The notes under the pieces were generated by a model. The model made no database searches. It worked only from the letters and a program-made list of their open reading frames with translations, and had not been told where the DNA came from. The translations under genes and the position numbers were made by a program. A DNA stretch of 64,000 nt from positions 1 through 64,000 of IMG/VR virus record IMGVR_UViG_3300032284_002783. One strand, given 5' to 3'. How positions within the stretch are numbered: position 1 is the stretch's first letter; every line of letters starts with the position of its first letter. This document shows positions 1 to 64,000 of this stretch, piece by piece. Source of the DNA: a virus.

Positions 1-1
1 G

Positions 2-58
2 GGTTTTTATTTTAAACACCGCGAACATGCTGTACAGTTTATACTTACATGGGGATAA
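2..58 (+). CDS. C-terminal fragment of small paralog-family protein (truncated by window edge)
   Basis: Frame from base 2 reads GFYFKHREHAVQFILTWG*, the same C-terminal motif as the next three ORFs. Confidence 0.6.
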   Translation, partial: GFYFKHREHAVQFILTWG

Positions 59-252
59 CAGTTAAAAATTTTCCATGGCAGGCTGTTATAAAGCCTGGAT
101 ACGACTCTATCAATCGTAATCGTATTGTAAATTGGTTGATTATGAATATTGGACTTGAACGTTGTTGGTGGACTTATGTTGGAGTTGAAATGCATGTACT
201 CTTTACCCTTCGTGAAGATCAGATACTATTTAAGTTGACGTGGTATGACTGA
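49..252 (+). CDS. Small hypothetical protein, FxFxxxED..F.L.W family
   Basis: 67 aa, overlapping tandem array, ends FTLREDQILFKLTWYD. Confidence 0.7.
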   Translation: MGITVKNFPWQAVIKPGYDSINRNRIVNWLIMNIGLERCWWTYVGVEMHVLFTLREDQILFKLTWYD

Positions 253-445
253 CATCGAAGCCCTAGCATACGTAAGTATCGATCAAACTCCGGCTGATCT
301 GAATAATCTTGTGCAGATTGGCCTTTGGTGCCAGAAAAATCTTGCACCAAATAGTTATGGTTTTGATCTGCGTAATAACACTTGGAAATTTAGCAGTCAA
401 GAAAATCTCACTTGGTTTTTATTAACATGGGCGTATAATGGTTGA
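245..445 (+). CDS. Small hypothetical protein, FxFxxxED..F.L.W family
   Basis: 66 aa, ends WKFSSQENLTWFLLTWAYNG. Confidence 0.7.
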   Translation: MTDIEALAYVSIDQTPADLNNLVQIGLWCQKNLAPNSYGFDLRNNTWKFSSQENLTWFLLTWAYNG

Positions 446-650
446 TCAAGAGGAATTTGGTTGGCGATATTCAGCGAATATATCCACCGGCACAGTGGAT
501 AAAATGCGTTGGTGTAAACAGACTTTTGGTCAGTTTGGTGAGAGATGGAGTGTGAGATTTGCTGTAAGACATATTTTTATTTTTAAGCGACAGGAAGATC
601 ATGCCATGTTTGTGCTGGCTTGGCATGATGATATTCTAAAACTAGACTAA
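438..650 (+). CDS. Small hypothetical protein, FxFxxxED..F.L.W family
   Basis: 70 aa, ends FIFKRQEDHAMFVLAWHDD. Confidence 0.7.
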   Translation: MVDQEEFGWRYSANISTGTVDKMRWCKQTFGQFGERWSVRFAVRHIFIFKRQEDHAMFVLAWHDDILKLD

Positions 651-2122
651 CCAACTCGTCTTACTTGATCAGAGATTCTTGCATAATATTTGATTAAATC
701 TGCAGCAGCTTGAGCTTTGGCCTGAGGCTGTTGATTTTTATTGATTACAGCAATAGCACTGGCACCGGCAACAGGTATGCCTGGAGATCCTACTAGGTTA
801 CCAAGATATTGATCAAGCAGCTTTGCAGTTTTAGCCAGTGATGAACTGTGATAAAAACTATTAATCATAGTTTCTGTGCCTTTGTTGAACCAACCATCTG
901 ATCCAATGCCCCAGAATGGATACCATTTACCTGCTGCAACAGATGCTTTACCGCCGCTGCCTGTGCTGCAATAAAACGGTATAGTATGTCCTGCAAAGTT
1001 TACCACCACAATTGGTCTACCATCAATGTTGGTGATAAATGTACGGGTATTGTTAGCAGTGGGCATCTGTACAAGATCCACTTGTTGTGTTAATTTTACT
1101 AGATTACCAGCAAGAGTTTTTTGTGGCGTTGATAAGTCTTCTTTTACTGGACGACTAGTAGTTTTACCTCCGGCACTGCGTTTACGTCTAGCAGCGCAGT
1201 GAGCTCGTTGGCTAAATCCGCGCGGACGGCTGCAGTCAATACTACGCTTGTATTTGTTGGTCCAGGTCTCGGTAATTGGAGGTGCTGTGCGTTGAATTCG
1301 CTTGAACCACTCTAGGTTAAAAAACGCAGGCGCCGCGACCACAGCAAAGCCACTAACACGACGATGCATATTAGTATCTCGACGCATTTTACCTTTGCTA
1401 TCTATTATTGGCGGAGACAGACGAAATTTTGCAGATATTGGAGTACGTTTCCCCTGTCCTGTAATCATATTAACTTGTAGATTTTCTCCCATGTCCCAAT
1501 TGAATTGATTGACCAGTGCCTGTGCCATGTCATAATGCACAGCATCCAATGCCGGCCAAACAACAACAATATCCTGTATGGGAATATAAAGCAATCTTAG
1601 ATCATGATCACTTTGACGTGCAGCCATACCAACCATGCGTTGATAGCCAGGATTAATCAGGATCTCGACAGGTTTATCCTTAACAAATACAATGTTATCA
1701 GCTTCTAATAAGATTGATTCTGTAGAGTTCTTTCGGCCACGACGCATGTTAATTTGCCAGCGTGCTAGTTGTCCTTTACGACCCGGTGCCTTGGCAGCTT
1801 TTTGTAGCTGAGCCATGGTAGCATTTTTAGGGATACCATGTCGTTGACTATCCCCTGGGCGACCTGGCCCCTTACCATCTGCAAAATTTTCATCTACAGA
1901 TTTTTTGCTGCGTAGATCTTTTAATCTTTGTCTTAGTCGGTGTAATTCACCGGCGTTGCTTTCGGTTCCTGACAGTCGACGATCATAAAGTATTTGTCTT
2001 ATACGAATTAAGATTTGTTTTTCTTCGGACTCAGATTCACTAATAACATTAGACGCATGATCTACGGCATTGCGATCAAGTTCATTTAGATTTCTTTGAT
2101 ATATTAGATCAGAAATCTTCAT
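647..2122 (-). CDS. Modular hypothetical protein, probable internal head polyprotein
   Basis: 491 aa, MKISDL start, short basic modules separated by hydrophobic-x-E junctions (LNE, VDE, LLE, ITE, VKE). Confidence 0.6.
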   Translation of the reverse strand: MKISDLIYQRNLNELDRNAVDHASNVISESESEEKQILIRIRQILYDRRLSGTESNAGELHRLRQRLKDLRSKKSVDENFADGKGPGRPGDSQRHGIPKNATMAQLQKAAKAPGRKGQLARWQINMRRGRKNSTESILLEADNIVFVKDKPVEILINPGYQRMVGMAARQSDHDLRLLYIPIQDIVVVWPALDAVHYDMAQALVNQFNWDMGENLQVNMITGQGKRTPISAKFRLSPPIIDSKGKMRRDTNMHRRVSGFAVVAAPAFFNLEWFKRIQRTAPPITETWTNKYKRSIDCSRPRGFSQRAHCAARRKRSAGGKTTSRPVKEDLSTPQKTLAGNLVKLTQQVDLVQMPTANNTRTFITNIDGRPIVVVNFAGHTIPFYCSTGSGGKASVAAGKWYPFWGIGSDGWFNKGTETMINSFYHSSSLAKTAKLLDQYLGNLVGSPGIPVAGASAIAVINKNQQPQAKAQAAADLIKYYARISDQVRRVG

Positions 2123-2493
2123 TGGCGTTTCATTTGATTTTGGGCATCATCAATACGCTGCTTACTGTGTTCAATATCTTCTTGAATTCGCAAACGTTGT
2201 TGTAATGAACTTTCAGGAACTGGTTTGTTTTGCTGTTTAAGCTTGTCTATTTCATTGTCGATATCAAACAATGTGCGTTCGTCACTGCGTTTAGCACGGT
2301 TGTAGAAATCAATTTGAGTTTGTAGACTGTTAATATGGATTTCTTTCAATTCGCCATACCAGGCCCAGCGCGGAAGACCACTCGAGTTCCACCACATAAG
2401 AGCAGTGAATATCATAGCAGCGAGAGAGCCCAGCGTAATCAACGGTTTAACTTTACCATCTACTCGGTCTTTCAACCACTGCCAGTTAAACAC
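2119..2493 (-). CDS. Membrane-anchored coiled-coil protein
   Basis: One N-terminal hydrophobic helix followed by a heptad-rich C-terminus. Confidence 0.65.
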   Translation of the reverse strand: MFNWQWLKDRVDGKVKPLITLGSLAAMIFTALMWWNSSGLPRWAWYGELKEIHINSLQTQIDFYNRAKRSDERTLFDIDNEIDKLKQQNKPVPESSLQQRLRIQEDIEHSKQRIDDAQNQMKRQ

Positions 2494-2507
2494 AGTTTAA
2501 CTCCCGT

Positions 2508-4079
2508 TTAAATCCACATATCTGGATTGGTTAGATTATTCATGAATCCACGCCAGAATTGTGGCAGACCTTGTCTACGTGCAAGATTCTTCAGTGTGCT
2601 GTTGACTGCTTCTTCGTCTTTAGGATCGACATAACCAGCAACCGTCTTTTCAATAACCCTACCAAGATCGGTAAGTGCCTCATTGCTATAATCCGGAGAT
2701 GGATCATGCAATGCTGCAAGAGCATCTTTCAAATCTCCGGCAGTTCTAGACATTCTAGCTGCATCTTCTCCTTTACCGGCTGCTTCAGCAGCAGACATTT
2801 CTGCCTGTAACTTGTCTATAGCCTTTGGTAGCAACTTATCTAATGCCGGGTGCAATGCCTGAATAACTTCTGAAGTTGCAGGGCGTGCTCTTTCCTGTGC
2901 ACGACCGGTAACAACGTCTCTAGCAACACCGCCCGGACTTCTAACTGCACCGGGAACATCTTTCTTAGGAGCAGAAATAGATTTTATCACAACTTCCTTG
3001 TCGTGCTTTCCAGTTTCAGGATTGAATACAAACTTTTTAACCGGACCGGGAATTTGTTCGGGCTTAAATTCTTTATGTGTCCATTGACTTGGTTCAAACT
3101 CACGAGATTTCATTAATCGAGAACTGCCAACATAGACCTTTTGAATAGCACCTATAGCTCCGCGAAGTAGATCAAAAAAGTTTTCTCTATTTTGAGAATC
3201 GTATTTGTCAGGTATACCAACACGCTTCATGTTATAGCTGGTAGCAGGTGCGTTGTCAGACAATTTGCCACGACGTCTCTCAGCACTTCTATCAACTTTT
3301 ACAATTGGTTTACCGGTGTCTGGATCTTTTTTGATTTTTGATGTAACTTTTCCAGTCTTTGGATCAACAGTGTCCTCGGTTTCATATTCATCGGGAATTA
3401 ACATGTTATCTACACGCATGTCTTTGCTGAATGCTACAACACGATATCTTAGATTGGTATCGCCTTTGGCATCATATTCCTTGCCGCGTTGTGCAGCTTG
3501 TTCAGTTTTATCTAATATGTACTTTTCATCCGGCTTTGCATATGCAACTCCAAATTTACCAACAATTATCAAAACGTTATCTGGATTGTTTTTAAATTCT
3601 TGATTTTGTAATCTATCTCCCTTACCGATGAAATCCCATTCGGTTGTATCAGATAATTTTTCAAATCTATGTAGGTATTGAAGCAGAGATTTGCCACCGT
3701 TTAAGTATTCAGGTGTTTTTAAAATTTGACCTGGCTTGCTGGCATCTCTTTTTTTTGGCATTCTCTGTCCCGGCTTTGCCAATATTTTGAACAGGGTGGT
3801 TGTCTCTTCTAACGTTTCTTCTTCAACTGTTTCTTCTTCAACAGTGGTCTGTTGATTAATAAACTCGCGTAATATTTGTTCGCCGTACACAAAATACTCT
3901 GTGTTAACATTTAGAGATTCTACAAATGCTCTGTATGCTTTCATTTGATCAGCAGTTGACGATGTTTCAACAGCAGGGCTGGCAGCAACTGATGGAATAT
4001 TGATAACCGGCATTGGCTGTATTTTGCCAAGATTTTCAATCATTTCTGCTAATTTTTGAATTTTGTCTTTCTGCGTCAT
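2508..4079 (-). CDS. Hypothetical late (probably virion) protein
   Basis: 523 aa ORF with AAGGA RBS, TATAAATA upstream and an acidic TVEEE repeat. Confidence 0.7.
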   Translation of the reverse strand: MTQKDKIQKLAEMIENLGKIQPMPVINIPSVAASPAVETSSTADQMKAYRAFVESLNVNTEYFVYGEQILREFINQQTTVEEETVEEETLEETTTLFKILAKPGQRMPKKRDASKPGQILKTPEYLNGGKSLLQYLHRFEKLSDTTEWDFIGKGDRLQNQEFKNNPDNVLIIVGKFGVAYAKPDEKYILDKTEQAAQRGKEYDAKGDTNLRYRVVAFSKDMRVDNMLIPDEYETEDTVDPKTGKVTSKIKKDPDTGKPIVKVDRSAERRRGKLSDNAPATSYNMKRVGIPDKYDSQNRENFFDLLRGAIGAIQKVYVGSSRLMKSREFEPSQWTHKEFKPEQIPGPVKKFVFNPETGKHDKEVVIKSISAPKKDVPGAVRSPGGVARDVVTGRAQERARPATSEVIQALHPALDKLLPKAIDKLQAEMSAAEAAGKGEDAARMSRTAGDLKDALAALHDPSPDYSNEALTDLGRVIEKTVAGYVDPKDEEAVNSTLKNLARRQGLPQFWRGFMNNLTNPDMWI

Positions 4080-4112
4080 GTTTAATCCTTTAGAATTGCA
4101 TACGGTATAGAT

Positions 4113-4120
4113 TATTTATA
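4113..4120 (-). promoter_or_regulatory. T4-type late promoter TATAAATA
   Basis: Exact consensus upstream of 2508..4079. Confidence 0.7.
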
Positions 4121-4162
4121 ACACTTGCTGATATTGTTTACGGGTAATTTCGTGTCAAGTCA

Positions 4163-4196
4163 CAAAAAAAGGGCGATTTATTCGCCCTTTTTTTGT
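4163..4196. terminator. Intrinsic terminator after ompA
   Basis: AAAAAAAGGGCGA-TTTAT-TCGCCCTTTTTTT inverted repeat with U/A tracts on both sides. Confidence 0.8.
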
Positions 4197-4211
4197 CTTA
4201 AGATTTAAGTT

Positions 4212-5177
4212 TTACTGTAGAACGATTTCAACTCTACGGTTTTGTGGCTCACGAGCATTTGGTCCAGTCTGAACCATTAGTCCCTGTTCGCCCTTGCCAA
4301 CTACAGAAATTGCGCTGGCTGGTACGCCTTCAGCAACCAAAGCGTTCTTAACGCTGGTAGCTCTACGTAGGCTTAGTGCCATGTTATAGCTTTCTGGTCC
4401 ACTGGTGTCAGTGTGTCCTGTAGCAGTAATCTGAGCAGTGCCCTTTGAACGATATGCGCTAGCAGCTTGCTTGATTACATTCATGCCTGCGGCAGTGATG
4501 TTGCTCTTGTCCCAATCAAAGAATACCATAAAGCTGGTAGCTGCTGGTGCTGCTGCAACTGGCACTGGTGCCGGAGCCGGAGTATCAAACTTATATGTAA
4601 GGCTCAGCATAACGCCGATGTTGTTGTTAGTCCATTGTGCATTGTTTACACTAGGATTGGTAGTTCCGTAATAACGACCATCGAGATTAACACGAAGGTT
4701 TTCTGTTGCCTTATAACCTACACCGACAATGCCCTGATATGCAAGTGCAGTGCTGCTGAGAGGGCTGTTGCCGTCTACCAGAGCAAGACCTGCGCCTACA
4801 CCAGCATATGGGGTAATAATGCTGTCTGGCATAAAGTCATAAAGAGCATTTACCATAAATGCTAGCTGTCCGACCTGATTGCCAAGTGCAGTGTTTGGAA
4901 CGTTTACGTTAGTTGGATTGTAGCGATAAACAGTTTCGAACTCAACACGTGGTCCGACAAAGTCGTATCCGAACACGCCACCAACTGCCCAACCTGTCTG
5001 TGGTGTAACACCTACAACTGGAGCAGCCATTACGTTTGTATTAGCATTGAAATTGGTCATCCAATTAAGACCACCTTCAATGCCTGTATAAAATCCCTGA
5101 GTCTGAGCGTTAGCAGTCTGGGTCAAAACTAGACCAGCCACAGCGCAACCAAGGGCAAGCTTTAGTACTTTCTTCAT
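4212..5177 (-). CDS. ompA: OmpA-family outer membrane protein (beta-barrel plus OmpA C-terminal peptidoglycan-binding domain)
   Basis: Signal peptide, barrel strands (TPYAGVGAG), Pro/Ala linker, VFFDWDKS, GHTDTSG..YNMALSLRRA, NRRVEI. Confidence 0.93.
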   Translation of the reverse strand: MKKVLKLALGCAVAGLVLTQTANAQTQGFYTGIEGGLNWMTNFNANTNVMAAPVVGVTPQTGWAVGGVFGYDFVGPRVEFETVYRYNPTNVNVPNTALGNQVGQLAFMVNALYDFMPDSIITPYAGVGAGLALVDGNSPLSSTALAYQGIVGVGYKATENLRVNLDGRYYGTTNPSVNNAQWTNNNIGVMLSLTYKFDTPAPAPVPVAAAPAATSFMVFFDWDKSNITAAGMNVIKQAASAYRSKGTAQITATGHTDTSGPESYNMALSLRRATSVKNALVAEGVPASAISVVGKGEQGLMVQTGPNAREPQNRRVEIVLQ

Positions 5178-5305
5178 AATCTTCCTTTCCTGAAGTTAAA
5201 AACAATATATAGCTTAAACTAACTACAAATCAAACTAAATTATTGAATTCTAAATAGTTTTCCAAAAATTGTATTTTTTTTGCAACACTCGTATAATTAG
5301 AGACT

Positions 5306-6061
5306 ATGATTAAATTCCATGCAACCCCCATCTCATTAAATTTGATACATCTAATTGCTACCATAGCCGGTATAGTATGGATATGTATCTCTCCATTTCA
5401 ATACATCAATTTGGTTTTCATATTCGTAGGCTATTTCCTCTTAGCCGGAGTTGGACACGAAATTTTTTATCACAGATATTTTTGTCATAAAAGTTTTGAA
5501 ACATATTTGCCTGTACAGTGGGTTGGACTTGTGTTAGGTGTGTTAGCCGGCCGAGGAAGTCCAACGGATTGGACAGCAATACATAGATATCATCATAAAT
5601 TTGCCGATAGTGATTTAGATCCACACAACCCGCGCAAGGAAAAATGGCGTGCATTTTTTCCTTATTTCTTTTTATATGATCAAAAAATTAATCCATTTAT
5701 TGTAAAAGATCTTTTGAAATCTCCTGTACAACGATTTATCAATAACTATTATAACTTGATTATTATATTGTTTGCAGTGTTATTTGCTGTGATAGATTTG
5801 AATTTATTTTTCTATCTATGGGTTATTCCCATGGCTATCACTGGTTGGATGATTTCTTTGGGAACTGTTCTTAGCCACACATACGGTTATAGAAATTTCA
5901 ACAGTAATGATAAATCGACTAATAACTTTATTATGAGCATTTTGTTATGGGGTCAAGGTTGGCATAACAATCATCATGCACAGCCAACAAGATGGGATTT
6001 AAGGATCAATTGGTGGGAAATAGATCCTTGTGCGTGGGTAATAAGATGTATTAAGCGCTAG
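5306..6061 (+). CDS. Membrane fatty acid (acyl-CoA delta-9-like) desaturase 1
   Basis: His boxes HRYFCH, HRYHH and HNNHH; TM helices; WWEID tail. Confidence 0.9.
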   Translation: MIKFHATPISLNLIHLIATIAGIVWICISPFQYINLVFIFVGYFLLAGVGHEIFYHRYFCHKSFETYLPVQWVGLVLGVLAGRGSPTDWTAIHRYHHKFADSDLDPHNPRKEKWRAFFPYFFLYDQKINPFIVKDLLKSPVQRFINNYYNLIIILFAVLFAVIDLNLFFYLWVIPMAITGWMISLGTVLSHTYGYRNFNSNDKSTNNFIMSILLWGQGWHNNHHAQPTRWDLRINWWEIDPCAWVIRCIKR

Positions 6062-6683
6062 TTGTAGTTGCTTGAGGCCAATTTGGATTATAACCATCTA
6101 CTAGATTTCTATATATTACGTACTGCTCTGTGTTTTGTATTAATGCTTTATAAGGTAGTGGAATAAATTCCCTATAAAATGTTGAGCTTAAACTACCAAA
6201 TAGAAAATATTTGTCTTTGATTTTTTCATACTTGCCCTGACGATTCATCGACATCATTACCCGCTTATTATATTCATTAAAAGTTAGCGCAAATACTTTT
6301 GCACCCTCTTTTTTAGCCCAGTCGATATGAATAGGCATTATGTGTTCTGCCACAACAATGCTTCCTCGATACTTTGGCATTTTCCATGCACGCACAGCAC
6401 CGATTACTACATTAGGATCAAACTCCGCTTTGTAAGATCCACTAGATGCTACAATTTCGTTGTTTTCATCATATAAAAAGCTAAAAATACCATTATCAGA
6501 TTTAAATCTATCAGTTTTTAGTAATAGATACAGCAAGGTGTTATTTTTGTTTTCCCAATCTGTGTATGCCATATTTGCACTGGCAGGTCGTTTGCTGTCC
6601 AATTCACATTTTTTACAGAATGAAAAAATGTCGTTTAATGTTTGATCATCGATGTTTTCAGGATCAACGGTTTTAACCTGCAT
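6051..6683 (-). CDS. GNAT-like hypothetical protein
   Basis: RAWKMPKYRG and WAKKEGAKVFALTFNEYN resemble acetyltransferase motifs A/B. Confidence 0.55.
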   Translation of the reverse strand: MQVKTVDPENIDDQTLNDIFSFCKKCELDSKRPASANMAYTDWENKNNTLLYLLLKTDRFKSDNGIFSFLYDENNEIVASSGSYKAEFDPNVVIGAVRAWKMPKYRGSIVVAEHIMPIHIDWAKKEGAKVFALTFNEYNKRVMMSMNRQGKYEKIKDKYFLFGSLSSTFYREFIPLPYKALIQNTEQYVIYRNLVDGYNPNWPQATTTSA

Positions 6684-7557
6684 TTGTGCCTTTCAATAAT
6701 TCCACTAATTGATTATATTCTATTTTGAAAACGCCGTCCATAGTTTTTCTTTTTTCTTTGAGAATTTGAATATTTGTAATTGAGTTAAAATCTTCTAACT
6801 TATCAATTTGTTCATAGCCGGTATATTTAGGTCTTTCTTCTAATTCAAACATTCTTGTATATACAGACCGGCGACTAGAAAAGGTTCCTAACTTTCCAGG
6901 TAATCTGTTGTTACCCAATTCAACAATAGTTGGATCTAATAAAAATGATAAAAAGGTTTCTGGTGTCCATGAATGAAAGGCACTGGTTCCTTTAAGTAAT
7001 CCTTTTTTGTAAAGATTGCCCCAGCCTTCCCAGGCTTCTTTTTGAGTGTAGTACCATAATCCGCTTGATAAATCTGGAGAAAGATATGGTTCTTCATTAC
7101 CACATAAAACACTGCCTTTTAAATCTAATGCTGCTTTCATTGTAGTAATATATTGATATGTACCAGAATTAGCCATTTCAGCAATTTCCAAAAATTCTCT
7201 GCTATTGACAAATTTATGAAAATCAATGTCTATAACCAATGGTTGCAGATTTCTTTTTTTACAATATCTAAACGCATGATCGAGATCGTGTTGGTTTAAT
7301 TGTGGATGAATGTTAACTATCACAGGAATTATTGGTAATTTGAGAGTTAAAAATGCTTCTAGCATTACTTCGCTGTCAATTCCTCCACTGTACAAAGCGT
7401 ACAAAGTACCTTCTCTGTTATTCCAAATCTCCTGGGCATTGATTAATAATTCTTCGCAATAAGTTTTTGGACTTCTACTCGTAGGAGATATTTCCAGACA
7501 AAAAGTCTCGGCTGTACCATGTGATTTTATAAAATTATTTTTTCGATATTCGATCAT
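6673..7557 (-). CDS. PP-loop (adenine nucleotide alpha-hydrolase) ATPase
   Basis: ALYSGGIDSE PP-loop, C-terminal RPKYTGYE; start placed at the MIEY ATG. Confidence 0.75.
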   Translation of the reverse strand: MIEYRKNNFIKSHGTAETFCLEISPTSRSPKTYCEELLINAQEIWNNREGTLYALYSGGIDSEVMLEAFLTLKLPIIPVIVNIHPQLNQHDLDHAFRYCKKRNLQPLVIDIDFHKFVNSREFLEIAEMANSGTYQYITTMKAALDLKGSVLCGNEEPYLSPDLSSGLWYYTQKEAWEGWGNLYKKGLLKGTSAFHSWTPETFLSFLLDPTIVELGNNRLPGKLGTFSSRRSVYTRMFELEERPKYTGYEQIDKLEDFNSITNIQILKEKRKTMDGVFKIEYNQLVELLKGTNAG

Positions 7558-7643
7558 TATTCTGCACCTGAACATTTATTTTATCATATGAAAGAGGATA
7601 TAATCAACTTTACATTTTGATAGCGTGCTGTATAATTTTTAAT

Positions 7644-8216
7644 ATGAACGAAGAATTTATATTACCTTTTGATAAGGTTGCTATCAGTACCGAAGATGAA
7701 GCATATATCTATAACTTGTTAAAATCACATGACCAGTCAAAAGTGCTTGACTATCATGGATATCTACATCCAAAATTAACATTTAAAACTAAGTTCGCTC
7801 AGGAATTAAAAGCGTTTGGAGACACTATTGGTTTGAGATTAGCAGGAATTTACGCTTTTACGGCCAATGCAAATACCACAACCAGTATACACATCGATGG
7901 TAATATCGAGTCTGGACCGTTGCCTTGGAGAATATGTTGGTATTGCCGAGGAGATGCTGGCACATTAAGCTGGTATCCAACTGATTCAAATACAGTGTTT
8001 GATAATCATGTTGGTGCATACGTATTACCACGTACCATTGAACCAATTGCCTCAGTTAAGCTCAATATGAAAAGTGCTATCATACGCACTGAAATACCTC
8101 ATCTATTAGATTTATCAGGAACCACTGTAGATAGACTGACTATTACTGCTACATTTAAACCATATATAAGTTGGCAAGAATTAAGAGCTAGATTAAACAA
8201 TGTTAAGACTTGCTGA
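7644..8216 (+). CDS. Cupin/2OG-Fe(II) dioxygenase-like protein
   Basis: IHIDG (HxD) ... IPH ... DRLTI pattern; TATAAT just upstream of the ATG at 7644. Confidence 0.55.
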   Translation: MNEEFILPFDKVAISTEDEAYIYNLLKSHDQSKVLDYHGYLHPKLTFKTKFAQELKAFGDTIGLRLAGIYAFTANANTTTSIHIDGNIESGPLPWRICWYCRGDAGTLSWYPTDSNTVFDNHVGAYVLPRTIEPIASVKLNMKSAIIRTEIPHLLDLSGTTVDRLTITATFKPYISWQELRARLNNVKTC

Positions 8217-8748
8217 TCAATCTGATTTCCAAAACATATATGATTTAATTAAATCAAAAACTAAAATTTTTGAATCGCCGTTTATTCCAGATAGCTTTGA
8301 TACTTTCTGCCGCAGATTACAAAGTGGCAACACAACTAGAATTTTTCTATCTTTCAATGATACCATTTTACAAGGTATATTGTTCACAAGATTAATCACC
8401 AATGTGATCCCAGCATGGTATTCGCATTTGATTGTAGTTAAAAACGGATTAACTTTGCGTACGAGTCATTCAGTACAAGCATCGCTGTATGATTCTGCAA
8501 TCGATTATTATGAACAAGAGAATATTAACATGTTTTTCTATGTTCAACCCATAAGATATGAAAAGCTATTGAACAATCCGGTGAGACAATTATCATCAAA
8601 GTTACAAGGATATTCTAGCGTTATAGTAGATAGTATTCCCGCCGGGGTTTCAAATGACTCAATTCTTATAAAAACACTATTACAAGATAGAACACCTGTT
8701 GTAGATGTTAGAGTAATTATGAAAGTAAAGAAGGATCAAATAATATGA
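8200..8748 (+). CDS. GNAT-fold-like hypothetical protein
   Basis: MLRLADQSDFQNIYDL start typical of GNATs; LYDSAIDYYEQE. Confidence 0.45.
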   Translation: MLRLADQSDFQNIYDLIKSKTKIFESPFIPDSFDTFCRRLQSGNTTRIFLSFNDTILQGILFTRLITNVIPAWYSHLIVVKNGLTLRTSHSVQASLYDSAIDYYEQENINMFFYVQPIRYEKLLNNPVRQLSSKLQGYSSVIVDSIPAGVSNDSILIKTLLQDRTPVVDVRVIMKVKKDQII

Positions 8749-9521
8749 TTAATCCGCATTTTATTAAACTTACAATACCTGTACATTGCTTATTATTATT
8801 GTCGTTTTTTATGATACATTGGACAGTGTGGAACATAATTGGAATTCTAATTTTATGGACATTGATTGGCGGGTTTGGTGTAGCTGTAGGGTATCATAGA
8901 TTATTTGGTCATAGAAGTTTTAACACGCATCCTGTAATAGCTAAGATATTAGCTTATTTGGGATTACTAAGCGGAGACGGTAGTTTAATTTTTTGGGTAG
9001 CTTTACATATTGGCATTCATCACAAATATGCTGACAAAGAACAGGACCTACACTCTCCTATAAAGGGTTTATGGAGTTCATTTATCGGATGGCAGAGTAA
9101 AATAAACCAAAACACCATAAGCTTATTACCAGCTAGGGCATTATTAAAAGACAAGTACTATGTGTTTTTACATGATTATTACTACGTTATTTTTTGGTTA
9201 ACGTTCATTATATTGGCAGGCATTAGTTGGCAATTTGCACTAGGAATTTTTATTCCTGCTTCAATACTAAGTCATCATCAAGATAACTTAGTTAATGTGG
9301 GTGGTCATCTACGTAAAGCTGGATATAGGAATTTTGACATAAACGATAATTCAACTAATAATTGGTTTACAGGTTTATTTGTATGGGGTCAAGGTTGGCA
9401 TAATAATCATCATGCTAGACCAAATGATTCAAATTTTGGCGGTCAACAATGGTGGGAATTTGACAGCGCACATAGATTATTAATTCCTCTGATAAGGAGT
9501 AAAAATGAAAGTAATACTTAA
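8745..9521 (+). CDS. Membrane fatty acid desaturase 2
   Basis: HRLFGH, HIGIHH and HNNHH boxes. Confidence 0.9.
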   Translation: MINPHFIKLTIPVHCLLLLSFFMIHWTVWNIIGILILWTLIGGFGVAVGYHRLFGHRSFNTHPVIAKILAYLGLLSGDGSLIFWVALHIGIHHKYADKEQDLHSPIKGLWSSFIGWQSKINQNTISLLPARALLKDKYYVFLHDYYYVIFWLTFIILAGISWQFALGIFIPASILSHHQDNLVNVGGHLRKAGYRNFDINDNSTNNWFTGLFVWGQGWHNNHHARPNDSNFGGQQWWEFDSAHRLLIPLIRSKNESNT

Positions 9522-10881
9522 ACAAAATTGGAACTCAACAGTATCTGGGTCATATAAGATTTATACTATAGGTATTGATACAGAAAAAGTTCTTAGTAAT
9601 ATTACAAATCTACCGCAATGGGTTTCCACTGTAACATCACGCTTTGCAGTTATCGTACTTGATAATGATGAAATAACATTTGCTGCCGTAGATCATCTAT
9701 CAAATTATCCATTGTATTATTCTGATACATTTATCACTGATAATTGGTTTTATGTAGATTCAAATCGTTTGGAATTTACAGAGAATAAAGTTGTATCAAA
9801 GGAGACATGGCTGTTAGCTGGACAAAATTTATCAGCAGATACTTGCTTCAATGAAGTAAAAAGAATAATGCCAAATCATTATCTAAAACAGCAAAAACAA
9901 TATCAGTATAGATGGATGAATAGGTTGCCATATGCCAAAGATAATATACGAGATTTTATCGTAAACAAGTTTCTTGAATTGGAACAGACAGATAATACAT
10001 TAATGTTTAGCGGTGGCGTTGATAGTGTATTCTTAATGAATCTTGTTGTGAAGTATGGAACAAAAAATTGGCGTTTTATTCACATGCACAGCGACAGCGA
10101 TTTTCATAATGAAACTGCTGCGGTTGAATATTTTGAAAAATTTTATAATGTAAAGGTAGAAAAATACAACATCGATAACACTCATCTTTTAACCAGTTCA
10201 CAGATAGATAAAATTAATTACCTAGAAAAACAAACTAATTTTCCTAACTATTGGTATCATGACGAGTTGTATGGGAAATTCATTATGTTTGAAATGGCCT
10301 CGGTAAAAAATGAATTAATTTGGACGGGTGAAGTTGCAGATCAACTATTTGGCAATCCTAAAATCAATGCGTTAGTACCAACATGGCTACAAACTAAGAA
10401 CTCCGATGCAATTGCCGATCTTTGGATTGATACAACCAGATCATTAGTAAAGAGTTGGATCAGTGATGTAAACAAAAATCATGTGATCAAACAAAAGTTA
10501 AATGATCAAAGCGACGGCATATACTGGCAGACAGCATATGATAATATAAAGCGGGATCTAATTAGAATATTAGAAGAAGGGAATATTGAAGATATTGTTG
10601 TGCGTTTCACTAACTACAATTATTTGATTAAAGGACAGTTACGTGTTTGGCCATATTCTCAATTGCCAATGTACAATTTTTGTAACTTGTTTACACACTA
10701 TGAACTTGCTCCAATGGTGTTCAGTTTATCTTCAAACGAGCTGGCACCAAATTCTCTTTTTAAAGGATACCTATATAATTTGTTTCCCAATGATCTACCC
10801 ATTTATGCATGGGAACTTCCTAAAACGGGACCAACTCAAAAAATTAAAAGGCTTTATGATGAATTTATCAGTAAATTTTAA
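9505..10881 (+). CDS. Asparagine synthetase-like amide ligase
   Basis: N-terminal DHLSNYPLYY (GATase-like remnant without N-terminal Cys), FSGGVDS PP-loop, TGEVADQLFG. Confidence 0.75.
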   Translation: MKVILKQNWNSTVSGSYKIYTIGIDTEKVLSNITNLPQWVSTVTSRFAVIVLDNDEITFAAVDHLSNYPLYYSDTFITDNWFYVDSNRLEFTENKVVSKETWLLAGQNLSADTCFNEVKRIMPNHYLKQQKQYQYRWMNRLPYAKDNIRDFIVNKFLELEQTDNTLMFSGGVDSVFLMNLVVKYGTKNWRFIHMHSDSDFHNETAAVEYFEKFYNVKVEKYNIDNTHLLTSSQIDKINYLEKQTNFPNYWYHDELYGKFIMFEMASVKNELIWTGEVADQLFGNPKINALVPTWLQTKNSDAIADLWIDTTRSLVKSWISDVNKNHVIKQKLNDQSDGIYWQTAYDNIKRDLIRILEEGNIEDIVVRFTNYNYLIKGQLRVWPYSQLPMYNFCNLFTHYELAPMVFSLSSNELAPNSLFKGYLYNLFPNDLPIYAWELPKTGPTQKIKRLYDEFISKF

Positions 10882-11299
10882 ATCAATAAAATTCAATAAC
10901 ATAGTAATAGTTTCTAATAGAGCTGCATATGACTGGTATATGCAAAACTTTTTTCCATATTACAGCCAGGTATGGCTTTATTGTGTTGAACCAAATGTAA
11001 TAGATGACGAGTTGTCGTCAGAGTTGAAAAATCAAATTGAGAACAACGAATCTATAAATGTAATTATTTTTGGAATTCAAAACTATACCAAATTTAACAG
11101 AATTAGAACACAGAAAATATTAGTGATGGACAATATAATAATGAAATCAAAATTGTTGAATATGATTAATAGAAGTATAGTTGAAATTATTTCAGGATAC
11201 TGTCAACAATGGTTTAATATAGACAGAATTCCAAATAAAGAAATTTGGACAAATAGCTCATTGTCTAAAAAAGGCGATATATATACGTTGTTAGGATAA
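10856..11299 (+). CDS. Hypothetical protein
   Basis: ORF filling the gap in the operon; start moved to an ATG near the upstream stop. Confidence 0.5.
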   Translation: MMNLSVNFKSIKFNNIVIVSNRAAYDWYMQNFFPYYSQVWLYCVEPNVIDDELSSELKNQIENNESINVIIFGIQNYTKFNRIRTQKILVMDNIIMKSKLLNMINRSIVEIISGYCQQWFNIDRIPNKEIWTNSSLSKKGDIYTLLG

Positions 11300-11304
11300 A
11301 CAAT

Positions 11305-12159
11305 ATGACAGCATGTACATGGACTTTTGGAGAACATGGATTTTATTTTAAACCACTAACAAGATTTCCAGAGATATGGAAACAAGAAGTTTATAATACG
11401 GCCAAACTTATTAGAAATAACACAGATAGAAAAATCTTTGTTTGCATGAGCGGCGGCATTGATAGCGAGATAGTTGCCAGATCTTTTTATGATCAAGATA
11501 TTGATTTTTCAGCTGTAATTTTAGAATATGATAATGAACTTAATACGCATGATATATCTTATGCTAAGAATTTTTGTCAGCAAAGGAACATAAAAACTCA
11601 TATCATAAAAATAAATTTGATAAACTTTATTGAATTAGACATCCCTAATTATATCAAATCTGGATATTATGCAACAAATATTTTTAGATTTATTCAACGT
11701 CGATTAATTGAGGAAGTTGAATTGTTAAATGGATGTGCAGTTTTAGGCGGCGGCGAACAAATATTTGTTGGACATAATAATGAAGTATGTTTAACCAAGT
11801 CACTTGATGCATGGTCCTCCGTTCAATTTGCACAAGAGCTACATACTAATCATTGCGTTGAATTTTTTATGCATAATCCGGAGATACAGTATGCATGGAT
11901 GTGCGAACCAATTATAGAGATAATGACCGCTAATTCAGAATATTATCCTGTTGATTTAAAGATGAGTATAGAGAAAATAATCATTTATCATAGATACTGG
12001 AATGAGATGATTCATAGAAAGAAATATTCAGGCTATGAGAAAATACAATCGTTTAGAGAACAAGTTGAAAAAAAATTGAAAACACAGTTTACAAATTTGA
12101 TCCAATATCACATTCCAATATCTAAAATTAAAAACGATCTTTTGAAAAATCTTAATTAA
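11305..12159 (+). CDS. PP-loop ATPase, paralog of 6673..7557
   Basis: CMSGGIDSE, NTHDISYAKNFC and RKKYSGYE motifs shared with the paralog. Confidence 0.75.
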   Translation: MTACTWTFGEHGFYFKPLTRFPEIWKQEVYNTAKLIRNNTDRKIFVCMSGGIDSEIVARSFYDQDIDFSAVILEYDNELNTHDISYAKNFCQQRNIKTHIIKINLINFIELDIPNYIKSGYYATNIFRFIQRRLIEEVELLNGCAVLGGGEQIFVGHNNEVCLTKSLDAWSSVQFAQELHTNHCVEFFMHNPEIQYAWMCEPIIEIMTANSEYYPVDLKMSIEKIIIYHRYWNEMIHRKKYSGYEKIQSFREQVEKKLKTQFTNLIQYHIPISKIKNDLLKNLN

Positions 12160-12533
12160 AGAAGAGTTATGTTTGAGCCGTTTAATTCGTTAGGATCAAA
12201 TTGGTTAGATTTCCATGTAACCGTCCAACCGTTTGCTCTGAATTTATCAAAAATAGTAGCATCGTTATCGGCATAGAATGTATCGCCGGCTTGTTTGTCG
12301 CTCCACACCCGATGAAAAGACACTGTTTGTTCATCGGGTCGAGTAATAAATGAAACAACTGTTAAGCTGCTTGCTCCGTCAACTCTCTGAGCATAATCAG
12401 TTCCAGCTGTTGCAATATCTTGCATAGCCTTAATTTCTTTTCTAAAATCAGCTAAACCAGCCGGTGTCAAGGGCGTAGATAACCCTTCTTTTGAATAAGA
12501 AATAATGTATTCTTGTAAATTAGCAGTTGTCAT
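12156..12533 (-). CDS. Small hypothetical late protein
   Basis: 125 aa, GGAG RBS, TAAATA upstream (about 12565-12570). Confidence 0.7.
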   Translation of the reverse strand: MTTANLQEYIISYSKEGLSTPLTPAGLADFRKEIKAMQDIATAGTDYAQRVDGASSLTVVSFITRPDEQTVSFHRVWSDKQAGDTFYADNDATIFDKFRANGWTVTWKSNQFDPNELNGSNITLL

Positions 12534-12593
12534 TTAAATCTCCGTAGGATGGTATATTTTGATATATTTATTAAGTCGTAATATAATATTTAT

Positions 12594-13229
12594 ATGTTTA
12601 TTTTTGATCTCAATAAAAAAGACGATGCATTTAAGTGCCAATTCTTATTCAAAGAAACAGAGTTTACAATTCATAGCTTATCCTATGATCCCAGTCCAAT
12701 TAAGCAATCTTGCTATGTAATTGGATATGTTGAGAGCTTACATGCACATGGTTGCGTACTGGAGCACAAAAATGTTGCAGGATCCTTTGTAGATGTAGAA
12801 GCTATTTCAGGTACAGGATTCTATATTACCAGCAGAAGTGATTGCGAATTTACAAGGTTTGCTGAGCCAAATATTCATGCAGAAGGAGCACTAAAATATA
12901 TAGATGGCTGTAGTAATACTGAGCTAATATCTCCGGTTAAAGTTGGTTTACCGACTGTAAACTACTTACATGTTCCTAGCAATACCACCCAAACATCTCA
13001 TATACACAAAAGCGCCAGAGTTGGTTGGATAGCCAAAGGTAATGGCTATGCCGTAACTGACACAGATAGGCACGTTTTATCAGAAAATATTATGTTTTTC
13101 CTTCCGGCATATGAAAATCATTATTTTGAAACCAAGCAGGATTCATTGTCTATAATTGTTTTTCATCCCGATTCTGACATTGGCCCGACCGACGAAAACA
13201 ATAATATGAAGGTAAGAACTCACATATAA
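12594..13229 (+). CDS. Cupin-domain protein
   Basis: LKYIDGCS, QTSHIHKSARVG, ENHYF, FHPDSDIGPTDE. Confidence 0.7.
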   Translation: MFIFDLNKKDDAFKCQFLFKETEFTIHSLSYDPSPIKQSCYVIGYVESLHAHGCVLEHKNVAGSFVDVEAISGTGFYITSRSDCEFTRFAEPNIHAEGALKYIDGCSNTELISPVKVGLPTVNYLHVPSNTTQTSHIHKSARVGWIAKGNGYAVTDTDRHVLSENIMFFLPAYENHYFETKQDSLSIIVFHPDSDIGPTDENNNMKVRTHI

Positions 13230-13232
13230 ATA
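13225..13232 (+). promoter_or_regulatory. Late promoter TATAAATA 5 nt before ATG (leaderless)
   Basis: TATAAATA-ATTTT-ATG. Confidence 0.6.
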
Positions 13233-13237
13233 ATTTT

Positions 13238-14002
13238 ATGTCTATAAAATCACTTGTTCGATCAAATACAATTTATTTGCCCTGGTTACAAATAATTCTC
13301 TCTGCGTTGGCTATTATTGGGGTATGCGTTTTTCCATCAGTTGGAATGTTCTGCATAAGTTTGGTCTTGTATGCCTTAATTGGTTGTTTCGGCATAAGCA
13401 TAGGCTATCATAGATACCTTAGTCACAAATCCTTTACATTTAAGAAATCATGGCTACAATGGCCTTGTATCTTTTTAGGATGCTTAGCTGGCACCGGTAG
13501 TCCTATAGGGTGGGTAGCAGTACACAGAGAGCATCACAGACATAGTGATCGTACCGGAGATCCGCATAGTCCTCATACAATAGGATATAAGAGTCTTCTA
13601 GCAAATTATCAGTATGAATGGAATAAATGGCCAATTAGAGATTTGATTAGCAATCCAACTCATAGATTTATACACGATTACTATTTTATTTTATTAGCAG
13701 TCTGGATAATAGCATGGGCTATTATTGGACTGCCGTTTTTGATATATGTTGTAATTTTACCGATGGTGTTGGCTATTTGGGCAAGTACTATTTCAAATTA
13801 CATCAATCATAAATTTGGTTATAAAAATTACAAAACTATCGACGAAAGTAGAAACTGCTGGTACACAGCATTATTAACTTTTGGCGAGGGCTGGCATAAC
13901 AACCATCATGCTAGACCAAAGAGTTACAGATTTGGTCAAAATTGGTGGGAACTTGATCTTGGTGCTTTTTTAATAGAAAGATTTTTTGCCCGTGATCTTT
14001 AA
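13238..14002 (+). CDS. Membrane fatty acid desaturase 3
   Basis: HRYLSH, HREHH and GEGWHNNHH boxes. Confidence 0.92.
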   Translation: MSIKSLVRSNTIYLPWLQIILSALAIIGVCVFPSVGMFCISLVLYALIGCFGISIGYHRYLSHKSFTFKKSWLQWPCIFLGCLAGTGSPIGWVAVHREHHRHSDRTGDPHSPHTIGYKSLLANYQYEWNKWPIRDLISNPTHRFIHDYYFILLAVWIIAWAIIGLPFLIYVVILPMVLAIWASTISNYINHKFGYKNYKTIDESRNCWYTALLTFGEGWHNNHHARPKSYRFGQNWWELDLGAFLIERFFARDL

Positions 14003-14501
14003 AACCAACCTTCAAATTGATTTGCCAAGACTGGTTAAAGATTTATCTCGCTATATTGATGTCTTCGACCAATTTAATCAATTATCTATTGTATATGATG
14101 AAAATAGATTGGTAGAAAATATCGAACCACATTATGTTGCTATCGGCAAAAGTCCACCAGACATTGATCAATGGAATCTTAACAAAATTTGTCCTTTATT
14201 TGCAAATAGTTATTTTGCGGAAATATTTGATCTAGTTCCATATAAGAAGCAACGTGCTAGAATAATGAGAATGGCACCTCGTAGCACATACAGTATGCAT
14301 GTTGATTCATATAAACGTTTGCATTGGGCTTTAATAACAGATCCTAGCTGTCATTTAACTTTTCAAAATAATGAACAATTTTTTGGTTGGCATATTCCGG
14401 CCAACGGTTTTGCATATCTTGTTGATACCAGAAAGATGCACTCTGCAGTAAATCCCTGGGATCAATATAGATATCATTTTGTTATTGATATAAAGGATTA
14501 A
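13986..14501 (+). CDS. Aspartyl/asparaginyl beta-hydroxylase-like 2OG-Fe(II) oxygenase
   Basis: RARIM..YSMHVD..RLH..VDTRKMHSAVN...RYH. Confidence 0.7.
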   Translation: MPVIFKTNLQIDLPRLVKDLSRYIDVFDQFNQLSIVYDENRLVENIEPHYVAIGKSPPDIDQWNLNKICPLFANSYFAEIFDLVPYKKQRARIMRMAPRSTYSMHVDSYKRLHWALITDPSCHLTFQNNEQFFGWHIPANGFAYLVDTRKMHSAVNPWDQYRYHFVIDIKD

Positions 14502-14503
14502 AC

Positions 14504-14650
14504 ATGAAACTACTAGTATTTCTTATATTATTGGCAATTTTGTTTGTTCTGTTTCCAGCTAAAGTTTTAGCAGCTATAATTTTAATTAGTTCTGGATTTT
14601 TATCGCTGGCTATTTTGGTATTTGTGCTAATTGCTTGTCTTCTTGGATAA
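14504..14650 (+). CDS. Small hydrophobic membrane peptide (48 aa)
   Basis: AAGGA RBS; MKLLVFLILLAILFVLFPAKVLAAIILISSGFLSLAILVFVLIACLLG; below the ORF-track cutoff. Confidence 0.6.
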   Translation: MKLLVFLILLAILFVLFPAKVLAAIILISSGFLSLAILVFVLIACLLG

Positions 14651-14660
14651 TAAAAAAAAT

Positions 14661-14964
14661 GTGCATGTGGTGATTTTGCATCTTCGGTTCAGTTGCGAAC
14701 GATAGACATCAAACAGCTTGCCATGCTTACTTCTATCTGGCCATTATTTCAGACCTGCGCTTTTTCCCAATCACCTCAGGGAAGAACCATAAGACATGAG
14801 CTAGACTCTATACATGCTGTGTGTATGGTTTTCCAATGCTCATCCGGCTTCTTCCTTACCGCGCTGGATTTTAACATGCACTATGATTTCAGCGTCTATG
14901 TTCACAGCAACATGTCAACTTACGTCATGCTTTATACTAGCAAATGTTAACTGATCAGTCTAGC
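14661..14964. ncRNA. Unassigned, multiply pseudoknotted structured RNA candidate (about 300 nt)
   Basis: GC-richer intergenic segment with at least six perfect 6-8 bp complementary pairs, several crossing; strand uncertain (minus favoured by downstream U-run). Confidence 0.55.
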
Positions 14965-15064
14965 GGATTTGTTTGAAATAATTATGTCAAAATATTAATA
15001 AATAATAATGCAGTTCGCGGAATTGGCGTTCCCAACTGCTCTATAACTCAGGAGAATTACAGCA

Positions 15065-15625
15065 ATGTCTAATATTTATTATGTATATGCATATATAAGA
15101 ACTAAAAACTCAGCAACTGCTAACGCAGGTACACCATATTATATTGGTAAAGGTAAAAATCGTCGTGCATGGGAAAAGCATATAGTACCACGGCCAATAG
15201 ACAAAAATTATATAGTTATTGTGGAATCAAATTTAACTGAAGTTGGCGCACTTGCATTAGAGCGCAGATTAATAAAATGGTATGGCGGGAAAGATTTAGA
15301 AACAGGTATATTACTTAATAGGACAGATGGCGGCGATGGCGGATCTAATATTGTTTATGAAAGGACATTAGAGCATAAACAGAATCTGTCAAATGCATTG
15401 AAAGGCAAACCAAAATCTAATGAAATGAAAAAGAAATTGTCCATTACAAACACAGGACGAAAACTATCAGAATCTACGAGGAAGAAAATATCAGAGAATA
15501 ACAAAAACAGGGTATTATCTGACGAAGTATTAGCTAAGCTTAAAATGCCAAGATCTGATGATATAAAAAGAAAAATATCAGAGTCGGTTAAAAACTCTTA
15601 TCGTTTAAGAAGATTAAAACACTGA
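15065..15625 (+). mobile_element. Free-standing GIY-YIG homing endonuclease with NUMOD3-like repeats
   Basis: YYVYAY...[18 protein letters not shown], repeated (H/T)K.KISE modules; TAAATA and AGGAG upstream. Confidence 0.85.
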
Positions 15626-16529
15626 GATTACATGTTTTACATTAGTACCTTGAGGATTATTATGAGTCTTGCGAACTCGTTTCCCTCAACATCCACTGTC
15701 CCCTCATATTGTGAGACAGTCTACTAACAATGTCGCCTTTTTTAAGGTCAGGCAGTAGACCTTTCATGCAGTGCTACTCTACAACTTTTGCACCGTTAGC
15801 CTTGCGAGCTATTCGAGAGCGCTAACCCTCTACGACACATCTGTTACAGACCAACTCCACCTTGCGAGTTTTGTTGGGCTTGGTTCTCTTACGAGCCAAG
15901 CATTAGACATCTTTCACACTACACAGGGCCAGGCTTTGCGTTTTTGTAATCGAAAGTTGGACTTGAACCAACATACGACTGCTTGGAATGCAGTTGCCTA
16001 AACCATTCGGCTATATCGTTTGAACCTACTGTGATGTGCTGGCCCTGTTGCTGCATACCTTGTTAGATACACAATACAACACACCACCTGTATTTCGTCT
16101 TGCAGACTACTTTACCGTTTACCTGGACACTGTCTAGCCTTACGAGCTAGCCAATCCCCTCAAAACTGCCAACCGCCCTTGGCTGCAAAGCCTCGAACTT
16201 GTTTGACTATCCATTATCTATCAGCATTCTGTTGGTTTGCGTGCAAAGGTGATACTTGCGGTATCTTACTCCTCACCGATTGGCTCTGGAGCACATCCTT
16301 TCGGACCTTTACCCAACTGTCCTGCTTACCACCCCTTTCGGATGGCTCCTTTCGGAGCAGACTGGACTTGCATAGTGGACCCTATTGCTAGGTGCTGGTA
16401 GGTAGGCCTTCCAGCTTTGGGTCAGTTGCCTGACTTATTCCATTAATGGCGCTATGCCGCCAATGCTTATTTTACATTTTATAGAACAAAAACTTTGCAC
16501 ATTCGCTTGCGCTTGTGTGCGCCGTCTAT
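15616..16529 (-). ncRNA. GOLLD-like giant ornate RNA (about 900 nt)
   Basis: No credible ORF; about a dozen GNRA-capped hairpins on the minus strand; 3' end CAGUGGAUG..GAGGGAAA..AAUAAUCCUC..UGUAAUCUCAG resembles the GOLLD 3' domain as recalled; own sigma70 promoter. Confidence 0.75.
15948..16020 (-). tRNA. Degenerate tRNA-Gly(UCC)-like domain embedded in the GOLLD-like RNA
   Basis: D arm GCCGAAUGGUUUAGGC, anticodon arm ACUGC-AUUCCAA-GCAGU, T arm GUUGG-UUCAAGU-CCAAC; acceptor stem has two mismatches and no CCA. Confidence 0.6.
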
Positions 16530-16535
16530 GTAGCT

Positions 16536-16564
16536 AATATACAGAGCTTGACCAGCGCTGTCAA
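16536..16564 (-). promoter_or_regulatory. Sigma70-type promoter for the GOLLD-like RNA
   Basis: TTGACA-17 nt-TATATT. Confidence 0.8.
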
Positions 16565-16624
16565 CAGCATTTTTTGATTTTTTTTAATTATTGCTGTCTT
16601 TTTTAAAAAATAGTAAAAACAGCT

Positions 16625-17155
16625 ATGAAAACTAAGTGGGAAATAAGCCTTGCACAAGGTGAATGGTTTGAGGATAATGTCGCATTGCCCTGGTTGTATG
16701 CAAATTTTCCACAATGGTGGATTACGGATTGCAGGCTAGAGAAAAAGTCACAATTTGGTGGTCCAAAAATGCGTACTGCAAATCAAGTATTAACACTGCC
16801 CGATTTTAGATTGGATAATGCAGAAACCAATCAAACTATTTGGATTGATGCCAAATATAAGACTAAGTCTTATAAGCTAGATGATTATCCGGGCGATTAC
16901 TTTACTACAATAGACCCAAGAAGCTATCAAGAATACATGGATTTTATGAAAGTTTGGCCTAACTCAGATTTTTTGATTTTGTTTGGAAAACGAACTACTA
17001 AACTACTTTATATAATGAATCTAAAAACAGCCAAGCCTGTTATGCATTGGTATAATAATGAGCATGTTACAATGGGTAGAAATAGTGTTCCATGTTTTTC
17101 AGAGCGGTATCTAGACCCGGTTGGATCTTGGAATCCAACCCTAATGCCATACTAA
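16625..17155 (+). CDS. PD-(D/E)XK nuclease-like protein
   Basis: GEWFE...LPDF...WIDAKYK. Confidence 0.65.
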   Translation: MKTKWEISLAQGEWFEDNVALPWLYANFPQWWITDCRLEKKSQFGGPKMRTANQVLTLPDFRLDNAETNQTIWIDAKYKTKSYKLDDYPGDYFTTIDPRSYQEYMDFMKVWPNSDFLILFGKRTTKLLYIMNLKTAKPVMHWYNNEHVTMGRNSVPCFSERYLDPVGSWNPTLMPY

Positions 17156-17370
17156 AAGTTATCCCACACCAGCCGCCACATTGTATATTGTTCTTTGTTT
17201 TCAAATTTGAATAATACTTGATCCTTATTGGGTTTAATAGAAGGACAGTTATCATCAAACCATTGGTCTATGTCAGACCAATTTGTTTCCCACCAATCCC
17301 AGTTGAGAACTATTGCGTAATATGGGCCTTCATCTTGTTGATTGTTGTATACTGCTAATTTTGTAGTCAT
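17152..17370 (-). CDS. Small paralog-family protein
   Basis: Ends FKFENKEQYTMWRLVW. Confidence 0.7.
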   Translation of the reverse strand: MTTKLAVYNNQQDEGPYYAIVLNWDWWETNWSDIDQWFDDNCPSIKPNKDQVLFKFENKEQYTMWRLVWDNF

Positions 17371-17600
17371 GAATGTCTCAACAAAAATAAAATATAATCT
17401 TCTTTGCTGTTAAAGTCTATGTGTGCTCCTAGACCATATGCATATTCTCCATAAACAGCGTTATATTCTTTTAATGCAAGATTCACGGTCTCTTCATTTA
17501 AGACCGCATACGGTTGCTGTTGTAATAGACAGCGGAAAAAATTAGATATATGTGGCTTTGAGTGCATAACCAATACGCTTATAGGAACGCGATAGGTCAT
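17367..17600 (-). CDS. Small paralog-family protein
   Basis: ATGA coupling; ends IDFNSKEDYILFLLRHS. Confidence 0.7.
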   Translation of the reverse strand: MTYRVPISVLVMHSKPHISNFFRCLLQQQPYAVLNEETVNLALKEYNAVYGEYAYGLGAHIDFNSKEDYILFLLRHS

Positions 17601-17833
17601 GACCACCTCAACAGGAAAAACGCCGCATCGTGTTCATCTTCAAAATTATATGTAGCAGAATACTTAACAACAGGAGAAAGAATATTCATTCCATAATAAT
17701 GATTCGTGGGGTTCACAGTGAATGTCATGCTAGAGACAAGACGATTAGAATCTTTAAAGCTTTTACAATTATCTTTAGCCCACTCTGGTATTTCGTCGGT
17801 ATCATGATCAATAGTTACAGATATTAAAGCCAT
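17597..17833 (-). CDS. Small paralog-family protein
   Basis: Ends YNFEDEHDAAFFLLRWS. Confidence 0.7.
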   Translation of the reverse strand: MALISVTIDHDTDEIPEWAKDNCKSFKDSNRLVSSMTFTVNPTNHYYGMNILSPVVKYSATYNFEDEHDAAFFLLRWS

Positions 17834-18054
17834 GTTAGTTTAAAAACCATTGCATCTTCTTGATTTGAAAAAATTAATCTATAGCTATCGTCAACAAAGA
17901 CAAAATTCCAAGTCTTTCCAATCTTTCCAAAATTGGTTTGTAACCATTCTCCAACTTCTAGCCTCAAGCTACACCACGATCTACCAATTAACAGCACTGG
18001 ATGGTTTTTAGTCTGGGCCGACCGATCATCTATAGGAAGCTCAACTATAACCAT
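17824..18054 (-). CDS. Small paralog-family protein
   Basis: Ends LIFSNQEDAMVFKLTWL; start at MVIVEL. Confidence 0.7.
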   Translation of the reverse strand: MVIVELPIDDRSAQTKNHPVLLIGRSWCSLRLEVGEWLQTNFGKIGKTWNFVFVDDSYRLIFSNQEDAMVFKLTWL

Positions 18055-18488
18055 GTTAGTGTAAACATAGCACAATCTTCTCGATTTTCAAAGTAAAATC
18101 TGCTAAATCTCATATCAAAAATATATCCACATTCGCCCAAGTTGTGGATGCACCAAAGCTTCGCCTCTCCAGCTTTTTTATAATCGTTAACATAAACCCA
18201 CGGATAGTTTGCTGCCACGATATCGGCGTGCAAAGTAAACTTACGTCTATCATATAAACGCAAGAATTTCTTAAAATGTCCAGGTTGTAGAGGTATTTTT
18301 AATCTGTTATCATATTTACGTTTGGATTTAGACCCGTATCTAATACTGAAAATTTGACCAGTAGGTGCAGTCATTGGCTGTACACCAATAATATCATTAG
18401 CGACAACTGTTGGAACGGCTCTATGGAGTATTGTTGTTACTACCTGTGATATGGATTCTTGTGTTGATACAGTATCAGACATAGACAT
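18045..18488 (-). CDS. gp23 major-capsid motif fused to a paralog-family domain
   Basis: HRAVPTVVANDIIGVQPMTAPTGQIFSIRY plus C-terminal FYFENREDCAMFTLTWL. Confidence 0.7.
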   Translation of the reverse strand: MSMSDTVSTQESISQVVTTILHRAVPTVVANDIIGVQPMTAPTGQIFSIRYGSKSKRKYDNRLKIPLQPGHFKKFLRLYDRRKFTLHADIVAANYPWVYVNDYKKAGEAKLWCIHNLGECGYIFDMRFSRFYFENREDCAMFTLTWL

Positions 18489-18535
18489 GCAAATAGTATA
18501 CGGTCATAACCCTAGGAAATATGATAAATATTTTT

Positions 18536-19408
18536 ATGTGTGTTATAGCAGTGAAATATCTACCAGAAATTGGTTGGATAGGTGTAAAAAATAGAGATCG
18601 CGGATATTATCCAGAAATCAATATACGTAAAAGTACCAAGCATGGCATTGAACGCTGCTATATCTGGGATGCAAATACCAAGTATACAGAAGGTGTAAAC
18701 GAGCACGGCGTTAGTATTATATCGGCTAGCATGGCCACTATTAGTGATGAAAAAGGTGCAGGAACCACTACACACGAAGGTACAAATAAAAATTATATGA
18801 GTCCAGATGGTAAAAAGATTCGCACCGCGCTTTTAGAAAAAACCTGTAAATCTGCATTGGAATGCTTGGTTGAAAAAGAACTTACAGGACATACGTTTGT
18901 TTTTAATGAGAACGAATGCTACATTCTTGAGAGTGGTTACAGAAACGGAACGTTTGTTTATAAGATACAGGAAATACAACCTAATCAAGTCTGCGTTAGA
19001 ACTAATCACGGAATACTGTTGCCATGGGCAGGATATCAACGTGTGCAGACAGATCCTTCGCATAGTCGTAAACGTGTTAGCAGCGAAGTACGTAAGATTA
19101 AAAGTGAACTAGGTATGATTCCTAGCAAAACTGTAAAAGAAGCACTTAACAGTATTATGGATCACAGTGAGCCTAATCCTCAACTTAATCCCTGCAGAAT
19201 AGATGACAGAGATGGTTATATGAAAACCACTGGACAAATAGCTATAGTTCCAAAACATAGAAAACTATATTATCGTCCAATTTGGAGTGCCTTAGAAGTT
19301 GATTTTAATAAAATCAATCACGGGCATAGTAAAACATTTTTTGAAGTAATTGATGTGCCAGCTGATACAGCTAAAGCCAGTGCTAAATTAAAAATTGCAA
19401 AAAGTTAG
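18536..19408 (+). CDS. N-terminal nucleophile (Cys) hydrolase, C45/NRDE-like
   Basis: MCVIAVK...KNRDR...EGVNEHG...RTNHG. Confidence 0.7.
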   Translation: MCVIAVKYLPEIGWIGVKNRDRGYYPEINIRKSTKHGIERCYIWDANTKYTEGVNEHGVSIISASMATISDEKGAGTTTHEGTNKNYMSPDGKKIRTALLEKTCKSALECLVEKELTGHTFVFNENECYILESGYRNGTFVYKIQEIQPNQVCVRTNHGILLPWAGYQRVQTDPSHSRKRVSSEVRKIKSELGMIPSKTVKEALNSIMDHSEPNPQLNPCRIDDRDGYMKTTGQIAIVPKHRKLYYRPIWSALEVDFNKINHGHSKTFFEVIDVPADTAKASAKLKIAKS

Positions 19409-19746
19409 ACGTGAAAACTTTGACCGCACCCGCAACGACCTTTCTCGTTGGGATTAGTGAAAAAGAAACCGTTTGAAAATTCTTCTTCTTTATAGTCCAT
19501 AATTGAGCCAATTAAAAAAAGTATACTTTTTCTGTCTATGAGAATCTTAATATCATCTATAGCAATTACTTCATCTTGTGCATCTATGCTATCGCTGTAT
19601 TCTAATGTATAACTTAGGCCGCTGCAGCCTTTAGTACGAATACCAATTCTGATGCCAGCTGTGTCTTTTGACCTAGCAGCAATCATTTCTTTTATTTTAC
19701 TTGCAGCTAACTCAGTTACCTGTAGTAGCTGAGGACGATTCTTCAT
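19405..19746 (-). CDS. iscA: Fe-S cluster assembly A-type carrier IscA
   Basis: KGCSGLSY...RCGCGQSF; start at MKNRPQ. Confidence 0.92.
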   Translation of the reverse strand: MKNRPQLLQVTELAASKIKEMIAARSKDTAGIRIGIRTKGCSGLSYTLEYSDSIDAQDEVIAIDDIKILIDRKSILFLIGSIMDYKEEEFSNGFFFTNPNEKGRCGCGQSFHV

Positions 19747-21154
19747 GGGCTGGTTCCATTTGCTTTTTGCGATAATCTTCAATAGCAGCTTTAATAGCAT
19801 CTTCAGCTAACACGCTGCAGTGTATTTTTACTGGTGGCAGGCTTAAATGCTGAGCGATATCTGTATTTCTAATACTAGCTGCTTCGTCTAGAGTTTTACC
19901 TTTAACCCATTCAGTTACTAGGCTTGACGCCGCAATCGCTGAACCACAGTTATGAGAACCAACCCTATTTGAGAAAAAAACATGAGCACCATCGTCTAAT
20001 TTTAAATCATATACTATTACAGTCTTACCGTCGCGTTCACATCCTCGTAATTGATTTAGGTGAGTAATTGGCGAGATGTTGACTATTTTGATTCCGTTAT
20101 GTATAAAATTTTGTACTTTTGGTAGTGCAGTTTCTATATCTTCTATTGCTAAAAATAATGAATCGTATCCAGCAGTTGCAAGTTGTTGGCGGCGTTGCTC
20201 TACATAATTAGATTCCTCAGACCTATCTTGCATAAATTTAGGCATACGTTTTGTGTAAACTTCTATGCATTTTTTCTTACCGGGAACGATAAAGTCTGGA
20301 CTAGCAGGACCATTTATGGTTTGAATCCAAATTTTGCCAGCACTCCACACTGCTGCTACATTGTTTTCTTCAAATAAATTAATATATGTTTGTTCGATGC
20401 TAGTAGGTAAAGACCAATCACGGCGTGACATACCTTCCTGCCATTTTTTAATGTACTCACTATCTTGCCATTTTTTTAGGCTCGCTTCACGTTGTTTCTT
20501 TTTCATTGTTACCGGATCTTTACATATGAATCCGGGTTGGTTTTGTGGTAATACAGAATGATCAAAATTTTTGTTCCATTCTTTCATTCTAACACTACTT
20601 TTTTCTTTAAAATTAGCACGATGTCTAATGTTAGTTAATATTCTTAATTCGTGTTCAGTTATTTCATATAGTTCTTGACCAACCTGTAGTTGTTGAGCTT
20701 CAACCGGTTGATTATTTGCATTCCAAAATATATGTTCTTTTGTGCAAATTAGAGAGAATGTGCCAGCATTGATATTTTTTCGGCTGGATTTACGTCTAAA
20801 AGTAACAACTAATAAATCATTAATGTCAACAGAATGCTTGATAATATCTCTTATTTTTTGATTAACAATTCTTTCGCCATTCCAAGCCAGTACTTCGTCT
20901 CCTATATTTAAATCTTTGATTTTTTTAACACAGGTTGGTGTATTAATTGGAGCATTGCTGGTCAAGCAACCAAATGTTTTGAACTTAGCATCTTCAATAA
21001 GTCCTTCTGGACTTACTTTGATTTGCAGCTTCATAACATCTCCGCAAGCCGGAGCTCCTACTAAACCGGTTCCAACATTAGAATCTAGTTTATCAAGTGA
21101 TCCTATATTTCTAGGATTTTCATAATGATCTATTAGCCTACTGCTGTATGTCAT
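19712..21154 (-). CDS. iscU: Fe-S scaffold IscU interrupted by an intein
   Basis: DHYENPRNIG, GAPACGDVM, KTFG|intein|CGSAIAASS, LPPVKIHCS; spliced product about 140 aa. Confidence 0.93.
   Translation of the reverse strand: MTYSSRLIDHYENPRNIGSLDKLDSNVGTGLVGAPACGDVMKLQIKVSPEGLIEDAKFKTFGCLTSNAPINTPTCVKKIKDLNIGDEVLAWNGERIVNQKIRDIIKHSVDINDLLVVTFRRKSSRKNINAGTFSLICTKEHIFWNANNQPVEAQQLQVGQELYEITEHELRILTNIRHRANFKEKSSVRMKEWNKNFDHSVLPQNQPGFICKDPVTMKKKQREASLKKWQDSEYIKKWQEGMSRRDWSLPTSIEQTYINLFEENNVAAVWSAGKIWIQTINGPASPDFIVPGKKKCIEVYTKRMPKFMQDRSEESNYVEQRRQQLATAGYDSLFLAIEDIETALPKVQNFIHNGIKIVNISPITHLNQLRGCERDGKTVIVYDLKLDDGAHVFFSNRVGSHNCGSAIAASSLVTEWVKGKTLDEAASIRNTDIAQHLSLPPVKIHCSVLAEDAIKAAIEDYRKKQMEPAHEESSSATTGN
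19949..20968 (-). mobile_element. Intein (340 aa) with internal Vsr/DUF559-like endonuclease
   Basis: Block A CLTSNAPI, block B CTKEHIF, block F VYDL, block G SHN followed by Cys+1; internal SPDF...CIEV nuclease motif. Confidence 0.9.
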
Positions 21155-21162
21155 AAAAATAT

Positions 21163-21483
21163 TTATGCTTCTTCAATTTCACAGCGAAGTGGGAAGTTGT
21201 TAGTCCTAGCACTTAAAATAGTTTCATCACGCTTTTGTGTTGCAACTTCATGGCTGTATGTGCCTGCGATACCACGACCAGTTTCATGGATGCGTAGTGT
21301 TAGGCTGCTAGCATCATCAAAGCTTTTATGGAAAATATTCATCAACACAAGAATAACGAATTCAACCGTGGTGCTGTCATCATTGTACAGCACCACGTTG
21401 AACATACCAGGCGCACGCATGGTTACTTTTGTAGTAGTGTCAGTTTGTTCTACGGTATCAATAGCAGCCACGCATGCCTCCAA
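21163..21483 (-). CDS. clpS: N-end rule adaptor ClpS
   Basis: VVLYNDDSTTVEFVI..L...IHETGRGIAGTY..EVA.QK...FPL. Confidence 0.92.
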   Translation of the reverse strand: MEACVAAIDTVEQTDTTTKVTMRAPGMFNVVLYNDDSTTVEFVILVLMNIFHKSFDDASSLTLRIHETGRGIAGTYSHEVATQKRDETILSARTNNFPLRCEIEEA

Positions 21484-21485
21484 TA

Positions 21486-21962
21486 TTAGTCTTTTTTACC
21501 TTCAATCAAATTGCCGGTTGGATTAGTTCCAATGGCAATCTTTCGAGGCTTCATTGCTTCGGGTAGCTCATATGCAAAGTCAATAGTGAGCACACCATCT
21601 GACAGGTTACTAGTTGTTACCTGAATGTATGCATTCAAGTAAAAAGTACGACGGAAGCTACGTCCAGCAATACCCTTGTAAAGATATTTCTTATTATCTT
21701 CCTTGGCGATTTTGCCTTCAATAGTTAGTACGCCGTCCTGCAGTGTGATATTGATATCATCTGCAGTAAATCCTGCCACTGCCATACTTAGACGATAGTT
21801 ATTTTCGTCAATCTGCTCTAGATCGTATGGTGGATAGCTTGTACCAGCTGAATTTCTCACCTGATCAAGCATACGGAAAGTAGGTTCAAAACCTACGGCC
21901 ACACGATTGAGATCACGAAAAATATCGTCAAAGTAATCAGTCATTGTAGTAAGTCCTCGCAT
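21486..21962 (-). CDS. ibpA: Small heat shock protein (IbpA/Hsp20)
   Basis: SYPPYDL, MAVAGF, YLYKGIAGRSF, PEAMKPRKI. Confidence 0.93.
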   Translation of the reverse strand: MRGLTTMTDYFDDIFRDLNRVAVGFEPTFRMLDQVRNSAGTSYPPYDLEQIDENNYRLSMAVAGFTADDINITLQDGVLTIEGKIAKEDNKKYLYKGIAGRSFRRTFYLNAYIQVTTSNLSDGVLTIDFAYELPEAMKPRKIAIGTNPTGNLIEGKKD

Positions 21963-22037
21963 GTTTACCTCCTATATTAAGCGAAGTATATTAGTGAAAC
22001 CCTTTTAGGCATCTCACTGGCTAGATTTTATCTAGCA
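21963..22037 (-). promoter_or_regulatory. ROSE-like RNA thermometer in the sHSP 5' UTR
   Basis: Two upstream hairpins, then UACUUCGCU-UAAUAU-AGGAGGUA pairing the U(U/C)GCU motif with the SD. Confidence 0.7.
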
Positions 22038-22043
22038 CTGTAT

Positions 22044-22072
22044 ATATAAGCATAACTAGGTACAGTGTCAAG
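22044..22072 (-). promoter_or_regulatory. RpoH-like heat-shock promoter
   Basis: CTTG-N18-CTTATAT, close to the alphaproteobacterial RpoH consensus. Confidence 0.5.
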
Positions 22073-22077
22073 AGCTG

Positions 22078-22392
22078 TTAGTCGTTTTTTGGCAAATCAA
22101 TAGGTGATTTGTTAATTACCTTTTGTGTCTTAGGCTTTTTCTTACGAGGGGTTTCAATTTCCATAATCTGAGCGTACTTTTTCTTCCAACGAAGTTTAGC
22201 TTCACTCATTCTTTGACGCTTTAGAACACTCTGTGGTGTAAAGTTTTTACGCTTACGCAGTTCTTTATTCACACCTTCGCTATTCATTCTGCGCTTTAGC
22301 TGCGCCATAGCACCTTCTAAATTACCGTTCTTTACAATTACAGTCATACCCTTTTTACGTACACCAGGTTCGTCGTTCATATCATTCTCCAT
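22078..22392 (-). CDS. rpsU: Ribosomal protein bS21
   Basis: VIVKNGNLEGAMAQLKRRMNSEGVNKELRKRKNFTPQS..KR. Confidence 0.82.
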   Translation of the reverse strand: MENDMNDEPGVRKKGMTVIVKNGNLEGAMAQLKRRMNSEGVNKELRKRKNFTPQSVLKRQRMSEAKLRWKKKYAQIMEIETPRKKKPKTQKVINKSPIDLPKND

Positions 22393-22428
22393 AGGTTGTA
22401 TCCTTTTACAATTTATTTTGAAAGAAAT

Positions 22429-23007
22429 CTATTTATTTTTTGGCATTGCGGAAACGATTGCCAATATAGATTTTCCATCTAGTGTAGGAGCTTTTTCAAC
22501 TCTACATTCTCCAAGACCTGCTAAAAAGTTTTCCATTATAGCGAAGCCTTTATCTGTGAAACTTAGCTCACGACCTTTAAACTTGATCACAATTCGTACC
22601 TTAACTTCATCAGCTAAAAATTCTTTAGCATGATTAATTTTAATCTCAAGATCGTGTGTGTCTGTTACAGGACGAAGTTGTATTTCTTTTACTACAGTGG
22701 CATTTTCGCGTGCCTTCTTTTCCTGTTCTTTTCTAGCACGTTTTAAGCTATACACATGCTTGCCAATATCGACTATCTTAACCACAGGAGGTTTAGCCTC
22801 AGCTGTAATTTCAACCAGATCTAACCCCTGATCTCTAGCCATTTTAAGTGCTGCCTTGGCATTTACAACGCCTAGGCTGTTACCTTCTGCATCTAGCAAT
22901 CTTACTTCAGGATATCTAATTTGCTCATTGCAAACCAGCCCGGCACGTACAGGATCTTCATATCTGCGTGCAGATTTAAAATTTGGATTTATATACCTAT
23001 TGTTCAA
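22429..23007 (-). CDS. infC: Translation initiation factor IF3
   Basis: NEQIRYPEVRL, GLDLVEI..AKPPVVKI, VKEIQLRP..HDL, FKGRE. Confidence 0.93.
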   Translation of the reverse strand: MNNRYINPNFKSARRYEDPVRAGLVCNEQIRYPEVRLLDAEGNSLGVVNAKAALKMARDQGLDLVEITAEAKPPVVKIVDIGKHVYSLKRARKEQEKKARENATVVKEIQLRPVTDTHDLEIKINHAKEFLADEVKVRIVIKFKGRELSFTDKGFAIMENFLAGLGECRVEKAPTLDGKSILAIVSAMPKNK

Positions 23008-24245
23008 GATGCTTCTCCAGTAGCTTGGCTAAAAACTTTTAATGGTTTATTCATATTTTCCACAGTCTCCTTTGTAATACATACTTTCCTTACTCCTTCT
23101 TTGTAAAGGCTAGGTAGCTCAAATTGAATATCAACAAGTATATTCTCAATGATACTTCTTAGGCCTCTTGCACCAGTCTTTCTTGCCATTGCCTGTGCAG
23201 CAATTGCTTGCAGACTTTCTTTTGTAAACTCTAATTCAATTTTGTCAAGTGAAAAGAGTTTTTGAAATTGTTTAACTAATGCATTTTTTGGCTTTGACAA
23301 AATTTTAATTAATGCGTCTTCATTCAAATCCTCAAATGCAACAATAATTGGCAAACGTCCTATCATTTCAGGAATGATTCCAAACTTTACCAAATCTTCT
23401 CCTTTGACTTGTTTTATTAAGTCATAGTTGGATGTAGTTGTGTCTGGCATTTTGATGCTGGCATTGAAACCAATCGAAGTATCGTTTTCTCCAACCCTGC
23501 GTTCAATTATTTTATCCAGTCCTTCAAACGCACCGCCAACAATAAACAGGATTTGCTTAGTATTAATTGTTACAAACTCAGCGTTGGGATTTTTGCGACC
23601 GCCGTTTGGTTGTACTTTTACATCACATCCTTCGATCATCTTAAGCAGAGCTTGCTGCACACCTTCGCCGCTTACATCGCGTGTGATTGATGTGTTTTCG
23701 CTCTTTCGACCTTTTTTGTCAATTTCGTCAATATAAACAATGCCGCGTTCAGTCTTGGCAATATCTTGCTCAGCAGCTTGATAAAGTTTAGCGATGCAGT
23801 CTTCTACGTCCAACCCCACATAACCACTTTCAGTTAAACTAGTAGCGTCTACAATTGCCAATGGCAGATCCAACATTCGAGCAACAGTTTGAATAGTATA
23901 AGTTTTACCTGTACCACTGCCACCGATAAAGATCATATTACTTTTATCAATTTCAACTCCGTCAATAACAGGATTATTGATTCGTTTGAAATGATTGTAG
24001 ATAGCTACTGCTAGAGTTTTCTTAGCATAATCTTGCCCAACTACATACTCATCTAACTTATTTTTAATAACCTGTGGATGAGCTTCGGTTTCTTTAACAA
24101 TCTTTGGCTTTTCTTGTTTGATTATTTCGTACGATAGAACGATACATTCGTCGCAAATGTATACGTCATTGCCTGCCACAAGTTTGCTTACTTGAGTTTG
24201 ATTTTTTTCGCAGAAACTGCAAGAATGAATAATTTTATTAGTCAT
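23004..24245 (-). CDS. clpX: ATP-dependent Clp protease ATPase ClpX
   Basis: CSFC/ICDEC zinc finger, [32 protein letters not shown] loop, TGARGLR. Confidence 0.96.
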
Positions 24246-24254
24246 GTGTCCTTC

Positions 24255-25814
24255 TTAATGCTTATATCCATAGTATTCACGATTTGAATCGTACCGTTGA
24301 ATTGGCTTATTTCTCGATATGCGTTCAATTACATCATCGGCATCAAATTTTATTTGTGCCGGAGAATTTTCTGGCTTATCCTGCATTAAGAGTTTAACTT
24401 CCTGTTTAATATCATTGCTTATAGTTGATTGTAGCACAGCAGCATTTTCTGTCAAGTCTTCCGTGACAAAAGATATTTGAGTTTTTTCTGGTTCAATATT
24501 TTTGATTGTTGTTTCTATCTGTTCTATTTGAGTTTTTTGTTCAATAGGTTCTTCTGGCTTGGGTTTTGTATCTGTAAAATTTGCAGAATTTTGCCCGTCT
24601 TCTTGTACTGTTGGCGTCGGTGGCGTTTGTATGTTATTACTCGGCGGAGTTGATGATTTGACTGCTTTTACAAAGCCCAAATTTGCTGCAATTAACATCA
24701 GCACAGCCAAAGGATCAAAAACAAATATAATAACTAGAATCATCCAAGTAACGGATTTTTCTAAAATGTTTTTATCGGCCTCTGTATTATATATAAAGTT
24801 TGCTAGATACTTAATAGGGCCAACTTCGGCTTCAAGTTTTCGATATGAAGATTCCAGGGTAAATTTTTTCTCATTAATTGAGTCAATTTCTTGGTTGCTT
24901 TTTTTAATTATAGTTTGCTGTTCAGTAATAAGTGAGCTGATATCTTCTACTTTTGTTTTACCTACTTGTTCTCTTAAACGATTAATCAATCTATTAGACT
25001 CTGCTACCTGATTTTCTACAGATTGTCTAATTCGAGCAATTTCTTCTCGTGCCAATTTAACACTGGTATTATTTTTATTAATTTCTTCAAGTTTACTAAC
25101 CAGGGCTGTTTTCTCTTCTTTTTTACCCTGCTGCCATTGCTTAACTGCCGCAGCAGTGCCTGGTCCAAATTCGCCATCGGCTTTAGTACCTACTAGCCCC
25201 TGTGCCTTGGTTATCTCTTTAGCATCTATATATTTTTGTAGTTGTTCTTGCTGATGATCTATTTCAGCTATTTGATCTGTAATTATTTTACTTTGTGAAT
25301 CGATTATTTTGCTCTGTTCATCAATTAAAGGTTGAGCTCTTTTATATGCTTCGTCTATACGTTTTTGTTCAGTATCAATTTGACTTTGAATGTTTACATC
25401 GCTGCCTGTTCCCACAGTTTCAAGTTGTTTTAATTTCTGTTCGGCTCGCTCTATACTGTTTTTATTTCTAGATATTTCGTTTTCATAGCGTTCAATTGTA
25501 GCTAGATTTTCTTTCATCTGGCTTGTTTGTTCAACATGGGCCTTGCTTAGAAATCCAAAAATACCAATACTGGTTATTATCATTAAAATAACCACAGCCG
25601 ATGTTAGATATGTTTTTAATAAAAATGGTACTTTATCCCAACTTCTATATAACCAGCTGCTAAGTACTATCTTACTTGCTTCCAGCAACCCTCCCATGAT
25701 TACCACAGGCCAAAATGCACCGGCAAATATTGTTGCTAAACCAAATACACTATAATAGGCTGCAACTGTGCTGAGACATAAAGCACAGATTAACAATAGA
25801 AAGTTTATAAACAT
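24255..25814 (-). CDS. Multi-TM coiled-coil protein with peptidoglycan-binding motif
   Basis: Three N-terminal TMs, ADGEFGPGTAAAVKQWQ, EAEVGPIKY, C-terminal TM FDPLA. Confidence 0.75.
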   Translation of the reverse strand: MFINFLLLICALCLSTVAAYYSVFGLATIFAGAFWPVVIMGGLLEASKIVLSSWLYRSWDKVPFLLKTYLTSAVVILMIITSIGIFGFLSKAHVEQTSQMKENLATIERYENEISRNKNSIERAEQKLKQLETVGTGSDVNIQSQIDTEQKRIDEAYKRAQPLIDEQSKIIDSQSKIITDQIAEIDHQQEQLQKYIDAKEITKAQGLVGTKADGEFGPGTAAAVKQWQQGKKEEKTALVSKLEEINKNNTSVKLAREEIARIRQSVENQVAESNRLINRLREQVGKTKVEDISSLITEQQTIIKKSNQEIDSINEKKFTLESSYRKLEAEVGPIKYLANFIYNTEADKNILEKSVTWMILVIIFVFDPLAVLMLIAANLGFVKAVKSSTPPSNNIQTPPTPTVQEDGQNSANFTDTKPKPEEPIEQKTQIEQIETTIKNIEPEKTQISFVTEDLTENAAVLQSTISNDIKQEVKLLMQDKPENSPAQIKFDADDVIERISRNKPIQRYDSNREYYGYKH

Positions 25815-25817
25815 AAT

Positions 25818-26222
25818 TTATTTAGAGATTTTGCCGGTACCAACTTCTATGAAATCGTGCTCGCGGTCTAAAAATTTGTATCCTGCAGAAATTACATCAA
25901 AGTGCTGGCCAATGAAGTCTAATACTTCTTCTACATTAAATGGTGCACAGCTATACAGGTCAAATTGCATCTTGCTATTGTTTGGTTCTGGCAAATTCCA
26001 TATATGCATTGTGCAATGACTTGTGGTAAGAATCACTGTAGATGTAATTCCTTCATTACCTAAATCATCACACCATGCAGTTACAGGGTCGATCATAATT
26101 CTCATTCTTACATGATTGACCATGCCTTTCATAAATTCAGTTACAAAATTACACTGGTTGGGACCAGGAGGATTTTTAATATCAGCATTAATCAAAAGGT
26201 GCAAGTGCGCTGTTGGTTTCAC
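25818..26222 (-). CDS. speD: S-adenosylmethionine decarboxylase proenzyme
   Basis: GNEGIT..ILTTSHCTMHIW, QFDLYSCAPF. Confidence 0.82.
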   Translation of the reverse strand: MKPTAHLHLLINADIKNPPGPNQCNFVTEFMKGMVNHVRMRIMIDPVTAWCDDLGNEGITSTVILTTSHCTMHIWNLPEPNNSKMQFDLYSCAPFNVEEVLDFIGQHFDVISAGYKFLDREHDFIEVGTGKISK

Positions 26223-26236
26223 CTCTAGTATCCTCC

Positions 26237-27382
26237 TTAGACGCCAGATATTTGTGTTACAGTAATATTTTGTTCAACAGTGGCTATCTTTGTCAATGTA
26301 TCAACACCGGTTGCGGTAATAGTTTCAATTCTTGCAGCGTTTGGTCTATTGGCAAATGCTCCATATGCAGCAAGTGTCGGATCAAATACTTTTCTATTGC
26401 TTTGTAATGTTGATACCATGGCTCTTGCCACAGCTCTTTTTACTGCAGCCGGGCCAACAAGAACATTTCCTGCATCTGGTTCTGTGCTTCTAGCAACAGT
26501 AACAACCTGATCAGGATGCTCATACCCTACTGTAAACTGGAAAGTTGCACATGTTCCATTACCATTAAGATTGCCTGTACGTACAACATTCCCCATAAAG
26601 AATGGAGTGGAGAATTGTTCCATTTCACTAACTGCCTGTACCCAACGCATGTTAGCACGTTCTTTGTTTTCACTTTCTACTAGTGTGATTGGATATCCGC
26701 CATAGTTGCCAACAGGGAATCCAAGCTTGGTTACTGCATTACCACTATTAATTGCCCATGGTTGACCATTGACATTAGTAAGTTGAAGTTTGTTTGCAGC
26801 TGGTTGTGCAGCAACACTAGTGCTAGGAGTGTAAGAGTTAAGCTGACTAACAACACTAGCTAGGTTACCTGCAGTAAACACAATGTTGATACCGTTAATG
26901 ACTACATTATCTCCGGTACCAACTGATGTAAAGCTACCACCAACAACGTTTGGAAAATTTTGATATGTATTTGCGGTTAGCCCAAGCTTAGATAATGCAC
27001 TGCCATTTCCTTCGGCTAGGTAAAATGCTGAACCTTCTGATCCTGGTGCGTTGGCCAAAGTTATGTAAGTTGATGCAATACGCTGATCAGCAATAATATT
27101 TGTAAATTTTGATACGGAATTAATTTTTTGAATAACCGCTGCAAGGTTCATGCTGCTGTCAAATATAATTGTATATCCATTTATGATGATAGTTTCACCG
27201 TCATTCATTACATTTGTGGTTATTGCAACTGTACCAGTTACATGAACTAATCTGTTATAATTTAGGGCTGTAGTACTATCTAAACCCCCGGCTTGATTAC
27301 CGCCTAGAGACGTGTAATCATTAGGAGTAGTATCACTCCAAGTTACTTGATAATATGTAGGGTCTAGTGAAAAAGTAGTCAT
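26237..27382 (-). CDS. Virion structural protein (internal repeats)
   Basis: T/N/G-rich, duplicated IING...LA.V...IN...KLG modules; TATAAATA upstream. Confidence 0.65.
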   Translation of the reverse strand: MTTFSLDPTYYQVTWSDTTPNDYTSLGGNQAGGLDSTTALNYNRLVHVTGTVAITTNVMNDGETIIINGYTIIFDSSMNLAAVIQKINSVSKFTNIIADQRIASTYITLANAPGSEGSAFYLAEGNGSALSKLGLTANTYQNFPNVVGGSFTSVGTGDNVVINGINIVFTAGNLASVVSQLNSYTPSTSVAAQPAANKLQLTNVNGQPWAINSGNAVTKLGFPVGNYGGYPITLVESENKERANMRWVQAVSEMEQFSTPFFMGNVVRTGNLNGNGTCATFQFTVGYEHPDQVVTVARSTEPDAGNVLVGPAAVKRAVARAMVSTLQSNRKVFDPTLAAYGAFANRPNAARIETITATGVDTLTKIATVEQNITVTQISGV

Positions 27383-27411
27383 ACTTCAATCCTTTGTATA
27401 TTTGATTTAAT

Positions 27412-27419
27412 TATTTATA
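27412..27419 (-). promoter_or_regulatory. T4-type late promoter TATAAATA
   Basis: Exact consensus. Confidence 0.7.
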
Positions 27420-27446
27420 CAAAAGAATAAGATGTACTGGGTTTTT

Positions 27447-27881
27447 CTAAACGAAAAATTCAATATGCGGCGTTGTTCCAATCCAGCCTTGTCCGGTTGT
27501 GTAGAGTACTCTGTTAATATTGTGCTCTTTAATAGCACGAGAACATCCTTCACAGGGCATGCTTATAGCCGGATTTCCTGCATGTGTAAGACGAAGTATA
27601 TACATGGTGCTACGGTCAAACAAATGTTGCAGATCTCGTTTTAGAGAATTGTTAATCGCAGCCGTTTCTGCGTGCCAAAAAACAGCATGCGGATTTTTGC
27701 GATATCTAGCCTGAAACGGGTGTGTCTTGCTGCTGTTATAACCAATGCTTAACACCTCACCTCTGTGAGCCAAAATAGCACAAACTCTAGCGCCAGCATG
27801 AGGCGTAGAGTCCTGTGCAAGCTTAAGAGCTAGACGCACAAACCAAAGATCTCTATCAGAAATATCCGTAGATTTATACAT
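27447..27881 (-). CDS. Zinc-dependent cytidine/dCMP-type deaminase
   Basis: HAE ... PCEGC. Confidence 0.85.
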   Translation of the reverse strand: MYKSTDISDRDLWFVRLALKLAQDSTPHAGARVCAILAHRGEVLSIGYNSSKTHPFQARYRKNPHAVFWHAETAAINNSLKRDLQHLFDRSTMYILRLTHAGNPAISMPCEGCSRAIKEHNINRVLYTTGQGWIGTTPHIEFFV

Positions 27882-28698
27882 CTAGCTCAACATATTGCCA
27901 ATTACGGTTTTCCATAGGATAACCCACAGGATTACAAACGTAATTCATATTTGCAATAGTTTTCCAGCTACCATAATGTGTATGCCCGTAGCACCAATAT
28001 TTGATTTTTGGATCACAGACATCTTCCATCATGGTATTAACAAACATACCGTGTAGTTTGGTCCACGAAATATCTTGTGGTCTCAATACACTAAGTTGCC
28101 TATGTGGCAGATGATGCGTTACCACAACCACAGACTCCGGCGAATTGTTTACAGTGTTGATGATATATTCGCGATCTTTTTTAGCTGCATCTTCCACCGA
28201 CCAAGGATCAGCACCTTTTTGGTCCCACATAATCCTACTGTCATGGGTCTGCATCCATTCGAATATTTGATCACCTTTGCTGAAAGGTTCTCCAGCTACA
28301 AAATCATGCCATCCCGTTGCGCCAACAAAGCGTACTCCGTCGATCACAACAGAGTTATGGTTTAGATAATGAATGCCGTGCGACGCACTCCATTTAGCAT
28401 AATGCTGATGGATTTCATCAACCGTTTTTGGATATGGATAAAGTTTTTCAACATCCGGATTAAAGATTCTAGTACGATGAAAGCCAACATTATAAAAATC
28501 ATGATTGCCGGCTACCCAAATTACATTAGCCCAGGAGTCTTTCAACGATTTAATCCATTTACACGTAATCCAAATATCATTGCTGATATCCCCGGCGACC
28601 ACTATGGTATTGCAATCAGGAGAAGCCGGACTCAGCCTATCCGGATCCCATGCGGTGATGTCAACATGGACATCGGATATCAGTGTAAATTTCATCAT
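27874..28698 (-). CDS. Calcineurin-like metallophosphoesterase
   Basis: SDVH, AGD, GNHD, THH, GHTH. Confidence 0.9.
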   Translation of the reverse strand: MMKFTLISDVHVDITAWDPDRLSPASPDCNTIVVAGDISNDIWITCKWIKSLKDSWANVIWVAGNHDFYNVGFHRTRIFNPDVEKLYPYPKTVDEIHQHYAKWSASHGIHYLNHNSVVIDGVRFVGATGWHDFVAGEPFSKGDQIFEWMQTHDSRIMWDQKGADPWSVEDAAKKDREYIINTVNNSPESVVVVTHHLPHRQLSVLRPQDISWTKLHGMFVNTMMEDVCDPKIKYWCYGHTHYGSWKTIANMNYVCNPVGYPMENRNWQYVELDV

Positions 28699-28735
28699 AC
28701 AACTATAGCATACTTGTTTATAAGGTCAAAGTTTT

Positions 28736-29284
28736 TTATTTGAAAAACAAATGACTGCCTATTCTTATCGAATTACGGCCTCCGCCAACACTGTGGTGAT
28801 TGAAATAGATCGCGCCGTTACTTGGATCAGCTAGTTCTCCGCGATAAACCTTGTATGCCGTAAGCTGAACCTTTTGCCATGTCTCGTATTCAATTCGCCA
28901 TTTTGGCGAAATATTAAATCCTGCCCAAATGAATTGGTATGCCTTGCGTCCATTTACATAATTATATTGAAAAACATTTTCACAGATATCGGCACTCCAA
29001 TGCTGAACCTTTGTTCTATTAATTGGTACATGTGCTACAGCTATTTGTTCGTTAACCGTGCCACCCCTTGCTTCAAAATAAAGATTCCATGCTAAACATT
29101 CAACATTTTCTTTGTCAGCGTTTGTTAAATCTTTTGTTTGATCTATATTCAAAGGTAGAACTTCTCGCAAAACAGGAACCAATTTTTTATCATATAAAAT
29201 TGATTGCTCGGCTGCTGATGTTTGCAATGGAAAAACGCACGCATATATGATTATTAAACAGAGAATTTTTAAAAATAATTTCAT
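28736..29284 (-). CDS. Cell wall hydrolase (SleB/Hydrolase_2)
   Basis: Signal/TM segment; CLAWNLYFEARG, QFIW, GAIYF, IGSHLF. Confidence 0.85.
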   Translation of the reverse strand: MKLFLKILCLIIIYACVFPLQTSAAEQSILYDKKLVPVLREVLPLNIDQTKDLTNADKENVECLAWNLYFEARGGTVNEQIAVAHVPINRTKVQHWSADICENVFQYNYVNGRKAYQFIWAGFNISPKWRIEYETWQKVQLTAYKVYRGELADPSNGAIYFNHHSVGGGRNSIRIGSHLFFK

Positions 29285-29425
29285 TAAGATCCTTATTAGT
29301 CGGAGGCTGGAATTTTTTTCCAATCAAATAAAATATACTATGATATTCACCGACCGTTGTGTTGGTGATATTATTTAAAAATCACGTTTGTGACTTAAAA
29401 CTCAGTATAACTTAACTGAGTATTT

Positions 29426-29875
29426 TTAGGCGATGTAGAGAGAACTGCGGCCAGAATGTTCTCTGACCTCTACTGTCTTTATGATCAGTCGAGATATATT
29501 ACTTTCATTCAAGTGATTTTGAATAAAAAGAAAAACATGCTCTGCAAACTTTTCTATTCCTACACCTGGCATGGTTTTTAGATTGATTATACCAAGATCG
29601 CATAATCTATTGAATTCGTCGATTGCCGGATCATCATCACTTATTATAGTTGTGTTATGAAATGTAGATCTTAGATAATCATTTATAATTATTTCCAATG
29701 AACAAGGAACATTAGTTAAATCTTGATCTAAATTAAAACTTTCAAAAACTATTTTAACCGATATATTAAATCCTTTTAAGATTTTATCCCGATCGTCTAT
29801 AGCCCGAAAATTTCTTACTACACACGATAGATTCTCATTATGATCATATGTAATGGTAGATACATATCGTCCCAT
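29426..29875 (-). CDS. QueD/6-pyruvoyl-tetrahydropterin synthase-like protein, catalytic motifs degenerate
   Basis: YVST.TY..S.....R, TFHNTTIISDDDP, GIEKFAE, VEVREH; the C..HG motif is replaced by DKILKG. Confidence 0.6.
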   Translation of the reverse strand: MGRYVSTITYDHNENLSCVVRNFRAIDDRDKILKGFNISVKIVFESFNLDQDLTNVPCSLEIIINDYLRSTFHNTTIISDDDPAIDEFNRLCDLGIINLKTMPGVGIEKFAEHVFLFIQNHLNESNISRLIIKTVEVREHSGRSSLYIA

Positions 29876-29963
29876 ATTTTATTGTAAATGAAAAATTTGA
29901 TTTTGCAAATCAGCATTGATTTTAACAATCATTCTTGTATACTAGAAAAAACATGAGGAAAAA

Positions 29964-30317
29964 ATGAATAAGATCGGTGAGCAAGATCTAAAAGACTGGA
30001 ATACCTATATCAACAAACTTTGGTCAGAACCGGAAACATTTTTCAAACCAAAGAAAGCTCGGCAAGATGAACAACAGATTTTAGATCTGCACGGCATGAC
30101 GATTCAAACTGCCTTTAATAAAACTAGACAGTTTGTTCAGCGTCATTACGATATTGGTTCAAAACTTATTACAGTTATCACAGGCAAGAGCGGCAAGATT
30201 GCCGAAGAGTTTCCTCACTGGCTAAACAATCTTCCTTGCATTCACAGCTATGAACAACTAGAAGATAGCAGGGGACAAAGCGGTGCTTACATTATTCGGC
30301 TGAAAAAATCTAATTAA
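29964..30317 (+). CDS. Stand-alone Smr-domain endonuclease
   Basis: LDLHGMT...VITGKSG...PHWL...GQSGAYII.LK. Confidence 0.88.
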   Translation: MNKIGEQDLKDWNTYINKLWSEPETFFKPKKARQDEQQILDLHGMTIQTAFNKTRQFVQRHYDIGSKLITVITGKSGKIAEEFPHWLNNLPCIHSYEQLEDSRGQSGAYIIRLKKSN

Positions 30318-30670
30318 TCTTGGTGTCTAAACCAAAGAAATGTAGCGTCCTCAAGGAAGCTGTTAATGTCGCCTATAAATTCAGCCGTGTGGGCCCAGTG
30401 CCATTGACCTGTCTTTTTATTATTGAATGGCAGACCATTAAACGTCGTGTTAGGCAAATCTAACCTTACGTTACTAGTAAAATCACAAACCCAATTGTTA
30501 GCATACAAACTATGCATTACACCTCTGTCACTTTGTTCCAAAATGATATTAGGACTTGAACATTGATAGGTAAGACAGCCATATTGTTTACTACCTACCA
30601 TGTATTCGGGCAAACGAATAGTATTATCCACAAATAGTAGTTTATCGGCGTATTCAATTGGAAATTTCAT
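30314..30670 (-). CDS. Hypothetical protein
   Basis: ORF directly behind TTGACA-16-TATAGT. Confidence 0.6.
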   Translation of the reverse strand: MKFPIEYADKLLFVDNTIRLPEYMVGSKQYGCLTYQCSSPNIILEQSDRGVMHSLYANNWVCDFTSNVRLDLPNTTFNGLPFNNKKTGQWHWAHTAEFIGDINSFLEDATFLWFRHQD

Positions 30671-30727
30671 CAAAATACTATAACATATTCTAAAATCATG
30701 TCAACTGTTAAGTAGATAGATAATTTT

Positions 30728-30760
30728 TGCTGCAACTGCTAAATATGTTGCACTGCACAA
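30728..30760. promoter_or_regulatory. PhaR-like operator (TGC-N-GCA repeats) with overlapping TAAATA
   Basis: TGCTGCAACTGCTAAATATGTTGCACTGCACAA. Confidence 0.45.
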
Positions 30761-30796
30761 TAAAATCTATTATATAATAAACAGGAGGTAGTTATT

Positions 30797-30958
30797 ATGT
30801 GTAAGAGAGTGAACCGTTGGTTTAAAAAGGTATGGAAAAACATGTCTCAAGATCCAATTGAAGCATATCTCAGCCAAGCCACAGATTCTGTGGATTTGGA
30901 GCATCGTATGCGTACCGTAACCTATCGTATGATTAACAAACCTACATGGAGACAGTAA
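30797..30958 (+). CDS. DUF3563-like small protein (53 aa)
   Basis: AGGAGG RBS; EAYLSQATDSVDLEHRMR. Confidence 0.7.
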   Translation: MCKRVNRWFKKVWKNMSQDPIEAYLSQATDSVDLEHRMRTVTYRMINKPTWRQ

Positions 30959-30959
30959 A

Positions 30960-31127
30960 ATGGAAAATATGCGTGAAATGAACGAAACACTAGTAAAGTA
31001 CATGGTAGAGTCAACTCGTCAAGCTGTTGAGTTTGGTCAGAAGGCTTGGACCGACTATGTTGAACTATCCAAGACTATTATGAATAAAGTTCCAGGTATG
31101 GATACTTGGACTAAAAACAAGAAGTAA
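30960..31127 (+). CDS. Small amphipathic helical protein, possibly phasin-like (55 aa)
   Basis: GGAG RBS; MENMREMNETLVKYMVESTRQAVEFGQKAWTDYVELSKTIM. Confidence 0.55.
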   Translation: MENMREMNETLVKYMVESTRQAVEFGQKAWTDYVELSKTIMNKVPGMDTWTKNKK

Positions 31128-31145
31128 AAACTACTAAAAACTTAC

Positions 31146-31176
31146 AAAAAAAGCTAGCTGAAAAGCTAGCTTTTTT
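31146..31176. terminator. Bidirectional intrinsic terminator
   Basis: AAAAAAGCTAGC-TGAAAA-GCTAGCTTTTTT. Confidence 0.8.
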
Positions 31177-31179
31177 CTT

Positions 31180-31413
31180 ATCGTAGGCTGCTCAATGTCA
31201 GCTTGTGGAGCTTTTCCAACAGTTACTTTGGATTCTTATCTTCACCGTATCAGGTTGTCATCTTCGGTGAATAGTTGGTTGTGTCCCTTTAACGATGTCC
31301 GGTACTCCGATCCGCTCAACCCTGCACGTTGCTCTCACTCACACTTTATAAGGTCTGATTAATAAATCGCCTTACACCCTGTACGTCTGCGTGTCTATCC
31401 ACGCCGCTACGAT
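31180..31413 (-). ncRNA. Unassigned tRNA-like structured RNA (about 234 nt)
   Basis: Ends pair AUCGUAG/CUACGAU; D-like hairpin GCGUG-GAUAGA-CACGC; T-like hairpin GCUG-ACAUUGAG-CAGC; TATTAATA 5 nt upstream, terminator downstream. Confidence 0.6.
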
Positions 31414-31443
31414 ATGTATATTAATACATAACAGTTTGAAAAA

Positions 31444-32091
31444 CTACAATAATACTAATTTTTCATGTTTAACTATACACTTAGGATCAACATAAATTTC
31501 CCAGCCTTTTTCCTGTGCTGTCCAACAAAATCCAACATCCTCAGCACAGAAATCATGGAAGGTTTCGTTTGAAATCCATCGTGGTTGAAACCATGGATAA
31601 TCTAATGATTCCATCACTCCTTTTTTGATTGCAATAAAACCAAATCCTGTATAGCTGACCTTAAATAGAGCAGATTTTGTTTTTAAATCATCGTCATTTA
31701 AGAACTTAAATGTCCCATAATCTTTTAAATGTGCATAGTTGAGGTTTTCTACTACAGGATAATTGATGCCGTCACTCATATGATATAATCCAGCAACAAT
31801 GTCTCTATTGTGATTTAACAATGTTAGTATAGAATCAGCCGACCATACAACATCTGAATCAATCCATATTTGATAGTCATAGTCTATTTGTCCTTGCCAC
31901 GGTTTTTGTTTTTTACCATTAAGATTATTACCGCCTAAAATTCTATTTCGACAATAATAAACAACGGGATCATAATCCATGCAATATGCATAAGATATGT
32001 TATTCTGTGATAGAAGATTTATTGTATGATTCCAACTATTAAACCAGTTGTTTGAAAAAGATTTACCCGGCAGACAGAATATAATTCTCAT
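31444..32091 (-). CDS. GT-A fold glycosyltransferase
   Basis: WIDSD, YTGFGF, AEDVGFC. Confidence 0.8.
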   Translation of the reverse strand: MRIIFCLPGKSFSNNWFNSWNHTINLLSQNNISYAYCMDYDPVVYYCRNRILGGNNLNGKKQKPWQGQIDYDYQIWIDSDVVWSADSILTLLNHNRDIVAGLYHMSDGINYPVVENLNYAHLKDYGTFKFLNDDDLKTKSALFKVSYTGFGFIAIKKGVMESLDYPWFQPRWISNETFHDFCAEDVGFCWTAQEKGWEIYVDPKCIVKHEKLVLL

Positions 32092-32819
32092 TATCTGTTT
32101 TCTCTCCAGGGGAATCCCATAGGGTACTTTGATTTCATAACTGAATTACCTTGAATAAAAAAGTCAGCTGTAACACTACCTGGGTTTCCGTCTAATCTAT
32201 AACAAACAGTGGCCTTACCAGTGCATTTATAGTTTGGATCATATTGATCAATTATTGAATAAAATCTTCTATCGCCGCCCCATCCGCTATACCATGCAGA
32301 TGCTAGGCCTACAATAGTTTCTTTTCTAATACAATAAGTAGATGTATCAACTAATCTATGTTGATCTGAAAGATATATAGGCCAACGTCCTAGGCTTTCA
32401 CAATCATCATCACAAATATAGTTAAGATTGCTATCATATATTTTTCTCAAACTATGACACCAATGTAAATTGTAGCAATTAATAGTGTCTATCATCGTTT
32501 GCACGTGATCGGGTAAGAACCAATTATCTTCATCACAATATAAAATATAATCATGATTAAACAAAAAACTAGCTGCTGCTAGTATTCGATGTCCATACCA
32601 TCCATCTTTTCCAGTATTTTCAGGTAAAACACAATGCTTGACGGCGGGATATTTTTTTAATATCTCTAGTGACCTACCAGCAAATTCTGGACCATCTATA
32701 ATAGACCAAACATCTATCTTATCAATTATTCTATTAAATTTTTGATTTGTAGCCCCATTTAAGGCTTGAACCAGTTTTTCCGTACCTATAGTTGGTATGA
32801 CGATTACAGCAGATACCAT
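32091..32819 (-). CDS. GT2-family glycosyltransferase
   Basis: VIPT, IIDG, CDEDNW, GGDRRF. Confidence 0.82.
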   Translation of the reverse strand: MVSAVIVIPTIGTEKLVQALNGATNQKFNRIIDKIDVWSIIDGPEFAGRSLEILKKYPAVKHCVLPENTGKDGWYGHRILAAASFLFNHDYILYCDEDNWFLPDHVQTMIDTINCYNLHWCHSLRKIYDSNLNYICDDDCESLGRWPIYLSDQHRLVDTSTYCIRKETIVGLASAWYSGWGGDRRFYSIIDQYDPNYKCTGKATVCYRLDGNPGSVTADFFIQGNSVMKSKYPMGFPWRENR

Positions 32820-32854
32820 ACCAAATTATAGCCAATGCCGCATAAATTTCCTAG

Positions 32855-33583
32855 TTAAAAATACCACACAAAGTTCTTAACGTATGAATCTCGATCGATT
32901 TCATTTAATGATAAAAACTCTTCTTCCATTTTGCGCCATTTATCCATCAATGGTATTGAAATAGATGGATACCAATAACATCCAAGAGCATTTCTGCTCC
33001 AAGGAAATCTTCCTTTTATTCTAAACTCGTTGAGCATATCAATGACTATCCAACGAAGATTGCTGCCAGAATCAATACTTAAACTATTTCTATCAAAAGA
33101 TGTAGTGCTTAGCCATTCTCTAACCTTTAGTCGTATAGGCAATGGTGCTAGTCCAATGGTTGTATTAACGACATTACTAGTCCAAACCATAGAACTGCTT
33201 CGATGTGCTTGATCTATTACACCAGGAATACCCCGTCTGATAGGCACCAAATGATCTCTGGTTCCCATCCATGGTAATATGCTACAAGCATGATTAACAC
33301 GATTTCCAGAATGAATAACTGGTTCAGACAAAACACTAGAATAAAAACATCTGTAATCAGCAGTTGGAATTTTAGATTTTCTAAATCTTACAGCTTGTCG
33401 TGAAGATAGATAAGATGGAGGTTCCCAGAGACCAATAACATCTTTTTCTATAGTTGGAGTTTTGATTTCACCATAAACACCCTGTGCAAATCTTTCATTT
33501 CTTTTCTGTTTGTGTACTAGATGCTTTTTAACATCTTTAGGCAGCTGATCTGTCGCTAGGTACATTGGCTGTTTCGGTCTCAA
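32855..33583 (-). CDS. Hypothetical protein, possible HNH-like nuclease
   Basis: CFY...TRDHLVP...SNVVN; weak match. Confidence 0.5.
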   Translation of the reverse strand: MRPKQPMYLATDQLPKDVKKHLVHKQKRNERFAQGVYGEIKTPTIEKDVIGLWEPPSYLSSRQAVRFRKSKIPTADYRCFYSSVLSEPVIHSGNRVNHACSILPWMGTRDHLVPIRRGIPGVIDQAHRSSSMVWTSNVVNTTIGLAPLPIRLKVREWLSTTSFDRNSLSIDSGSNLRWIVIDMLNEFRIKGRFPWSRNALGCYWYPSISIPLMDKWRKMEEEFLSLNEIDRDSYVKNFVWYF

Positions 33584-34538
33584 TAAAGATTTTTTTACCG
33601 TGTTTGCGAAGTTTGAATCCTTTTACATATAGCTCATTTTTTGAATCAAATGTAGCATTCTGCAGGCCGTATGCAAACTGTTCAATATGCCCGATACTAT
33701 AACCATAAACATGGTTGATTCCAAGAATATGAAGAATAAGATTTTTAATTCTAACCATGCTGAGATCTTTGATTTTTGTCCAATCAAGCATATTAGATTC
33801 AATTTCAGCATTTTTCAAATCATTCTCGGCTAATGCTGTGGTCAATTCCCAGGCTTCGCCTAGTAACTCAATACTTTTGTTAATATTGATATCTGCAATA
33901 TCAAATCTTTCAGCGATCACTGGCCACACAGCATGACGAATATAGTTTCGATCATATTTCAAATCTGCATTACTCGTATCTTCACAATGTTTGATGTCAT
34001 TCATTGCAGCATATGCCTCAATGGTGCTACGACTCACGTTAAGTAAAGGTCGAATAACATTTACATCTGCATCGTACCAGCAAGTTGTAACAGCAGGCAT
34101 ACTCTTAAGTCCGCGAATGCCACTGCCGCGGAATAGTTTTAGAAAGAATGTTTCAATTTGATCATTCATATGATGCGCCAACACTAGGCTGTCTGCACCT
34201 GTTGCACAGAATGCCCTATAACGTGCTTGTCTAGCAGCATACTCAACATTTTTACCAAAGACATCAATTGATACCTTTTGTACTGTACATTTAAGACCAA
34301 GATTAGCACAGGTGTGCTCTACCATAATGGCCCACTCGGCACTTTGTGGATGAATGCCGTGATCAATGTGCATGACTTCAAAAATGTCAGGTAGGTTATT
34401 TTTGTTTTGTGCTAACCAATGTAGAAGTACCATGCTGTCAATGCCACCACTGACACCAATAATACATTTCTTTGAATCTTTGATAGAAGATTCAAACCAT
34501 TCCAAATTGATTAACTGCATTTGAGGTTCCATTTGCAT
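33537..34538 (-). CDS. tilS: tRNA(Ile)-lysidine synthetase (C-terminally short)
   Basis: SGGIDSMVL, IDHGIH, AARQARY, AHHMNDQIETFF, RGSGIRGL, RPLL, EDTSN, RNYIR. Confidence 0.92.
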   Translation of the reverse strand: MQMEPQMQLINLEWFESSIKDSKKCIIGVSGGIDSMVLLHWLAQNKNNLPDIFEVMHIDHGIHPQSAEWAIMVEHTCANLGLKCTVQKVSIDVFGKNVEYAARQARYRAFCATGADSLVLAHHMNDQIETFFLKLFRGSGIRGLKSMPAVTTCWYDADVNVIRPLLNVSRSTIEAYAAMNDIKHCEDTSNADLKYDRNYIRHAVWPVIAERFDIADININKSIELLGEAWELTTALAENDLKNAEIESNMLDWTKIKDLSMVRIKNLILHILGINHVYGYSIGHIEQFAYGLQNATFDSKNELYVKGFKLRKHGKKIFIETETANVPSDRSAA

Positions 34539-34563
34539 AGAATATACTGAATTAAAATATAAA

Positions 34564-35016
34564 TCAAGGCAATAATGCTGTATCGACTAATTTTTTCAAC
34601 TTATTAGCAGCTCGTTCGCTGGCAAATAACTGTTCAACTCCCCAATGCAGGGGTTTTGGCAAATCATCAATAGTGGTCCACATATAATCACAGCTTTCCC
34701 AGTTCAACTTTGGATGAAAAGTTTTTTCGATTATACTTACATATGTATAAAACTTGAAACGCGGTGCATGCGTTTCATTGGTATAGAGTAAATGCAAATC
34801 ACGAGGAATTTGATATCCTACCTCTTCGCGGCATTCTCTTATTGCTGCAACCTTTGGATCTTCATTACCATCTACTCCGCCCCCGGGAAAGCACCATGTT
34901 AAAGGTGTCGGAACAAAGTCTGATCTTTTAATCAGTAGAAATTTCTTGCTCTCTGGTACAAAGAGTAAACAGCCTGCACCATATTTTGTTGGATATAAAA
35001 GATCATTTGAACGCAT
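34564..35016 (-). CDS. Nudix hydrolase
   Basis: GGGVDGNEDPKVAAIRECREEVG Nudix box. Confidence 0.92.
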   Translation of the reverse strand: MRSNDLLYPTKYGAGCLLFVPESKKFLLIKRSDFVPTPLTWCFPGGGVDGNEDPKVAAIRECREEVGYQIPRDLHLLYTNETHAPRFKFYTYVSIIEKTFHPKLNWESCDYMWTTIDDLPKPLHWGVEQLFASERAANKLKKLVDTALLP

Positions 35017-35024
35017 ACCAATAT

Positions 35025-36383
35025 TTATCTTTCAACAGCAGGCATCTTTTTTAGCTCTTGAATTTCCTTTCTATAAATTGCACGCATTTTCTCTTTGTCT
35101 TTTAGAATAGCATTATAATCTGCGATAATTGCCTTAAATTCTTTTATTTTATCCACAGTTTCTGCATAACTATCCTTAGCCCAACGATAAGAAGGTAAAG
35201 AGCTAAGACGATCAACTTGTCCATCATCTAGTGTAATGCCTTTGGTAATCTTCCTTATTTTGTCGACGACATCTTGTTTGTCCTTAGCTTTGGTCAAAAA
35301 TGCAGGCAACCCTTGATCCATACATTCCTTTATTGCAAGATACCAATTCAAATTGCGGTTAGCATCTGCTAGCAGTTTTTCATATCTAACTTTATAAAAA
35401 CCAAGTCTCCATTCAACAAAGTCTCTAATCAACTTTTCAGCAGACTCATATTGCTTGATAGACGTACCATTCCAATCAAGAACAACAATTCGTTCGGTTG
35501 TTTTACTACGTAGTTTTAAGAAGTCAATTGCCTTGTCTTTTGTCCAACCATCAATACTTCCACGTTTAAACTTGATTTCAACTCGTATATTCTTTGTGCT
35601 TTTATCCGTATAATTTTGAATCTGATCCTCGTCCTCCATACGATTTAAACGCTCTTTGAATTTTTCCAAGTTAAGAGTTGGAGGCAGTTCGGTAACTATA
35701 ACGCTGCTCCCATCAATTTCTACTTTACCAGAAAACTCATAGCTATTATTGCCAAGAGATTTTACTGTGGCATTAAGAAAATCATAATACGGTAACAGCT
35801 CAGGTAATTTCTTTTTGTCGTCAAGTGCTGCAAGTGTAGCGTCAATGAGTGCATCGAGGGATCTGGGTAATATTTCTGTACTCCAACCAACAGCAATACC
35901 ACTAACTCCATTAAGAAGAACTATCGGAATAAGTGGCAAAAAGTGTTTAGGTTCTAATACTGATCCATCGTAGTTTTCTTTTAAAGGAATAATGTCATAA
36001 TCCTGATATATTAAATTCTCAGTATGAGTACTTTTCTTTACATATGTATATCGAGGAGCACCCCAATCAGTTGGACCAACTCTGGTGCCAAATGCACCAA
36101 TACCATGAAGCAAGGTAACGTTGTTGCAATAGGGTGCAGCCATCAAACTTATAGTATCACATGCTGCTGCATCTCCGTGTAGATAAACGTTCTCGCTGAT
36201 CATTCTACCAGCCAAGCTAATTGTTTTAATCTTGTCTGATTGACTTTTCATTACGAACAACGCTTTACGCTGTGCATCTTTTAAACCATCGCTAACTGAC
36301 GGAATGCCGCGGCTTTGACAGACATAAATGCTGTAGTCTCGGCTGGTGTCTTTGATAAAGGTAGTTGTGTCTTTGTATGTCAT
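35025..36383 (-). CDS. Type II DNA topoisomerase, GyrA/gp52-like subunit
   Basis: RGIPSVSDGLK..QRK, YLHGD, GAPRYT active-site Tyr, SGIAVGW. Confidence 0.93.
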   Translation of the reverse strand: MTYKDTTTFIKDTSRDYSIYVCQSRGIPSVSDGLKDAQRKALFVMKSQSDKIKTISLAGRMISENVYLHGDAAACDTISLMAAPYCNNVTLLHGIGAFGTRVGPTDWGAPRYTYVKKSTHTENLIYQDYDIIPLKENYDGSVLEPKHFLPLIPIVLLNGVSGIAVGWSTEILPRSLDALIDATLAALDDKKKLPELLPYYDFLNATVKSLGNNSYEFSGKVEIDGSSVIVTELPPTLNLEKFKERLNRMEDEDQIQNYTDKSTKNIRVEIKFKRGSIDGWTKDKAIDFLKLRSKTTERIVVLDWNGTSIKQYESAEKLIRDFVEWRLGFYKVRYEKLLADANRNLNWYLAIKECMDQGLPAFLTKAKDKQDVVDKIRKITKGITLDDGQVDRLSSLPSYRWAKDSYAETVDKIKEFKAIIADYNAILKDKEKMRAIYRKEIQELKKMPAVER

Positions 36384-36392
36384 TTCTTTTGC

Positions 36393-36635
36393 CTAGTTTG
36401 AAAGTTGATATAAAACAAGATCTTCCATGGTTTCAAATTCAATGAACCACTTTATGTATGTATATACAGAATCTGCATGAATACTCCTCCAAACTTTAGC
36501 TGTTGGAGCATGTTGTCTACACCAAGATTCTGCCTTAACAGTTTCAGTATAGTCAATAAATGGCAGATAAGAATCTAGATCTATATCAGTTATGACTCTT
36601 TTTTCATTTATTGTGAGTTTATATTCATTAGTCAT
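36393..36635 (-). CDS. Small paralog-family protein
   Basis: AESWCRQH...IEFETMEDLVLYQL. Confidence 0.6.
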   Translation of the reverse strand: MTNEYKLTINEKRVITDIDLDSYLPFIDYTETVKAESWCRQHAPTAKVWRSIHADSVYTYIKWFIEFETMEDLVLYQLSN

Positions 36636-36729
36636 TTATCATTGATTTTACTGGATTTCTAATAGATTTTGCAAGTGCTTTATTGAAACTTGAATGTTGT
36701 AAATAGTGTGCTAGCAAGGAGTAATAGAT

Positions 36730-37518
36730 ATGGATAGGTTTTCATTACCAACACAAGAACAAGTAGAATTAATTATTGGCAGAGCACAGACTGTTGGGAC
36801 ACCAATACGAGCTGTTGCAGATTCTTTAAGAATTGGACCAACGATTGCTATTCAAAATCTATCAACTGTACAAACAGATAGTGCCGTACAGGCCGCTGTA
36901 GCCGCAATGCAAATTCAATTAGATCGCGATTGGCAAGCTGCTTGGGGAACTACAGCAACACTGATGTTTTACTCACGCAATCAAAGCATTCCTTCGACAT
37001 ATTGGCCAATTTATATTCTTGATACTACCGATACCAGCGGAGCATTAGGTTATCATGATGAGCTAGTCGGCGGTCGTCCATATGGTCGTGTATTTGCCAA
37101 AACTGCAGCACAATACGGTTATAGTTGGACTGTAACATTAAGTCATGAATTGCTGGAAATGATGGCCGATCCTTATGTTAACCTTACAGTCTTTAATCAA
37201 ACAACTTCAAAGGCAGGTCGCTTATATGCTTATGAAGTAGGGGATCCTGTTGAAGCAGATATGTATGGATACAGAATCAACAACATTTTAGTAAGTGACT
37301 TTGTGTTTCCTAGTTGGTTTGATACTTATGCAACAGCTAGAGGCACACGTTACGATCAAACAAATCATGTGTCAGCACCATTTCAGATCTTAACTGGAGG
37401 ATATATGAGTGTGTTTAATGTTACCAATGGATCAGGTTGGACAATGATCACACACAATAATATCGAAACAGCAGAGCCTCCTCTAAGCGATAGAAATCGT
37501 TGGCTTAGAGACGATTAA
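36730..37518 (+). CDS. Zincin-like metalloprotease
   Basis: GALGYHD, SHELLEMMADP, EVGDPVE; TAAATA and AGGAG upstream. Confidence 0.7.
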   Translation: MDRFSLPTQEQVELIIGRAQTVGTPIRAVADSLRIGPTIAIQNLSTVQTDSAVQAAVAAMQIQLDRDWQAAWGTTATLMFYSRNQSIPSTYWPIYILDTTDTSGALGYHDELVGGRPYGRVFAKTAAQYGYSWTVTLSHELLEMMADPYVNLTVFNQTTSKAGRLYAYEVGDPVEADMYGYRINNILVSDFVFPSWFDTYATARGTRYDQTNHVSAPFQILTGGYMSVFNVTNGSGWTMITHNNIETAEPPLSDRNRWLRDD

Positions 37519-39401
37519 AGGCTAATCCAGTCTTTACGATCATCAGCTCTATCAGCATTGAATATAAGATCCAATGCATCTGATAGATTTCCATCGTCTA
37601 CAATAGGTATTAATTTTGGACTAGCTAGACTGTGAATCCAGTCGGCTTCTTCTAAACTACCCAATCCCTTAGCTCGTGTTGGCTTTGGACAGTTCTTCCA
37701 ATCATCTGGATTATACTGTTGATAATCATCTGCATACCAATAAAACCTCTTCTTGCCTTTTTCTTGTATGATAAATGGTGTTTGAAACGCATAGAAAAAT
37801 GCTGGAAGCTTAGGGTCAAATAACTCAGGCCAATGCAAATAAAAGAAATTTATAAGCAAGGCCGTGATGTTAGCACCGTCTGGATCTTGGTCAGCTGCTA
37901 GATATACTTTACCATAGCGTAAATCTTCTCTAACTGCAGTCTGACCTAATCCTACGCCTATTGCAGCCATCAAGTCTGTAATTATTTGATTTTCAATGAT
38001 AATTTTTGCACTTTCACCCCGAACATTAAGAATCTTACCTCGTAATGGTAGTGCTCCATATATTTCGGGATCTCTCACAGCGCTAACCATTGTTTTAGCA
38101 CTATCACCTTCTGTAATAAGCAAAATACATTTAGTTCTGTCTTTACCGTTAGCATCCAGTAATTTTGGAACCTTTGCACGTAATAGCTTACGATTAGCCT
38201 TTGCTAAATCAGCATCCTCTTTTTTCTGCGTACGAGCCGCACAACGTTCATAAATTGCATTAACCCAAGATTTATGCTGTTTAATGATCGTTTTAAAGGT
38301 GTTTTCATTCTCTAGTGTTTGCTTAATCCATTTATCAACATCATCATTGATAAGTCGAGTTTTACTTTGACTATCAAAGTTAGGAGCATGCATAAAGGTC
38401 ACATTATAAATTAACAACCCTTCGCTTATGTCAGACCTATTTGGTGTTAGTCCGCGTCTCTTATTTTCACGTTCTAATGCCTTTAGCATACCACCAAAGA
38501 ATAATCTCTTGAATGTATCTATATGCTGACCTCCATTGAATGCAGGAATATCATTAACTGTACTGTGTATATATTCACCGTCTTTGGCAAAACCGGGTAC
38601 TAGATAGTAGTCACTTTTAAACTTGTCGCCGCTAATGTTTATAGTAGCAACGTCGCAATCACTAAAAAGTGTTTTTTCAATATTTTTACCAACAGTAACA
38701 CGTTCACCATTGAATAGAAACTTGATGCGTGGATGATTAGCGGCAACTTCAAACACTCTAGCCTTAATAAAATCTAATGGAATAAGTGCCTTCTTGAATA
38801 CAGTTGAACTTAGGGTGAACTTAACATAAGTGCCTGTTTTGCCATTACTGCTGCTGGTAATCTTAGGTTTACCAATTTCTAGCTCAGGTATAAGTTCTGA
38901 TCCTTCATGAAATGACTGTTGAAATCTCTTACCATCTCTCCTAATATCGACTGAGAACTCAGTAGAGCAGCTTACAACGACACTAGCTCCTATACCATTG
39001 GTACCTCTGACTTCTTCTCTGGTACCAAAGTTACGTCCCGCTCGCGCCTGTGTTAAGGCTAGTGTTGCCTTGTGCATTCGTTCATTTTCGTCGTAGTCAA
39101 TTGGAATACCGCGGCCGTCATCGCTAACTGAAAATGTTAATGTAGATGGATCATAAGTGATTTCTATTTTACTGCCGTGATTATGACCAACAACCTCGTC
39201 TAGCGCATTGTCGAACACTTCTCTAAAAGCACAATATGCAGCAGGTGTCCAAGAACTATCAACTGCTTCAAGCTTTGATCCGGTCCAGTTTACGATAGTT
39301 TGGTTGTGAACATTTCTACTGCCCAAATACATTTCTGTGCGATTTCGATGGTGCTGCCAGTCAGTTAGTTTAATGATTTCGTTTGATATTTTTTCAGCCA
39401 T
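37515..39401 (-). CDS. Type II DNA topoisomerase, GyrB/gp39+60-like subunit
   Basis: EVFDNALD, DDGRGIP, GTNGIG, EGDSA, PLRGKILN, DQDPDG, KGLG. Confidence 0.95.
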   Translation of the reverse strand: MAEKISNEIIKLTDWQHHRNRTEMYLGSRNVHNQTIVNWTGSKLEAVDSSWTPAAYCAFREVFDNALDEVVGHNHGSKIEITYDPSTLTFSVSDDGRGIPIDYDENERMHKATLALTQARAGRNFGTREEVRGTNGIGASVVVSCSTEFSVDIRRDGKRFQQSFHEGSELIPELEIGKPKITSSSNGKTGTYVKFTLSSTVFKKALIPLDFIKARVFEVAANHPRIKFLFNGERVTVGKNIEKTLFSDCDVATINISGDKFKSDYYLVPGFAKDGEYIHSTVNDIPAFNGGQHIDTFKRLFFGGMLKALERENKRRGLTPNRSDISEGLLIYNVTFMHAPNFDSQSKTRLINDDVDKWIKQTLENENTFKTIIKQHKSWVNAIYERCAARTQKKEDADLAKANRKLLRAKVPKLLDANGKDRTKCILLITEGDSAKTMVSAVRDPEIYGALPLRGKILNVRGESAKIIIENQIITDLMAAIGVGLGQTAVREDLRYGKVYLAADQDPDGANITALLINFFYLHWPELFDPKLPAFFYAFQTPFIIQEKGKKRFYWYADDYQQYNPDDWKNCPKPTRAKGLGSLEEADWIHSLASPKLIPIVDDGNLSDALDLIFNADRADDRKDWISL

Positions 39402-39468
39402 TGGTTAACACTTTGTTTTTATTTGTCTAAGCATACTTAAAAGTAGCATAAAGTCAAATAAGCAAAAA

Positions 39469-39498
39469 TATTGGAGGTAAGTTTCCTTACCTCCAATA
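39469..39498. terminator. Hairpin, probable terminator
   Basis: TATTGGAGGTAAG-TTTC-CTTACCTCCAATA. Confidence 0.65.
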
Positions 39499-39709
39499 AC
39501 ATTTGCCTAAATTAATTTAATCATTTACAAATTTAGATCAATTCTATCGCCTCAAGGACGATGGCTGATCCTATATAATTTATATTCTACAATCTAAAGT
39601 AAAAAAGTATTTATCTAATATTTTTAATCATCATAATCAATAAAATGGTAGGTTATTCTGTTTCAAGGAAACCTACCAAAACCCATTTAAAAAATTATGG
39701 GCATCTGGT

Positions 39710-39877
39710 ATGGGCAAACCAAATTTTATAAAAGGTAAGACCGCATGGAACAAAGGAAAAAATAATCCTAATGCTGCCGAAAACGGTAAAAAAGGAGCAT
39801 TATTACAATCTATCAAGGTCATTGGTCGAAAACGAAAATATAATGATGACGGTACATGGTCATGGTATTACCCATAA
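39710..39877 (+). pseudogene. Remnant of homing endonuclease DNA-binding tail
   Basis: 55 aa KGKTAWNKGK..GRKRKY.DDGTWSW; no nuclease domain upstream. Confidence 0.5.
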
Positions 39878-39880
39878 TAA

Positions 39881-39908
39881 AATAAGGGAGCATTAATGCT
39901 CCCTTATT
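39881..39908. terminator. Intrinsic terminator after tmRNA
   Basis: AATAAGGGAGCA-TTAA-TGCTCCCTTATT. Confidence 0.8.
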
Positions 39909-40220
39909 TGATCTTTTCTGTTTCTAAGAAGACCGATCTCAATCTTAGGCTACTGCCTGAAGAAACGGAGCATTATCATTTGCTGCGTTTATTGTTTTTG
40001 ATCTATAAAGCGATCATCCTGCTATCTACTTCAATACCTTCAGCGCCAATCGATCCCAGTTATCCCCCATCAAAAGCACAGCCCGCTTTGCCTTTTCAGC
40101 TTATCCAAAAAACGACCTAGCATGTTTGCAACCATGTTATCCAGGCGTCTGTGCTTGTGGTGGAGGATTGGGGAGTTGAACCCCAGTCTTGATCACCTAT
40201 ATATTGCTATCAACAACAGC
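39909..40220 (-). ncRNA. ssrA: Two-piece (circularly permuted) tmRNA
   Basis: Acceptor piece with T arm and AUCCUCC-A-CCA (ends 40158); intervening segment; coding piece starts GGGGGAU (40068) giving G3:U70; tag (A)ANDNAPFLQAVA* at 39945-39986. Confidence 0.92.
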
Positions 40221-40225
40221 TAGTA

Positions 40226-40233
40226 TATTTATA
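40226..40233 (-). promoter_or_regulatory. T4-type late promoter for tmRNA
   Basis: Exact TATAAATA. Confidence 0.75.
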
Positions 40234-40258
40234 ACACAGATTTTTTAAAAATCAAGAC

Positions 40259-40822
40259 TTATTTGCGGCCTTTATTAAGTGGAGGATTTATTGCATCAAT
40301 ATATAATAATTCTAAATCTTTCTGTATGGCAGCATTTACAGTGGCCTTTGTCCATCCTATGTTAACTGGCACTTGTACCAATGGACATTTTTTCGCCCAG
40401 AGACTAACCTTTTCTTGCATTACATCATTATGCAAGCTGGTTCTTATAAACCAATCTGTGTCGTCTTTACCATAATTATGCGTACATAGCCTACCAAATC
40501 TATTTGTGCTTTTAGGTATTGGTTGCGGCCATTGAACACTTGAATACAAGTAATCAGTGCCAATACTAACTTCGCCAACTAATAAACAATTGGTAGATTT
40601 TATTCCTAAAGGTTGGCTAGTTTCACCAACTTTCATAATATCAATGCCACTAACAATAAAATAAATCCAACTATTATGTGTGGACCATAATAGAGCGTCA
40701 TCTATGTTATAAAGTTGCCAGCCATAATTATCATCGGAGTATTCATGATATACATCACAAACTTTTTTAAATCCATCGCTGATATAATTATAGACGTTGT
40801 TTGATATAAATTTTTCAGACAT
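40259..40822 (-). CDS. Hypothetical protein, GIY-YIG-like
   Basis: WIYFIV...KVGET...R...E...PPLN. Confidence 0.55.
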   Translation of the reverse strand: MSEKFISNNVYNYISDGFKKVCDVYHEYSDDNYGWQLYNIDDALLWSTHNSWIYFIVSGIDIMKVGETSQPLGIKSTNCLLVGEVSIGTDYLYSSVQWPQPIPKSTNRFGRLCTHNYGKDDTDWFIRTSLHNDVMQEKVSLWAKKCPLVQVPVNIGWTKATVNAAIQKDLELLYIDAINPPLNKGRK

Positions 40823-41699
40823 TTTTATAAGTCATCATGCTTAGGTATTGCCAACAAAATGTTGCCGCAGCTAACGATGTGATATCACTGTGATCATAAG
40901 GAGGAGAAACTTCCACACAATCCATGCCAACAAAATTAATATCTTTACATAGATCTAAAAGTTCTCTCATCCATACAGTTGTAAGCCCTGCAATTTCTGG
41001 TGTTCCAGTTCCCGGAGCAAATGCTGGATCTAAACAATCAATATCTAATGATAGATAAACAGGTGCGTCACCTACAGTAGCTTTAATTATTTCATGCATA
41101 GCCAATGGCGACCACCTCAAGGCTCGCTGAGCTGAAAATGTATGTCCGCCTGCTTTTTGAAGAAATTGCCTTGCAGTTTGATCAGCAGGACTTCTTATTC
41201 CAATACTGATAGTTTTACGTGGATCAATTAGTTGTTCACATATAGCATTATACAGCCATGTGCCGTGTCCTATTGGTTCTCCAAAATGATTGTCCCATGT
41301 ATCACAATGTGCATCAAAATGTAATACTGCAAGATTTTGATGCCTCTTAGATAGACTACGCAATATTCCCAATGTTATTGAATGATCTCCGCCTAATGTT
41401 ACACAGTGCATGGATTTTAATCTATCCATTGCCATCTCTACTTCCTGTAACATCCTCATTGTATTTCCAGATGTCAACGAAATATTACCAACATCGCAAG
41501 TGGTTGTAGTTAAATCAACTGGATATAACTCATGCTGTCCGTCGGTGAGCATAAGGCTTGTTTGTCTGATAGCATTAGGGCCCATTCGGGCACCACTTCT
41601 AAAAGAAGTGGCACCGTCGGTGGGTGCTCCAACTACTGCATAGGGTTTGAGAGCAGTTCCAACATTACAAAATGTCGGAAAATTCTGAAATGGTAACAT
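40815..41699 (-). CDS. speB: Agmatinase (ureohydrolase)
   Basis: RSGARMGP, GGDHSIT, DAHCD, SLDIDCLDPAFAPGTGTPE, EVSPPYD. Confidence 0.9.
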   Translation of the reverse strand: MLPFQNFPTFCNVGTALKPYAVVGAPTDGATSFRSGARMGPNAIRQTSLMLTDGQHELYPVDLTTTTCDVGNISLTSGNTMRMLQEVEMAMDRLKSMHCVTLGGDHSITLGILRSLSKRHQNLAVLHFDAHCDTWDNHFGEPIGHGTWLYNAICEQLIDPRKTISIGIRSPADQTARQFLQKAGGHTFSAQRALRWSPLAMHEIIKATVGDAPVYLSLDIDCLDPAFAPGTGTPEIAGLTTVWMRELLDLCKDINFVGMDCVEVSPPYDHSDITSLAAATFCWQYLSMMTYKNV

Positions 41700-42043
41700 T
41701 ATTCAGTGATTAATGAACTTGTTGTACCTGTTTTAGGTACGGTTAAGCCAGTTGTTGCCTGCAGATATCCAGCCTTAGCTTCACTATTGCTCTTTACCAT
41801 ACATACAACGTGCTGTGGATTTAAACGATATTTTCCATCTTTGTCTGCCCCGAGCATGAAGAATGGCATCATCTGTACACCTGGTTGTCCAGTTGGGCTT
41901 TGACTTAATACCATTAGCATTGGTTTAGATACCACAACTGAGTTGTCGGATGCAGTTTCAATAAACTTAGCAATAAGCTCATCACCGTTGCTAATTTTTA
42001 TCGAAACAATATCATTATTTTCAATTGGTTTTTCTACTAACAT
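41699..42043 (-). CDS. Conserved phage hypothetical protein (Sm-like fold suspected)
   Basis: IVSIKISNGDELIAK...YLQATTGL. Confidence 0.6.
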   Translation of the reverse strand: MLVEKPIENNDIVSIKISNGDELIAKFIETASDNSVVVSKPMLMVLSQSPTGQPGVQMMPFFMLGADKDGKYRLNPQHVVCMVKSNSEAKAGYLQATTGLTVPKTGTTSSLITE

Positions 42044-42095
42044 GTTAGATACTCCTGTTTATTGAAGTATATATTGTTAGATCATTGATTGTCGA

Positions 42096-42989
42096 TTACC
42101 ATTTAGGAATACCATTTAAGTACCAACCACCGTTGCGAGTTTTAGCTTGTGCTACACAAAAACCAGCAACTTTGTATGGATTACCTTTTTGAAATGGATG
42201 ATTGGCCTGTGATCGGCTGCCAGGGCCAACATACGATACGTGTACCCATGTATTGCCAGGTATTGTTTCTCTTTCAAATAACAGTTGATCAAATGCAAGA
42301 TTATTTTGTATCCATACAGCCATGTCGTAATGCTTGTTTGGATAATTTGGAATTTGTAAATCAGCAGCCTGGCCATACGTATGCTGGCCGCCTTGTTCCC
42401 AATTACGAACTGTGTTAGTTAATCTCACACCGGGAAACTGAGCTCGTAATGGTTCAAGAATATTCACACAAAGTAATTTTAAATTAGCAACTATTTCACC
42501 TGGTTTTAAAGGTCCATTACCATTTTTCCACATCTGTCTCGTTACCCACCACTGCGAGTCTTTGAGAAGTATTCCGGGTGTTCTGGTTACACTGCCTAGA
42601 TCAAAGTTGTCACTTAATCTTAATGATGGCGGAAATTCACTTAGATTTTCAACTCCGCCTGTGTCATTGCTAATTGATGAATTTTGTTTACCACTTGCCG
42701 GAGTTATTTCAGACGGGGTGCTAGCTGCTGTGGCATCTAAGTCTGACTGTGTAATAGTACCATTTGCTACTAATTTTTGATTCAGTGCTGCTATTTGATT
42801 ACTTGCTTGAGTAGGATCTTGGAATAATAAACTTTCGCCGTCTGTGTATGCTTGCATGGTTGCCAGTACACTGGAAGGTATTCCTCTAGCTTGTGGTGGC
42901 TGGTACAAAGCCACAGGTACTTGATTAACATATACGTCGGGGCTGTACCAAACATCTTGGCCGATATAACTAGGAGGATTTAAAGGCAT
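42096..42989 (-). CDS. Peptidase M15-domain protein (virion-associated peptidoglycan hydrolase)
   Basis: NILEPLR, QHTYGQAADL, WVHVSY; TATAAATA at 43007-43014. Confidence 0.8.
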   Translation of the reverse strand: MPLNPPSYIGQDVWYSPDVYVNQVPVALYQPPQARGIPSSVLATMQAYTDGESLLFQDPTQASNQIAALNQKLVANGTITQSDLDATAASTPSEITPASGKQNSSISNDTGGVENLSEFPPSLRLSDNFDLGSVTRTPGILLKDSQWWVTRQMWKNGNGPLKPGEIVANLKLLCVNILEPLRAQFPGVRLTNTVRNWEQGGQHTYGQAADLQIPNYPNKHYDMAVWIQNNLAFDQLLFERETIPGNTWVHVSYVGPGSRSQANHPFQKGNPYKVAGFCVAQAKTRNGGWYLNGIPKW

Positions 42990-43015
42990 AGAATTAACTC
43001 CTAGTATATTTATAC

Positions 43016-43279
43016 TTAATTTTTATTGAAATATTTTTCTAACTCAGTATAACCGCCAACATATTCGCCATCTAACCAAATTTGAGGCACGGTTCTAGCA
43101 TGTGGAGCTCTTTCAAGCAACTGTTCTTTAGTTACATATTGTTGATTATCACCGATAGGTCCTTCGTTAAACCCTGGACTTATCATATATTCAACATATT
43201 CTATCCCCTTAATTTGGAATAAAGATTTAGCCTTTGTGCAATATGGGCAATTAGTTTTGGTATAAATTTCAGCTTTCAT
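43016..43279 (-). CDS. Glutaredoxin
   Basis: CPYC, TVPQI, YVGGY; start at MKAEIY. Confidence 0.92.
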   Translation of the reverse strand: MKAEIYTKTNCPYCTKAKSLFQIKGIEYVEYMISPGFNEGPIGDNQQYVTKEQLLERAPHARTVPQIWLDGEYVGGYTELEKYFNKN

Positions 43280-44018
43280 TTTTTGTTTCCTTGTGTTTAT
43301 GTACGGTAATTTTACCACGTGAATCTGTTTTCATCCAAACGCTATCATCTGGTATTACCTCTTTTGCATATTGAAAATGCCAGGCCCATTTAGTGAAATA
43401 GTTTACAGTTGGAATAGAGCAATGTTGGCGTTTAATATTTTGATTACTAACAATTAAATTCCAAAAAACTCTATCACCTGCTAGATACAAATCCTTACTG
43501 GTGATCCAATGTGTCATCAACGGCATTAAGTTGCGAGTCATAAACAAACAATTTGTATCGCAAAAATCCATTCCATTACTTTCAATGGTGTCAGTGTATA
43601 AAAATTTATTGTCAAATGATGAATAGATATTTCTTGTGGCTGATACAAGATCACATTTAGATTTTTGACATATATCAACCATCATGCTAATATGTCCTGG
43701 CTCATATGAGTTATCAGCATCTAGGAATGCCACAGCATCATAACCTTGGCTAAATGCACTTATGGCACCTATTGCTCTCGGTGTAGCACCTGCATCATTA
43801 TGATTCGTATTAAGATTGATCACTTGTCCGTTACGCAGATAAATCGATTTACTTTTTAATCTCTTATATGTATCGGCAACAATAATATGATATGGTGTGT
43901 GCCAGCTTACTTTGTCTGGGTGAGGTACCGCATATGTTTGAGCCTCTACACCAGATAGGCTACGACTAAAAACGTAGCTGGGTTCATCGTGATATGGAGT
44001 AACAACGGCAACTAGCAT
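43269..44018 (-). CDS. GT2-family glycosyltransferase
   Basis: VVTPY, FLDADN, DTNC, GDRVF. Confidence 0.8.
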   Translation of the reverse strand: MLVAVVTPYHDEPSYVFSRSLSGVEAQTYAVPHPDKVSWHTPYHIIVADTYKRLKSKSIYLRNGQVINLNTNHNDAGATPRAIGAISAFSQGYDAVAFLDADNSYEPGHISMMVDICQKSKCDLVSATRNIYSSFDNKFLYTDTIESNGMDFCDTNCLFMTRNLMPLMTHWITSKDLYLAGDRVFWNLIVSNQNIKRQHCSIPTVNYFTKWAWHFQYAKEVIPDDSVWMKTDSRGKITVHKHKETKNES

Positions 44019-45151
44019 TAAAGACTGATACCCTTGAAACTTGTTTCATTGACGTCCATTTTAGCGTCGCCGATCTTGTAAGATGAAAGCTCAACTTCTT
44101 GAGGTGCCACTTGAACTTCTTTACCACTGATCCATTTTGTTGTCCAAGGCAACGGATTTGTTTTTACATGATATGGACTTTCTAGTCCGGCACTATCCAT
44201 TCTCATACCGGCAATGTATTCAACATATGACATTAATAGATCAGCATTAAGACCAATCATGCTGCCATCCTTAAACAAATATTTGGCCCAGGTCTTTTCT
44301 TGATCAACAACCTGCACAAACATAGCAGTACATTCTGCAGTAGTTTCTTTAGCAATCTTTGCAAAGTCGGGATCATCTTTAGGTAACAACTTAAGCAGTG
44401 TTTGTGTGCTGCCAAGATGTAGGTTTTCATCTCTGCAGATGAACTTAATAATCTTAGCATTTCCTTCCATTTTCTTTAGCTCGGCAAACGCCCATGCACA
44501 GGCAAAGCTCACATAGAACCTAACACCCTCAAGTGCATTAACGCTGTTTAAACATAGCCAAAGTTTTTTCTTTAACTCATAAACATCAACAACAACAGTT
44601 TGTCCATTAACCGTGTGCTTGCCTTCGCCTAGTAAATGATAATATTGTGCAGCAGATATCAAATCATCGTAATATTTGGTAATATCTTTACTGCAATCTA
44701 CTATTTCTTTTATATCCATCATACCATCAAATACCTTGCTGGGATCGCTATAGATATTTCTGATAATATGCGTGTAGCTCTTAGAATGAATAGTTTCAAA
44801 GAAACTCCAAGTCTGAATCCAAATCTCAAGTTCTGGCAGGCTGCACACTGGTAGGAACGCAAGATTAGGTGCACGTCCTTGCACACTGTCAAGGATAATC
44901 TGTCTCTTTAGATTACTGGTAAAAATATGTTGCTCATGTGGTGTCAGACTACGGAAATCTTTTTGATCCTTAGCGATGTCAACTTCTGCAGGTCGCCAAA
45001 AGAAACTTAATTGATTTTCTGTAAGGCGATCAAATACTCGATACTTAATATTATCGTAACGAGCCACAGTAGTTGTTCCTGCAGGGTCTAAAAAGGCCTG
45101 CACTTTAGAATTGTCTGTGCGATTATTGCTATCTAGCACTTGAAAAGTCAT
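44018..45151 (-). CDS. nrdB: Class Ia ribonucleotide reductase beta subunit
   Basis: FFWRPAEV, DSVQGR, ETIHSKSY, LEGVRFYVSF, RDENLH, APQEVELSSY. Confidence 0.96.
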   Translation of the reverse strand: MTFQVLDSNNRTDNSKVQAFLDPAGTTTVARYDNIKYRVFDRLTENQLSFFWRPAEVDIAKDQKDFRSLTPHEQHIFTSNLKRQIILDSVQGRAPNLAFLPVCSLPELEIWIQTWSFFETIHSKSYTHIIRNIYSDPSKVFDGMMDIKEIVDCSKDITKYYDDLISAAQYYHLLGEGKHTVNGQTVVVDVYELKKKLWLCLNSVNALEGVRFYVSFACAWAFAELKKMEGNAKIIKFICRDENLHLGSTQTLLKLLPKDDPDFAKIAKETTAECTAMFVQVVDQEKTWAKYLFKDGSMIGLNADLLMSYVEYIAGMRMDSAGLESPYHVKTNPLPWTTKWISGKEVQVAPQEVELSSYKIGDAKMDVNETSFKGISL

Positions 45152-45167
45152 TGGTTGATCCTAACGG

Positions 45168-47489
45168 TTAAAGAACGCAGCTATCGCAGTCGGAATTATC
45201 TGATGCTGCGGGCATCTCTACATTATTTTCTGTGGCAATGAGCTTGTCAACTTGTACTTCACCCTGGCCGTCATTGGTATTCATATAGTACCAAGTTTTA
45301 TGACCCCATTTGTAGCCTAAAAGCATATGCTTTAATAGTTCACTCATAGGCAGTTGCTGGTCAGGATAATGTTCTGGATTATAGCTGGCGTTTACGCTAA
45401 TTGATTGGTCAATGTATTTTTGTAAAACAGCAGCAATCTTTAGATAACCTTCTGGTGATTTTTGATCCCAGAGAAGATCATATCTATTCTTCAATCTTCT
45501 ATACTCTGGTACTACCTGTTTTAACACACCATCTTTACTTTGCTTAATGCTAATGTAGCTACGCGGAGGTTCAATTCCATTTGTAGCATTTGAAATCTGA
45601 CTAGAACTTTCGCTTGGCATCAATGCCATTAGAGTTGAATTACGAATGCCATATTTCTTCGCAGCTTCGCGTAGTTTGTTCCATGGCATACGTTCTTTGT
45701 ACTTTACTAAATCATCAACTTCCTTTTTCCTAGTATCTATTGGCATTATACCCTTCTTATACTTGGTATAATCTGCTCCGCCGCATTCACCTTGTTCTTT
45801 AGCAAGATCAATACTTGCCTTGATCAGATAATAACTCCATGCCTCTGCGTATTCATCTACTAGAGGCAGAGCATCAGAATCAGTATATTTCAATCCATTC
45901 TTAGCTAGCCAGTATGCAAAATTGATAATACCAACACCTAATGGCCTGTAAAGTAATGTATGTTTTTCAGCTGCTAGAATTGGATATCTTTGATAGCTTA
46001 AGAGTGCGTCCAGCCCACGAACAGCAAGTGTGCACGGCTTTTCAAAATCTTTAGGTTCTCTAATCTTACCCCAATTAATAGCGCTTAATGTACAAAGGGC
46101 AATAAGACCTTCTGAATCATTAACATCGTTTAATGGTTTAGTTGGCAGAGTAATCTCAGCGCAAAGGTTACTCTGCCTAACAGGTGCAATGTCCTCAAGG
46201 AATGAACTATGAGTGTTAGCATGGTCAACGTTCATAAGATATACACGACCTGTATTTTTTCTTTCCTGCATAAATGATGTAAAAAGATCAATTGCCTTTA
46301 CAGTCTTCTTTCTCAACTTGGTATTACGCTCAGCAGCTTCATACAGTTCTTTAAACTTATCTTGATCAGAAAAGAATGCATCGTACAAATCTGGTACATC
46401 GCTAGGGGAGAACAATGTAAGGTTACCCCCGGCTATGAGTCTCTCATATGCCAGTTTATTAAACTGCACACCGTAGTCCATATGTCTAGCACGATTCTCT
46501 TCAGTACCTTTATTATTCTTTAGAACAATTAAGTCCTCAAACTCATAATGCCAGAATGGAAAATACAGTGTAGCTGCACCACCTCTAATACCGCCTTGGT
46601 TGCAACTCTTAACTGCTGACTGGAATAGTTTAATGAATGGAACAATACCTGTGTGATAGGCATCGCCCTTTCTAATTGGACTACCTATTGCACGTATGCG
46701 ACCAGCATTGATTCCTATGCCGGCTTTTTGACTGACGTATTTGACGATGCTGCTAGTTGTAGCATTGATTGAGTCAAGACTATCATCGCATTCAATCAAT
46801 ACACAACTTGAGAACTGACGTTGAGGTGTTCTTACTCCTGCCATTACCGGAGTTGGCAAGCTTATATCATGTGTGCTAATAGCATCATAATAATCTTTAA
46901 TCCATTTAAGTCTTGTTTCTTTTGGATAACGGGAAAAGAGTGTGGCGGCAATTAAAATATATGCCATTTGAGGAGTTTCAAAAAGTTGACCGGTGACCCG
47001 ATTCTTTACTAGATATTTGCCGCGCCATTGCTCCATTGCAGCATAAGTCATATCAAAGTCTCTATCATGATCGAGATATGTATCCATGACATTCCATTCG
47101 TCAGCAGAGAATGCAGACAGTAATTCTTGATCATAGTATCCAACACCAACGACCTTATTCACATGATCAGCAAGCTTAATTGGATTAATTCCGTCATATA
47201 CTTCTTTACGAATGTGATAATTAATTAACCGACCAGCAACAAATTGATAGTTTGGATTATCTTCAGATATTAGATCAGCTGCTGCCTTAATCAAAGTCTC
47301 TTGAATGTCTCTAGTTTTGATTCCAGGATAAAATTGTAATTGGCTTTTAATTTCAACTTCGCTTGCAGATACTCCGCTGATTCCTTCTGTGGCCCACATC
47401 ACCTGACGATGTATTTTGTCAATATTTAAAAGTTCTTTATGTCCGTCTCGCTTGATTACAAATATTTCACTCGTTTTGACGGTAGCCAT
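45168..47489 (-). CDS. nrdA: Class Ia ribonucleotide reductase alpha subunit
   Basis: ATP cone VIKRDG, QFSSC, SNLCAE, MPSESSS, C-terminal CDSC; no intein or intron. Confidence 0.97.
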   Translation of the reverse strand: MATVKTSEIFVIKRDGHKELLNIDKIHRQVMWATEGISGVSASEVEIKSQLQFYPGIKTRDIQETLIKAAADLISEDNPNYQFVAGRLINYHIRKEVYDGINPIKLADHVNKVVGVGYYDQELLSAFSADEWNVMDTYLDHDRDFDMTYAAMEQWRGKYLVKNRVTGQLFETPQMAYILIAATLFSRYPKETRLKWIKDYYDAISTHDISLPTPVMAGVRTPQRQFSSCVLIECDDSLDSINATTSSIVKYVSQKAGIGINAGRIRAIGSPIRKGDAYHTGIVPFIKLFQSAVKSCNQGGIRGGAATLYFPFWHYEFEDLIVLKNNKGTEENRARHMDYGVQFNKLAYERLIAGGNLTLFSPSDVPDLYDAFFSDQDKFKELYEAAERNTKLRKKTVKAIDLFTSFMQERKNTGRVYLMNVDHANTHSSFLEDIAPVRQSNLCAEITLPTKPLNDVNDSEGLIALCTLSAINWGKIREPKDFEKPCTLAVRGLDALLSYQRYPILAAEKHTLLYRPLGVGIINFAYWLAKNGLKYTDSDALPLVDEYAEAWSYYLIKASIDLAKEQGECGGADYTKYKKGIMPIDTRKKEVDDLVKYKERMPWNKLREAAKKYGIRNSTLMALMPSESSSQISNATNGIEPPRSYISIKQSKDGVLKQVVPEYRRLKNRYDLLWDQKSPEGYLKIAAVLQKYIDQSISVNASYNPEHYPDQQLPMSELLKHMLLGYKWGHKTWYYMNTNDGQGEVQVDKLIATENNVEMPAASDNSDCDSCVL

Positions 47490-47598
47490 GCCTCATATCC
47501 CCTTATTATTTTTACTCTTTGTTCTCTTTAAGAATAACATATTTAACAGAAATTGACCGCGGTTGTCATTTCAACAACGAGTATTTTTTAAGGAAATA

Positions 47599-48066
47599 TT
47601 ATTTTAAAATATAGTGATTTTTGCCGTCATACGAATAGGTTTGTTGAACATAAAAATCATTCTCGGCGTCATTAACTGATACTATTTTCTTGTACTCATA
47701 GTTCATAAGCCATTTGTTGTCAACTGATAAGATTATTTTCTGCTGGCTGCGTACATCATCTTTTATTAATTTTAATACACATCGGTCAGGGTTCCATCTT
47801 TCATCTTCGCCAAGTATTAATGTATAGAACATACCAAGCGAAATAGCACTATCATCAAATTCATTTGAATGAATCAATTGCCAAGCATCTGGCCAAGATG
47901 AACACATATCCCAATCTAATACTCTAGTACTCACCGGAGTTTTACTCCAAAAATCTGTAATTATTTTACAATGATCGTAATCTGATTTATCAGAATTTAG
48001 CTGAAGCCTTACATCTTTCCAAGCTTTAAGAAGATTTTTTGATCCTTGTAAAAAAGGATTAATCAT
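47599..48066 (-). CDS. Hypothetical protein
   Basis: 155 aa ORF, TAAATA upstream. Confidence 0.65.
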   Translation of the reverse strand: MINPFLQGSKNLLKAWKDVRLQLNSDKSDYDHCKIITDFWSKTPVSTRVLDWDMCSSWPDAWQLIHSNEFDDSAISLGMFYTLILGEDERWNPDRCVLKLIKDDVRSQQKIILSVDNKWLMNYEYKKIVSVNDAENDFYVQQTYSYDGKNHYILK

Positions 48067-48155
48067 ATATCTACCATTTCTACGTTCAACAATGCATATT
48101 TATTACGAAAGACTTTATAATGTTAGAGTTATATTTTTGCATTTATTAATTTTTA

Positions 48156-48488
48156 TCATGTTGACCAAGGTAAAGAAGGAATAGAGTACTTTGCTTCTTT
48201 CTGTGCAGCAATGTTATCAGCAAGCTGTTGTTGATTAGCTTGAGTTTGCTCAGGTGTCCACGATGCTAATATCCAGTTTATAACCTGTTCTTCGGTTAGA
48301 TTAGAATACGGAATGAATGAGTTGCCTGGTACGTAGGTAAGAAATGTATAACCGCGAGGATTTATTGCTGTATAGATGCCGTCTGTTGCTGTGTAAGACC
48401 AGTAAACCTTAACAGCTACATTTTGCTGTCCATTTTCATTTGCGGCTACAACCATTGATGTTGGTTTGAGTGTATAAGTAATAGACAT
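48156..48488 (-). CDS. Tail-fibre-associated small protein
   Basis: TAATG-coupled start MSITY; FIPYSNLTEEQVINWI...LPW motif typical of fibre-adjacent phage genes. Confidence 0.6.
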   Translation of the reverse strand: MSITYTLKPTSMVVAANENGQQNVAVKVYWSYTATDGIYTAINPRGYTFLTYVPGNSFIPYSNLTEEQVINWILASWTPEQTQANQQQLADNIAAQKEAKYSIPSLPWST

Positions 48489-49300
48489 TAGCTTATTCTC
48501 CACGACATTATTGTAGTATATGACGGTTGTCCAGGCGAAGACCCTTCCCACGATCCATTTGAAACGATAAACACAAATTGATTGTATCCTGTTGCATCGA
48601 GGTAAGAGCCTGCTTTTGCAGCCTTATAAAGTATTTGGAAATTTACACCATCATAACTAAATCCATATGATATGTTAGTTCCATCATCTGTGATCTGTAC
48701 CCAAGTTGGATATACTGGAAAAGCAGAATAATAAGTCTGCCTAACATTATTATGATAGTTGTTTATATCAGACAACTGTTGAATCAAATAATATCCCTGA
48801 CTGTTTGCAGCCATTGAGAACAGCATATACTCAATTTTGTTTGATGCAGAATCACGCCAACCAAGACCAAAGTCGTGAAATGAATTTGGATCAGATGATG
48901 TTGCGATCAATGCTGTTGCGGTATAAGGAGCAGAAGGAACTTATGCCGTATATAATGCATGATTCTGTCCCAATGGATTTTGATCGTTAACAATCATAGT
49001 AACACCTGCAGCATTGTCAGTTACTAATGCAGTACCTTGGTTTAGCCAATTGGTGAAACCGGTATTAGCTTGTGTAGGTACAGTAAGTGACATTGCCTGT
49101 GCAAAAAGTCCATTGCTGCTAGCCGCAGCTGGTCCTGTGGGACCAGAGGCGCCCGTTGGTCCTGTGATACCAGTAGGACCGGTGGCTCCTACACCAGTAG
49201 GGCCCGTTGTGCCTGCTGACCCTGCAGCACCTGCCGGGCCGGTTGGACCTGTGCCTCCGGAACCTACCGGACCGGTTGGACCTGTATTACCAACTGTTAA
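48488..49300 (-). pseudogene. Collagen-repeat tail fibre C-terminal part; no start codon and an in-frame TAA
   Basis: GPTG repeats continue in frame via HALYTA*VPSAPY (TAA at 48941-48943) into ORF 48488..48910. Confidence 0.6.
49130..49292 (-). repeat. Collagen-like Gly-X-Y repeat
   Basis: [54 protein letters not shown]. Confidence 0.85.
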
Positions 49301-49324
49301 TGATTGTTACCAAGATCAATAATA

Positions 49325-50449
49325 TTAGACAAAGACGTCTCCTATGCTATCATTATCCGTAGTACCAGGACCCCAATAAACCGGCTCTGCCCCGCTAAGA
49401 AGATTGCAGTTCATAAATTGGCACTGTGTTGAAACTTCGCCGGGATTTGTACTTAAAACTTTAATAGCCATCTCATCTATATCATAAAATCTGCATTGAT
49501 TTAATGTAGTAAAATATGGACCGTTAAAGTTTGCTGCTAATCCTAGCGTCATACCCGACCAACATTGAGTAAATGTGCATCTGGTAAATCCTGTAAATTT
49601 TACAGGATCATCGGAGTATACACAATAAGTTACATTTGTAAAAATACAACCTAGGAAATCAATAGTATAGGTGATTCCGGTGTTGCCTATACTGTTCAAT
49701 GTGACAGCCGCAAACGAGTTAAGTAAACCATCTCCTAATTGATAACCACCTTTAAATTTTACAGTATCAATTTTGCAATTTTGATAACGTGTCATTTCTA
49801 GTATGGTTAAATGGTTTCCGTTTGTATCAAATGTCAAATCTGAAATATTAATGTGTTTTGGATAATAACCATTTAATCCAATATTGGCTCCTGTGGCACC
49901 TACACTATCTACGGTTTGTGCCATAGATGTTTGAGTGGTTCCAGCAGCACAACGAATGATAGTTTTGTCAATTCCTGCGCCAACAATAGACACATATGGA
50001 TATAATAAAATTGAATCAGAAATTATATATACGCCAGCCGGAAAATATAGCACCACATGTTTTGGAATATCAGAATCTTCTAATTCGTTTACTGCATAAA
50101 ATAAATCTGCAATAGCTGCGTTTATTGCAGCAGTATCATCTGTTACTCCGTCTCCTATAACACCAAAATCTTTTATGCTTACAAAATCATTAAGTTTTTC
50201 ACCAATGGGGCGATTTATACTAGATATAATATTTGCGCCCAACGGTGACCATGTATTTTTAATTATATCACTGTTGTTTGACCATTGTGTTAATACCTGT
50301 GTATTAAATCCAAATCCACTGGTGTTTCCAATGAAAAGCTCTCTGGTATCTAAACACCATCCAAATTCGCCCTCTGCTAATGCAGTTGGTAAATCAGTTT
50401 TCAAACCTCTACGATGTTGAATTCGTGAAATACTAGTTATTGCCACCAA
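49325..50449 (-). CDS. Tail fibre/spike with pectate-lyase-like beta-helix
   Basis: IQHRRG..LP.LAEGEFG..DTRELFIG N-domain; SIKDFGVIGDGVTDDTAAI, LYFPAGVY. Confidence 0.8.
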   Translation of the reverse strand: MVAITSISRIQHRRGLKTDLPTALAEGEFGWCLDTRELFIGNTSGFGFNTQVLTQWSNNSDIIKNTWSPLGANIISSINRPIGEKLNDFVSIKDFGVIGDGVTDDTAAINAAIADLFYAVNELEDSDIPKHVVLYFPAGVYIISDSILLYPYVSIVGAGIDKTIIRCAAGTTQTSMAQTVDSVGATGANIGLNGYYPKHINISDLTFDTNGNHLTILEMTRYQNCKIDTVKFKGGYQLGDGLLNSFAAVTLNSIGNTGITYTIDFLGCIFTNVTYCVYSDDPVKFTGFTRCTFTQCWSGMTLGLAANFNGPYFTTLNQCRFYDIDEMAIKVLSTNPGEVSTQCQFMNCNLLSGAEPVYWGPGTTDNDSIGDVFV

Positions 50450-50603
50450 AAAATCCTTATAATAGTATATTTATTAATCTTTATATCATTTAATCTATCA
50501 CAATAATTAACATATTGAATATATTAGACAATTTTGAAAAAAATTGATGCTTTTATACATAGATCATGTTTAGACTTTTCAGTATTTTACAGTATGCTAT
50601 AGC

Positions 50604-50786
50604 ATGAAGATCACATATAGAAAATGGAACAAAATTAACGATGTTCCATATGTAATTTTAGATTGGGCAAAGTATATTGGTGGCCAAAATATTACTGTGG
50701 TAGATGTGAATGAGTTAGTAACTGATTATGACGAATATGTGTCTAAACTTGATGATATTGAGCAACACGAATCCACCATTGATTAA
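50604..50786 (+). CDS. Small hypothetical protein
   Basis: 60 aa ORF behind a -10-like element. Confidence 0.45.
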   Translation: MKITYRKWNKINDVPYVILDWAKYIGGQNITVVDVNELVTDYDEYVSKLDDIEQHESTID

Positions 50787-51426
50787 CAGCTTCGTCCATT
50801 TCGTCCCCTCTAATAACCCAATATTGAGGTTCTAGATCTTTTGAACACATTAAAATAACACCTTGATTAATATCAGTGTTGTGTATTTTATTATGTGCTG
50901 ATAAGTATGCTGCTAATTGAACCTTATAATCTTCAATTTGTTGATCAGTCTTTAGTCTATTGGTTTGCTTGAAATCGATAATACTAGGTACACCTTGATA
51001 CACACCAACCATATCTGAAGTTCCTGCATATAGACCAGGATAATATAATTGTGTTTCTAGTGCCCAAAATTCATCAAGAAACGGCTTAAGAAAATTTTCT
51101 AAAATTATTCCAGCCATCTTGTAGCCTTGTTTATGATAATAGTTTGTACCGGACTGAGGATTTAATCCTTTGAGATGTTTTTCTAGATATGAGTGCATTA
51201 GGGTTCCGCGAAATGCAGCTTCATTTTTAATTTCCTCGGCCTTTTTATGTCCTAATCTTCTGGCCCATGCTTCCAGTGCTTTCTTCTTTTCTTCGCTTTT
51301 TGTTTTATCTAAAATAGTAGTAACGCTTGGTAGTTTATTACCATCTGGATCTATGTATACTCGACCATTTGGTCCACCATCTTCTCTAACCAAAGAAGCA
51401 TAGGTATATTTTTGTACATGTTTCAT
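50743..51426 (-). CDS. PD-(D/E)XK exonuclease (Cas4/RecB/lambda-exo-like)
   Basis: LPSVTTIL, RGTLMH..LE, YAGTSD, IIDFKQ, QLAAY. Confidence 0.88.
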   Translation of the reverse strand: MKHVQKYTYASLVREDGGPNGRVYIDPDGNKLPSVTTILDKTKSEEKKKALEAWARRLGHKKAEEIKNEAAFRGTLMHSYLEKHLKGLNPQSGTNYYHKQGYKMAGIILENFLKPFLDEFWALETQLYYPGLYAGTSDMVGVYQGVPSIIDFKQTNRLKTDQQIEDYKVQLAAYLSAHNKIHNTDINQGVILMCSKDLEPQYWVIRGDEMDEAVNQWWIRVAQYHQV

Positions 51427-51438
51427 GATATATTATAG

Positions 51439-51921
51439 CTATGCTAGTTTTGAAACTCTATCTTTCTCTAGATTAATCAATTCAGAGCTGCTACCAATTT
51501 TGACATAGACGCTATTTGTTTTTAAATGTGACATTGTTGTATTGTTGACAGCGATATTATTTGAACTAACACGAATACATAGATTATCTAATTCTTGCCA
51601 ATACCACGTTGGCGATATTTGAAGTTCGCTCTTGCCTGTTTTCACCCAATAGTAATCCCCTTGATATTGCCATATAGGTTTCCATTGTTCCAATTTAGGA
51701 TCATGAAGTGTTTGCATTTTATCAGCAATAAGTTCAGCCACTGTACCTTTACCATAATTGCCAAACTCTTTTATTTCTATAAGTCCTCGTATAATATCTG
51801 GTTTTTCAGGTAAACCTTTTATTTCATCAATAGACATTGATTCGATCGAACGTACTAGATTTATTATCTTAGTTTTTTTACTAGCTAGAAGTAAATGACC
51901 AGGACCGTACATAGATCTCAT
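51439..51921 (-). CDS. Hypothetical protein
   Basis: 160 aa ORF in the operon. Confidence 0.6.
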   Translation of the reverse strand: MRSMYGPGHLLLASKKTKIINLVRSIESMSIDEIKGLPEKPDIIRGLIEIKEFGNYGKGTVAELIADKMQTLHDPKLEQWKPIWQYQGDYYWVKTGKSELQISPTWYWQELDNLCIRVSSNNIAVNNTTMSHLKTNSVYVKIGSSSELINLEKDRVSKLA

Positions 51922-51924
51922 ATG

Positions 51925-54420
51925 TTACCACTGCACTGACCACATCAAGGTATTATTAGTTGCCGGATTGGTTAATCGGTTTATGGTATAACCTAGATTA
52001 GTAAAATAGGATATGATAGTATCCATGCGTTCATTATATGGACGAGACAATTGACTGTTAGTTAATGCAAGTCCTTTCCATGCGGCAAAATAATCACGAC
52101 TTGAATAGTATGGATTTAACACAAATGTTCCGGTTCCTGTACCAATTGTTGCAACTGCTGTAGCTGTTGTTCCAACTGCAAAAAACGGAGCTGATAATGT
52201 CACCGACGGCACAGATGAATATCCTTGACCAGTATCAGTTAATGAAATACTTGCAACAGAATATGCTCTAATTGGAACTAACACCGGTGGTATAGGAGTA
52301 ATAGGTTGATATGTTCCTGGTATCAAATAAATGATAGGATCTGAAACATAGTTGTCTCCAATATTGTCTACAACAATATTATCAACCCCTGTTCCATTTA
52401 ATAGAGAAACCGCAGTAGCTAATCCATCTATAGTTACCTTTGGCGGAACGTTGTATCCGCTGCCGCTGTTAGTCACTATGATGTTAGCTAATGGTGTCGC
52501 AGTTAATACAGCACTAGTTTGTGCACCATTTCCGTTTCCAACAATGGTAATTGTAGGAGTTCCGGTGTAGCCTACTCCAGGAGTTAACACATCTATAGAT
52601 GTAATTTGACCGCCAACTATGTTGGCCAAGAGTGTTGCATCAACCGATGCTCCACCACCGCTGGCTGTAACTGTTGCATAGGTATAACCAGTGCCCGGTG
52701 AAATCATAGATACAGAATTCAATGTTGTTGGAATTAAGAACGCTTCACCGGTTGCGCCGGTTCCGTTTGATAACGTAACCGTTGGAATACTAGTATAACC
52801 GTATCCTGTTTTTTCAATGACAAACCCATCTACACTACCTGCGTTAAGAGTGGCTCTCGCCATTGCAGTTTGTCCTGTTGAGCTAGGTGATGATATTGTA
52901 ACAACCGGAGGTACAACATATCCCGATCCAGCTGTTTGTACATTGATGCTGCTAACACCCATCAACAAATTAAAGGCTGCAAGAGTTCCGCTGCCGCCAA
53001 TTACAGGATTATTAACTGTGCCAGGTAATGCTGTAAATGCTCCGCCGTCCTCTAACGTATAAGTTAATATCCCGCCAAACGTGTCAACTGTTTGCACTTT
53101 AATCCATGCATTTCTTGATGCTGTTCCGCCACTTACTAACAAGCTGTCACCGGCCTGATAATTAGCTCCAGGACTGACTAATTGTACATTAACAACTGTC
53201 ATGGTAATTAATCCTGCAGATGCTCCGCTGCCCTGTGTATCAATTGACACAGCAGGAGTCTGAGTATATGTTGATCCACCGTCAAATGTTAAGGTAATAT
53301 TTCCTACACCAGTTGGTTGTAGCATAACAGTAGCAGATGCACCCGAACCGGTATCAAAATCAACACCTGATACATCAAGATATCCATAGCCTGCGTTAGT
53401 AATTATAATTTCATTTACGCTGCCTCCATACAAGGTTGCAGTTGCAGTTGCACCAGTTCCTGTTGTGCTGTTTATTACTATTTTTGGTGGTGATACATAG
53501 TTAGTACCTGCATTGCTGATTGCAATAGATTTAATACCAAAGCTTAAATTTACTGTGCAGCCTGTTCCTCCACCGGGAGATACTGTTGTAGTCGCTGCGA
53601 CAACACTTGGTAATGTGTTGTATGCTCCACTATTTGCAACAGCCACAGCTAATATTGCACCTGTGTTGTTTACATCGGTTACCTGAATAGTAGTTGGAGT
53701 GCCTACGCCGCCTATTACAGATAGCAAATCACCTATTCTATAATTCTGTCCGGTAGCTGCAATAGTTGCGGATACACAAGCAAATGTTATTGCTCCTGCT
53801 ACTGCGCCGGTTCCTGTAGGAACTATTTGCACAGTAGGTAAATCTGTGTATCCGCCGCCGGAAGTTGTATTGTTAATAGCAACTAGGCTTCCATAGCTAG
53901 CAAGATATGCTGTTGCAGCAGCAGTAGTAGTAGGATTACCACCTGAAAAATTTACTGCAGGCGCTTGTAAATATCCGCTGCCTTGATTTGTTAATGTTAT
54001 AGAGTTTACGCTGGACGTAATTGAAATAGATACAGGCATGCCAGACACAGCATTAGCAAAACTGGTAGCAAGTTTGATATGATCGTAATCAACAAAAATT
54101 ACATAATAATAAGCAGTGTTTGTCAATGGACCAGGTAAAGTTCCAGTAGAAGATAAGGTAACACAATCTCCTGTTGAAAGTCCGTGATTAGGAACATAAA
54201 AAATTCCTGTAGAAGGATCCACTGTCCATACTTCACTAGGAGCAGGTGAACTTTCTGTCATTGGTGTTCCATCTGATACAGTGCAATCAAAAAAGCCTAA
54301 TTTTACTGCTGATAAAATTGCTGATTCAATTGCTCTAGCTTCGTCGTGCACAACTGTTTCACGAATAGGATTTTGTCTTGCATCACTAGCCGATATAAAA
54401 ATAGTCGAACTCTGCGCCAT
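51925..54420 (-). CDS. Virion structural protein with repeated beta modules (baseplate/tail)
   Basis: Many I.ITN.GSGY...P.V.I repeats, G/T/A-rich. Confidence 0.8.
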   Translation of the reverse strand: MAQSSTIFISASDARQNPIRETVVHDEARAIESAILSAVKLGFFDCTVSDGTPMTESSPAPSEVWTVDPSTGIFYVPNHGLSTGDCVTLSSTGTLPGPLTNTAYYYVIFVDYDHIKLATSFANAVSGMPVSISITSSVNSITLTNQGSGYLQAPAVNFSGGNPTTTAAATAYLASYGSLVAINNTTSGGGYTDLPTVQIVPTGTGAVAGAITFACVSATIAATGQNYRIGDLLSVIGGVGTPTTIQVTDVNNTGAILAVAVANSGAYNTLPSVVAATTTVSPGGGTGCTVNLSFGIKSIAISNAGTNYVSPPKIVINSTTGTGATATATLYGGSVNEIIITNAGYGYLDVSGVDFDTGSGASATVMLQPTGVGNITLTFDGGSTYTQTPAVSIDTQGSGASAGLITMTVVNVQLVSPGANYQAGDSLLVSGGTASRNAWIKVQTVDTFGGILTYTLEDGGAFTALPGTVNNPVIGGSGTLAAFNLLMGVSSINVQTAGSGYVVPPVVTISSPSSTGQTAMARATLNAGSVDGFVIEKTGYGYTSIPTVTLSNGTGATGEAFLIPTTLNSVSMISPGTGYTYATVTASGGGASVDATLLANIVGGQITSIDVLTPGVGYTGTPTITIVGNGNGAQTSAVLTATPLANIIVTNSGSGYNVPPKVTIDGLATAVSLLNGTGVDNIVVDNIGDNYVSDPIIYLIPGTYQPITPIPPVLVPIRAYSVASISLTDTGQGYSSVPSVTLSAPFFAVGTTATAVATIGTGTGTFVLNPYYSSRDYFAAWKGLALTNSQLSRPYNERMDTIISYFTNLGYTINRLTNPATNNTLMWSVQW

Positions 54421-54794
54421 TATTTTGCTTCTCCACTGTGGACGGCTTTCTTTGCTGCTTTTTTAGCAATACGATCAATTTTTTCTTCTGATTTTTCCTG
54501 TTGTGATTTCGAAGGTGTACTATCAGGCTGATCAGTTTTTAGTTCAATGTCATCAACGCCGCTGCGTTTAACAATTGAGTCAAACGGCGGCTTTGATAAA
54601 ATTTCACTGACATTATGAGAAGTTATGTCGTAGCCAATTTTTCTCAAAAAGGTTAACACTCCTTCTTCTGTCTCTGTTTTTTTCATAGGAATTTTGTTAA
54701 TGCCTTTTTGTTTATAGGCCATGAGGACATCCATGAGATCATTTTTGATTTCATCGGCTGTACTATCCTCATTTAGAATTTCGCAAATACGCAT
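54420..54794 (-). CDS. Hypothetical (head-associated) protein
   Basis: MRICEILNE start, coupled in the operon. Confidence 0.65.
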   Translation of the reverse strand: MRICEILNEDSTADEIKNDLMDVLMAYKQKGINKIPMKKTETEEGVLTFLRKIGYDITSHNVSEILSKPPFDSIVKRSGVDDIELKTDQPDSTPSKSQQEKSEEKIDRIAKKAAKKAVHSGEAK

Positions 54795-57370
54795 TAATTT
54801 CCTTTGATCATTGTATCAATAACTTTGTCAAATGTGTCAGGTTCTATTAACTTGACGTTGTCAATAGTTTTTTGATTTACATCAACCCAATAATCTCTGG
54901 TGTTTTGACTTTCGAACATCTTTTTACTCAACTTACCATTACGTGTGTAAATTACACCGTATGGTGTGATATTCTTAATAGCGGCTAATGTTTCAGCTTT
55001 TTGATTAGTTTTAATTTGCTCAAGAAGACTGTTAATGCCTTGTTTCATTTCATAAACAAGTACACTAGATGCTTCATCGATCTCTCTTTTTACTGTAGAC
55101 ATTTTATCAATTATTGCTTGGCCTTCTAAACCATAACCAATAGCTAATGGATCTTTAATTGTTCCTGCTGTTACTGATTCAGCAAATTTTGCCTTATGTA
55201 ATTCTAGTTGGCGTGCTAGGTTTTCCAGCATTTTATTCTTGTTTTCAACTAAAGCTTTTGTTTGGTTAAACTTTTCAGTTGATTCGCCAAACTGCTTCCA
55301 GGCACGACCATAAAGTACTGACATGCCTTTCTTAGGTCCATATTGCTTGATGAATCTAGCTTTATTGCTCTTGATCCAATGTTCTGCTTCCTTGCCAGGA
55401 GGAGCTTTCTCACGAACTACTGTTTCTTCCAATTTCTTTTCAATTGATGCAATGATTTCATCTCTCTTTTTAATGCCTTTTTTAGTGAGATGCTTGCCAG
55501 TCCAGTATGCTTTGCCCATCTTCTTTACTTGAGCTGTGGCAACTGCGCCCGGATCTTTAGCTTTCTTAGCTTCACTTACTTCTTTCTTTGCGCGACCAAG
55601 TGGCTCTTCTGGAGCAACTTCTGGTTCCTCGCCTTTTGCAGCAGGCTCTTCTGCAGGTAATTCTGGTTCACCGGTTGGTTGTGACTTTTCAAGATCACTG
55701 GTAGCACCCGGTATTTGTCCTGCTTGTATAGCAGCTACAGCAGTATCAATAGCTTCTTTAGTTTTACTTGCTACTGACAGCAACTCTTCCAGTGCAGTCT
55801 TAACTACTGTGTTGTAACCATTAGCTGCATCACCACCAAAGTGAATACGCAGAGTATCTACCAATGGCATAAGGTCTTCTACACTTAGCTTAGATGTAGT
55901 TTCAGCTATTTTTTGAATAGCATCGCTCATGTCCTGTGCTGTTAAAATTGCCTTGGCTCTTTGTAGATCTTCAGTTTGCTCAGCTTCTAATAATTTTGCT
56001 TCATTCATTTTTCTTTTCATTTCTGCACGACCTTCGTCAAAATGACTGTCCAATCCATGTTGTTCAAACTGCACGTATTCTAAATAGTGCTTGCAGGAGC
56101 TAATGCATTCACTAGCTGTGGTTAGTTTCATAGCTACCCAACCTTCTAGTTTTTCTCCTGGCTGTATCATGTTGAAAAGTTTGATACTGTATTCAACAAT
56201 TAACATGCAGTTTTCTCTAGCTACACTGCCACTGGTCTCCCCCAATTCCATTTCGCCATCCATGCCTTCTGGAAGCTTCTCTGGTTCAAACTTCTTGTAA
56301 TAATCTAGATAATGAAATATCTTATCTAGGTAGTTTGCAGCCTTTGTTAGGTTAGCTGCGATCCAAGGTTGTATTTCATTGTATGGATCAATTTGCTTAA
56401 GCATGCTCATTGCGTATTTGGCATTGCGATATAATTCACTGCGTGCCATGCTAGCTTGATACTCATAATCAACCTGCTGATTCATAGCACTTTCCAAAAT
56501 TTGCTGTGTGTGTTTAGCCATAGGTCTTCCTTTGTTTTCTGTAATCGTTTCATCAACACCAGTCTCATGCACATTATGCAGACCAGGCGTTGGAGTTTCA
56601 TGTGTGTTGTTAGCTGTCATTATTGTAATTTTTTCTTTAATTTTCTTAGGCATCAATTGACGTTGAGCTAAACGAATTATTCTCTTGTCATTATCGCTTA
56701 GAAAACCAAATTCACCTTTTGACAACATTAGTTTACTGCCTACGCGATTGAAGGCATTAGTCTCTACAGGGTTTGGCCCTTTAAAATCTATCATTTCGGC
56801 TGCTAATTTTTCATAATATGGCAAATTACTGCTGTAACCTTTCGAACCAATATCAGATGATGTTTTACTCTTGTGTAAAACATCATTAACAACCGCATCG
56901 GCGTCAGACATATCGTCTACATATCTAGTTTCAAAATCCTTGCTTTCAACTTCATTTTTGAAAAGTTTTATCGCATATCTATGAGGGGCTGCTATTTCTT
57001 TATAAACCCTAACCTCGTGTTCCGGTGTTCCCATAGATTTAACCAGCTGCATGCTGGATATTGGAATCTTGCTTTCTTTAACTTTTCTTCTACGACGTTT
57101 TGGAGCTATTTCTTTTAGCATTATTTTAACAGCTTCAAGTATTAGCAAAGTTTGTGTATATTCGGGATTAGTTTGATAGCTATTGAAGCTACTGGTTTCA
57201 ATTATTTGATCTCTACGCTTTTCATATGAAATCTTAGTTTCAACTAGTTGTTTGGTAAAAAACTTATTAGACGGATCAAAGTTTAACTTAATACCATGTA
57301 TAGTTTCTAAGGTGTGAAAAATTTGATTCAACCTTGCATGTTCAGATTTTTCAAACTGATTTAGATACAT
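54794..57370 (-). CDS. Large modular head/prohead-core-like protein
   Basis: 858 aa, duplicated helical domain, acidic Pro/Glu linker ending EEPLGRAKKE. Confidence 0.65.
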   Translation of the reverse strand: MYLNQFEKSEHARLNQIFHTLETIHGIKLNFDPSNKFFTKQLVETKISYEKRRDQIIETSSFNSYQTNPEYTQTLLILEAVKIMLKEIAPKRRRRKVKESKIPISSMQLVKSMGTPEHEVRVYKEIAAPHRYAIKLFKNEVESKDFETRYVDDMSDADAVVNDVLHKSKTSSDIGSKGYSSNLPYYEKLAAEMIDFKGPNPVETNAFNRVGSKLMLSKGEFGFLSDNDKRIIRLAQRQLMPKKIKEKITIMTANNTHETPTPGLHNVHETGVDETITENKGRPMAKHTQQILESAMNQQVDYEYQASMARSELYRNAKYAMSMLKQIDPYNEIQPWIAANLTKAANYLDKIFHYLDYYKKFEPEKLPEGMDGEMELGETSGSVARENCMLIVEYSIKLFNMIQPGEKLEGWVAMKLTTASECISSCKHYLEYVQFEQHGLDSHFDEGRAEMKRKMNEAKLLEAEQTEDLQRAKAILTAQDMSDAIQKIAETTSKLSVEDLMPLVDTLRIHFGGDAANGYNTVVKTALEELLSVASKTKEAIDTAVAAIQAGQIPGATSDLEKSQPTGEPELPAEEPAAKGEEPEVAPEEPLGRAKKEVSEAKKAKDPGAVATAQVKKMGKAYWTGKHLTKKGIKKRDEIIASIEKKLEETVVREKAPPGKEAEHWIKSNKARFIKQYGPKKGMSVLYGRAWKQFGESTEKFNQTKALVENKNKMLENLARQLELHKAKFAESVTAGTIKDPLAIGYGLEGQAIIDKMSTVKREIDEASSVLVYEMKQGINSLLEQIKTNQKAETLAAIKNITPYGVIYTRNGKLSKKMFESQNTRDYWVDVNQKTIDNVKLIEPDTFDKVIDTMIKGN

Positions 57371-57441
57371 AATAACCTAGCTCCTGGCCATACGACCATA
57401 TATATTATAGGTTATTTATCAATTTTATGATATGATTTAAC

Positions 57442-57768
57442 TTACAAACTAAAACTTGTACCACATCCACAGCTTGAAGAAGCTTCTGGTATATCCACAA
57501 TAAACATGCTACCCATTAGATCAGTTCGGTAGTCAATAGTAGCATGCCCTATGATTTCTAAACTAATTTTATCAATTAACAATTGACTATCATGACAAGG
57601 GTACTGAAAATCATCCTCTGCAGCTACCTTATCCAATGACCACACCTTGCTAAAACCGTTACAACCGCCGCTAGTTATAGCTAAACGGACATATTGTCCT
57701 GCATTTTGTTTTGATATTTTATCAATTTGGTTTTTTGCTGCTTCTGTAATATTAATATTATCTGACAT
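57442..57768 (-). CDS. Second HesB/IscA-family Fe-S carrier
   Basis: GGCNGF...SSCGCGTSF. Confidence 0.88.
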   Translation of the reverse strand: MSDNINITEAAKNQIDKISKQNAGQYVRLAITSGGCNGFSKVWSLDKVAAEDDFQYPCHDSQLLIDKISLEIIGHATIDYRTDLMGSMFIVDIPEASSSCGCGTSFSL

Positions 57769-58399
57769 TTGCTAGATTTTTGATTTGCCTTTTAGCGGTC
57801 ATAGCTTTATCAAGACTGGCTTGATATCTGCTCTCATATATATCTTGTTTTATTTTATCCGTATTTTTTTGGAGCTTTCTTTTATATACAAGTGCATCAA
57901 TTTTATGGGCAGTATAAATGTCATCTTGTTCAAACAATTTTCTAATTTCTTTACAATTAGTAAATTTACCATTGTTCAATGCTCTAACCACAGCTAATGC
58001 AGTTTCATAAAGGCTTATATCATCTGCTATCACATCATTGGTTATTGAATGATATATGCTATAATATTGTTTACCAGCTAAACGTTTGGCATTTTCTTTT
58101 ATCATTATTTGATATCGTCCGACATTTACACCGTCTTTGACTCTTTCAGTTTGAATGGCTTCAACGAGCTCTTTATCTACACTTTCATGTAATGTTACAG
58201 GAGTAGGCAAATTATTCAATTTAGTTAGAATGTTAGCCATGGCCGAAATATCAGCTTGTGTAGGCACTCCGGGACCTGCTAATTCAACAGGTGAAGTTCC
58301 TTCTACATGGTGTTGTGTTGGAGCCGGTGCTACGGGATTTCCATTAAGAATATTCAACAGGCGAGACATAGCATCTTTATCTTGTTGGCTAACTGTCAT
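57758..58399 (-). CDS. Hypothetical protein
   Basis: 213 aa, AGGAGG RBS. Confidence 0.7.
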   Translation of the reverse strand: MTVSQQDKDAMSRLLNILNGNPVAPAPTQHHVEGTSPVELAGPGVPTQADISAMANILTKLNNLPTPVTLHESVDKELVEAIQTERVKDGVNVGRYQIMIKENAKRLAGKQYYSIYHSITNDVIADDISLYETALAVVRALNNGKFTNCKEIRKLFEQDDIYTAHKIDALVYKRKLQKNTDKIKQDIYESRYQASLDKAMTAKRQIKNLANVR

Positions 58400-58401
58400 G
58401 T

Positions 58402-58632
58402 TTATCCTCCTAGCATATCATCTATTGGGGTCGAAACGAAATAAAGTTTGTCTTGCATTTTGACTCTAGTCAATATACCTCTATTAACCAGATTTTTGGC
58501 TAGTTCTTTTTCTCTTTCTGTAAGACTTTCTTTAGGTAACGGCTTTTGATATTCTTTTACCTTTTCTAAAAGAATATTTTCTTCGTTGCTAACTGGTTGC
58601 AAAATACTGCCGGCTATTTCTATAAATTTCAT
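58402..58632 (-). CDS. Small winged-helix-like hypothetical protein
   Basis: LTEREKELAKNLVNRGIL. Confidence 0.6.
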   Translation of the reverse strand: MKFIEIAGSILQPVSNEENILLEKVKEYQKPLPKESLTEREKELAKNLVNRGILTRVKMQDKLYFVSTPIDDMLGG

Positions 58633-59318
58633 GCTTGTGTCATTTTTTTAGCTGTTTGAATTAAAAATGCTCCTAATCCAACTGCTGTATCTAATTTTGG
58701 TTCGATATCTGCTGGTATTTCATTCTTAGCTTTCATGTCATTAATGACAGTGTTTAAGCCAATTAACACCTGCCCAACTGTTGCCAATCTAGCAGCACCG
58801 GGATTGTTTTTATATTCACCGGCTATGTTAGCTCTCATAAGTTGTTGAAACATATTTGTAGCATCGGCTTCTTCTAATACGTCTCCAGATATTTCTTCAG
58901 GTTCTGTAGGTTCGCAAATATTGGTGGTACTTAATCCTGCAAGCTGCATCATACGATTTAGAGGATTTAACGGCTGCATAGTTCCCATAACAGCCTCAGA
59001 CAACGAAGTATTTAAGACCATTTTCAGTTTACCTTCGTATAATATTCCAACGGTATTATTTGGACCTTGTGGAATTTCAACTGTAACTTCATTGCCTTTA
59101 TAAACGGCTGTATCGCCTTTTGTCCAATTACTATCATTCATATCGATTGCCTCCGAAACTTGTAAAGGGTGTTTAGCATTTCGGCTCCATCTATCATGTA
59201 CACTATTCCATTCGGCTTCATTAACAGTGTCTTGTGGGGCCATAAGTCTACGAGCTTTCATATCTTCCTCCAAGTTTTTAATAAAATCTTTGTTTAGATA
59301 ATCACGTAAGGAACTCAT
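58629..59318 (-). CDS. Hypothetical (head-associated) protein
   Basis: 229 aa, RMMQLAGL motif, multiple xxE junctions. Confidence 0.65.
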   Translation of the reverse strand: MSSLRDYLNKDFIKNLEEDMKARRLMAPQDTVNEAEWNSVHDRWSRNAKHPLQVSEAIDMNDSNWTKGDTAVYKGNEVTVEIPQGPNNTVGILYEGKLKMVLNTSLSEAVMGTMQPLNPLNRMMQLAGLSTTNICEPTEPEEISGDVLEEADATNMFQQLMRANIAGEYKNNPGAARLATVGQVLIGLNTVINDMKAKNEIPADIEPKLDTAVGLGAFLIQTAKKMTQA

Positions 59319-59470
59319 TTGCGTTCCTTACTAATTGGAAAAAATGTTTTTTGTAGCGTTGAGGATTTTTCAACAGATGCGGGTTTCCAAACGGTTTTCA
59401 ATTTACCATTTTTGCGTATAATTTTTTTTACTTTTGATATTGGTGGTCCAAAAAGCTCATCGAGGATCAT
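59315..59470 (-). CDS. Small basic protein (51 aa)
   Basis: MILDELFG start; TAAATA upstream; ATGA coupling. Confidence 0.5.
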   Translation of the reverse strand: MILDELFGPPISKVKKIIRKNGKLKTVWKPASVEKSSTLQKTFFPISKERK

Positions 59471-59504
59471 AAGTTTACCTGTTGTCAACAAGATATTTAT
59501 CAAA

Positions 59505-59533
59505 AAGAAAGGCGCATCTTCTGCGCCTTTCTT
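59505..59533. terminator. Intrinsic terminator
   Basis: AAGAAAGGCGCA-TCTTC-TGCGCCTTTCTT. Confidence 0.75.
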
Positions 59534-59552
59534 GAACAATATAACTCTAATA

Positions 59553-60170
59553 TTAGAGTGATGTTCTTCGTTGTGCAATGACGTTACGTGCGTTGTCACT
59601 ACCGCTAACAACGAATGTGCTTACGCCAACTGGTGTAGCTAGATCCTGTACAGCAACTCCGTCGAGTACGTTTAGGAACTGATAACCTAGTTCATTGCTT
59701 TCTGCGGCTGAGCTGACATTCCATAGAAGTGTCTTTTCAGTTGCAATGTTTACAGTTGTTACAGTAAATGTTCCATTGAAGTCACTACCGAGGTTAGTTG
59801 CATTCAAGAAAGCACTGTATGTGCTTGTGTTTGGATTTTCATTTACTGAGCTTACGCTGATAGCAACTGGGTTAGCGCGAGTAGCAAAAAGCTGAATCAA
59901 AAGATTCAAGTTGTTCTGCTTCTTTAGAGCGTCTACGTAAGATGCCTGTGTGTTATATGTAACTGGGTTACCAGAACCGTCAATTACTGTAACTGGCTGC
60001 CAAGTTGTGTATCCCTGTTGTGTGTAGAGATAAGCAACTGGAGTTGTTACGTTGGTCTGTGCCATTGGCACTACGGTCTTAACGGTATAGAAATCCATTT
60101 TGCCGGTGAGGAACTCACCACCATGGACTCCGCCATTTACCTTATCATTTGTACCTGTATTATAGGACAT
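59553..60170 (-). CDS. Probable abundant virion protein
   Basis: T/N/V-rich; AAGGAG RBS, TAAATA upstream, own terminator. Confidence 0.7.
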   Translation of the reverse strand: MSYNTGTNDKVNGGVHGGEFLTGKMDFYTVKTVVPMAQTNVTTPVAYLYTQQGYTTWQPVTVIDGSGNPVTYNTQASYVDALKKQNNLNLLIQLFATRANPVAISVSSVNENPNTSTYSAFLNATNLGSDFNGTFTVTTVNIATEKTLLWNVSSAAESNELGYQFLNVLDGVAVQDLATPVGVSTFVVSGSDNARNVIAQRRTSL

Positions 60171-60226
60171 AAAAGTTCTCCTTTGTTAAAATGCAAGTGT
60201 TTTTGCAATATTATTTAGCTGAGGAG

Positions 60227-60985
60227 TTATTTTTTACGCTTCTTAGCGCTTTTATTAGTTTTTCTTGGTTTTCTATGTATTTGTTGCTGCATAGGTGCAA
60301 AGAAACTTTGCCCAGGTGGCATTCTTTTAATTACAGCACCCATAGGAGACGCTACACTGGCTATTGATCCAGCACCCGATGCTCCTCCGCTTGCTGTTTC
60401 ATTTACAGTCTCTAAACGTATGCATTCTTTTAAGCTGTTATCAACAGCTTCTTTTTGCTTTTTCAATAGTTCTACAACTTTATCAATATTACCTGCATCC
60501 AACTCTTTTTGTATAGCTGTTTTGATCTGCTGGACCAACGGCGAATCATTTCTGTTTAAATGTTCTATTGCTTGTTTTACCTTTTCAATATCAATCTGTG
60601 GGGGTTTAGTAGCTGCAGTTTTTGTTTTGTTCTTATCTGATATTGTAGATTTTTTAGTGACATCTTTCTTTGTCGTTGCAGATGACGCCGGAGCAGATGT
60701 TGGTTGTTTTGCTCGTGCAACGGCTTTATCTATAACTTCTTTACCTAAACCGGCTTGAGTAAAAATATTTTTAATGTCATCCTTGTTTATAAGGATATTT
60801 GCTATAGAATCTGCTGTTATTTTTTTATCTTTTAACTTTGTTCCAACAAGTTTTACAAATTCATCGGCTATTGCTTTGATTTTGTTGGCACTTAAGCCGT
60901 CTTGCTCTTCTAGGAATCTATTTTCATAAAGATTTTTAAGTACTGCTTGACGAAGAATATCAATTTTAAATTCAGTATATCTCAT
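60227..60985 (-). CDS. Hypothetical (internal head-type) protein
   Basis: MRYTEF start; ETASGGASGAGSIASV module. Confidence 0.65.
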   Translation of the reverse strand: MRYTEFKIDILRQAVLKNLYENRFLEEQDGLSANKIKAIADEFVKLVGTKLKDKKITADSIANILINKDDIKNIFTQAGLGKEVIDKAVARAKQPTSAPASSATTKKDVTKKSTISDKNKTKTAATKPPQIDIEKVKQAIEHLNRNDSPLVQQIKTAIQKELDAGNIDKVVELLKKQKEAVDNSLKECIRLETVNETASGGASGAGSIASVASPMGAVIKRMPPGQSFFAPMQQQIHRKPRKTNKSAKKRKK

Positions 60986-60986
60986 T

Positions 60987-61628
60987 TCAAAATCCTAAAT
61001 CTTTTAAGGCACCGTCAAGAGCGGCCTTAGCTTTTTCTAAGTCATCTTTACTTGCCCCTGTAACATCAACCGGGGCTGCTGTAGCCGCCGGAGAAGGTGT
61101 AGGAGTCGGTGTTGGAGCAGGTGTAGGAGTCGGTGTAGGTGTTGGAGCAGGTGTAGGGGTTGGTGGTTGAGTATTAGGATTAGGATCTTCTATATTTTTC
61201 GTTTCAATTTTTTTATTAAGCCATTTAATGCATGATAATCTTACTATATATTCGCATATCTGTTTTGATATATTAGCTCTTTGTTCTTTAGTACCAACCG
61301 AATCAGCACCGCCAATTGGTTCATCAATTTTCAAATATGTAGATTGGTATTCATTCCATTTTCCGGCTACAACAGATTTGATAAATGGCTCTAACTTTTT
61401 ATCTTTTATAATGTCTCTTATGTCATCATTGTCAAAGTCAAAAGTATTTTTAATTGTCATAAACCTATATAAACTTCTCCAGGTTACTTCATCCCACTCT
61501 TCGCCTTGTCGACCACGCCAATCATCAAGTTTTCTTAAATTATCTTGAACATATCGATTTAAGATGTTCTTACCCTGTTCATTTGGTTTTTTCCAAAAAT
61601 CAAGAAAACCTTCATTCATCTTAGTCAT
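60987..61628 (-). CDS. Hypothetical protein with Pro-Thr linker
   Basis: MTKMNEG start; PTPTPAPTPT repeat about 61090-61170. Confidence 0.7.
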   Translation of the reverse strand: MTKMNEGFLDFWKKPNEQGKNILNRYVQDNLRKLDDWRGRQGEEWDEVTWRSLYRFMTIKNTFDFDNDDIRDIIKDKKLEPFIKSVVAGKWNEYQSTYLKIDEPIGGADSVGTKEQRANISKQICEYIVRLSCIKWLNKKIETKNIEDPNPNTQPPTPTPAPTPTPTPTPAPTPTPTPSPAATAAPVDVTGASKDDLEKAKAALDGALKDLGF

Positions 61629-61870
61629 GAATTTTTCCTTATTTCTTTTATTTTGCGAACAAACTTTTTTTGATCTGCACTGGCAATACTTCTGTGTAAT
61701 CTTTTTACTAAATCTTCTGCTATTTCAGGTTCATAGCTTTCTCTAATTAATGTTATAAGATTTAAAGCACTGGCAATTAAATGCACAGCTCTGCTTTCAA
61801 TAATTGCATGCTTGTTTTTAGCAGGAACTATACTGTCTAATTCTTCAATAATACTTTTGATGTTGTCCAC
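61625..61870 (-). CDS. Conserved phage hypothetical protein (81 aa)
   Basis: GTG start; SIIEELD...IESRA..LI.SA.NL. Confidence 0.6.
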   Translation of the reverse strand: MDNIKSIIEELDSIVPAKNKHAIIESRAVHLIASALNLITLIRESYEPEIAEDLVKRLHRSIASADQKKFVRKIKEIRKNS

Positions 61871-61944
61871 AATAAGACCTATTCTTTTAACACAATATTT
61901 ATGAGTAATTAACCATAAATATACCAATAATATAGGAGTCAAAA

Positions 61945-62667
61945 ATGAGTTTAGCACCGGAAAATTTCCGTGTAATTGCCGATAGAATTGAGCAATTGAT
62001 GAACGAAGCCGAAAAAATTGACGGAGAACCAAGTGCCGACGATAATAATCGTAAATCACTAGATGATTTGTTAAGCAGTCCAGCCGGAGCTAAAAAATTA
62101 GCTGATCAAATTGATAAAAATAAACTTGTTAATATTTTAAAACTTGATACAGCAGACGGCGACGATTTATGGATGAGCATCCAAAATTTAAGCAAAGACA
62201 GTCCAACTATTAGCAAAGAAAACAGTTTAGCTATTTTGAAGGCTTTTCAAAAGTTAGCTCCAAAAAGTGGCAGTGAAGATGCACTATCTATTAATGAAGC
62301 TTTCTTGATTGAAAAATATAATAAAAACTTTGATGACCCTGTAGGATGGTCAATTGTAGAAAAAACAATAAAAAAAGCCAGTGAAATCAGTCCTCTAGCG
62401 AAGGATTATGCACTACATCTAGCCAACACACTAACTAAAGGTAGTAAAAACAGAAACCTCGACGAGGGATTAGAAGGTGTTTTCAACGCTGTAATATATG
62501 CTGTTTCTATTGCCGAAACTGGCGATCGTTCTGCACTGTTGCACATGATAGATGATTTTGAAACCAAATATGAAGGCGATACATATGCGTTTGATCAGAA
62601 TCTCTGGAACGACCTAATGAAAAATCTCAAAGGTTCAGCTAAAGAAGTATTGGTAAGAGCAAAATAA
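61945..62667 (+). CDS. Hypothetical acidic protein
   Basis: AGGAG RBS, TAAATA upstream. Confidence 0.7.
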   Translation: MSLAPENFRVIADRIEQLMNEAEKIDGEPSADDNNRKSLDDLLSSPAGAKKLADQIDKNKLVNILKLDTADGDDLWMSIQNLSKDSPTISKENSLAILKAFQKLAPKSGSEDALSINEAFLIEKYNKNFDDPVGWSIVEKTIKKASEISPLAKDYALHLANTLTKGSKNRNLDEGLEGVFNAVIYAVSIAETGDRSALLHMIDDFETKYEGDTYAFDQNLWNDLMKNLKGSAKEVLVRAK

Positions 62668-64000
62668 TTAGCGTCTAATTAAAGCTGTAAGGCTACTAAG
62701 GTCCTTAATACTTTTGATTTCGCCCGTTGGTGCAGAGTCAGGTTTGCTACCAGAATTGTTTTTACGTCTTAAATCTGCAAAAACATCAGCGGTTGTATTT
62801 GTTCTTACAACATCCTGAGATTCGTCATCTATATTGAAAATCTTAAGAGTGTTTGGATCAAATCCCAGTGCCACTTTGCTTCCTACACCGCTGCTACTTC
62901 TAGTCTTCAAAAACTGTATCTGATATTGTCCGCGCTCTTTCATTGCCGCACTAGCAAAAATTGAGATAACATTATCAGCTGTTTGAATCTTTGAAATACC
63001 ACCCGATATATGGCTGTGATCATGTTCCTGCTCTTGCACAGCACCTCTGTTAAGCTGAGCAGCAGTTTGACCAATCATCTGTCTTTCAACCATTAGACCT
63101 CTAAGCTCTTCGGTGACGAACTTATCCTTCACAAACAGATTAGACACATCAATCTTCTTGTTATTTGGAAATAATAGATCCAAATAGTCTACTACTAATA
63201 CGTCTGGTTTACGCTGTGTCTTGATCTCATAGTTTTTCAAATAAGCCTTGATATCATTTACAGTGCTACCCTGCGGCATTTGCTTGACATGCAAGCTACC
63301 ACTCTTGTGTCCTATTTGCTTAACTTTGATTTCAACTTCGTCTATTCTTCTAAAAACTTCTTTAGTTGGTACTTCACTGCACATACTATCCATACGCATA
63401 GAGCACAGTTCTTCACTTAGTTCCAGCGTTATGTAGATAACATTAAGACCTTGTCTGCTAAAGTTAATAGCTAGATTTTGCAAGAACAAACTTTTACCAA
63501 CACCAGATCCTGCACACCAAATAGTTATTTCACCTCTATTAACTCCGCCATAAAGTTTGTCATCTACATTCTTCCAGCCAGTAGTAACCTGTCCGTTTTT
63601 ATCTTTAATTCTTAGCAGTCTTGATCTAGGATCTTCAAAGTAGTTTGTACCAATATCACTTTGCAAGCTGATTAATATAGCTTCTCTTACACGCTTTTCA
63701 ACTTCGCCGTAGTTGCCTTTTTCAATTAAATCTGCTGCATTGATAACTGCATTTGCTAGAGCTCTGTTTTTGCAAAACTCTTCTATTTCATCAAGAAATG
63801 CTTCTTGATGCTGAGGTCCAATATCAGATATATGCGTAAAATCTAAACTAGTTTCTGCATTAACCTGCTCAACTTTAGGTAATACGTTATATTCATTTGC
63901 ATGCTTTATCATAAATCTTACCGCAGGGCGCAGTTTATTAACAAAATAGTCTGCATTTAAGATATTTTGACATCTAGCGAAGATTTCACTAGAGCTCAGC
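62668..64000 (-). CDS. Replicative DnaB/gp41-like helicase (5' end beyond window)
   Basis: GSGVGKS, ITLELSE, VVDYLDL, AAQLNR, KTRSS; frame stays open past 63912 to the edge. Confidence 0.93.
   Translation of the reverse strand, partial: LSSSEIFARCQNILNADYFVNKLRPAVRFMIKHANEYNVLPKVEQVNAETSLDFTHISDIGPQHQEAFLDEIEEFCKNRALANAVINAADLIEKGNYGEVEKRVREAILISLQSDIGTNYFEDPRSRLLRIKDKNGQVTTGWKNVDDKLYGGVNRGEITIWCAGSGVGKSLFLQNLAINFSRQGLNVIYITLELSEELCSMRMDSMCSEVPTKEVFRRIDEVEIKVKQIGHKSGSLHVKQMPQGSTVNDIKAYLKNYEIKTQRKPDVLVVDYLDLLFPNNKKIDVSNLFVKDKFVTEELRGLMVERQMIGQTAAQLNRGAVQEQEHDHSHISGGISKIQTADNVISIFASAAMKERGQYQIQFLKTRSSSGVGSKVALGFDPNTLKIFNIDDESQDVVRTNTTADVFADLRRKNNSGSKPDSAPTGEIKSIKDLSSLTALIRR

Follow-up and report, generated by a model that had tools for sequence, protein, structure and literature searches.

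The iscU locus and its phage

The window analysed here, a stretch of 64,000 nucleotides at the start of an IMG/VR virus contig (IMGVR_UViG_3300032284_002783; 76.6 kb, estimated to be 18% complete), contains on its minus strand a gene for the Fe-S scaffold protein IscU that carries an in-frame insert (Table 1). The whole gene is a single open reading frame without interruption, encoding 480 amino acids, and is followed directly by iscA, which encodes an A-type carrier. In Pfam, the precursor matches NifU_N (E 3.6e-48) in two separate stretches with a weak Hint match between them. A phmmer search against PDB sequences aligned precursor residues 1-63 with residues 1-63 of Escherichia coli IscU (2l4x) and precursor residues 402-465 with IscU residues 62-125, and these flanks place the insert exactly between Gly62 and Cys63. 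The insert therefore corresponds to precursor residues 63-402; it begins with CLTSN and ends with VGSHN, and the C-extein resumes with CGSAIA from residue 403.

The two exteins together carry the full residue set of type-I scaffolds (Cys37, Asp39, Cys63, His105, Cys106 and LPPVK), by which the host protein is identified as an IscU type-I Fe-S scaffold. Compared with E. coli IscU and other scaffolds of this type, the phage exteins align end to end with residues 1-62 and 63-125, whereas the protein differs in being encoded by a phage, in bearing an intein and in having a longer C-terminal tail, whose coding region overlaps iscA. The first residue after the insert is Cys63, which belongs to the three cysteines that ligate the Fe-S cluster. 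A preliminary description of this DNA, made from the sequence alone, had proposed a 340-residue intein starting at residue 63 and had named the cluster ligand of KTFG/CGSAIA as the +1 nucleophile. Its coordinates, length and residue numbers proved correct when compared with the reading frame, the IscU alignment, the invariant splicing residues and the HINT fold, and the alignment to 2l4x bears out the assignment of the nucleophile.

Table 1. Positions of the genes, protein segments and neighbouring features (window coordinates, except where a related locus is named)
Feature	Position	Strand	Remarks
iscU precursor gene (N-extein, intein, C-extein)	19712..21154	-	480 codons and stop
N-extein, IscU residues 1-62	20969..21154	-	ligand Cys37 and Asp39, KTFG at end; aligns to 2l4x 1-62
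Intein, 340 aa	19949..20968	-	Cys1 codon 20966-20968; Asn340 codon 19949-19951
HINT N-lobe, intein residues 1-104	20657..20968	-	block A Cys1, block B T76-K-E-H79; from invariant columns and Foldseek
Endonuclease insert, helical N-terminal part, intein residues 105-200	20369..20656	-	presumed DNA-binding region
Vsr/DUF559-like nuclease core, intein residues 185-291	20096..20416	-	predicted from Foldseek, VIA, profile and residue tallies
HINT C-lobe, intein residues 301-340	19949..20068	-	blocks F and G: VYDLKL..GAHVFF, VGSHN
C-extein, 78 aa	19715..19948	-	Cys+1 = IscU Cys63 (codon 19946-19948), LPPVK, His105-Cys106, C-terminal tail
iscA (A-type carrier)	19405..19746	-	directly downstream of iscU; likely start 19746, giving a 35-nt overlap with the iscU 3' end
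clpX, infC (IF3), rpsU (bS21), hsp20, clpS	21163-24245	-	contiguous, directly upstream of iscU-iscA
Two overlapping small ORFs, 83 and 147 aa	17824-18488	-	common C-terminal ...F.LTWL end
tRNA-Gly(UCC)	15946-16021	-
Permuted two-piece tmRNA	39854-40251	-	tag AANDNAPFLQAVA
Proteins with the same intein and Vsr-like nuclease family			P0141, P0153, P0166, P0143, P0137, P0250
iscU frame break, examples	L016:3520-3560, L017:6574-6602, L036:10090-10125, loci L122-L190		after Cys37-Gly38
HNH-type endonuclease gene, 199 aa	L003:10001-10766		same in L004-L007; NUMOD-like repeats
C-extein breaks	L025:5406-5579, L035:4078-4251

The preliminary description had taken the genome for that of a phage, which agrees with the origin of the record as well as with its gene content. 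Genes for a T4-type sheath, gp23 fragments, ribonucleotide reductase and a split topoisomerase II are present in the window, together with genes for ClpX, ClpS, Hsp20, bS21 and IF3, a permuted tmRNA and tRNA-Gly. The topoisomerase is closest to that of Sinorhizobium phage Phosso (54%), followed by that of Agrobacterium phage Atu_ph07 (49%), both of which are jumbo phages, and on these sequence comparisons the carrier of the intein is a jumbo phage related to Atu_ph07 and Phosso. A protein identical to the 480-residue precursor is also encoded on a 303-kb contig. The permuted tmRNA and the fact that the nearest isolates are jumbo phages of Agrobacterium and Sinorhizobium suggest an alphaproteobacterial host. 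Parts of the clpX-to-clpS cluster recur beside iscU in related contigs. The longer of the two small overlapping reading frames begins with a segment (residues 13-57) that Pfam assigns to Gp23 (E 8.5e-10) and that matches the N-terminus of gp23, the major capsid protein of T4. No cysteine desulfurase (PF00266) was found in the 76.6-kb record, itself only about 18% complete.

The intein and its splicing residues

Two alignment sets were used to examine the insert, one of 22 full-length relatives from a protein collection and the other of the window intein with 25 further inteins from IMG/VR viral contigs. The insert occupies the identical codon in all 22 aligned full-length relatives and in all 26 inteins, and C1, T76, H79, H339, N340 and C+1 are invariant in both sets; an insert at the same codon with invariant splicing residues, as seen in these alignments, is far beyond chance. 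Two further cysteines of the intein, C75 and C234, are also invariant. The AlphaFold model of the whole intein has a pLDDT of 73, and its top Foldseek matches are mini-inteins, namely those of Mycobacterium smegmatis and M. chimaera DnaB, gp41-1 and RecA (E about 1e-5, probability 1.0). By its defining sequence features and predicted fold, the insert is a class-1 intein, and the canonical residues suggest that the precursor would undergo protein splicing. When a profile of the whole intein was searched against PDB sequences, a designed TIM barrel and sugar-binding proteins were returned and were rejected as chance matches on the last helix-strand region.

A Vsr-like nuclease domain within the intein

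Intein residues 105-300 form an insertion within the HINT fold and have no match in Pfam or PHROGs. LAGLIDADG, HNH and GIY-YIG nucleases were considered and rejected, as none of them was matched in the intein by Pfam or PHROGs and the fold search led to Vsr-like proteins. The nuclease region was analysed by means of an alignment in which the window intein was joined by the corresponding segments of 13 inteins from IMG/VR and of 32 free-standing relatives, collected by an exhaustive HMMER search. Intein residues 105-200 align with the NUMOD3-bearing parts of the free-standing relatives, and this helical arm is presumed to bind DNA; Pfam NUMOD3 gives no score within the intein itself.

In Foldseek, the model of the nuclease part (pLDDT 87) matched the homing endonuclease I-Bth0305I best, namely its catalytic domain (3R3P, probability 1.0). 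In VIA-align, 3R3P gave a Z-score of 9.9 with an rmsd of 3.0 over 94 of 98 residues, followed by the DUF559-type protein NGO0050 (3hrl, Z 9.0) and Vsr (1cw0, Z 8.6). The profile of the nuclease alignment also finds 3R3P from sequence alone (E 8.9e-6). One free-standing relative, P0199, matches Pfam DUF559 at 32.2 bits (cut-off 20.6; E 1e-7) and Vsr weakly (E 0.054), and has five NUMOD3 motifs. The intein itself matches neither Pfam family, so that its membership of the Pfam DUF559/Vsr clan is one of transitive homology only, through P0199. Taken from sequence and model comparisons, the nuclease belongs to the Vsr/DUF559/I-Bth0305I lineage, and the initial suggestion of a Vsr/DUF559-like rather than a LAGLIDADG endonuclease is thus upheld by Foldseek, VIA, the profile search and the DUF559 match of P0199.

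The residues of the nuclease core include E192, P224-D225-F226, K231-K233 and I235-E236-V237-Y-T-K240. In the IscU-intein alignment, Glu236, Asp225, Glu192 and Lys240 are invariant, and E192, D225 and E236 are retained in 116-122 of 125 relatives (E236 in 120 and D225 in 122). The position of the catalytic histidine (H213 of I-Bth0305I, H69 of Vsr) is taken by an invariant proline, Pro243, as is evident when IEVNGVYW(H) of 3r3p is aligned with IEVYTKRMP of the intein. A histidine is found at this position in only 13 of the 125 relatives. D248 is conserved in about 90% of IscU inteins, and the loop that holds the second aspartate (D222 of I-Bth0305I) aligns poorly across the family. From these residue patterns, the domain represents a His-less branch of Vsr-like homing nucleases. 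Since H213 of I-Bth0305I is thought to be the general base, its replacement by Pro243 means that the chemistry of the intein nuclease must differ or that the enzyme may be weak; Lys240 or Lys233 might substitute for the histidine in water activation.

Distribution, selection and evolutionary history

More than 120 protein clusters (about 465 aa, 65-80% identity) and 41 IMG/VR loci have the intein at this codon, and contigs of three other studies hold it at approximately 92-96% nucleotide identity. More distant intein relatives occupy the same codon of divergent iscU alleles, with intein identities of 43% (P0122) and 33% (P0128). In addition, the same family of intein and nuclease occurs in NrdD, family B DNA polymerase (PolB), a DegT-type aminotransferase, a transglutaminase-like protein and a B12/radical SAM enzyme, and the nuclease family is also found as free-standing genes. 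A scan with the C-extein detected at least 594 viral iscU stretches; all of the 80 loci returned were without the intein, with iscU contiguous at the insertion point, and iscA adjoins iscU in most of them. The pairing of iscU and iscA is kept in viral loci both with and without the intein. Roughly one viral iscU in fifteen is a carrier (41 versus at least 594), and since most viral iscU genes lack the intein, the function of IscU in these phages is independent of it. Only eight GenBank phage records contain IscU, none of them with an intein.

The dN/dS ratio was approximately 0.07 for the HINT parts and 0.07-0.10 for the nuclease parts, as derived from the 13 of 171 pairs with usable dS, and these values are rough because synonymous sites are near saturation. 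By this measure, both exteins and intein are under purifying selection, and a decaying passenger would not show such ratios. These data also bear on the notion that the locus is a disrupted iscU pseudogene or an artefact of assembly. A few related contigs with a stop or frameshift in the C-extein (L025 and L035) are all that was found in its favour, whereas the 480 codons of the window gene are open and the same architecture recurs in more than 120 independent protein clusters of several sources and in the contigs of three other studies. The clusters, the invariant alignment, the selection and the contigs of other studies effectively refute this reading, to which we assign a practically negligible probability.

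The evolutionary history of the element was examined with a tree of 92 extein alleles based on 121 columns, most forks of which are not resolved. It implies 12 apparent changes of intein state, none of them forced by supported branches, and a single origin of the intein-bearing alleles was not rejected by the AU test (p 0.34); repeated gains are not demonstrable with a tree this short. Nucleotide identities of inteins and exteins are weakly correlated (rho 0.32, with saturated sites and one misaligned pair set, L031), and the window intein appears somewhat nearer to those of L001, L003 and L011 than the window exteins are to theirs. An intein-less copy of the same phage was not found. The contig joints in run X1 that skip the intein belong to intein-less iscU genes of other organisms (about 88% likeness, short sides) and are no evidence of a polymorphism in this phage.

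Several other peculiarities were observed at related loci. A break in the reading frame immediately behind Cys37-Gly38 is seen in 72 related viral iscU genes, some with the intein and some without; a stop codon and 1-4 further bases separate Gly38 from another Gly codon, after which Asp39 follows (e.g. GGA TGA CT GGA and GGT TAG ATA GGC). The gap measures 4-7 nt and comes in 13 variants, and a Gly-to-Gly ribosomal hop fits this sequence pattern better than any single frameshift; the window iscU has no such insert after Cys37-Gly38. Directly upstream of the intein-bearing iscU of L003 lies the HNH-type endonuclease gene of Table 1, which is preceded by a duplicated 5' fragment of iscU (residues 1-29) and is a second mobile element at iscU. 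In one of the two loci with a broken C-extein, an in-frame TGA stands in place of the conserved Trp codon of VTEW, while the other has a frameshift near LPPVK; these may be errors, decay or recoding.

A probable selfish homing intein and its alternatives

Considering its splicing residues, nuclease and distribution, the element in this jumbo-phage iscU is most likely a selfish, mobile class-1 homing intein. According to this model, iscU would be translated as a 480-residue precursor, in which, as the canonical residues suggest, Cys1 of the intein would form a thioester with Gly62. Cys+1, the cluster ligand Cys63, would then take over the N-extein, Asn340 would cyclise, and an S-to-N shift would yield a normal IscU of 140 residues and a free intein of 340 residues. 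It is a reasonable inference that the putative precursor is inactive until spliced, and the spliced IscU would work with the adjacent phage IscA. For the in-frame nuclease, sequence and models predict as the most likely target the iscU alleles of co-infecting phages that lack the intein, with cleavage at or near the Gly62 and Cys63 codons. Repair from the intein-bearing copy would then spread the element, which may give its carrier an edge in mixed infections. The insertion site would have been chosen as an invariant stretch of DNA beside a required cysteine and not through any need of the phage for a switch. Homing elements typically sit at conserved active-site nucleophiles.

Another explanation is that the intein still splices while its nuclease is dead, having lost the catalytic histidine, and that the element is a fixed relic inherited vertically in one phage lineage without homing. 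The invariant Pro243 at the position of His213 of I-Bth0305I would fit such a history, as would the monophyly of intein-bearing alleles, which was not rejected. However, a dead nuclease should decay, yet inteins that are 60-80% identical share an invariant core, GPASPDFIVPGKKKCIEVYTK, and dN/dS is about 0.07. Moreover, the 125 relatives of which only 13 keep the histidine span free-standing genes and inteins of five other host proteins, so that the His-less nuclease is the common, spreading form, and the same family occupies the same site in very different iscU alleles. We therefore regard a fixed relic as unlikely.

The preliminary description had further suggested that Cys1/Cys+1 chemistry could make the intein a redox or metal switch. 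In this case the intein would be kept as a sensor of redox, metal or Fe-S status, with a Cys1-Cys+1 disulfide or a bound metal holding IscU as an inactive precursor until the infected cell offers suitable conditions, a scheme that has been proposed for the SufB intein of M. tuberculosis. Both Cys1 and Cys+1 are invariant and the latter is a cluster ligand, C75 and C234 are invariant as well, purifying selection is strong over the whole intein, and the literature contains discussions of conditional splicing for Cys-type inteins, among them that of SufB in the Fe-S pathway. Nevertheless, these features are common to many ordinary class-1 inteins, Cys1/Cys+1 chemistry among them. With carriers numbering 41 and viral iscU stretches at least 594, the intein is dispensable for phage function; its conserved nuclease domain fits the need of a mobile element and not of a sensor, and neither an extra domain nor an unusual residue was seen near the splice junctions. 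No evidence supporting the switch was thus obtained, given that the cysteines are ordinary, that the site is typical of homing elements and that most viral iscU genes are without the intein, and we consider it improbable.

In preferring a selfish homing intein, we give a rather low probability to the broader proposal that it is more than a passenger, with splicing controlled by the redox or Fe-S status of the infected cell so that active IscU is released only when needed, and/or with a nuclease that cuts iscU genes without the intein, in rival phages or in the host, to the advantage of the carrier. If this were true, the His-less nuclease of Vsr type would, in addition, be a catalytic variant of a new kind.

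Relation to known systems and significance

The nearest known system is I-Bth0305I and the EDxHD family of 'fractured genes'. The IscU-intein nuclease shares with this family the nuclease fold and detectable sequence homology, two conserved acidic residues (Glu in I-E-V, Asp in P-D-F) and the association with phage genes and inteins; a further common trait, present in its relatives, is a helical arm of the NUMOD type ahead of the core. The split intein gp41-1, which comes from the same metagenomic set as the 'fractured genes', is among the nearest solved HINT domains of the IscU intein. In contrast to the family, the nuclease in IscU is fused in frame inside a contiguous intein and is not a separate gene between the halves of a split intein, part of a group I intron or encoded antisense, and it has Pro243 instead of H213, with Lys240 invariant. 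Dassa et al. (2009, PMC2677866) and Taylor et al. (2011, PMC3239194) described Vsr-like nucleases between the halves of split inteins, in group I introns and as free-standing genes. A preprint (10.1101/2025.01.02.630785) adds nucleases encoded antisense to full inteins and states that no other intein contexts were known. Since PMC2677866 and 10.1101/2025.01.02.630785 name only other intein contexts, a Vsr-like domain fused in frame within a contiguous intein seems to be undescribed.

With regard to the host protein, the lack of an IscU precedent in the preliminary description is consistent with our literature search, in which no paper linking inteins with IscU or NifU was found. The SufB (Pps1) intein of M. 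tuberculosis is similar in residing in a core component of Fe-S assembly and in its Cys1/Cys+1 chemistry, and it is the usual example of stress-sensitive splicing in an Fe-S pathway. It differs in belonging to the SUF and not the ISC pathway, in having another host protein and in being bacterial rather than phage-borne. The endonuclease of the SufB intein is of the LAGLIDADG type, and no relationship between the SufB and IscU inteins was found beyond the HINT fold. Elements of this kind are well known; what seems to be new among them is IscU as the host protein and the in-frame arrangement with a Vsr-like nuclease.

With the intein described here, IscU, the central scaffold of the ISC pathway, joins the short list of intein-bearing proteins outside replication. 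The carriers are phages, in which Fe-S genes count as auxiliary metabolic genes. A natural and abundant Vsr-type nuclease fused in frame within a contiguous intein represents the final stage that the 'fractured genes' model foresees (Dassa et al.; PMC2677866), and the example comes with a large alignment in which the expected catalytic histidine is absent. The family may also yield compact splicing domains and site-specific nucleases that are new, and it offers a test case for deciding between a sensory and a purely parasitic nature of Cys-type inteins at cofactor ligands.

Follow-up and report, generated by a model that had tools for sequence, protein, structure and literature searches.

A miniature SmrB-like Smr protein, a two-piece tmRNA and ClpX as separately inherited accessory genes of a huge-phage lineage

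Introduction

In E. coli, SmrB cuts mRNA at collided ribosomes, the nascent chain is tagged by tmRNA, and the tagged product is degraded by ClpXP. The recognition of the ssrA tag by E. coli ClpX involves its RKH loop, and the same unfoldase remodels lambda O and MuA. To our knowledge, the collision-triggered cleavage of mRNA by SmrB was described only in 2021–22, and in bacteria alone. What defines the SmrB clade is an N-terminal helix that bears an acidic-acidic-xxx-aromatic (“--xxxa”) motif and wraps uS2, and SmrB deprived of this helix loses ribosome binding; SmrA is devoid of the DxH motif, and the central residue of the GxG site is dispensable in E. coli (bioRxiv 10.1101/2021.08.16.456513).

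The DNA considered here comes from the viral record IMGVR_UViG_3300032284_002783, which is 76.7 kb long (76,657 bases) and by a completeness estimate represents ~18% of a genome; 64 kb of it were analysed and are called the window. The phage falls into a huge-phage lineage (genomes of about 340–520 kb) that includes Agrobacterium phage Atu_ph07 as well as Phosso and AP-J-162, two phages of Sinorhizobium; the lineage most likely infects Alphaproteobacteria. The DNA of the phage is AT-rich. Within the window lies a portion of a conserved block whose genes serve translation and protein quality control, and the same gene set is present in Phosso and AP-J-162, both cultured on Sinorhizobium. In a preliminary description of this DNA, it was proposed that Smr, tmRNA and ClpX together supply the three steps of a phage-encoded ribosome-rescue pathway.

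Results

All three genes named in that description were found again (Table 1). The stand-alone Smr protein matches Pfam Smr PF01713 (E 3.8e-13, 49.8 bits, cut-off 25.7), and its DLHG is intact, the translation reading LDLHG at residues 40–44. The AF2 model (pLDDT 83.8) consists of a helix at residues 6–21 and the beta-alpha Smr fold, and the structures matched by Foldseek were Smr domains of MutS2, YdaL, and SmrB (7qgr_v). The closest named cellular relatives are alphaproteobacterial stand-alone Smr proteins, to which the Smr domain was aligned by hhalign with E 9.4e-20 and 38% identity. The N-terminal motif reads Q7-D8-LKD-W12, where the family consensus is [ED]D-xxx-W, so that the first acidic position of the “--xxxa” motif is occupied by Q. 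Across 52 diverse members of the family W12 never varies, a conservation equal to that of catalytic D41 and H43, and the helix stands in register with the ED..W of the alphaproteobacterial proteins (P 4.6e-4), a similarity that concerns a short motif. At the GxG site the loop is G74-K-S76-G77, with GKG-G in some relatives. Against the SmrB equivalog NF003432 the protein scores 22.2 bits, far under the cut-off of 128, and it is equally weak against the equivalogs of MutS2 (28 bits) and SmrA (26 bits). The helix, the DxH motif, and the alphaproteobacterial relatives point to a miniature member of the SmrB clade. Its linker between hook and domain has ~20 residues, compared to ~75 in E. coli SmrB, and because of this shorter linker the docking geometry may differ from that of E. 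coli SmrB. A pattern-seeded search did not, within its limits, find the short form in 185,579 species genomes. In metagenomes, the short family forms ~212 clusters at 50% identity; SmrB-like proteins of 100–155 residues are a large family, and those members with a visible source are carried by huge phages. The divergent QueD-like neighbour of Smr is conserved and adjoins it also in Sinorhizobium phage Phosso.

The tmRNA gene is a permuted one. It was called by ARAGORN at 39854–40251 on the minus strand with the tag AANDNAPFLQAVA, and Rfam RF04321 (tmRNA_permuted) matches over its full model, 1–213, at 39945–40220 (82.6 bits against a gathering threshold of 47, E 2.7e-14). The 3' strand AUCCUCC, followed by ACCA, pairs with GGGGGAU located 89 nt downstream, which places a G3·U70 pair at position 3. 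The tag frame begins with the alanine resume codon GCA (39986–39984) and is closed by the stop codon UAA (39947–39945). The terminator-like hairpin has a 13-pair palindromic stem (scored on the plus strand), with a U run after it on the minus strand. A promoter-like stretch lies directly upstream, and it is inside this stretch that the segment singled out in the preliminary description ended (40233); across the whole region, a scan for such sites did not rise above chance. The gene is intact, with the features for its canonical role. The tag ends in AVA, in contrast to the ARAGORN-called tags of relatives, all 15 of which end in LAA or MAA. The expectation that SmpB and ClpP come from elsewhere agrees with the record, since neither family was matched anywhere in its 76,657 bases, themselves ~18% of the genome. 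SmpB (PF01668) was found in none of 48 related records and in one of five further ones, and is thus missing from 52 of the 53; the related record that also encodes it is G049.

Table 1. Features of the window discussed in the text
Feature	Coordinates	Strand	Evidence
ClpS adaptor	21163..21483	-	PF02617, E 6.9e-26
Small heat-shock protein (Hsp20, IbpA-like)	21486..21962	-	
Ribosomal protein bS21	22078..22392	-	PF01165, E 6.4e-12; TIGR00030, 33.1 bits (cut-off 28.95)
Translation initiation factor IF3, overlaps ClpX stop codon	22429..23007	-	phrog_9787, E 1.8e-47; TIGR00168, 154.6 bits
ClpX, 413 aa	23004..24245	-	NCBIfam NF003745; alignment to 8e91
QueD-like 6-pyruvoyl-tetrahydropterin synthase, conserved divergent neighbour of Smr	29426..29875	-	phrog_2389
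Predicted miniature SmrB-clade Smr protein (P0001), 117 aa	29964..30317	+	Pfam Smr, AF2, Foldseek, hhalign
Smr N-terminal helix, residues 6–21, D8-x3-W12 motif	29979..30026	+	Conservation; alignment; motif definition in bioRxiv 10.1101/2021.08.16.456513
Smr DLHG, residues 41–44, catalytic DxH motif	30084..30095	+	Translation; D41 and H43 invariant in alignments
PP-loop ATPase, ATP_bind_3 family (the family that holds TilS)	33537..34538	-	PF01171, E 3.3e-55
Two-piece (permuted) tmRNA gene, first Rfam-matched base to terminator	39880..40220	-	ARAGORN; Rfam RF04321; sequence
Terminator-like hairpin closing the tmRNA gene	39880..39909	-	Sequence; within beta_tmRNA model alignment
Tag reading frame, GCA resume codon to UAA	39945..39986	-	ARAGORN; sequence
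Acceptor piece: T arm and 3' acceptor strand ending CCA	40158..40220	-	Rfam alignment; sequence
Promoter-like TTGATT-16-TATAAA, 7 nt upstream of tmRNA start	40228..40255	-	Sequence; consensus match only

The assignment of ClpX is supported by the equivalog NF003745 (560 bits, cut-off 359) and by alignment to E. coli ClpX 8e91 (E 5.8e-139), in which the Zn finger CxxC..CxxC, Walker A GSGTGKT, Walker B DEIDK, and the GYVG pore loop were all recognized. The ClpP-docking loop is kept as SIGF, and this IGF loop is present in 80 of 80 related phage ClpX proteins. At the position of the RKH loop the protein reads RKN, as do all 24 ClpX proteins of at least 54% identity (L002–L024 and L058), a count set by a search pattern that more distant ClpX relatives did not fit. 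The combination of RKN with a tag ending in AVA makes the recognition of the tag by this ClpX uncertain; loop and tag ending show no co-variation. ClpX is coupled to the string of IF3, bS21, Hsp20, and ClpS genes and not to Smr or tmRNA, and its adjacency to IF3 is kept as far as Atu_ph07, Phosso, and AP-J-162.

The three genes had been called dispersed, and as far as transcription is concerned this stands: Smr lies alone on the plus strand, tmRNA comes with a promoter-like site and a terminator of its own, and ClpX belongs to the IF3-bS21-Hsp20-ClpS string, which makes three transcription units on two strands. The description falls short, however, in that all of them lie in one conserved collinear block. 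Where Smr and ClpX occur in the same record, they are 2–7 kb apart in 17 of 22 cases; for tmRNA and ClpX the distance is 6–26 kb in 22 of 22. This closeness is explained by ordinary synteny, since the whole block of 20–30 kb is collinear. A co-occurrence beyond shared ancestry, on which the pathway idea depended, was not borne out among the 48 viral records that encode a related ClpX: Smr is found in 22, permuted tmRNA in 22, and both in 13, compared to 10.1 expected if independent, the counts being confounded by shared ancestry and record length. Five relatives with complete or near-complete genomes (G001, G041, G049, G050, and Phosso) carry all three genes. Partial combinations also come from complete or near-complete relatives: ClpX and Smr without permuted tmRNA (Atu_ph07), ClpX and tmRNA without Smr (G012 and G029), and Smr as the only one of the three (G052). 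Smr, tmRNA, and ClpX are thus separately inherited accessory genes of the lineage and not a demonstrated rescue pathway.

Discussion

All three genes look functional, and it is rather probable that each does its canonical job with host partners, as an independent accessory and not as part of a dedicated three-gene system. By homology, the acidic-xxx-Trp helix would dock the shrunken SmrB on uS2, and the DxH domain would cut mRNA between the collided ribosomes. The two-piece tmRNA, which may be charged with alanine through G3·U70, would enter with host SmpB the ribosomes stalled on broken mRNAs and add the tag. The IGF loop of phage ClpX would dock ClpP, either that of the host or a phage one encoded outside the fragment, and ClpX would unfold substrates, among which tagged chains may be included. 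These steps could run in sequence as in E. coli, although the genes would be transcribed separately and have been lost separately in relatives. The proposal that the phage supplies all three steps is retained insofar as each gene is intact with its canonical features, whereas a single linked pathway is unsupported. The likely benefit to this AT-rich phage is that ribosomes are kept free through a long, translation-heavy infection; a counter-defence role of the three genes is possible.

A dedicated pathway, in which Smr, tmRNA, and ClpX are co-selected to clear ribosomes stalled by host defence nucleases cutting tRNA or mRNA, is unlikely. The presence of all three steps, each with an intact gene, the five relatives with the whole trio (one of which, G049, has SmpB too), and the short distances of Smr and tmRNA from ClpX would fit it. 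However, the proximity reflects collinearity of the whole block, the excess of 13 over 10.1 is confounded, and the partial sets of Atu_ph07, G012, G029, and G052, the different strands and transcription units, and the missing co-variation between the RKN loop and the tag ending all argue against co-selection. Still less probable is that Smr is a DNA-nicking endonuclease of recombination, repair, or attack on host DNA, with no tie to translation. Such a role could be suggested by the top PDB sequence and structure matches, which are Smr domains of MutS2 and E. coli YdaL/SmrA, by the position of the gene among nucleotide-metabolism and topoisomerase genes, and by relatives named “DNA-nicking Smr family endonuclease” in one source, but these names are automatic annotations, and structures of B. 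subtilis MutS2, the top structural match, themselves show it on collided ribosomes (8qpp, 8r55). The intact DxH, which SmrA does not have, and the invariant Trp of the helix common to the ribosome-docking SmrB clade speak for a role at the ribosome rather than for the nicking of DNA. An action on DNA alone, named in the preliminary description as the outcome that would count against its reading, is thus spoken against by this helix, by DxH, and by the alphaproteobacterial stand-alone kin.

More weight, somewhat short of an even chance, is given to the view that tagged chains are not the main substrates of ClpX and that tmRNA mainly recycles ribosomes. ClpX could remodel replication or host proteins, or take part in a takeover of host proteostasis with the co-transcribed IF3, bS21, Hsp20, and ClpS. 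The conserved adjacency of ClpX and IF3, the retention of ClpX in Atu_ph07 without permuted tmRNA, the AVA ending and RKN loop, and a replication role proposed in PMC11242549 are consistent with it. On the other side, the relatives’ tags have canonical LAA or MAA endings and the IGF loop shows that the protease-coupled mode is retained; degradation of tagged proteins also remains compatible with this view. A bolder idea, which we regard as improbable, is that a phage-specific miniature SmrB on uS2, the phage tmRNA, and ClpX form a phage-controlled route. Through it, collisions caused by host nucleases or by codon mismatch might be kept from tying up ribosomes, or the mRNA cleavage that collisions trigger might be directed at the messages of the host.

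The new detail here is the 117-aa Smr, which keeps both the catalytic DxH and the ribosome-docking motif of the SmrB clade; a three-gene “pathway” adds little to the known translation genes of huge phages. If the role at the ribosome is true, viruses intervene at the collision-sensing step and not only in rescue (tmRNA) or initiation (IF3, bS21). This is directly testable, because the cultured phages Phosso and AP-J-162 carry the same gene set.

Comparison with known systems

The phage Smr resembles E. coli SmrB (YfcN; PDB 7qgr) and the proteobacterial stand-alone SMR clade in being a stand-alone domain with the DxH motif, and it shares with the SmrB clade the N-terminal helix with an acidic-acidic-xxx-aromatic motif (bioRxiv 10.1101/2021.08.16.456513), its nearest cellular kin being alphaproteobacterial members of that clade. 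It differs from E. coli SmrB in size (117 aa vs 183 aa) and in having GKSG for GxG. As in other huge phages with tmRNAs (PMC7162821), in AP-J-162 (PMC11242549), and in Phosso, the tmRNA gene stands alongside translation factors, and the two-piece form is common to the window and Phosso. Unlike the other huge-phage tmRNAs, that of the window has a tag ending in AVA instead of LAA/MAA, and its record is without SmpB. The arrangement around ClpX is that of Atu_ph07 (MF403008) and the Sinorhizobium phages, where ClpX (52–54% identical to that of the window) also adjoins IF3 and where topoisomerase II subunits, a small Smr, and QueD are nearby; in contrast to that ClpX-IF3 pair, bS21, Hsp20, and ClpS come directly next in the string of the window, and in contrast to the window, Atu_ph07 has no permuted tmRNA. 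The E. coli route from SmrB through tmRNA-SmpB to ClpXP differs in that the record has neither SmpB nor ClpP, the genes show no positional co-regulation, and their functional order is inferred; nevertheless, three of its five components have homologues here, and their key motifs are kept.

Distribution and organisation of the three genes

The Smr, tmRNA, and ClpX genes of the window are all present as the preliminary description stated, with support from Pfam, from ARAGORN and Rfam, and from the ClpX equivalog model, and they are real and look functional. The hypothesis that they form one co-selected pathway countering defence nucleases is supported neither by their distribution nor by gene organisation. 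The 48 viral records that encode a related ClpX include 22 with Smr and 22 with the permuted tmRNA; both occur together in 13, against 10.1 expected if they were independent. Every combination of the three genes occurs among complete or near-complete genomes (second table). Smr usually lies 2–7 kb and tmRNA 6–26 kb from ClpX. In tblastn of 48 window ORFs (14–46 kb) against 20 regions from relatives, the whole block was collinear (ClpS-Hsp20-bS21-IF3-ClpX ... QueD-Smr ... topoisomerase-tmRNA-arginase), and the proximity of the three genes is therefore ordinary synteny.

Features of the window
Feature	Position	Strand	Basis or remark
GOLLD RNA	15619-16087	-	Rfam RF02032, 202.6 bits against 150
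tRNA-Gly(UCC)	15946-16021		embedded in GOLLD RNA
ClpX	23004-24245	-	560 bits, ClpX equivalog model
519-aa protein	24255-25814	-	
SAM decarboxylase-like	25818-26222		
Smr	29964-30317	+	117 aa; Pfam Smr, E 3.8e-13
tmRNA, permuted	39854-40251	-	ARAGORN; tag AANDNAPFLQAVA
Promoter-like TTGATT-16-TATAAA	3' end 7 nt before first base of tmRNA Rfam match	-	sequence reading
tmRNA acceptor piece	40220-40158	-	T arm; CCA at end
Tag frame	GCA at 39986 to UAA at 39945	-	tmRNA coding piece
13-pair hairpin closing the tmRNA gene	39909-39880	-	
Arginase-family	40815-41699		

Genes found in individual genomes of relatives (G numbers, genome records) and deposited phages
Genome	ClpX	Smr	Permuted tmRNA	Partner genes
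G001	yes	yes	yes	divergent 184-aa ClpP-like gene
Phosso	yes	yes	yes	no SmpB
G050	yes	yes	yes	
G049	yes	yes	yes	SmpB
G041	yes	yes (short form without hook)	yes	true ClpP
G012	yes	no	yes	true ClpP
G029	yes	no	yes	
Atu_ph07	yes	yes	no	no SmpB
G052 (76% complete)	no	yes	no	

No match to SmpB, ClpP, ArfA, or RF-1/ArfB domains was obtained anywhere in the 76,657-base source record. In the 48 ClpX-bearing records, SmpB is absent, and a Clp-protease-family gene occurs in 18. When five more related records are included, SmpB is found in one of 53, the complete 524 kb relative G049 (E 1.6e-57, G049:C1:330541-330969), which also carries Smr, tmRNA, and ClpX.

The conserved block also holds, beside the translation genes, QueD, a PP-loop ATPase (the family that holds TilS), a SAM decarboxylase-like gene, and an arginase-family gene; the last two hint at phage polyamine metabolism. 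The window further contains a GOLLD RNA with an embedded tRNA.

Smr protein

In the AF2 model of Smr (pLDDT 83.8), an N-terminal helix (residues 6–21) is followed by an ill-defined linker (22–38) and a beta-alpha-beta-alpha-beta-beta domain, with LDLHG at residues 40–44. The domain resembles the Smr domains of MutS2, YdaL/SmrA, N4BP2, and SmrB on the E. coli disome (7qgr_v). The SmrB clade is defined by an N-terminal helix with a conserved ‘--xxxa’ motif (E10-D-QAL-F15 in E. coli), which wraps ribosomal protein uS2 and without which ribosome binding is lost; DxH is the essential catalytic motif of SmrB, and SmrA is without it (Saito et al., bioRxiv 10.1101/2021.08.16.456513). In the phage family, position 8 is acidic and position 12 is Trp, matching this hook. 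Six residues alone are invariant in an alignment of 52 members that share 25–55% identity with the window protein (W12, D41, H43, G74, W86, and G107). Since W12, D41, and H43 are all among them, the hook tryptophan is constrained as strongly as the catalytic pair. The motif is kept in Atu_ph07 (EELELW) and Phosso (TERKLW). The closest cellular relatives are stand-alone Smr proteins of alphaproteobacteria, about 190–200 aa long and with ED-x-A-L-W close to the N terminus; profile-profile comparison matched the phage domain to them (E 9.4e-20, 38% identity), and the N-terminal 20 columns alone aligned with the cellular Smr in register (P 4.6e-4).

There are also differences from E. coli SmrB: the linker is shorter (about 20 residues against about 75), GKSG is found at the GxG loop, and the SmrB equivalog model gives just 22 bits, the MutS2 and SmrA models scoring no worse. 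The preferred reading of the phage protein is a small relative of SmrB that docks on the ribosome, which strengthens a role in translation over DNA nicking. In a phmmer search of the PDB, uS2 was the sole match (E 0.45) and was judged to be chance.

Among 1.84 billion representatives searched, about 212 clusters of the short form were recovered at E 1e-10 or better, almost all of 100–155 aa. In a pattern-seeded search with alignment A3 as the query, 185,579 species genomes yielded no short Smr, only the long alphaproteobacterial form at 25–35% identity. A single-protein pattern search of viral contigs gave no match, whereas an alignment-based search did; PHROGs has no family for the window Smr, and no description of a phage SmrB was found in the literature searched.

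ClpX and tmRNA

The phage ClpX keeps the C4 zinc finger, Walker A and B, GYVG pore loop, and sensor residues of E. coli ClpX. The ClpP-docking IGF loop is retained as SIGF, and [IMV]GF is present in 80/80 related phage ClpX proteins. The RKH loop, which serves ssrA-tag recognition in E. coli, is RKN in the window. RKN and GYVGLD are common to all 24 ClpX proteins at least 54% identical (loci L002-L024 and L058 of relatives; remoter ones did not fit the search pattern). The pore-1 loop GYVGLD, not GYVGED/GYVGDD, together with RKN is a clade-specific signature of the window protein and L002-L024. Directly downstream on the same strand lie IF3, overlapping the ClpX stop codon, bS21, an IbpA-like Hsp20, and ClpS. 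The gene for a 519-aa protein, whose matches (tetraspanin-like, UPF0242, SMC-related, peptidoglycan-binding) are all sub-threshold, is immediately upstream of ClpX wherever it was detected among the relatives, the most distant included. ClpX of G020 (L023:1591-3909; 772 aa) has a LAGLIDADG-bearing in-frame insertion, a probable intein, between the zinc finger and AAA module, near Walker A.

The tmRNA scores 82.6 bits against 47 with Rfam tmRNA_permuted. Its coding piece starts with GGGGGAU about 89 nt downstream of the acceptor piece and pairs with AUCCUCC, giving G3.U70, a result for the window tmRNA only, as the regex check was too crude for those of relatives. G3.U70 is the alanine identity pair. 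A promoter-like sequence precedes the gene; the region-wide promoter scan found 76 against 71.3 expected, which is not above chance. In relatives, ARAGORN calls tags of this kind too, with LAA or MAA at the C terminus; the window tag ends in AVA. Co-variation of the RKH loop with the tag ending was considered and rejected: RKN is clade-wide, yet tags end in LAA. In G020, a full permuted tmRNA match and a second, partial one (model positions 33–105) lie about 650 bases apart (G020:C1:93668-93876 and 94527-94658). Anticodon-CUA tRNAs of the amber suppressor type (labelled tRNA-Pyl by ARAGORN) occur near tmRNA genes at L106:3070-3145 (G032) and L111:1887-1961 (G029).

Source phage and comparison with known phages

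The window covers bases 1–64000 of an IMG/VR virus record of 76,657 bases. CheckV rates the record as 18% complete, so the phage genome would be at least about 400 kb. The GC content is 32–41%. Its ClpX matched 143 viral contigs, and relatives with ClpX 70–74% identical include a complete 452,799-base genome. Megablast of window 29000–41000 against deposited phages found no close DNA relative. The nearest deposited phages, Sinorhizobium phage Phosso (469 kb) and Agrobacterium phage Atu_ph07 (490 kb), infect alphaproteobacteria, which makes a host from this class probable; the two-piece tmRNA agrees with this, as do the nearest cellular relatives of Smr, which are alphaproteobacterial. As in the window, both phages have ClpX adjoining IF3, and they also carry the genes for both subunits of topoisomerase II and for a small Smr protein, which in Phosso adjoins a QueD-like gene. 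Sinorhizobium phage AP-J-162 is reported to have one tmRNA, and its ClpX to lie beside IF3 and topoisomerase (PMC11242549).
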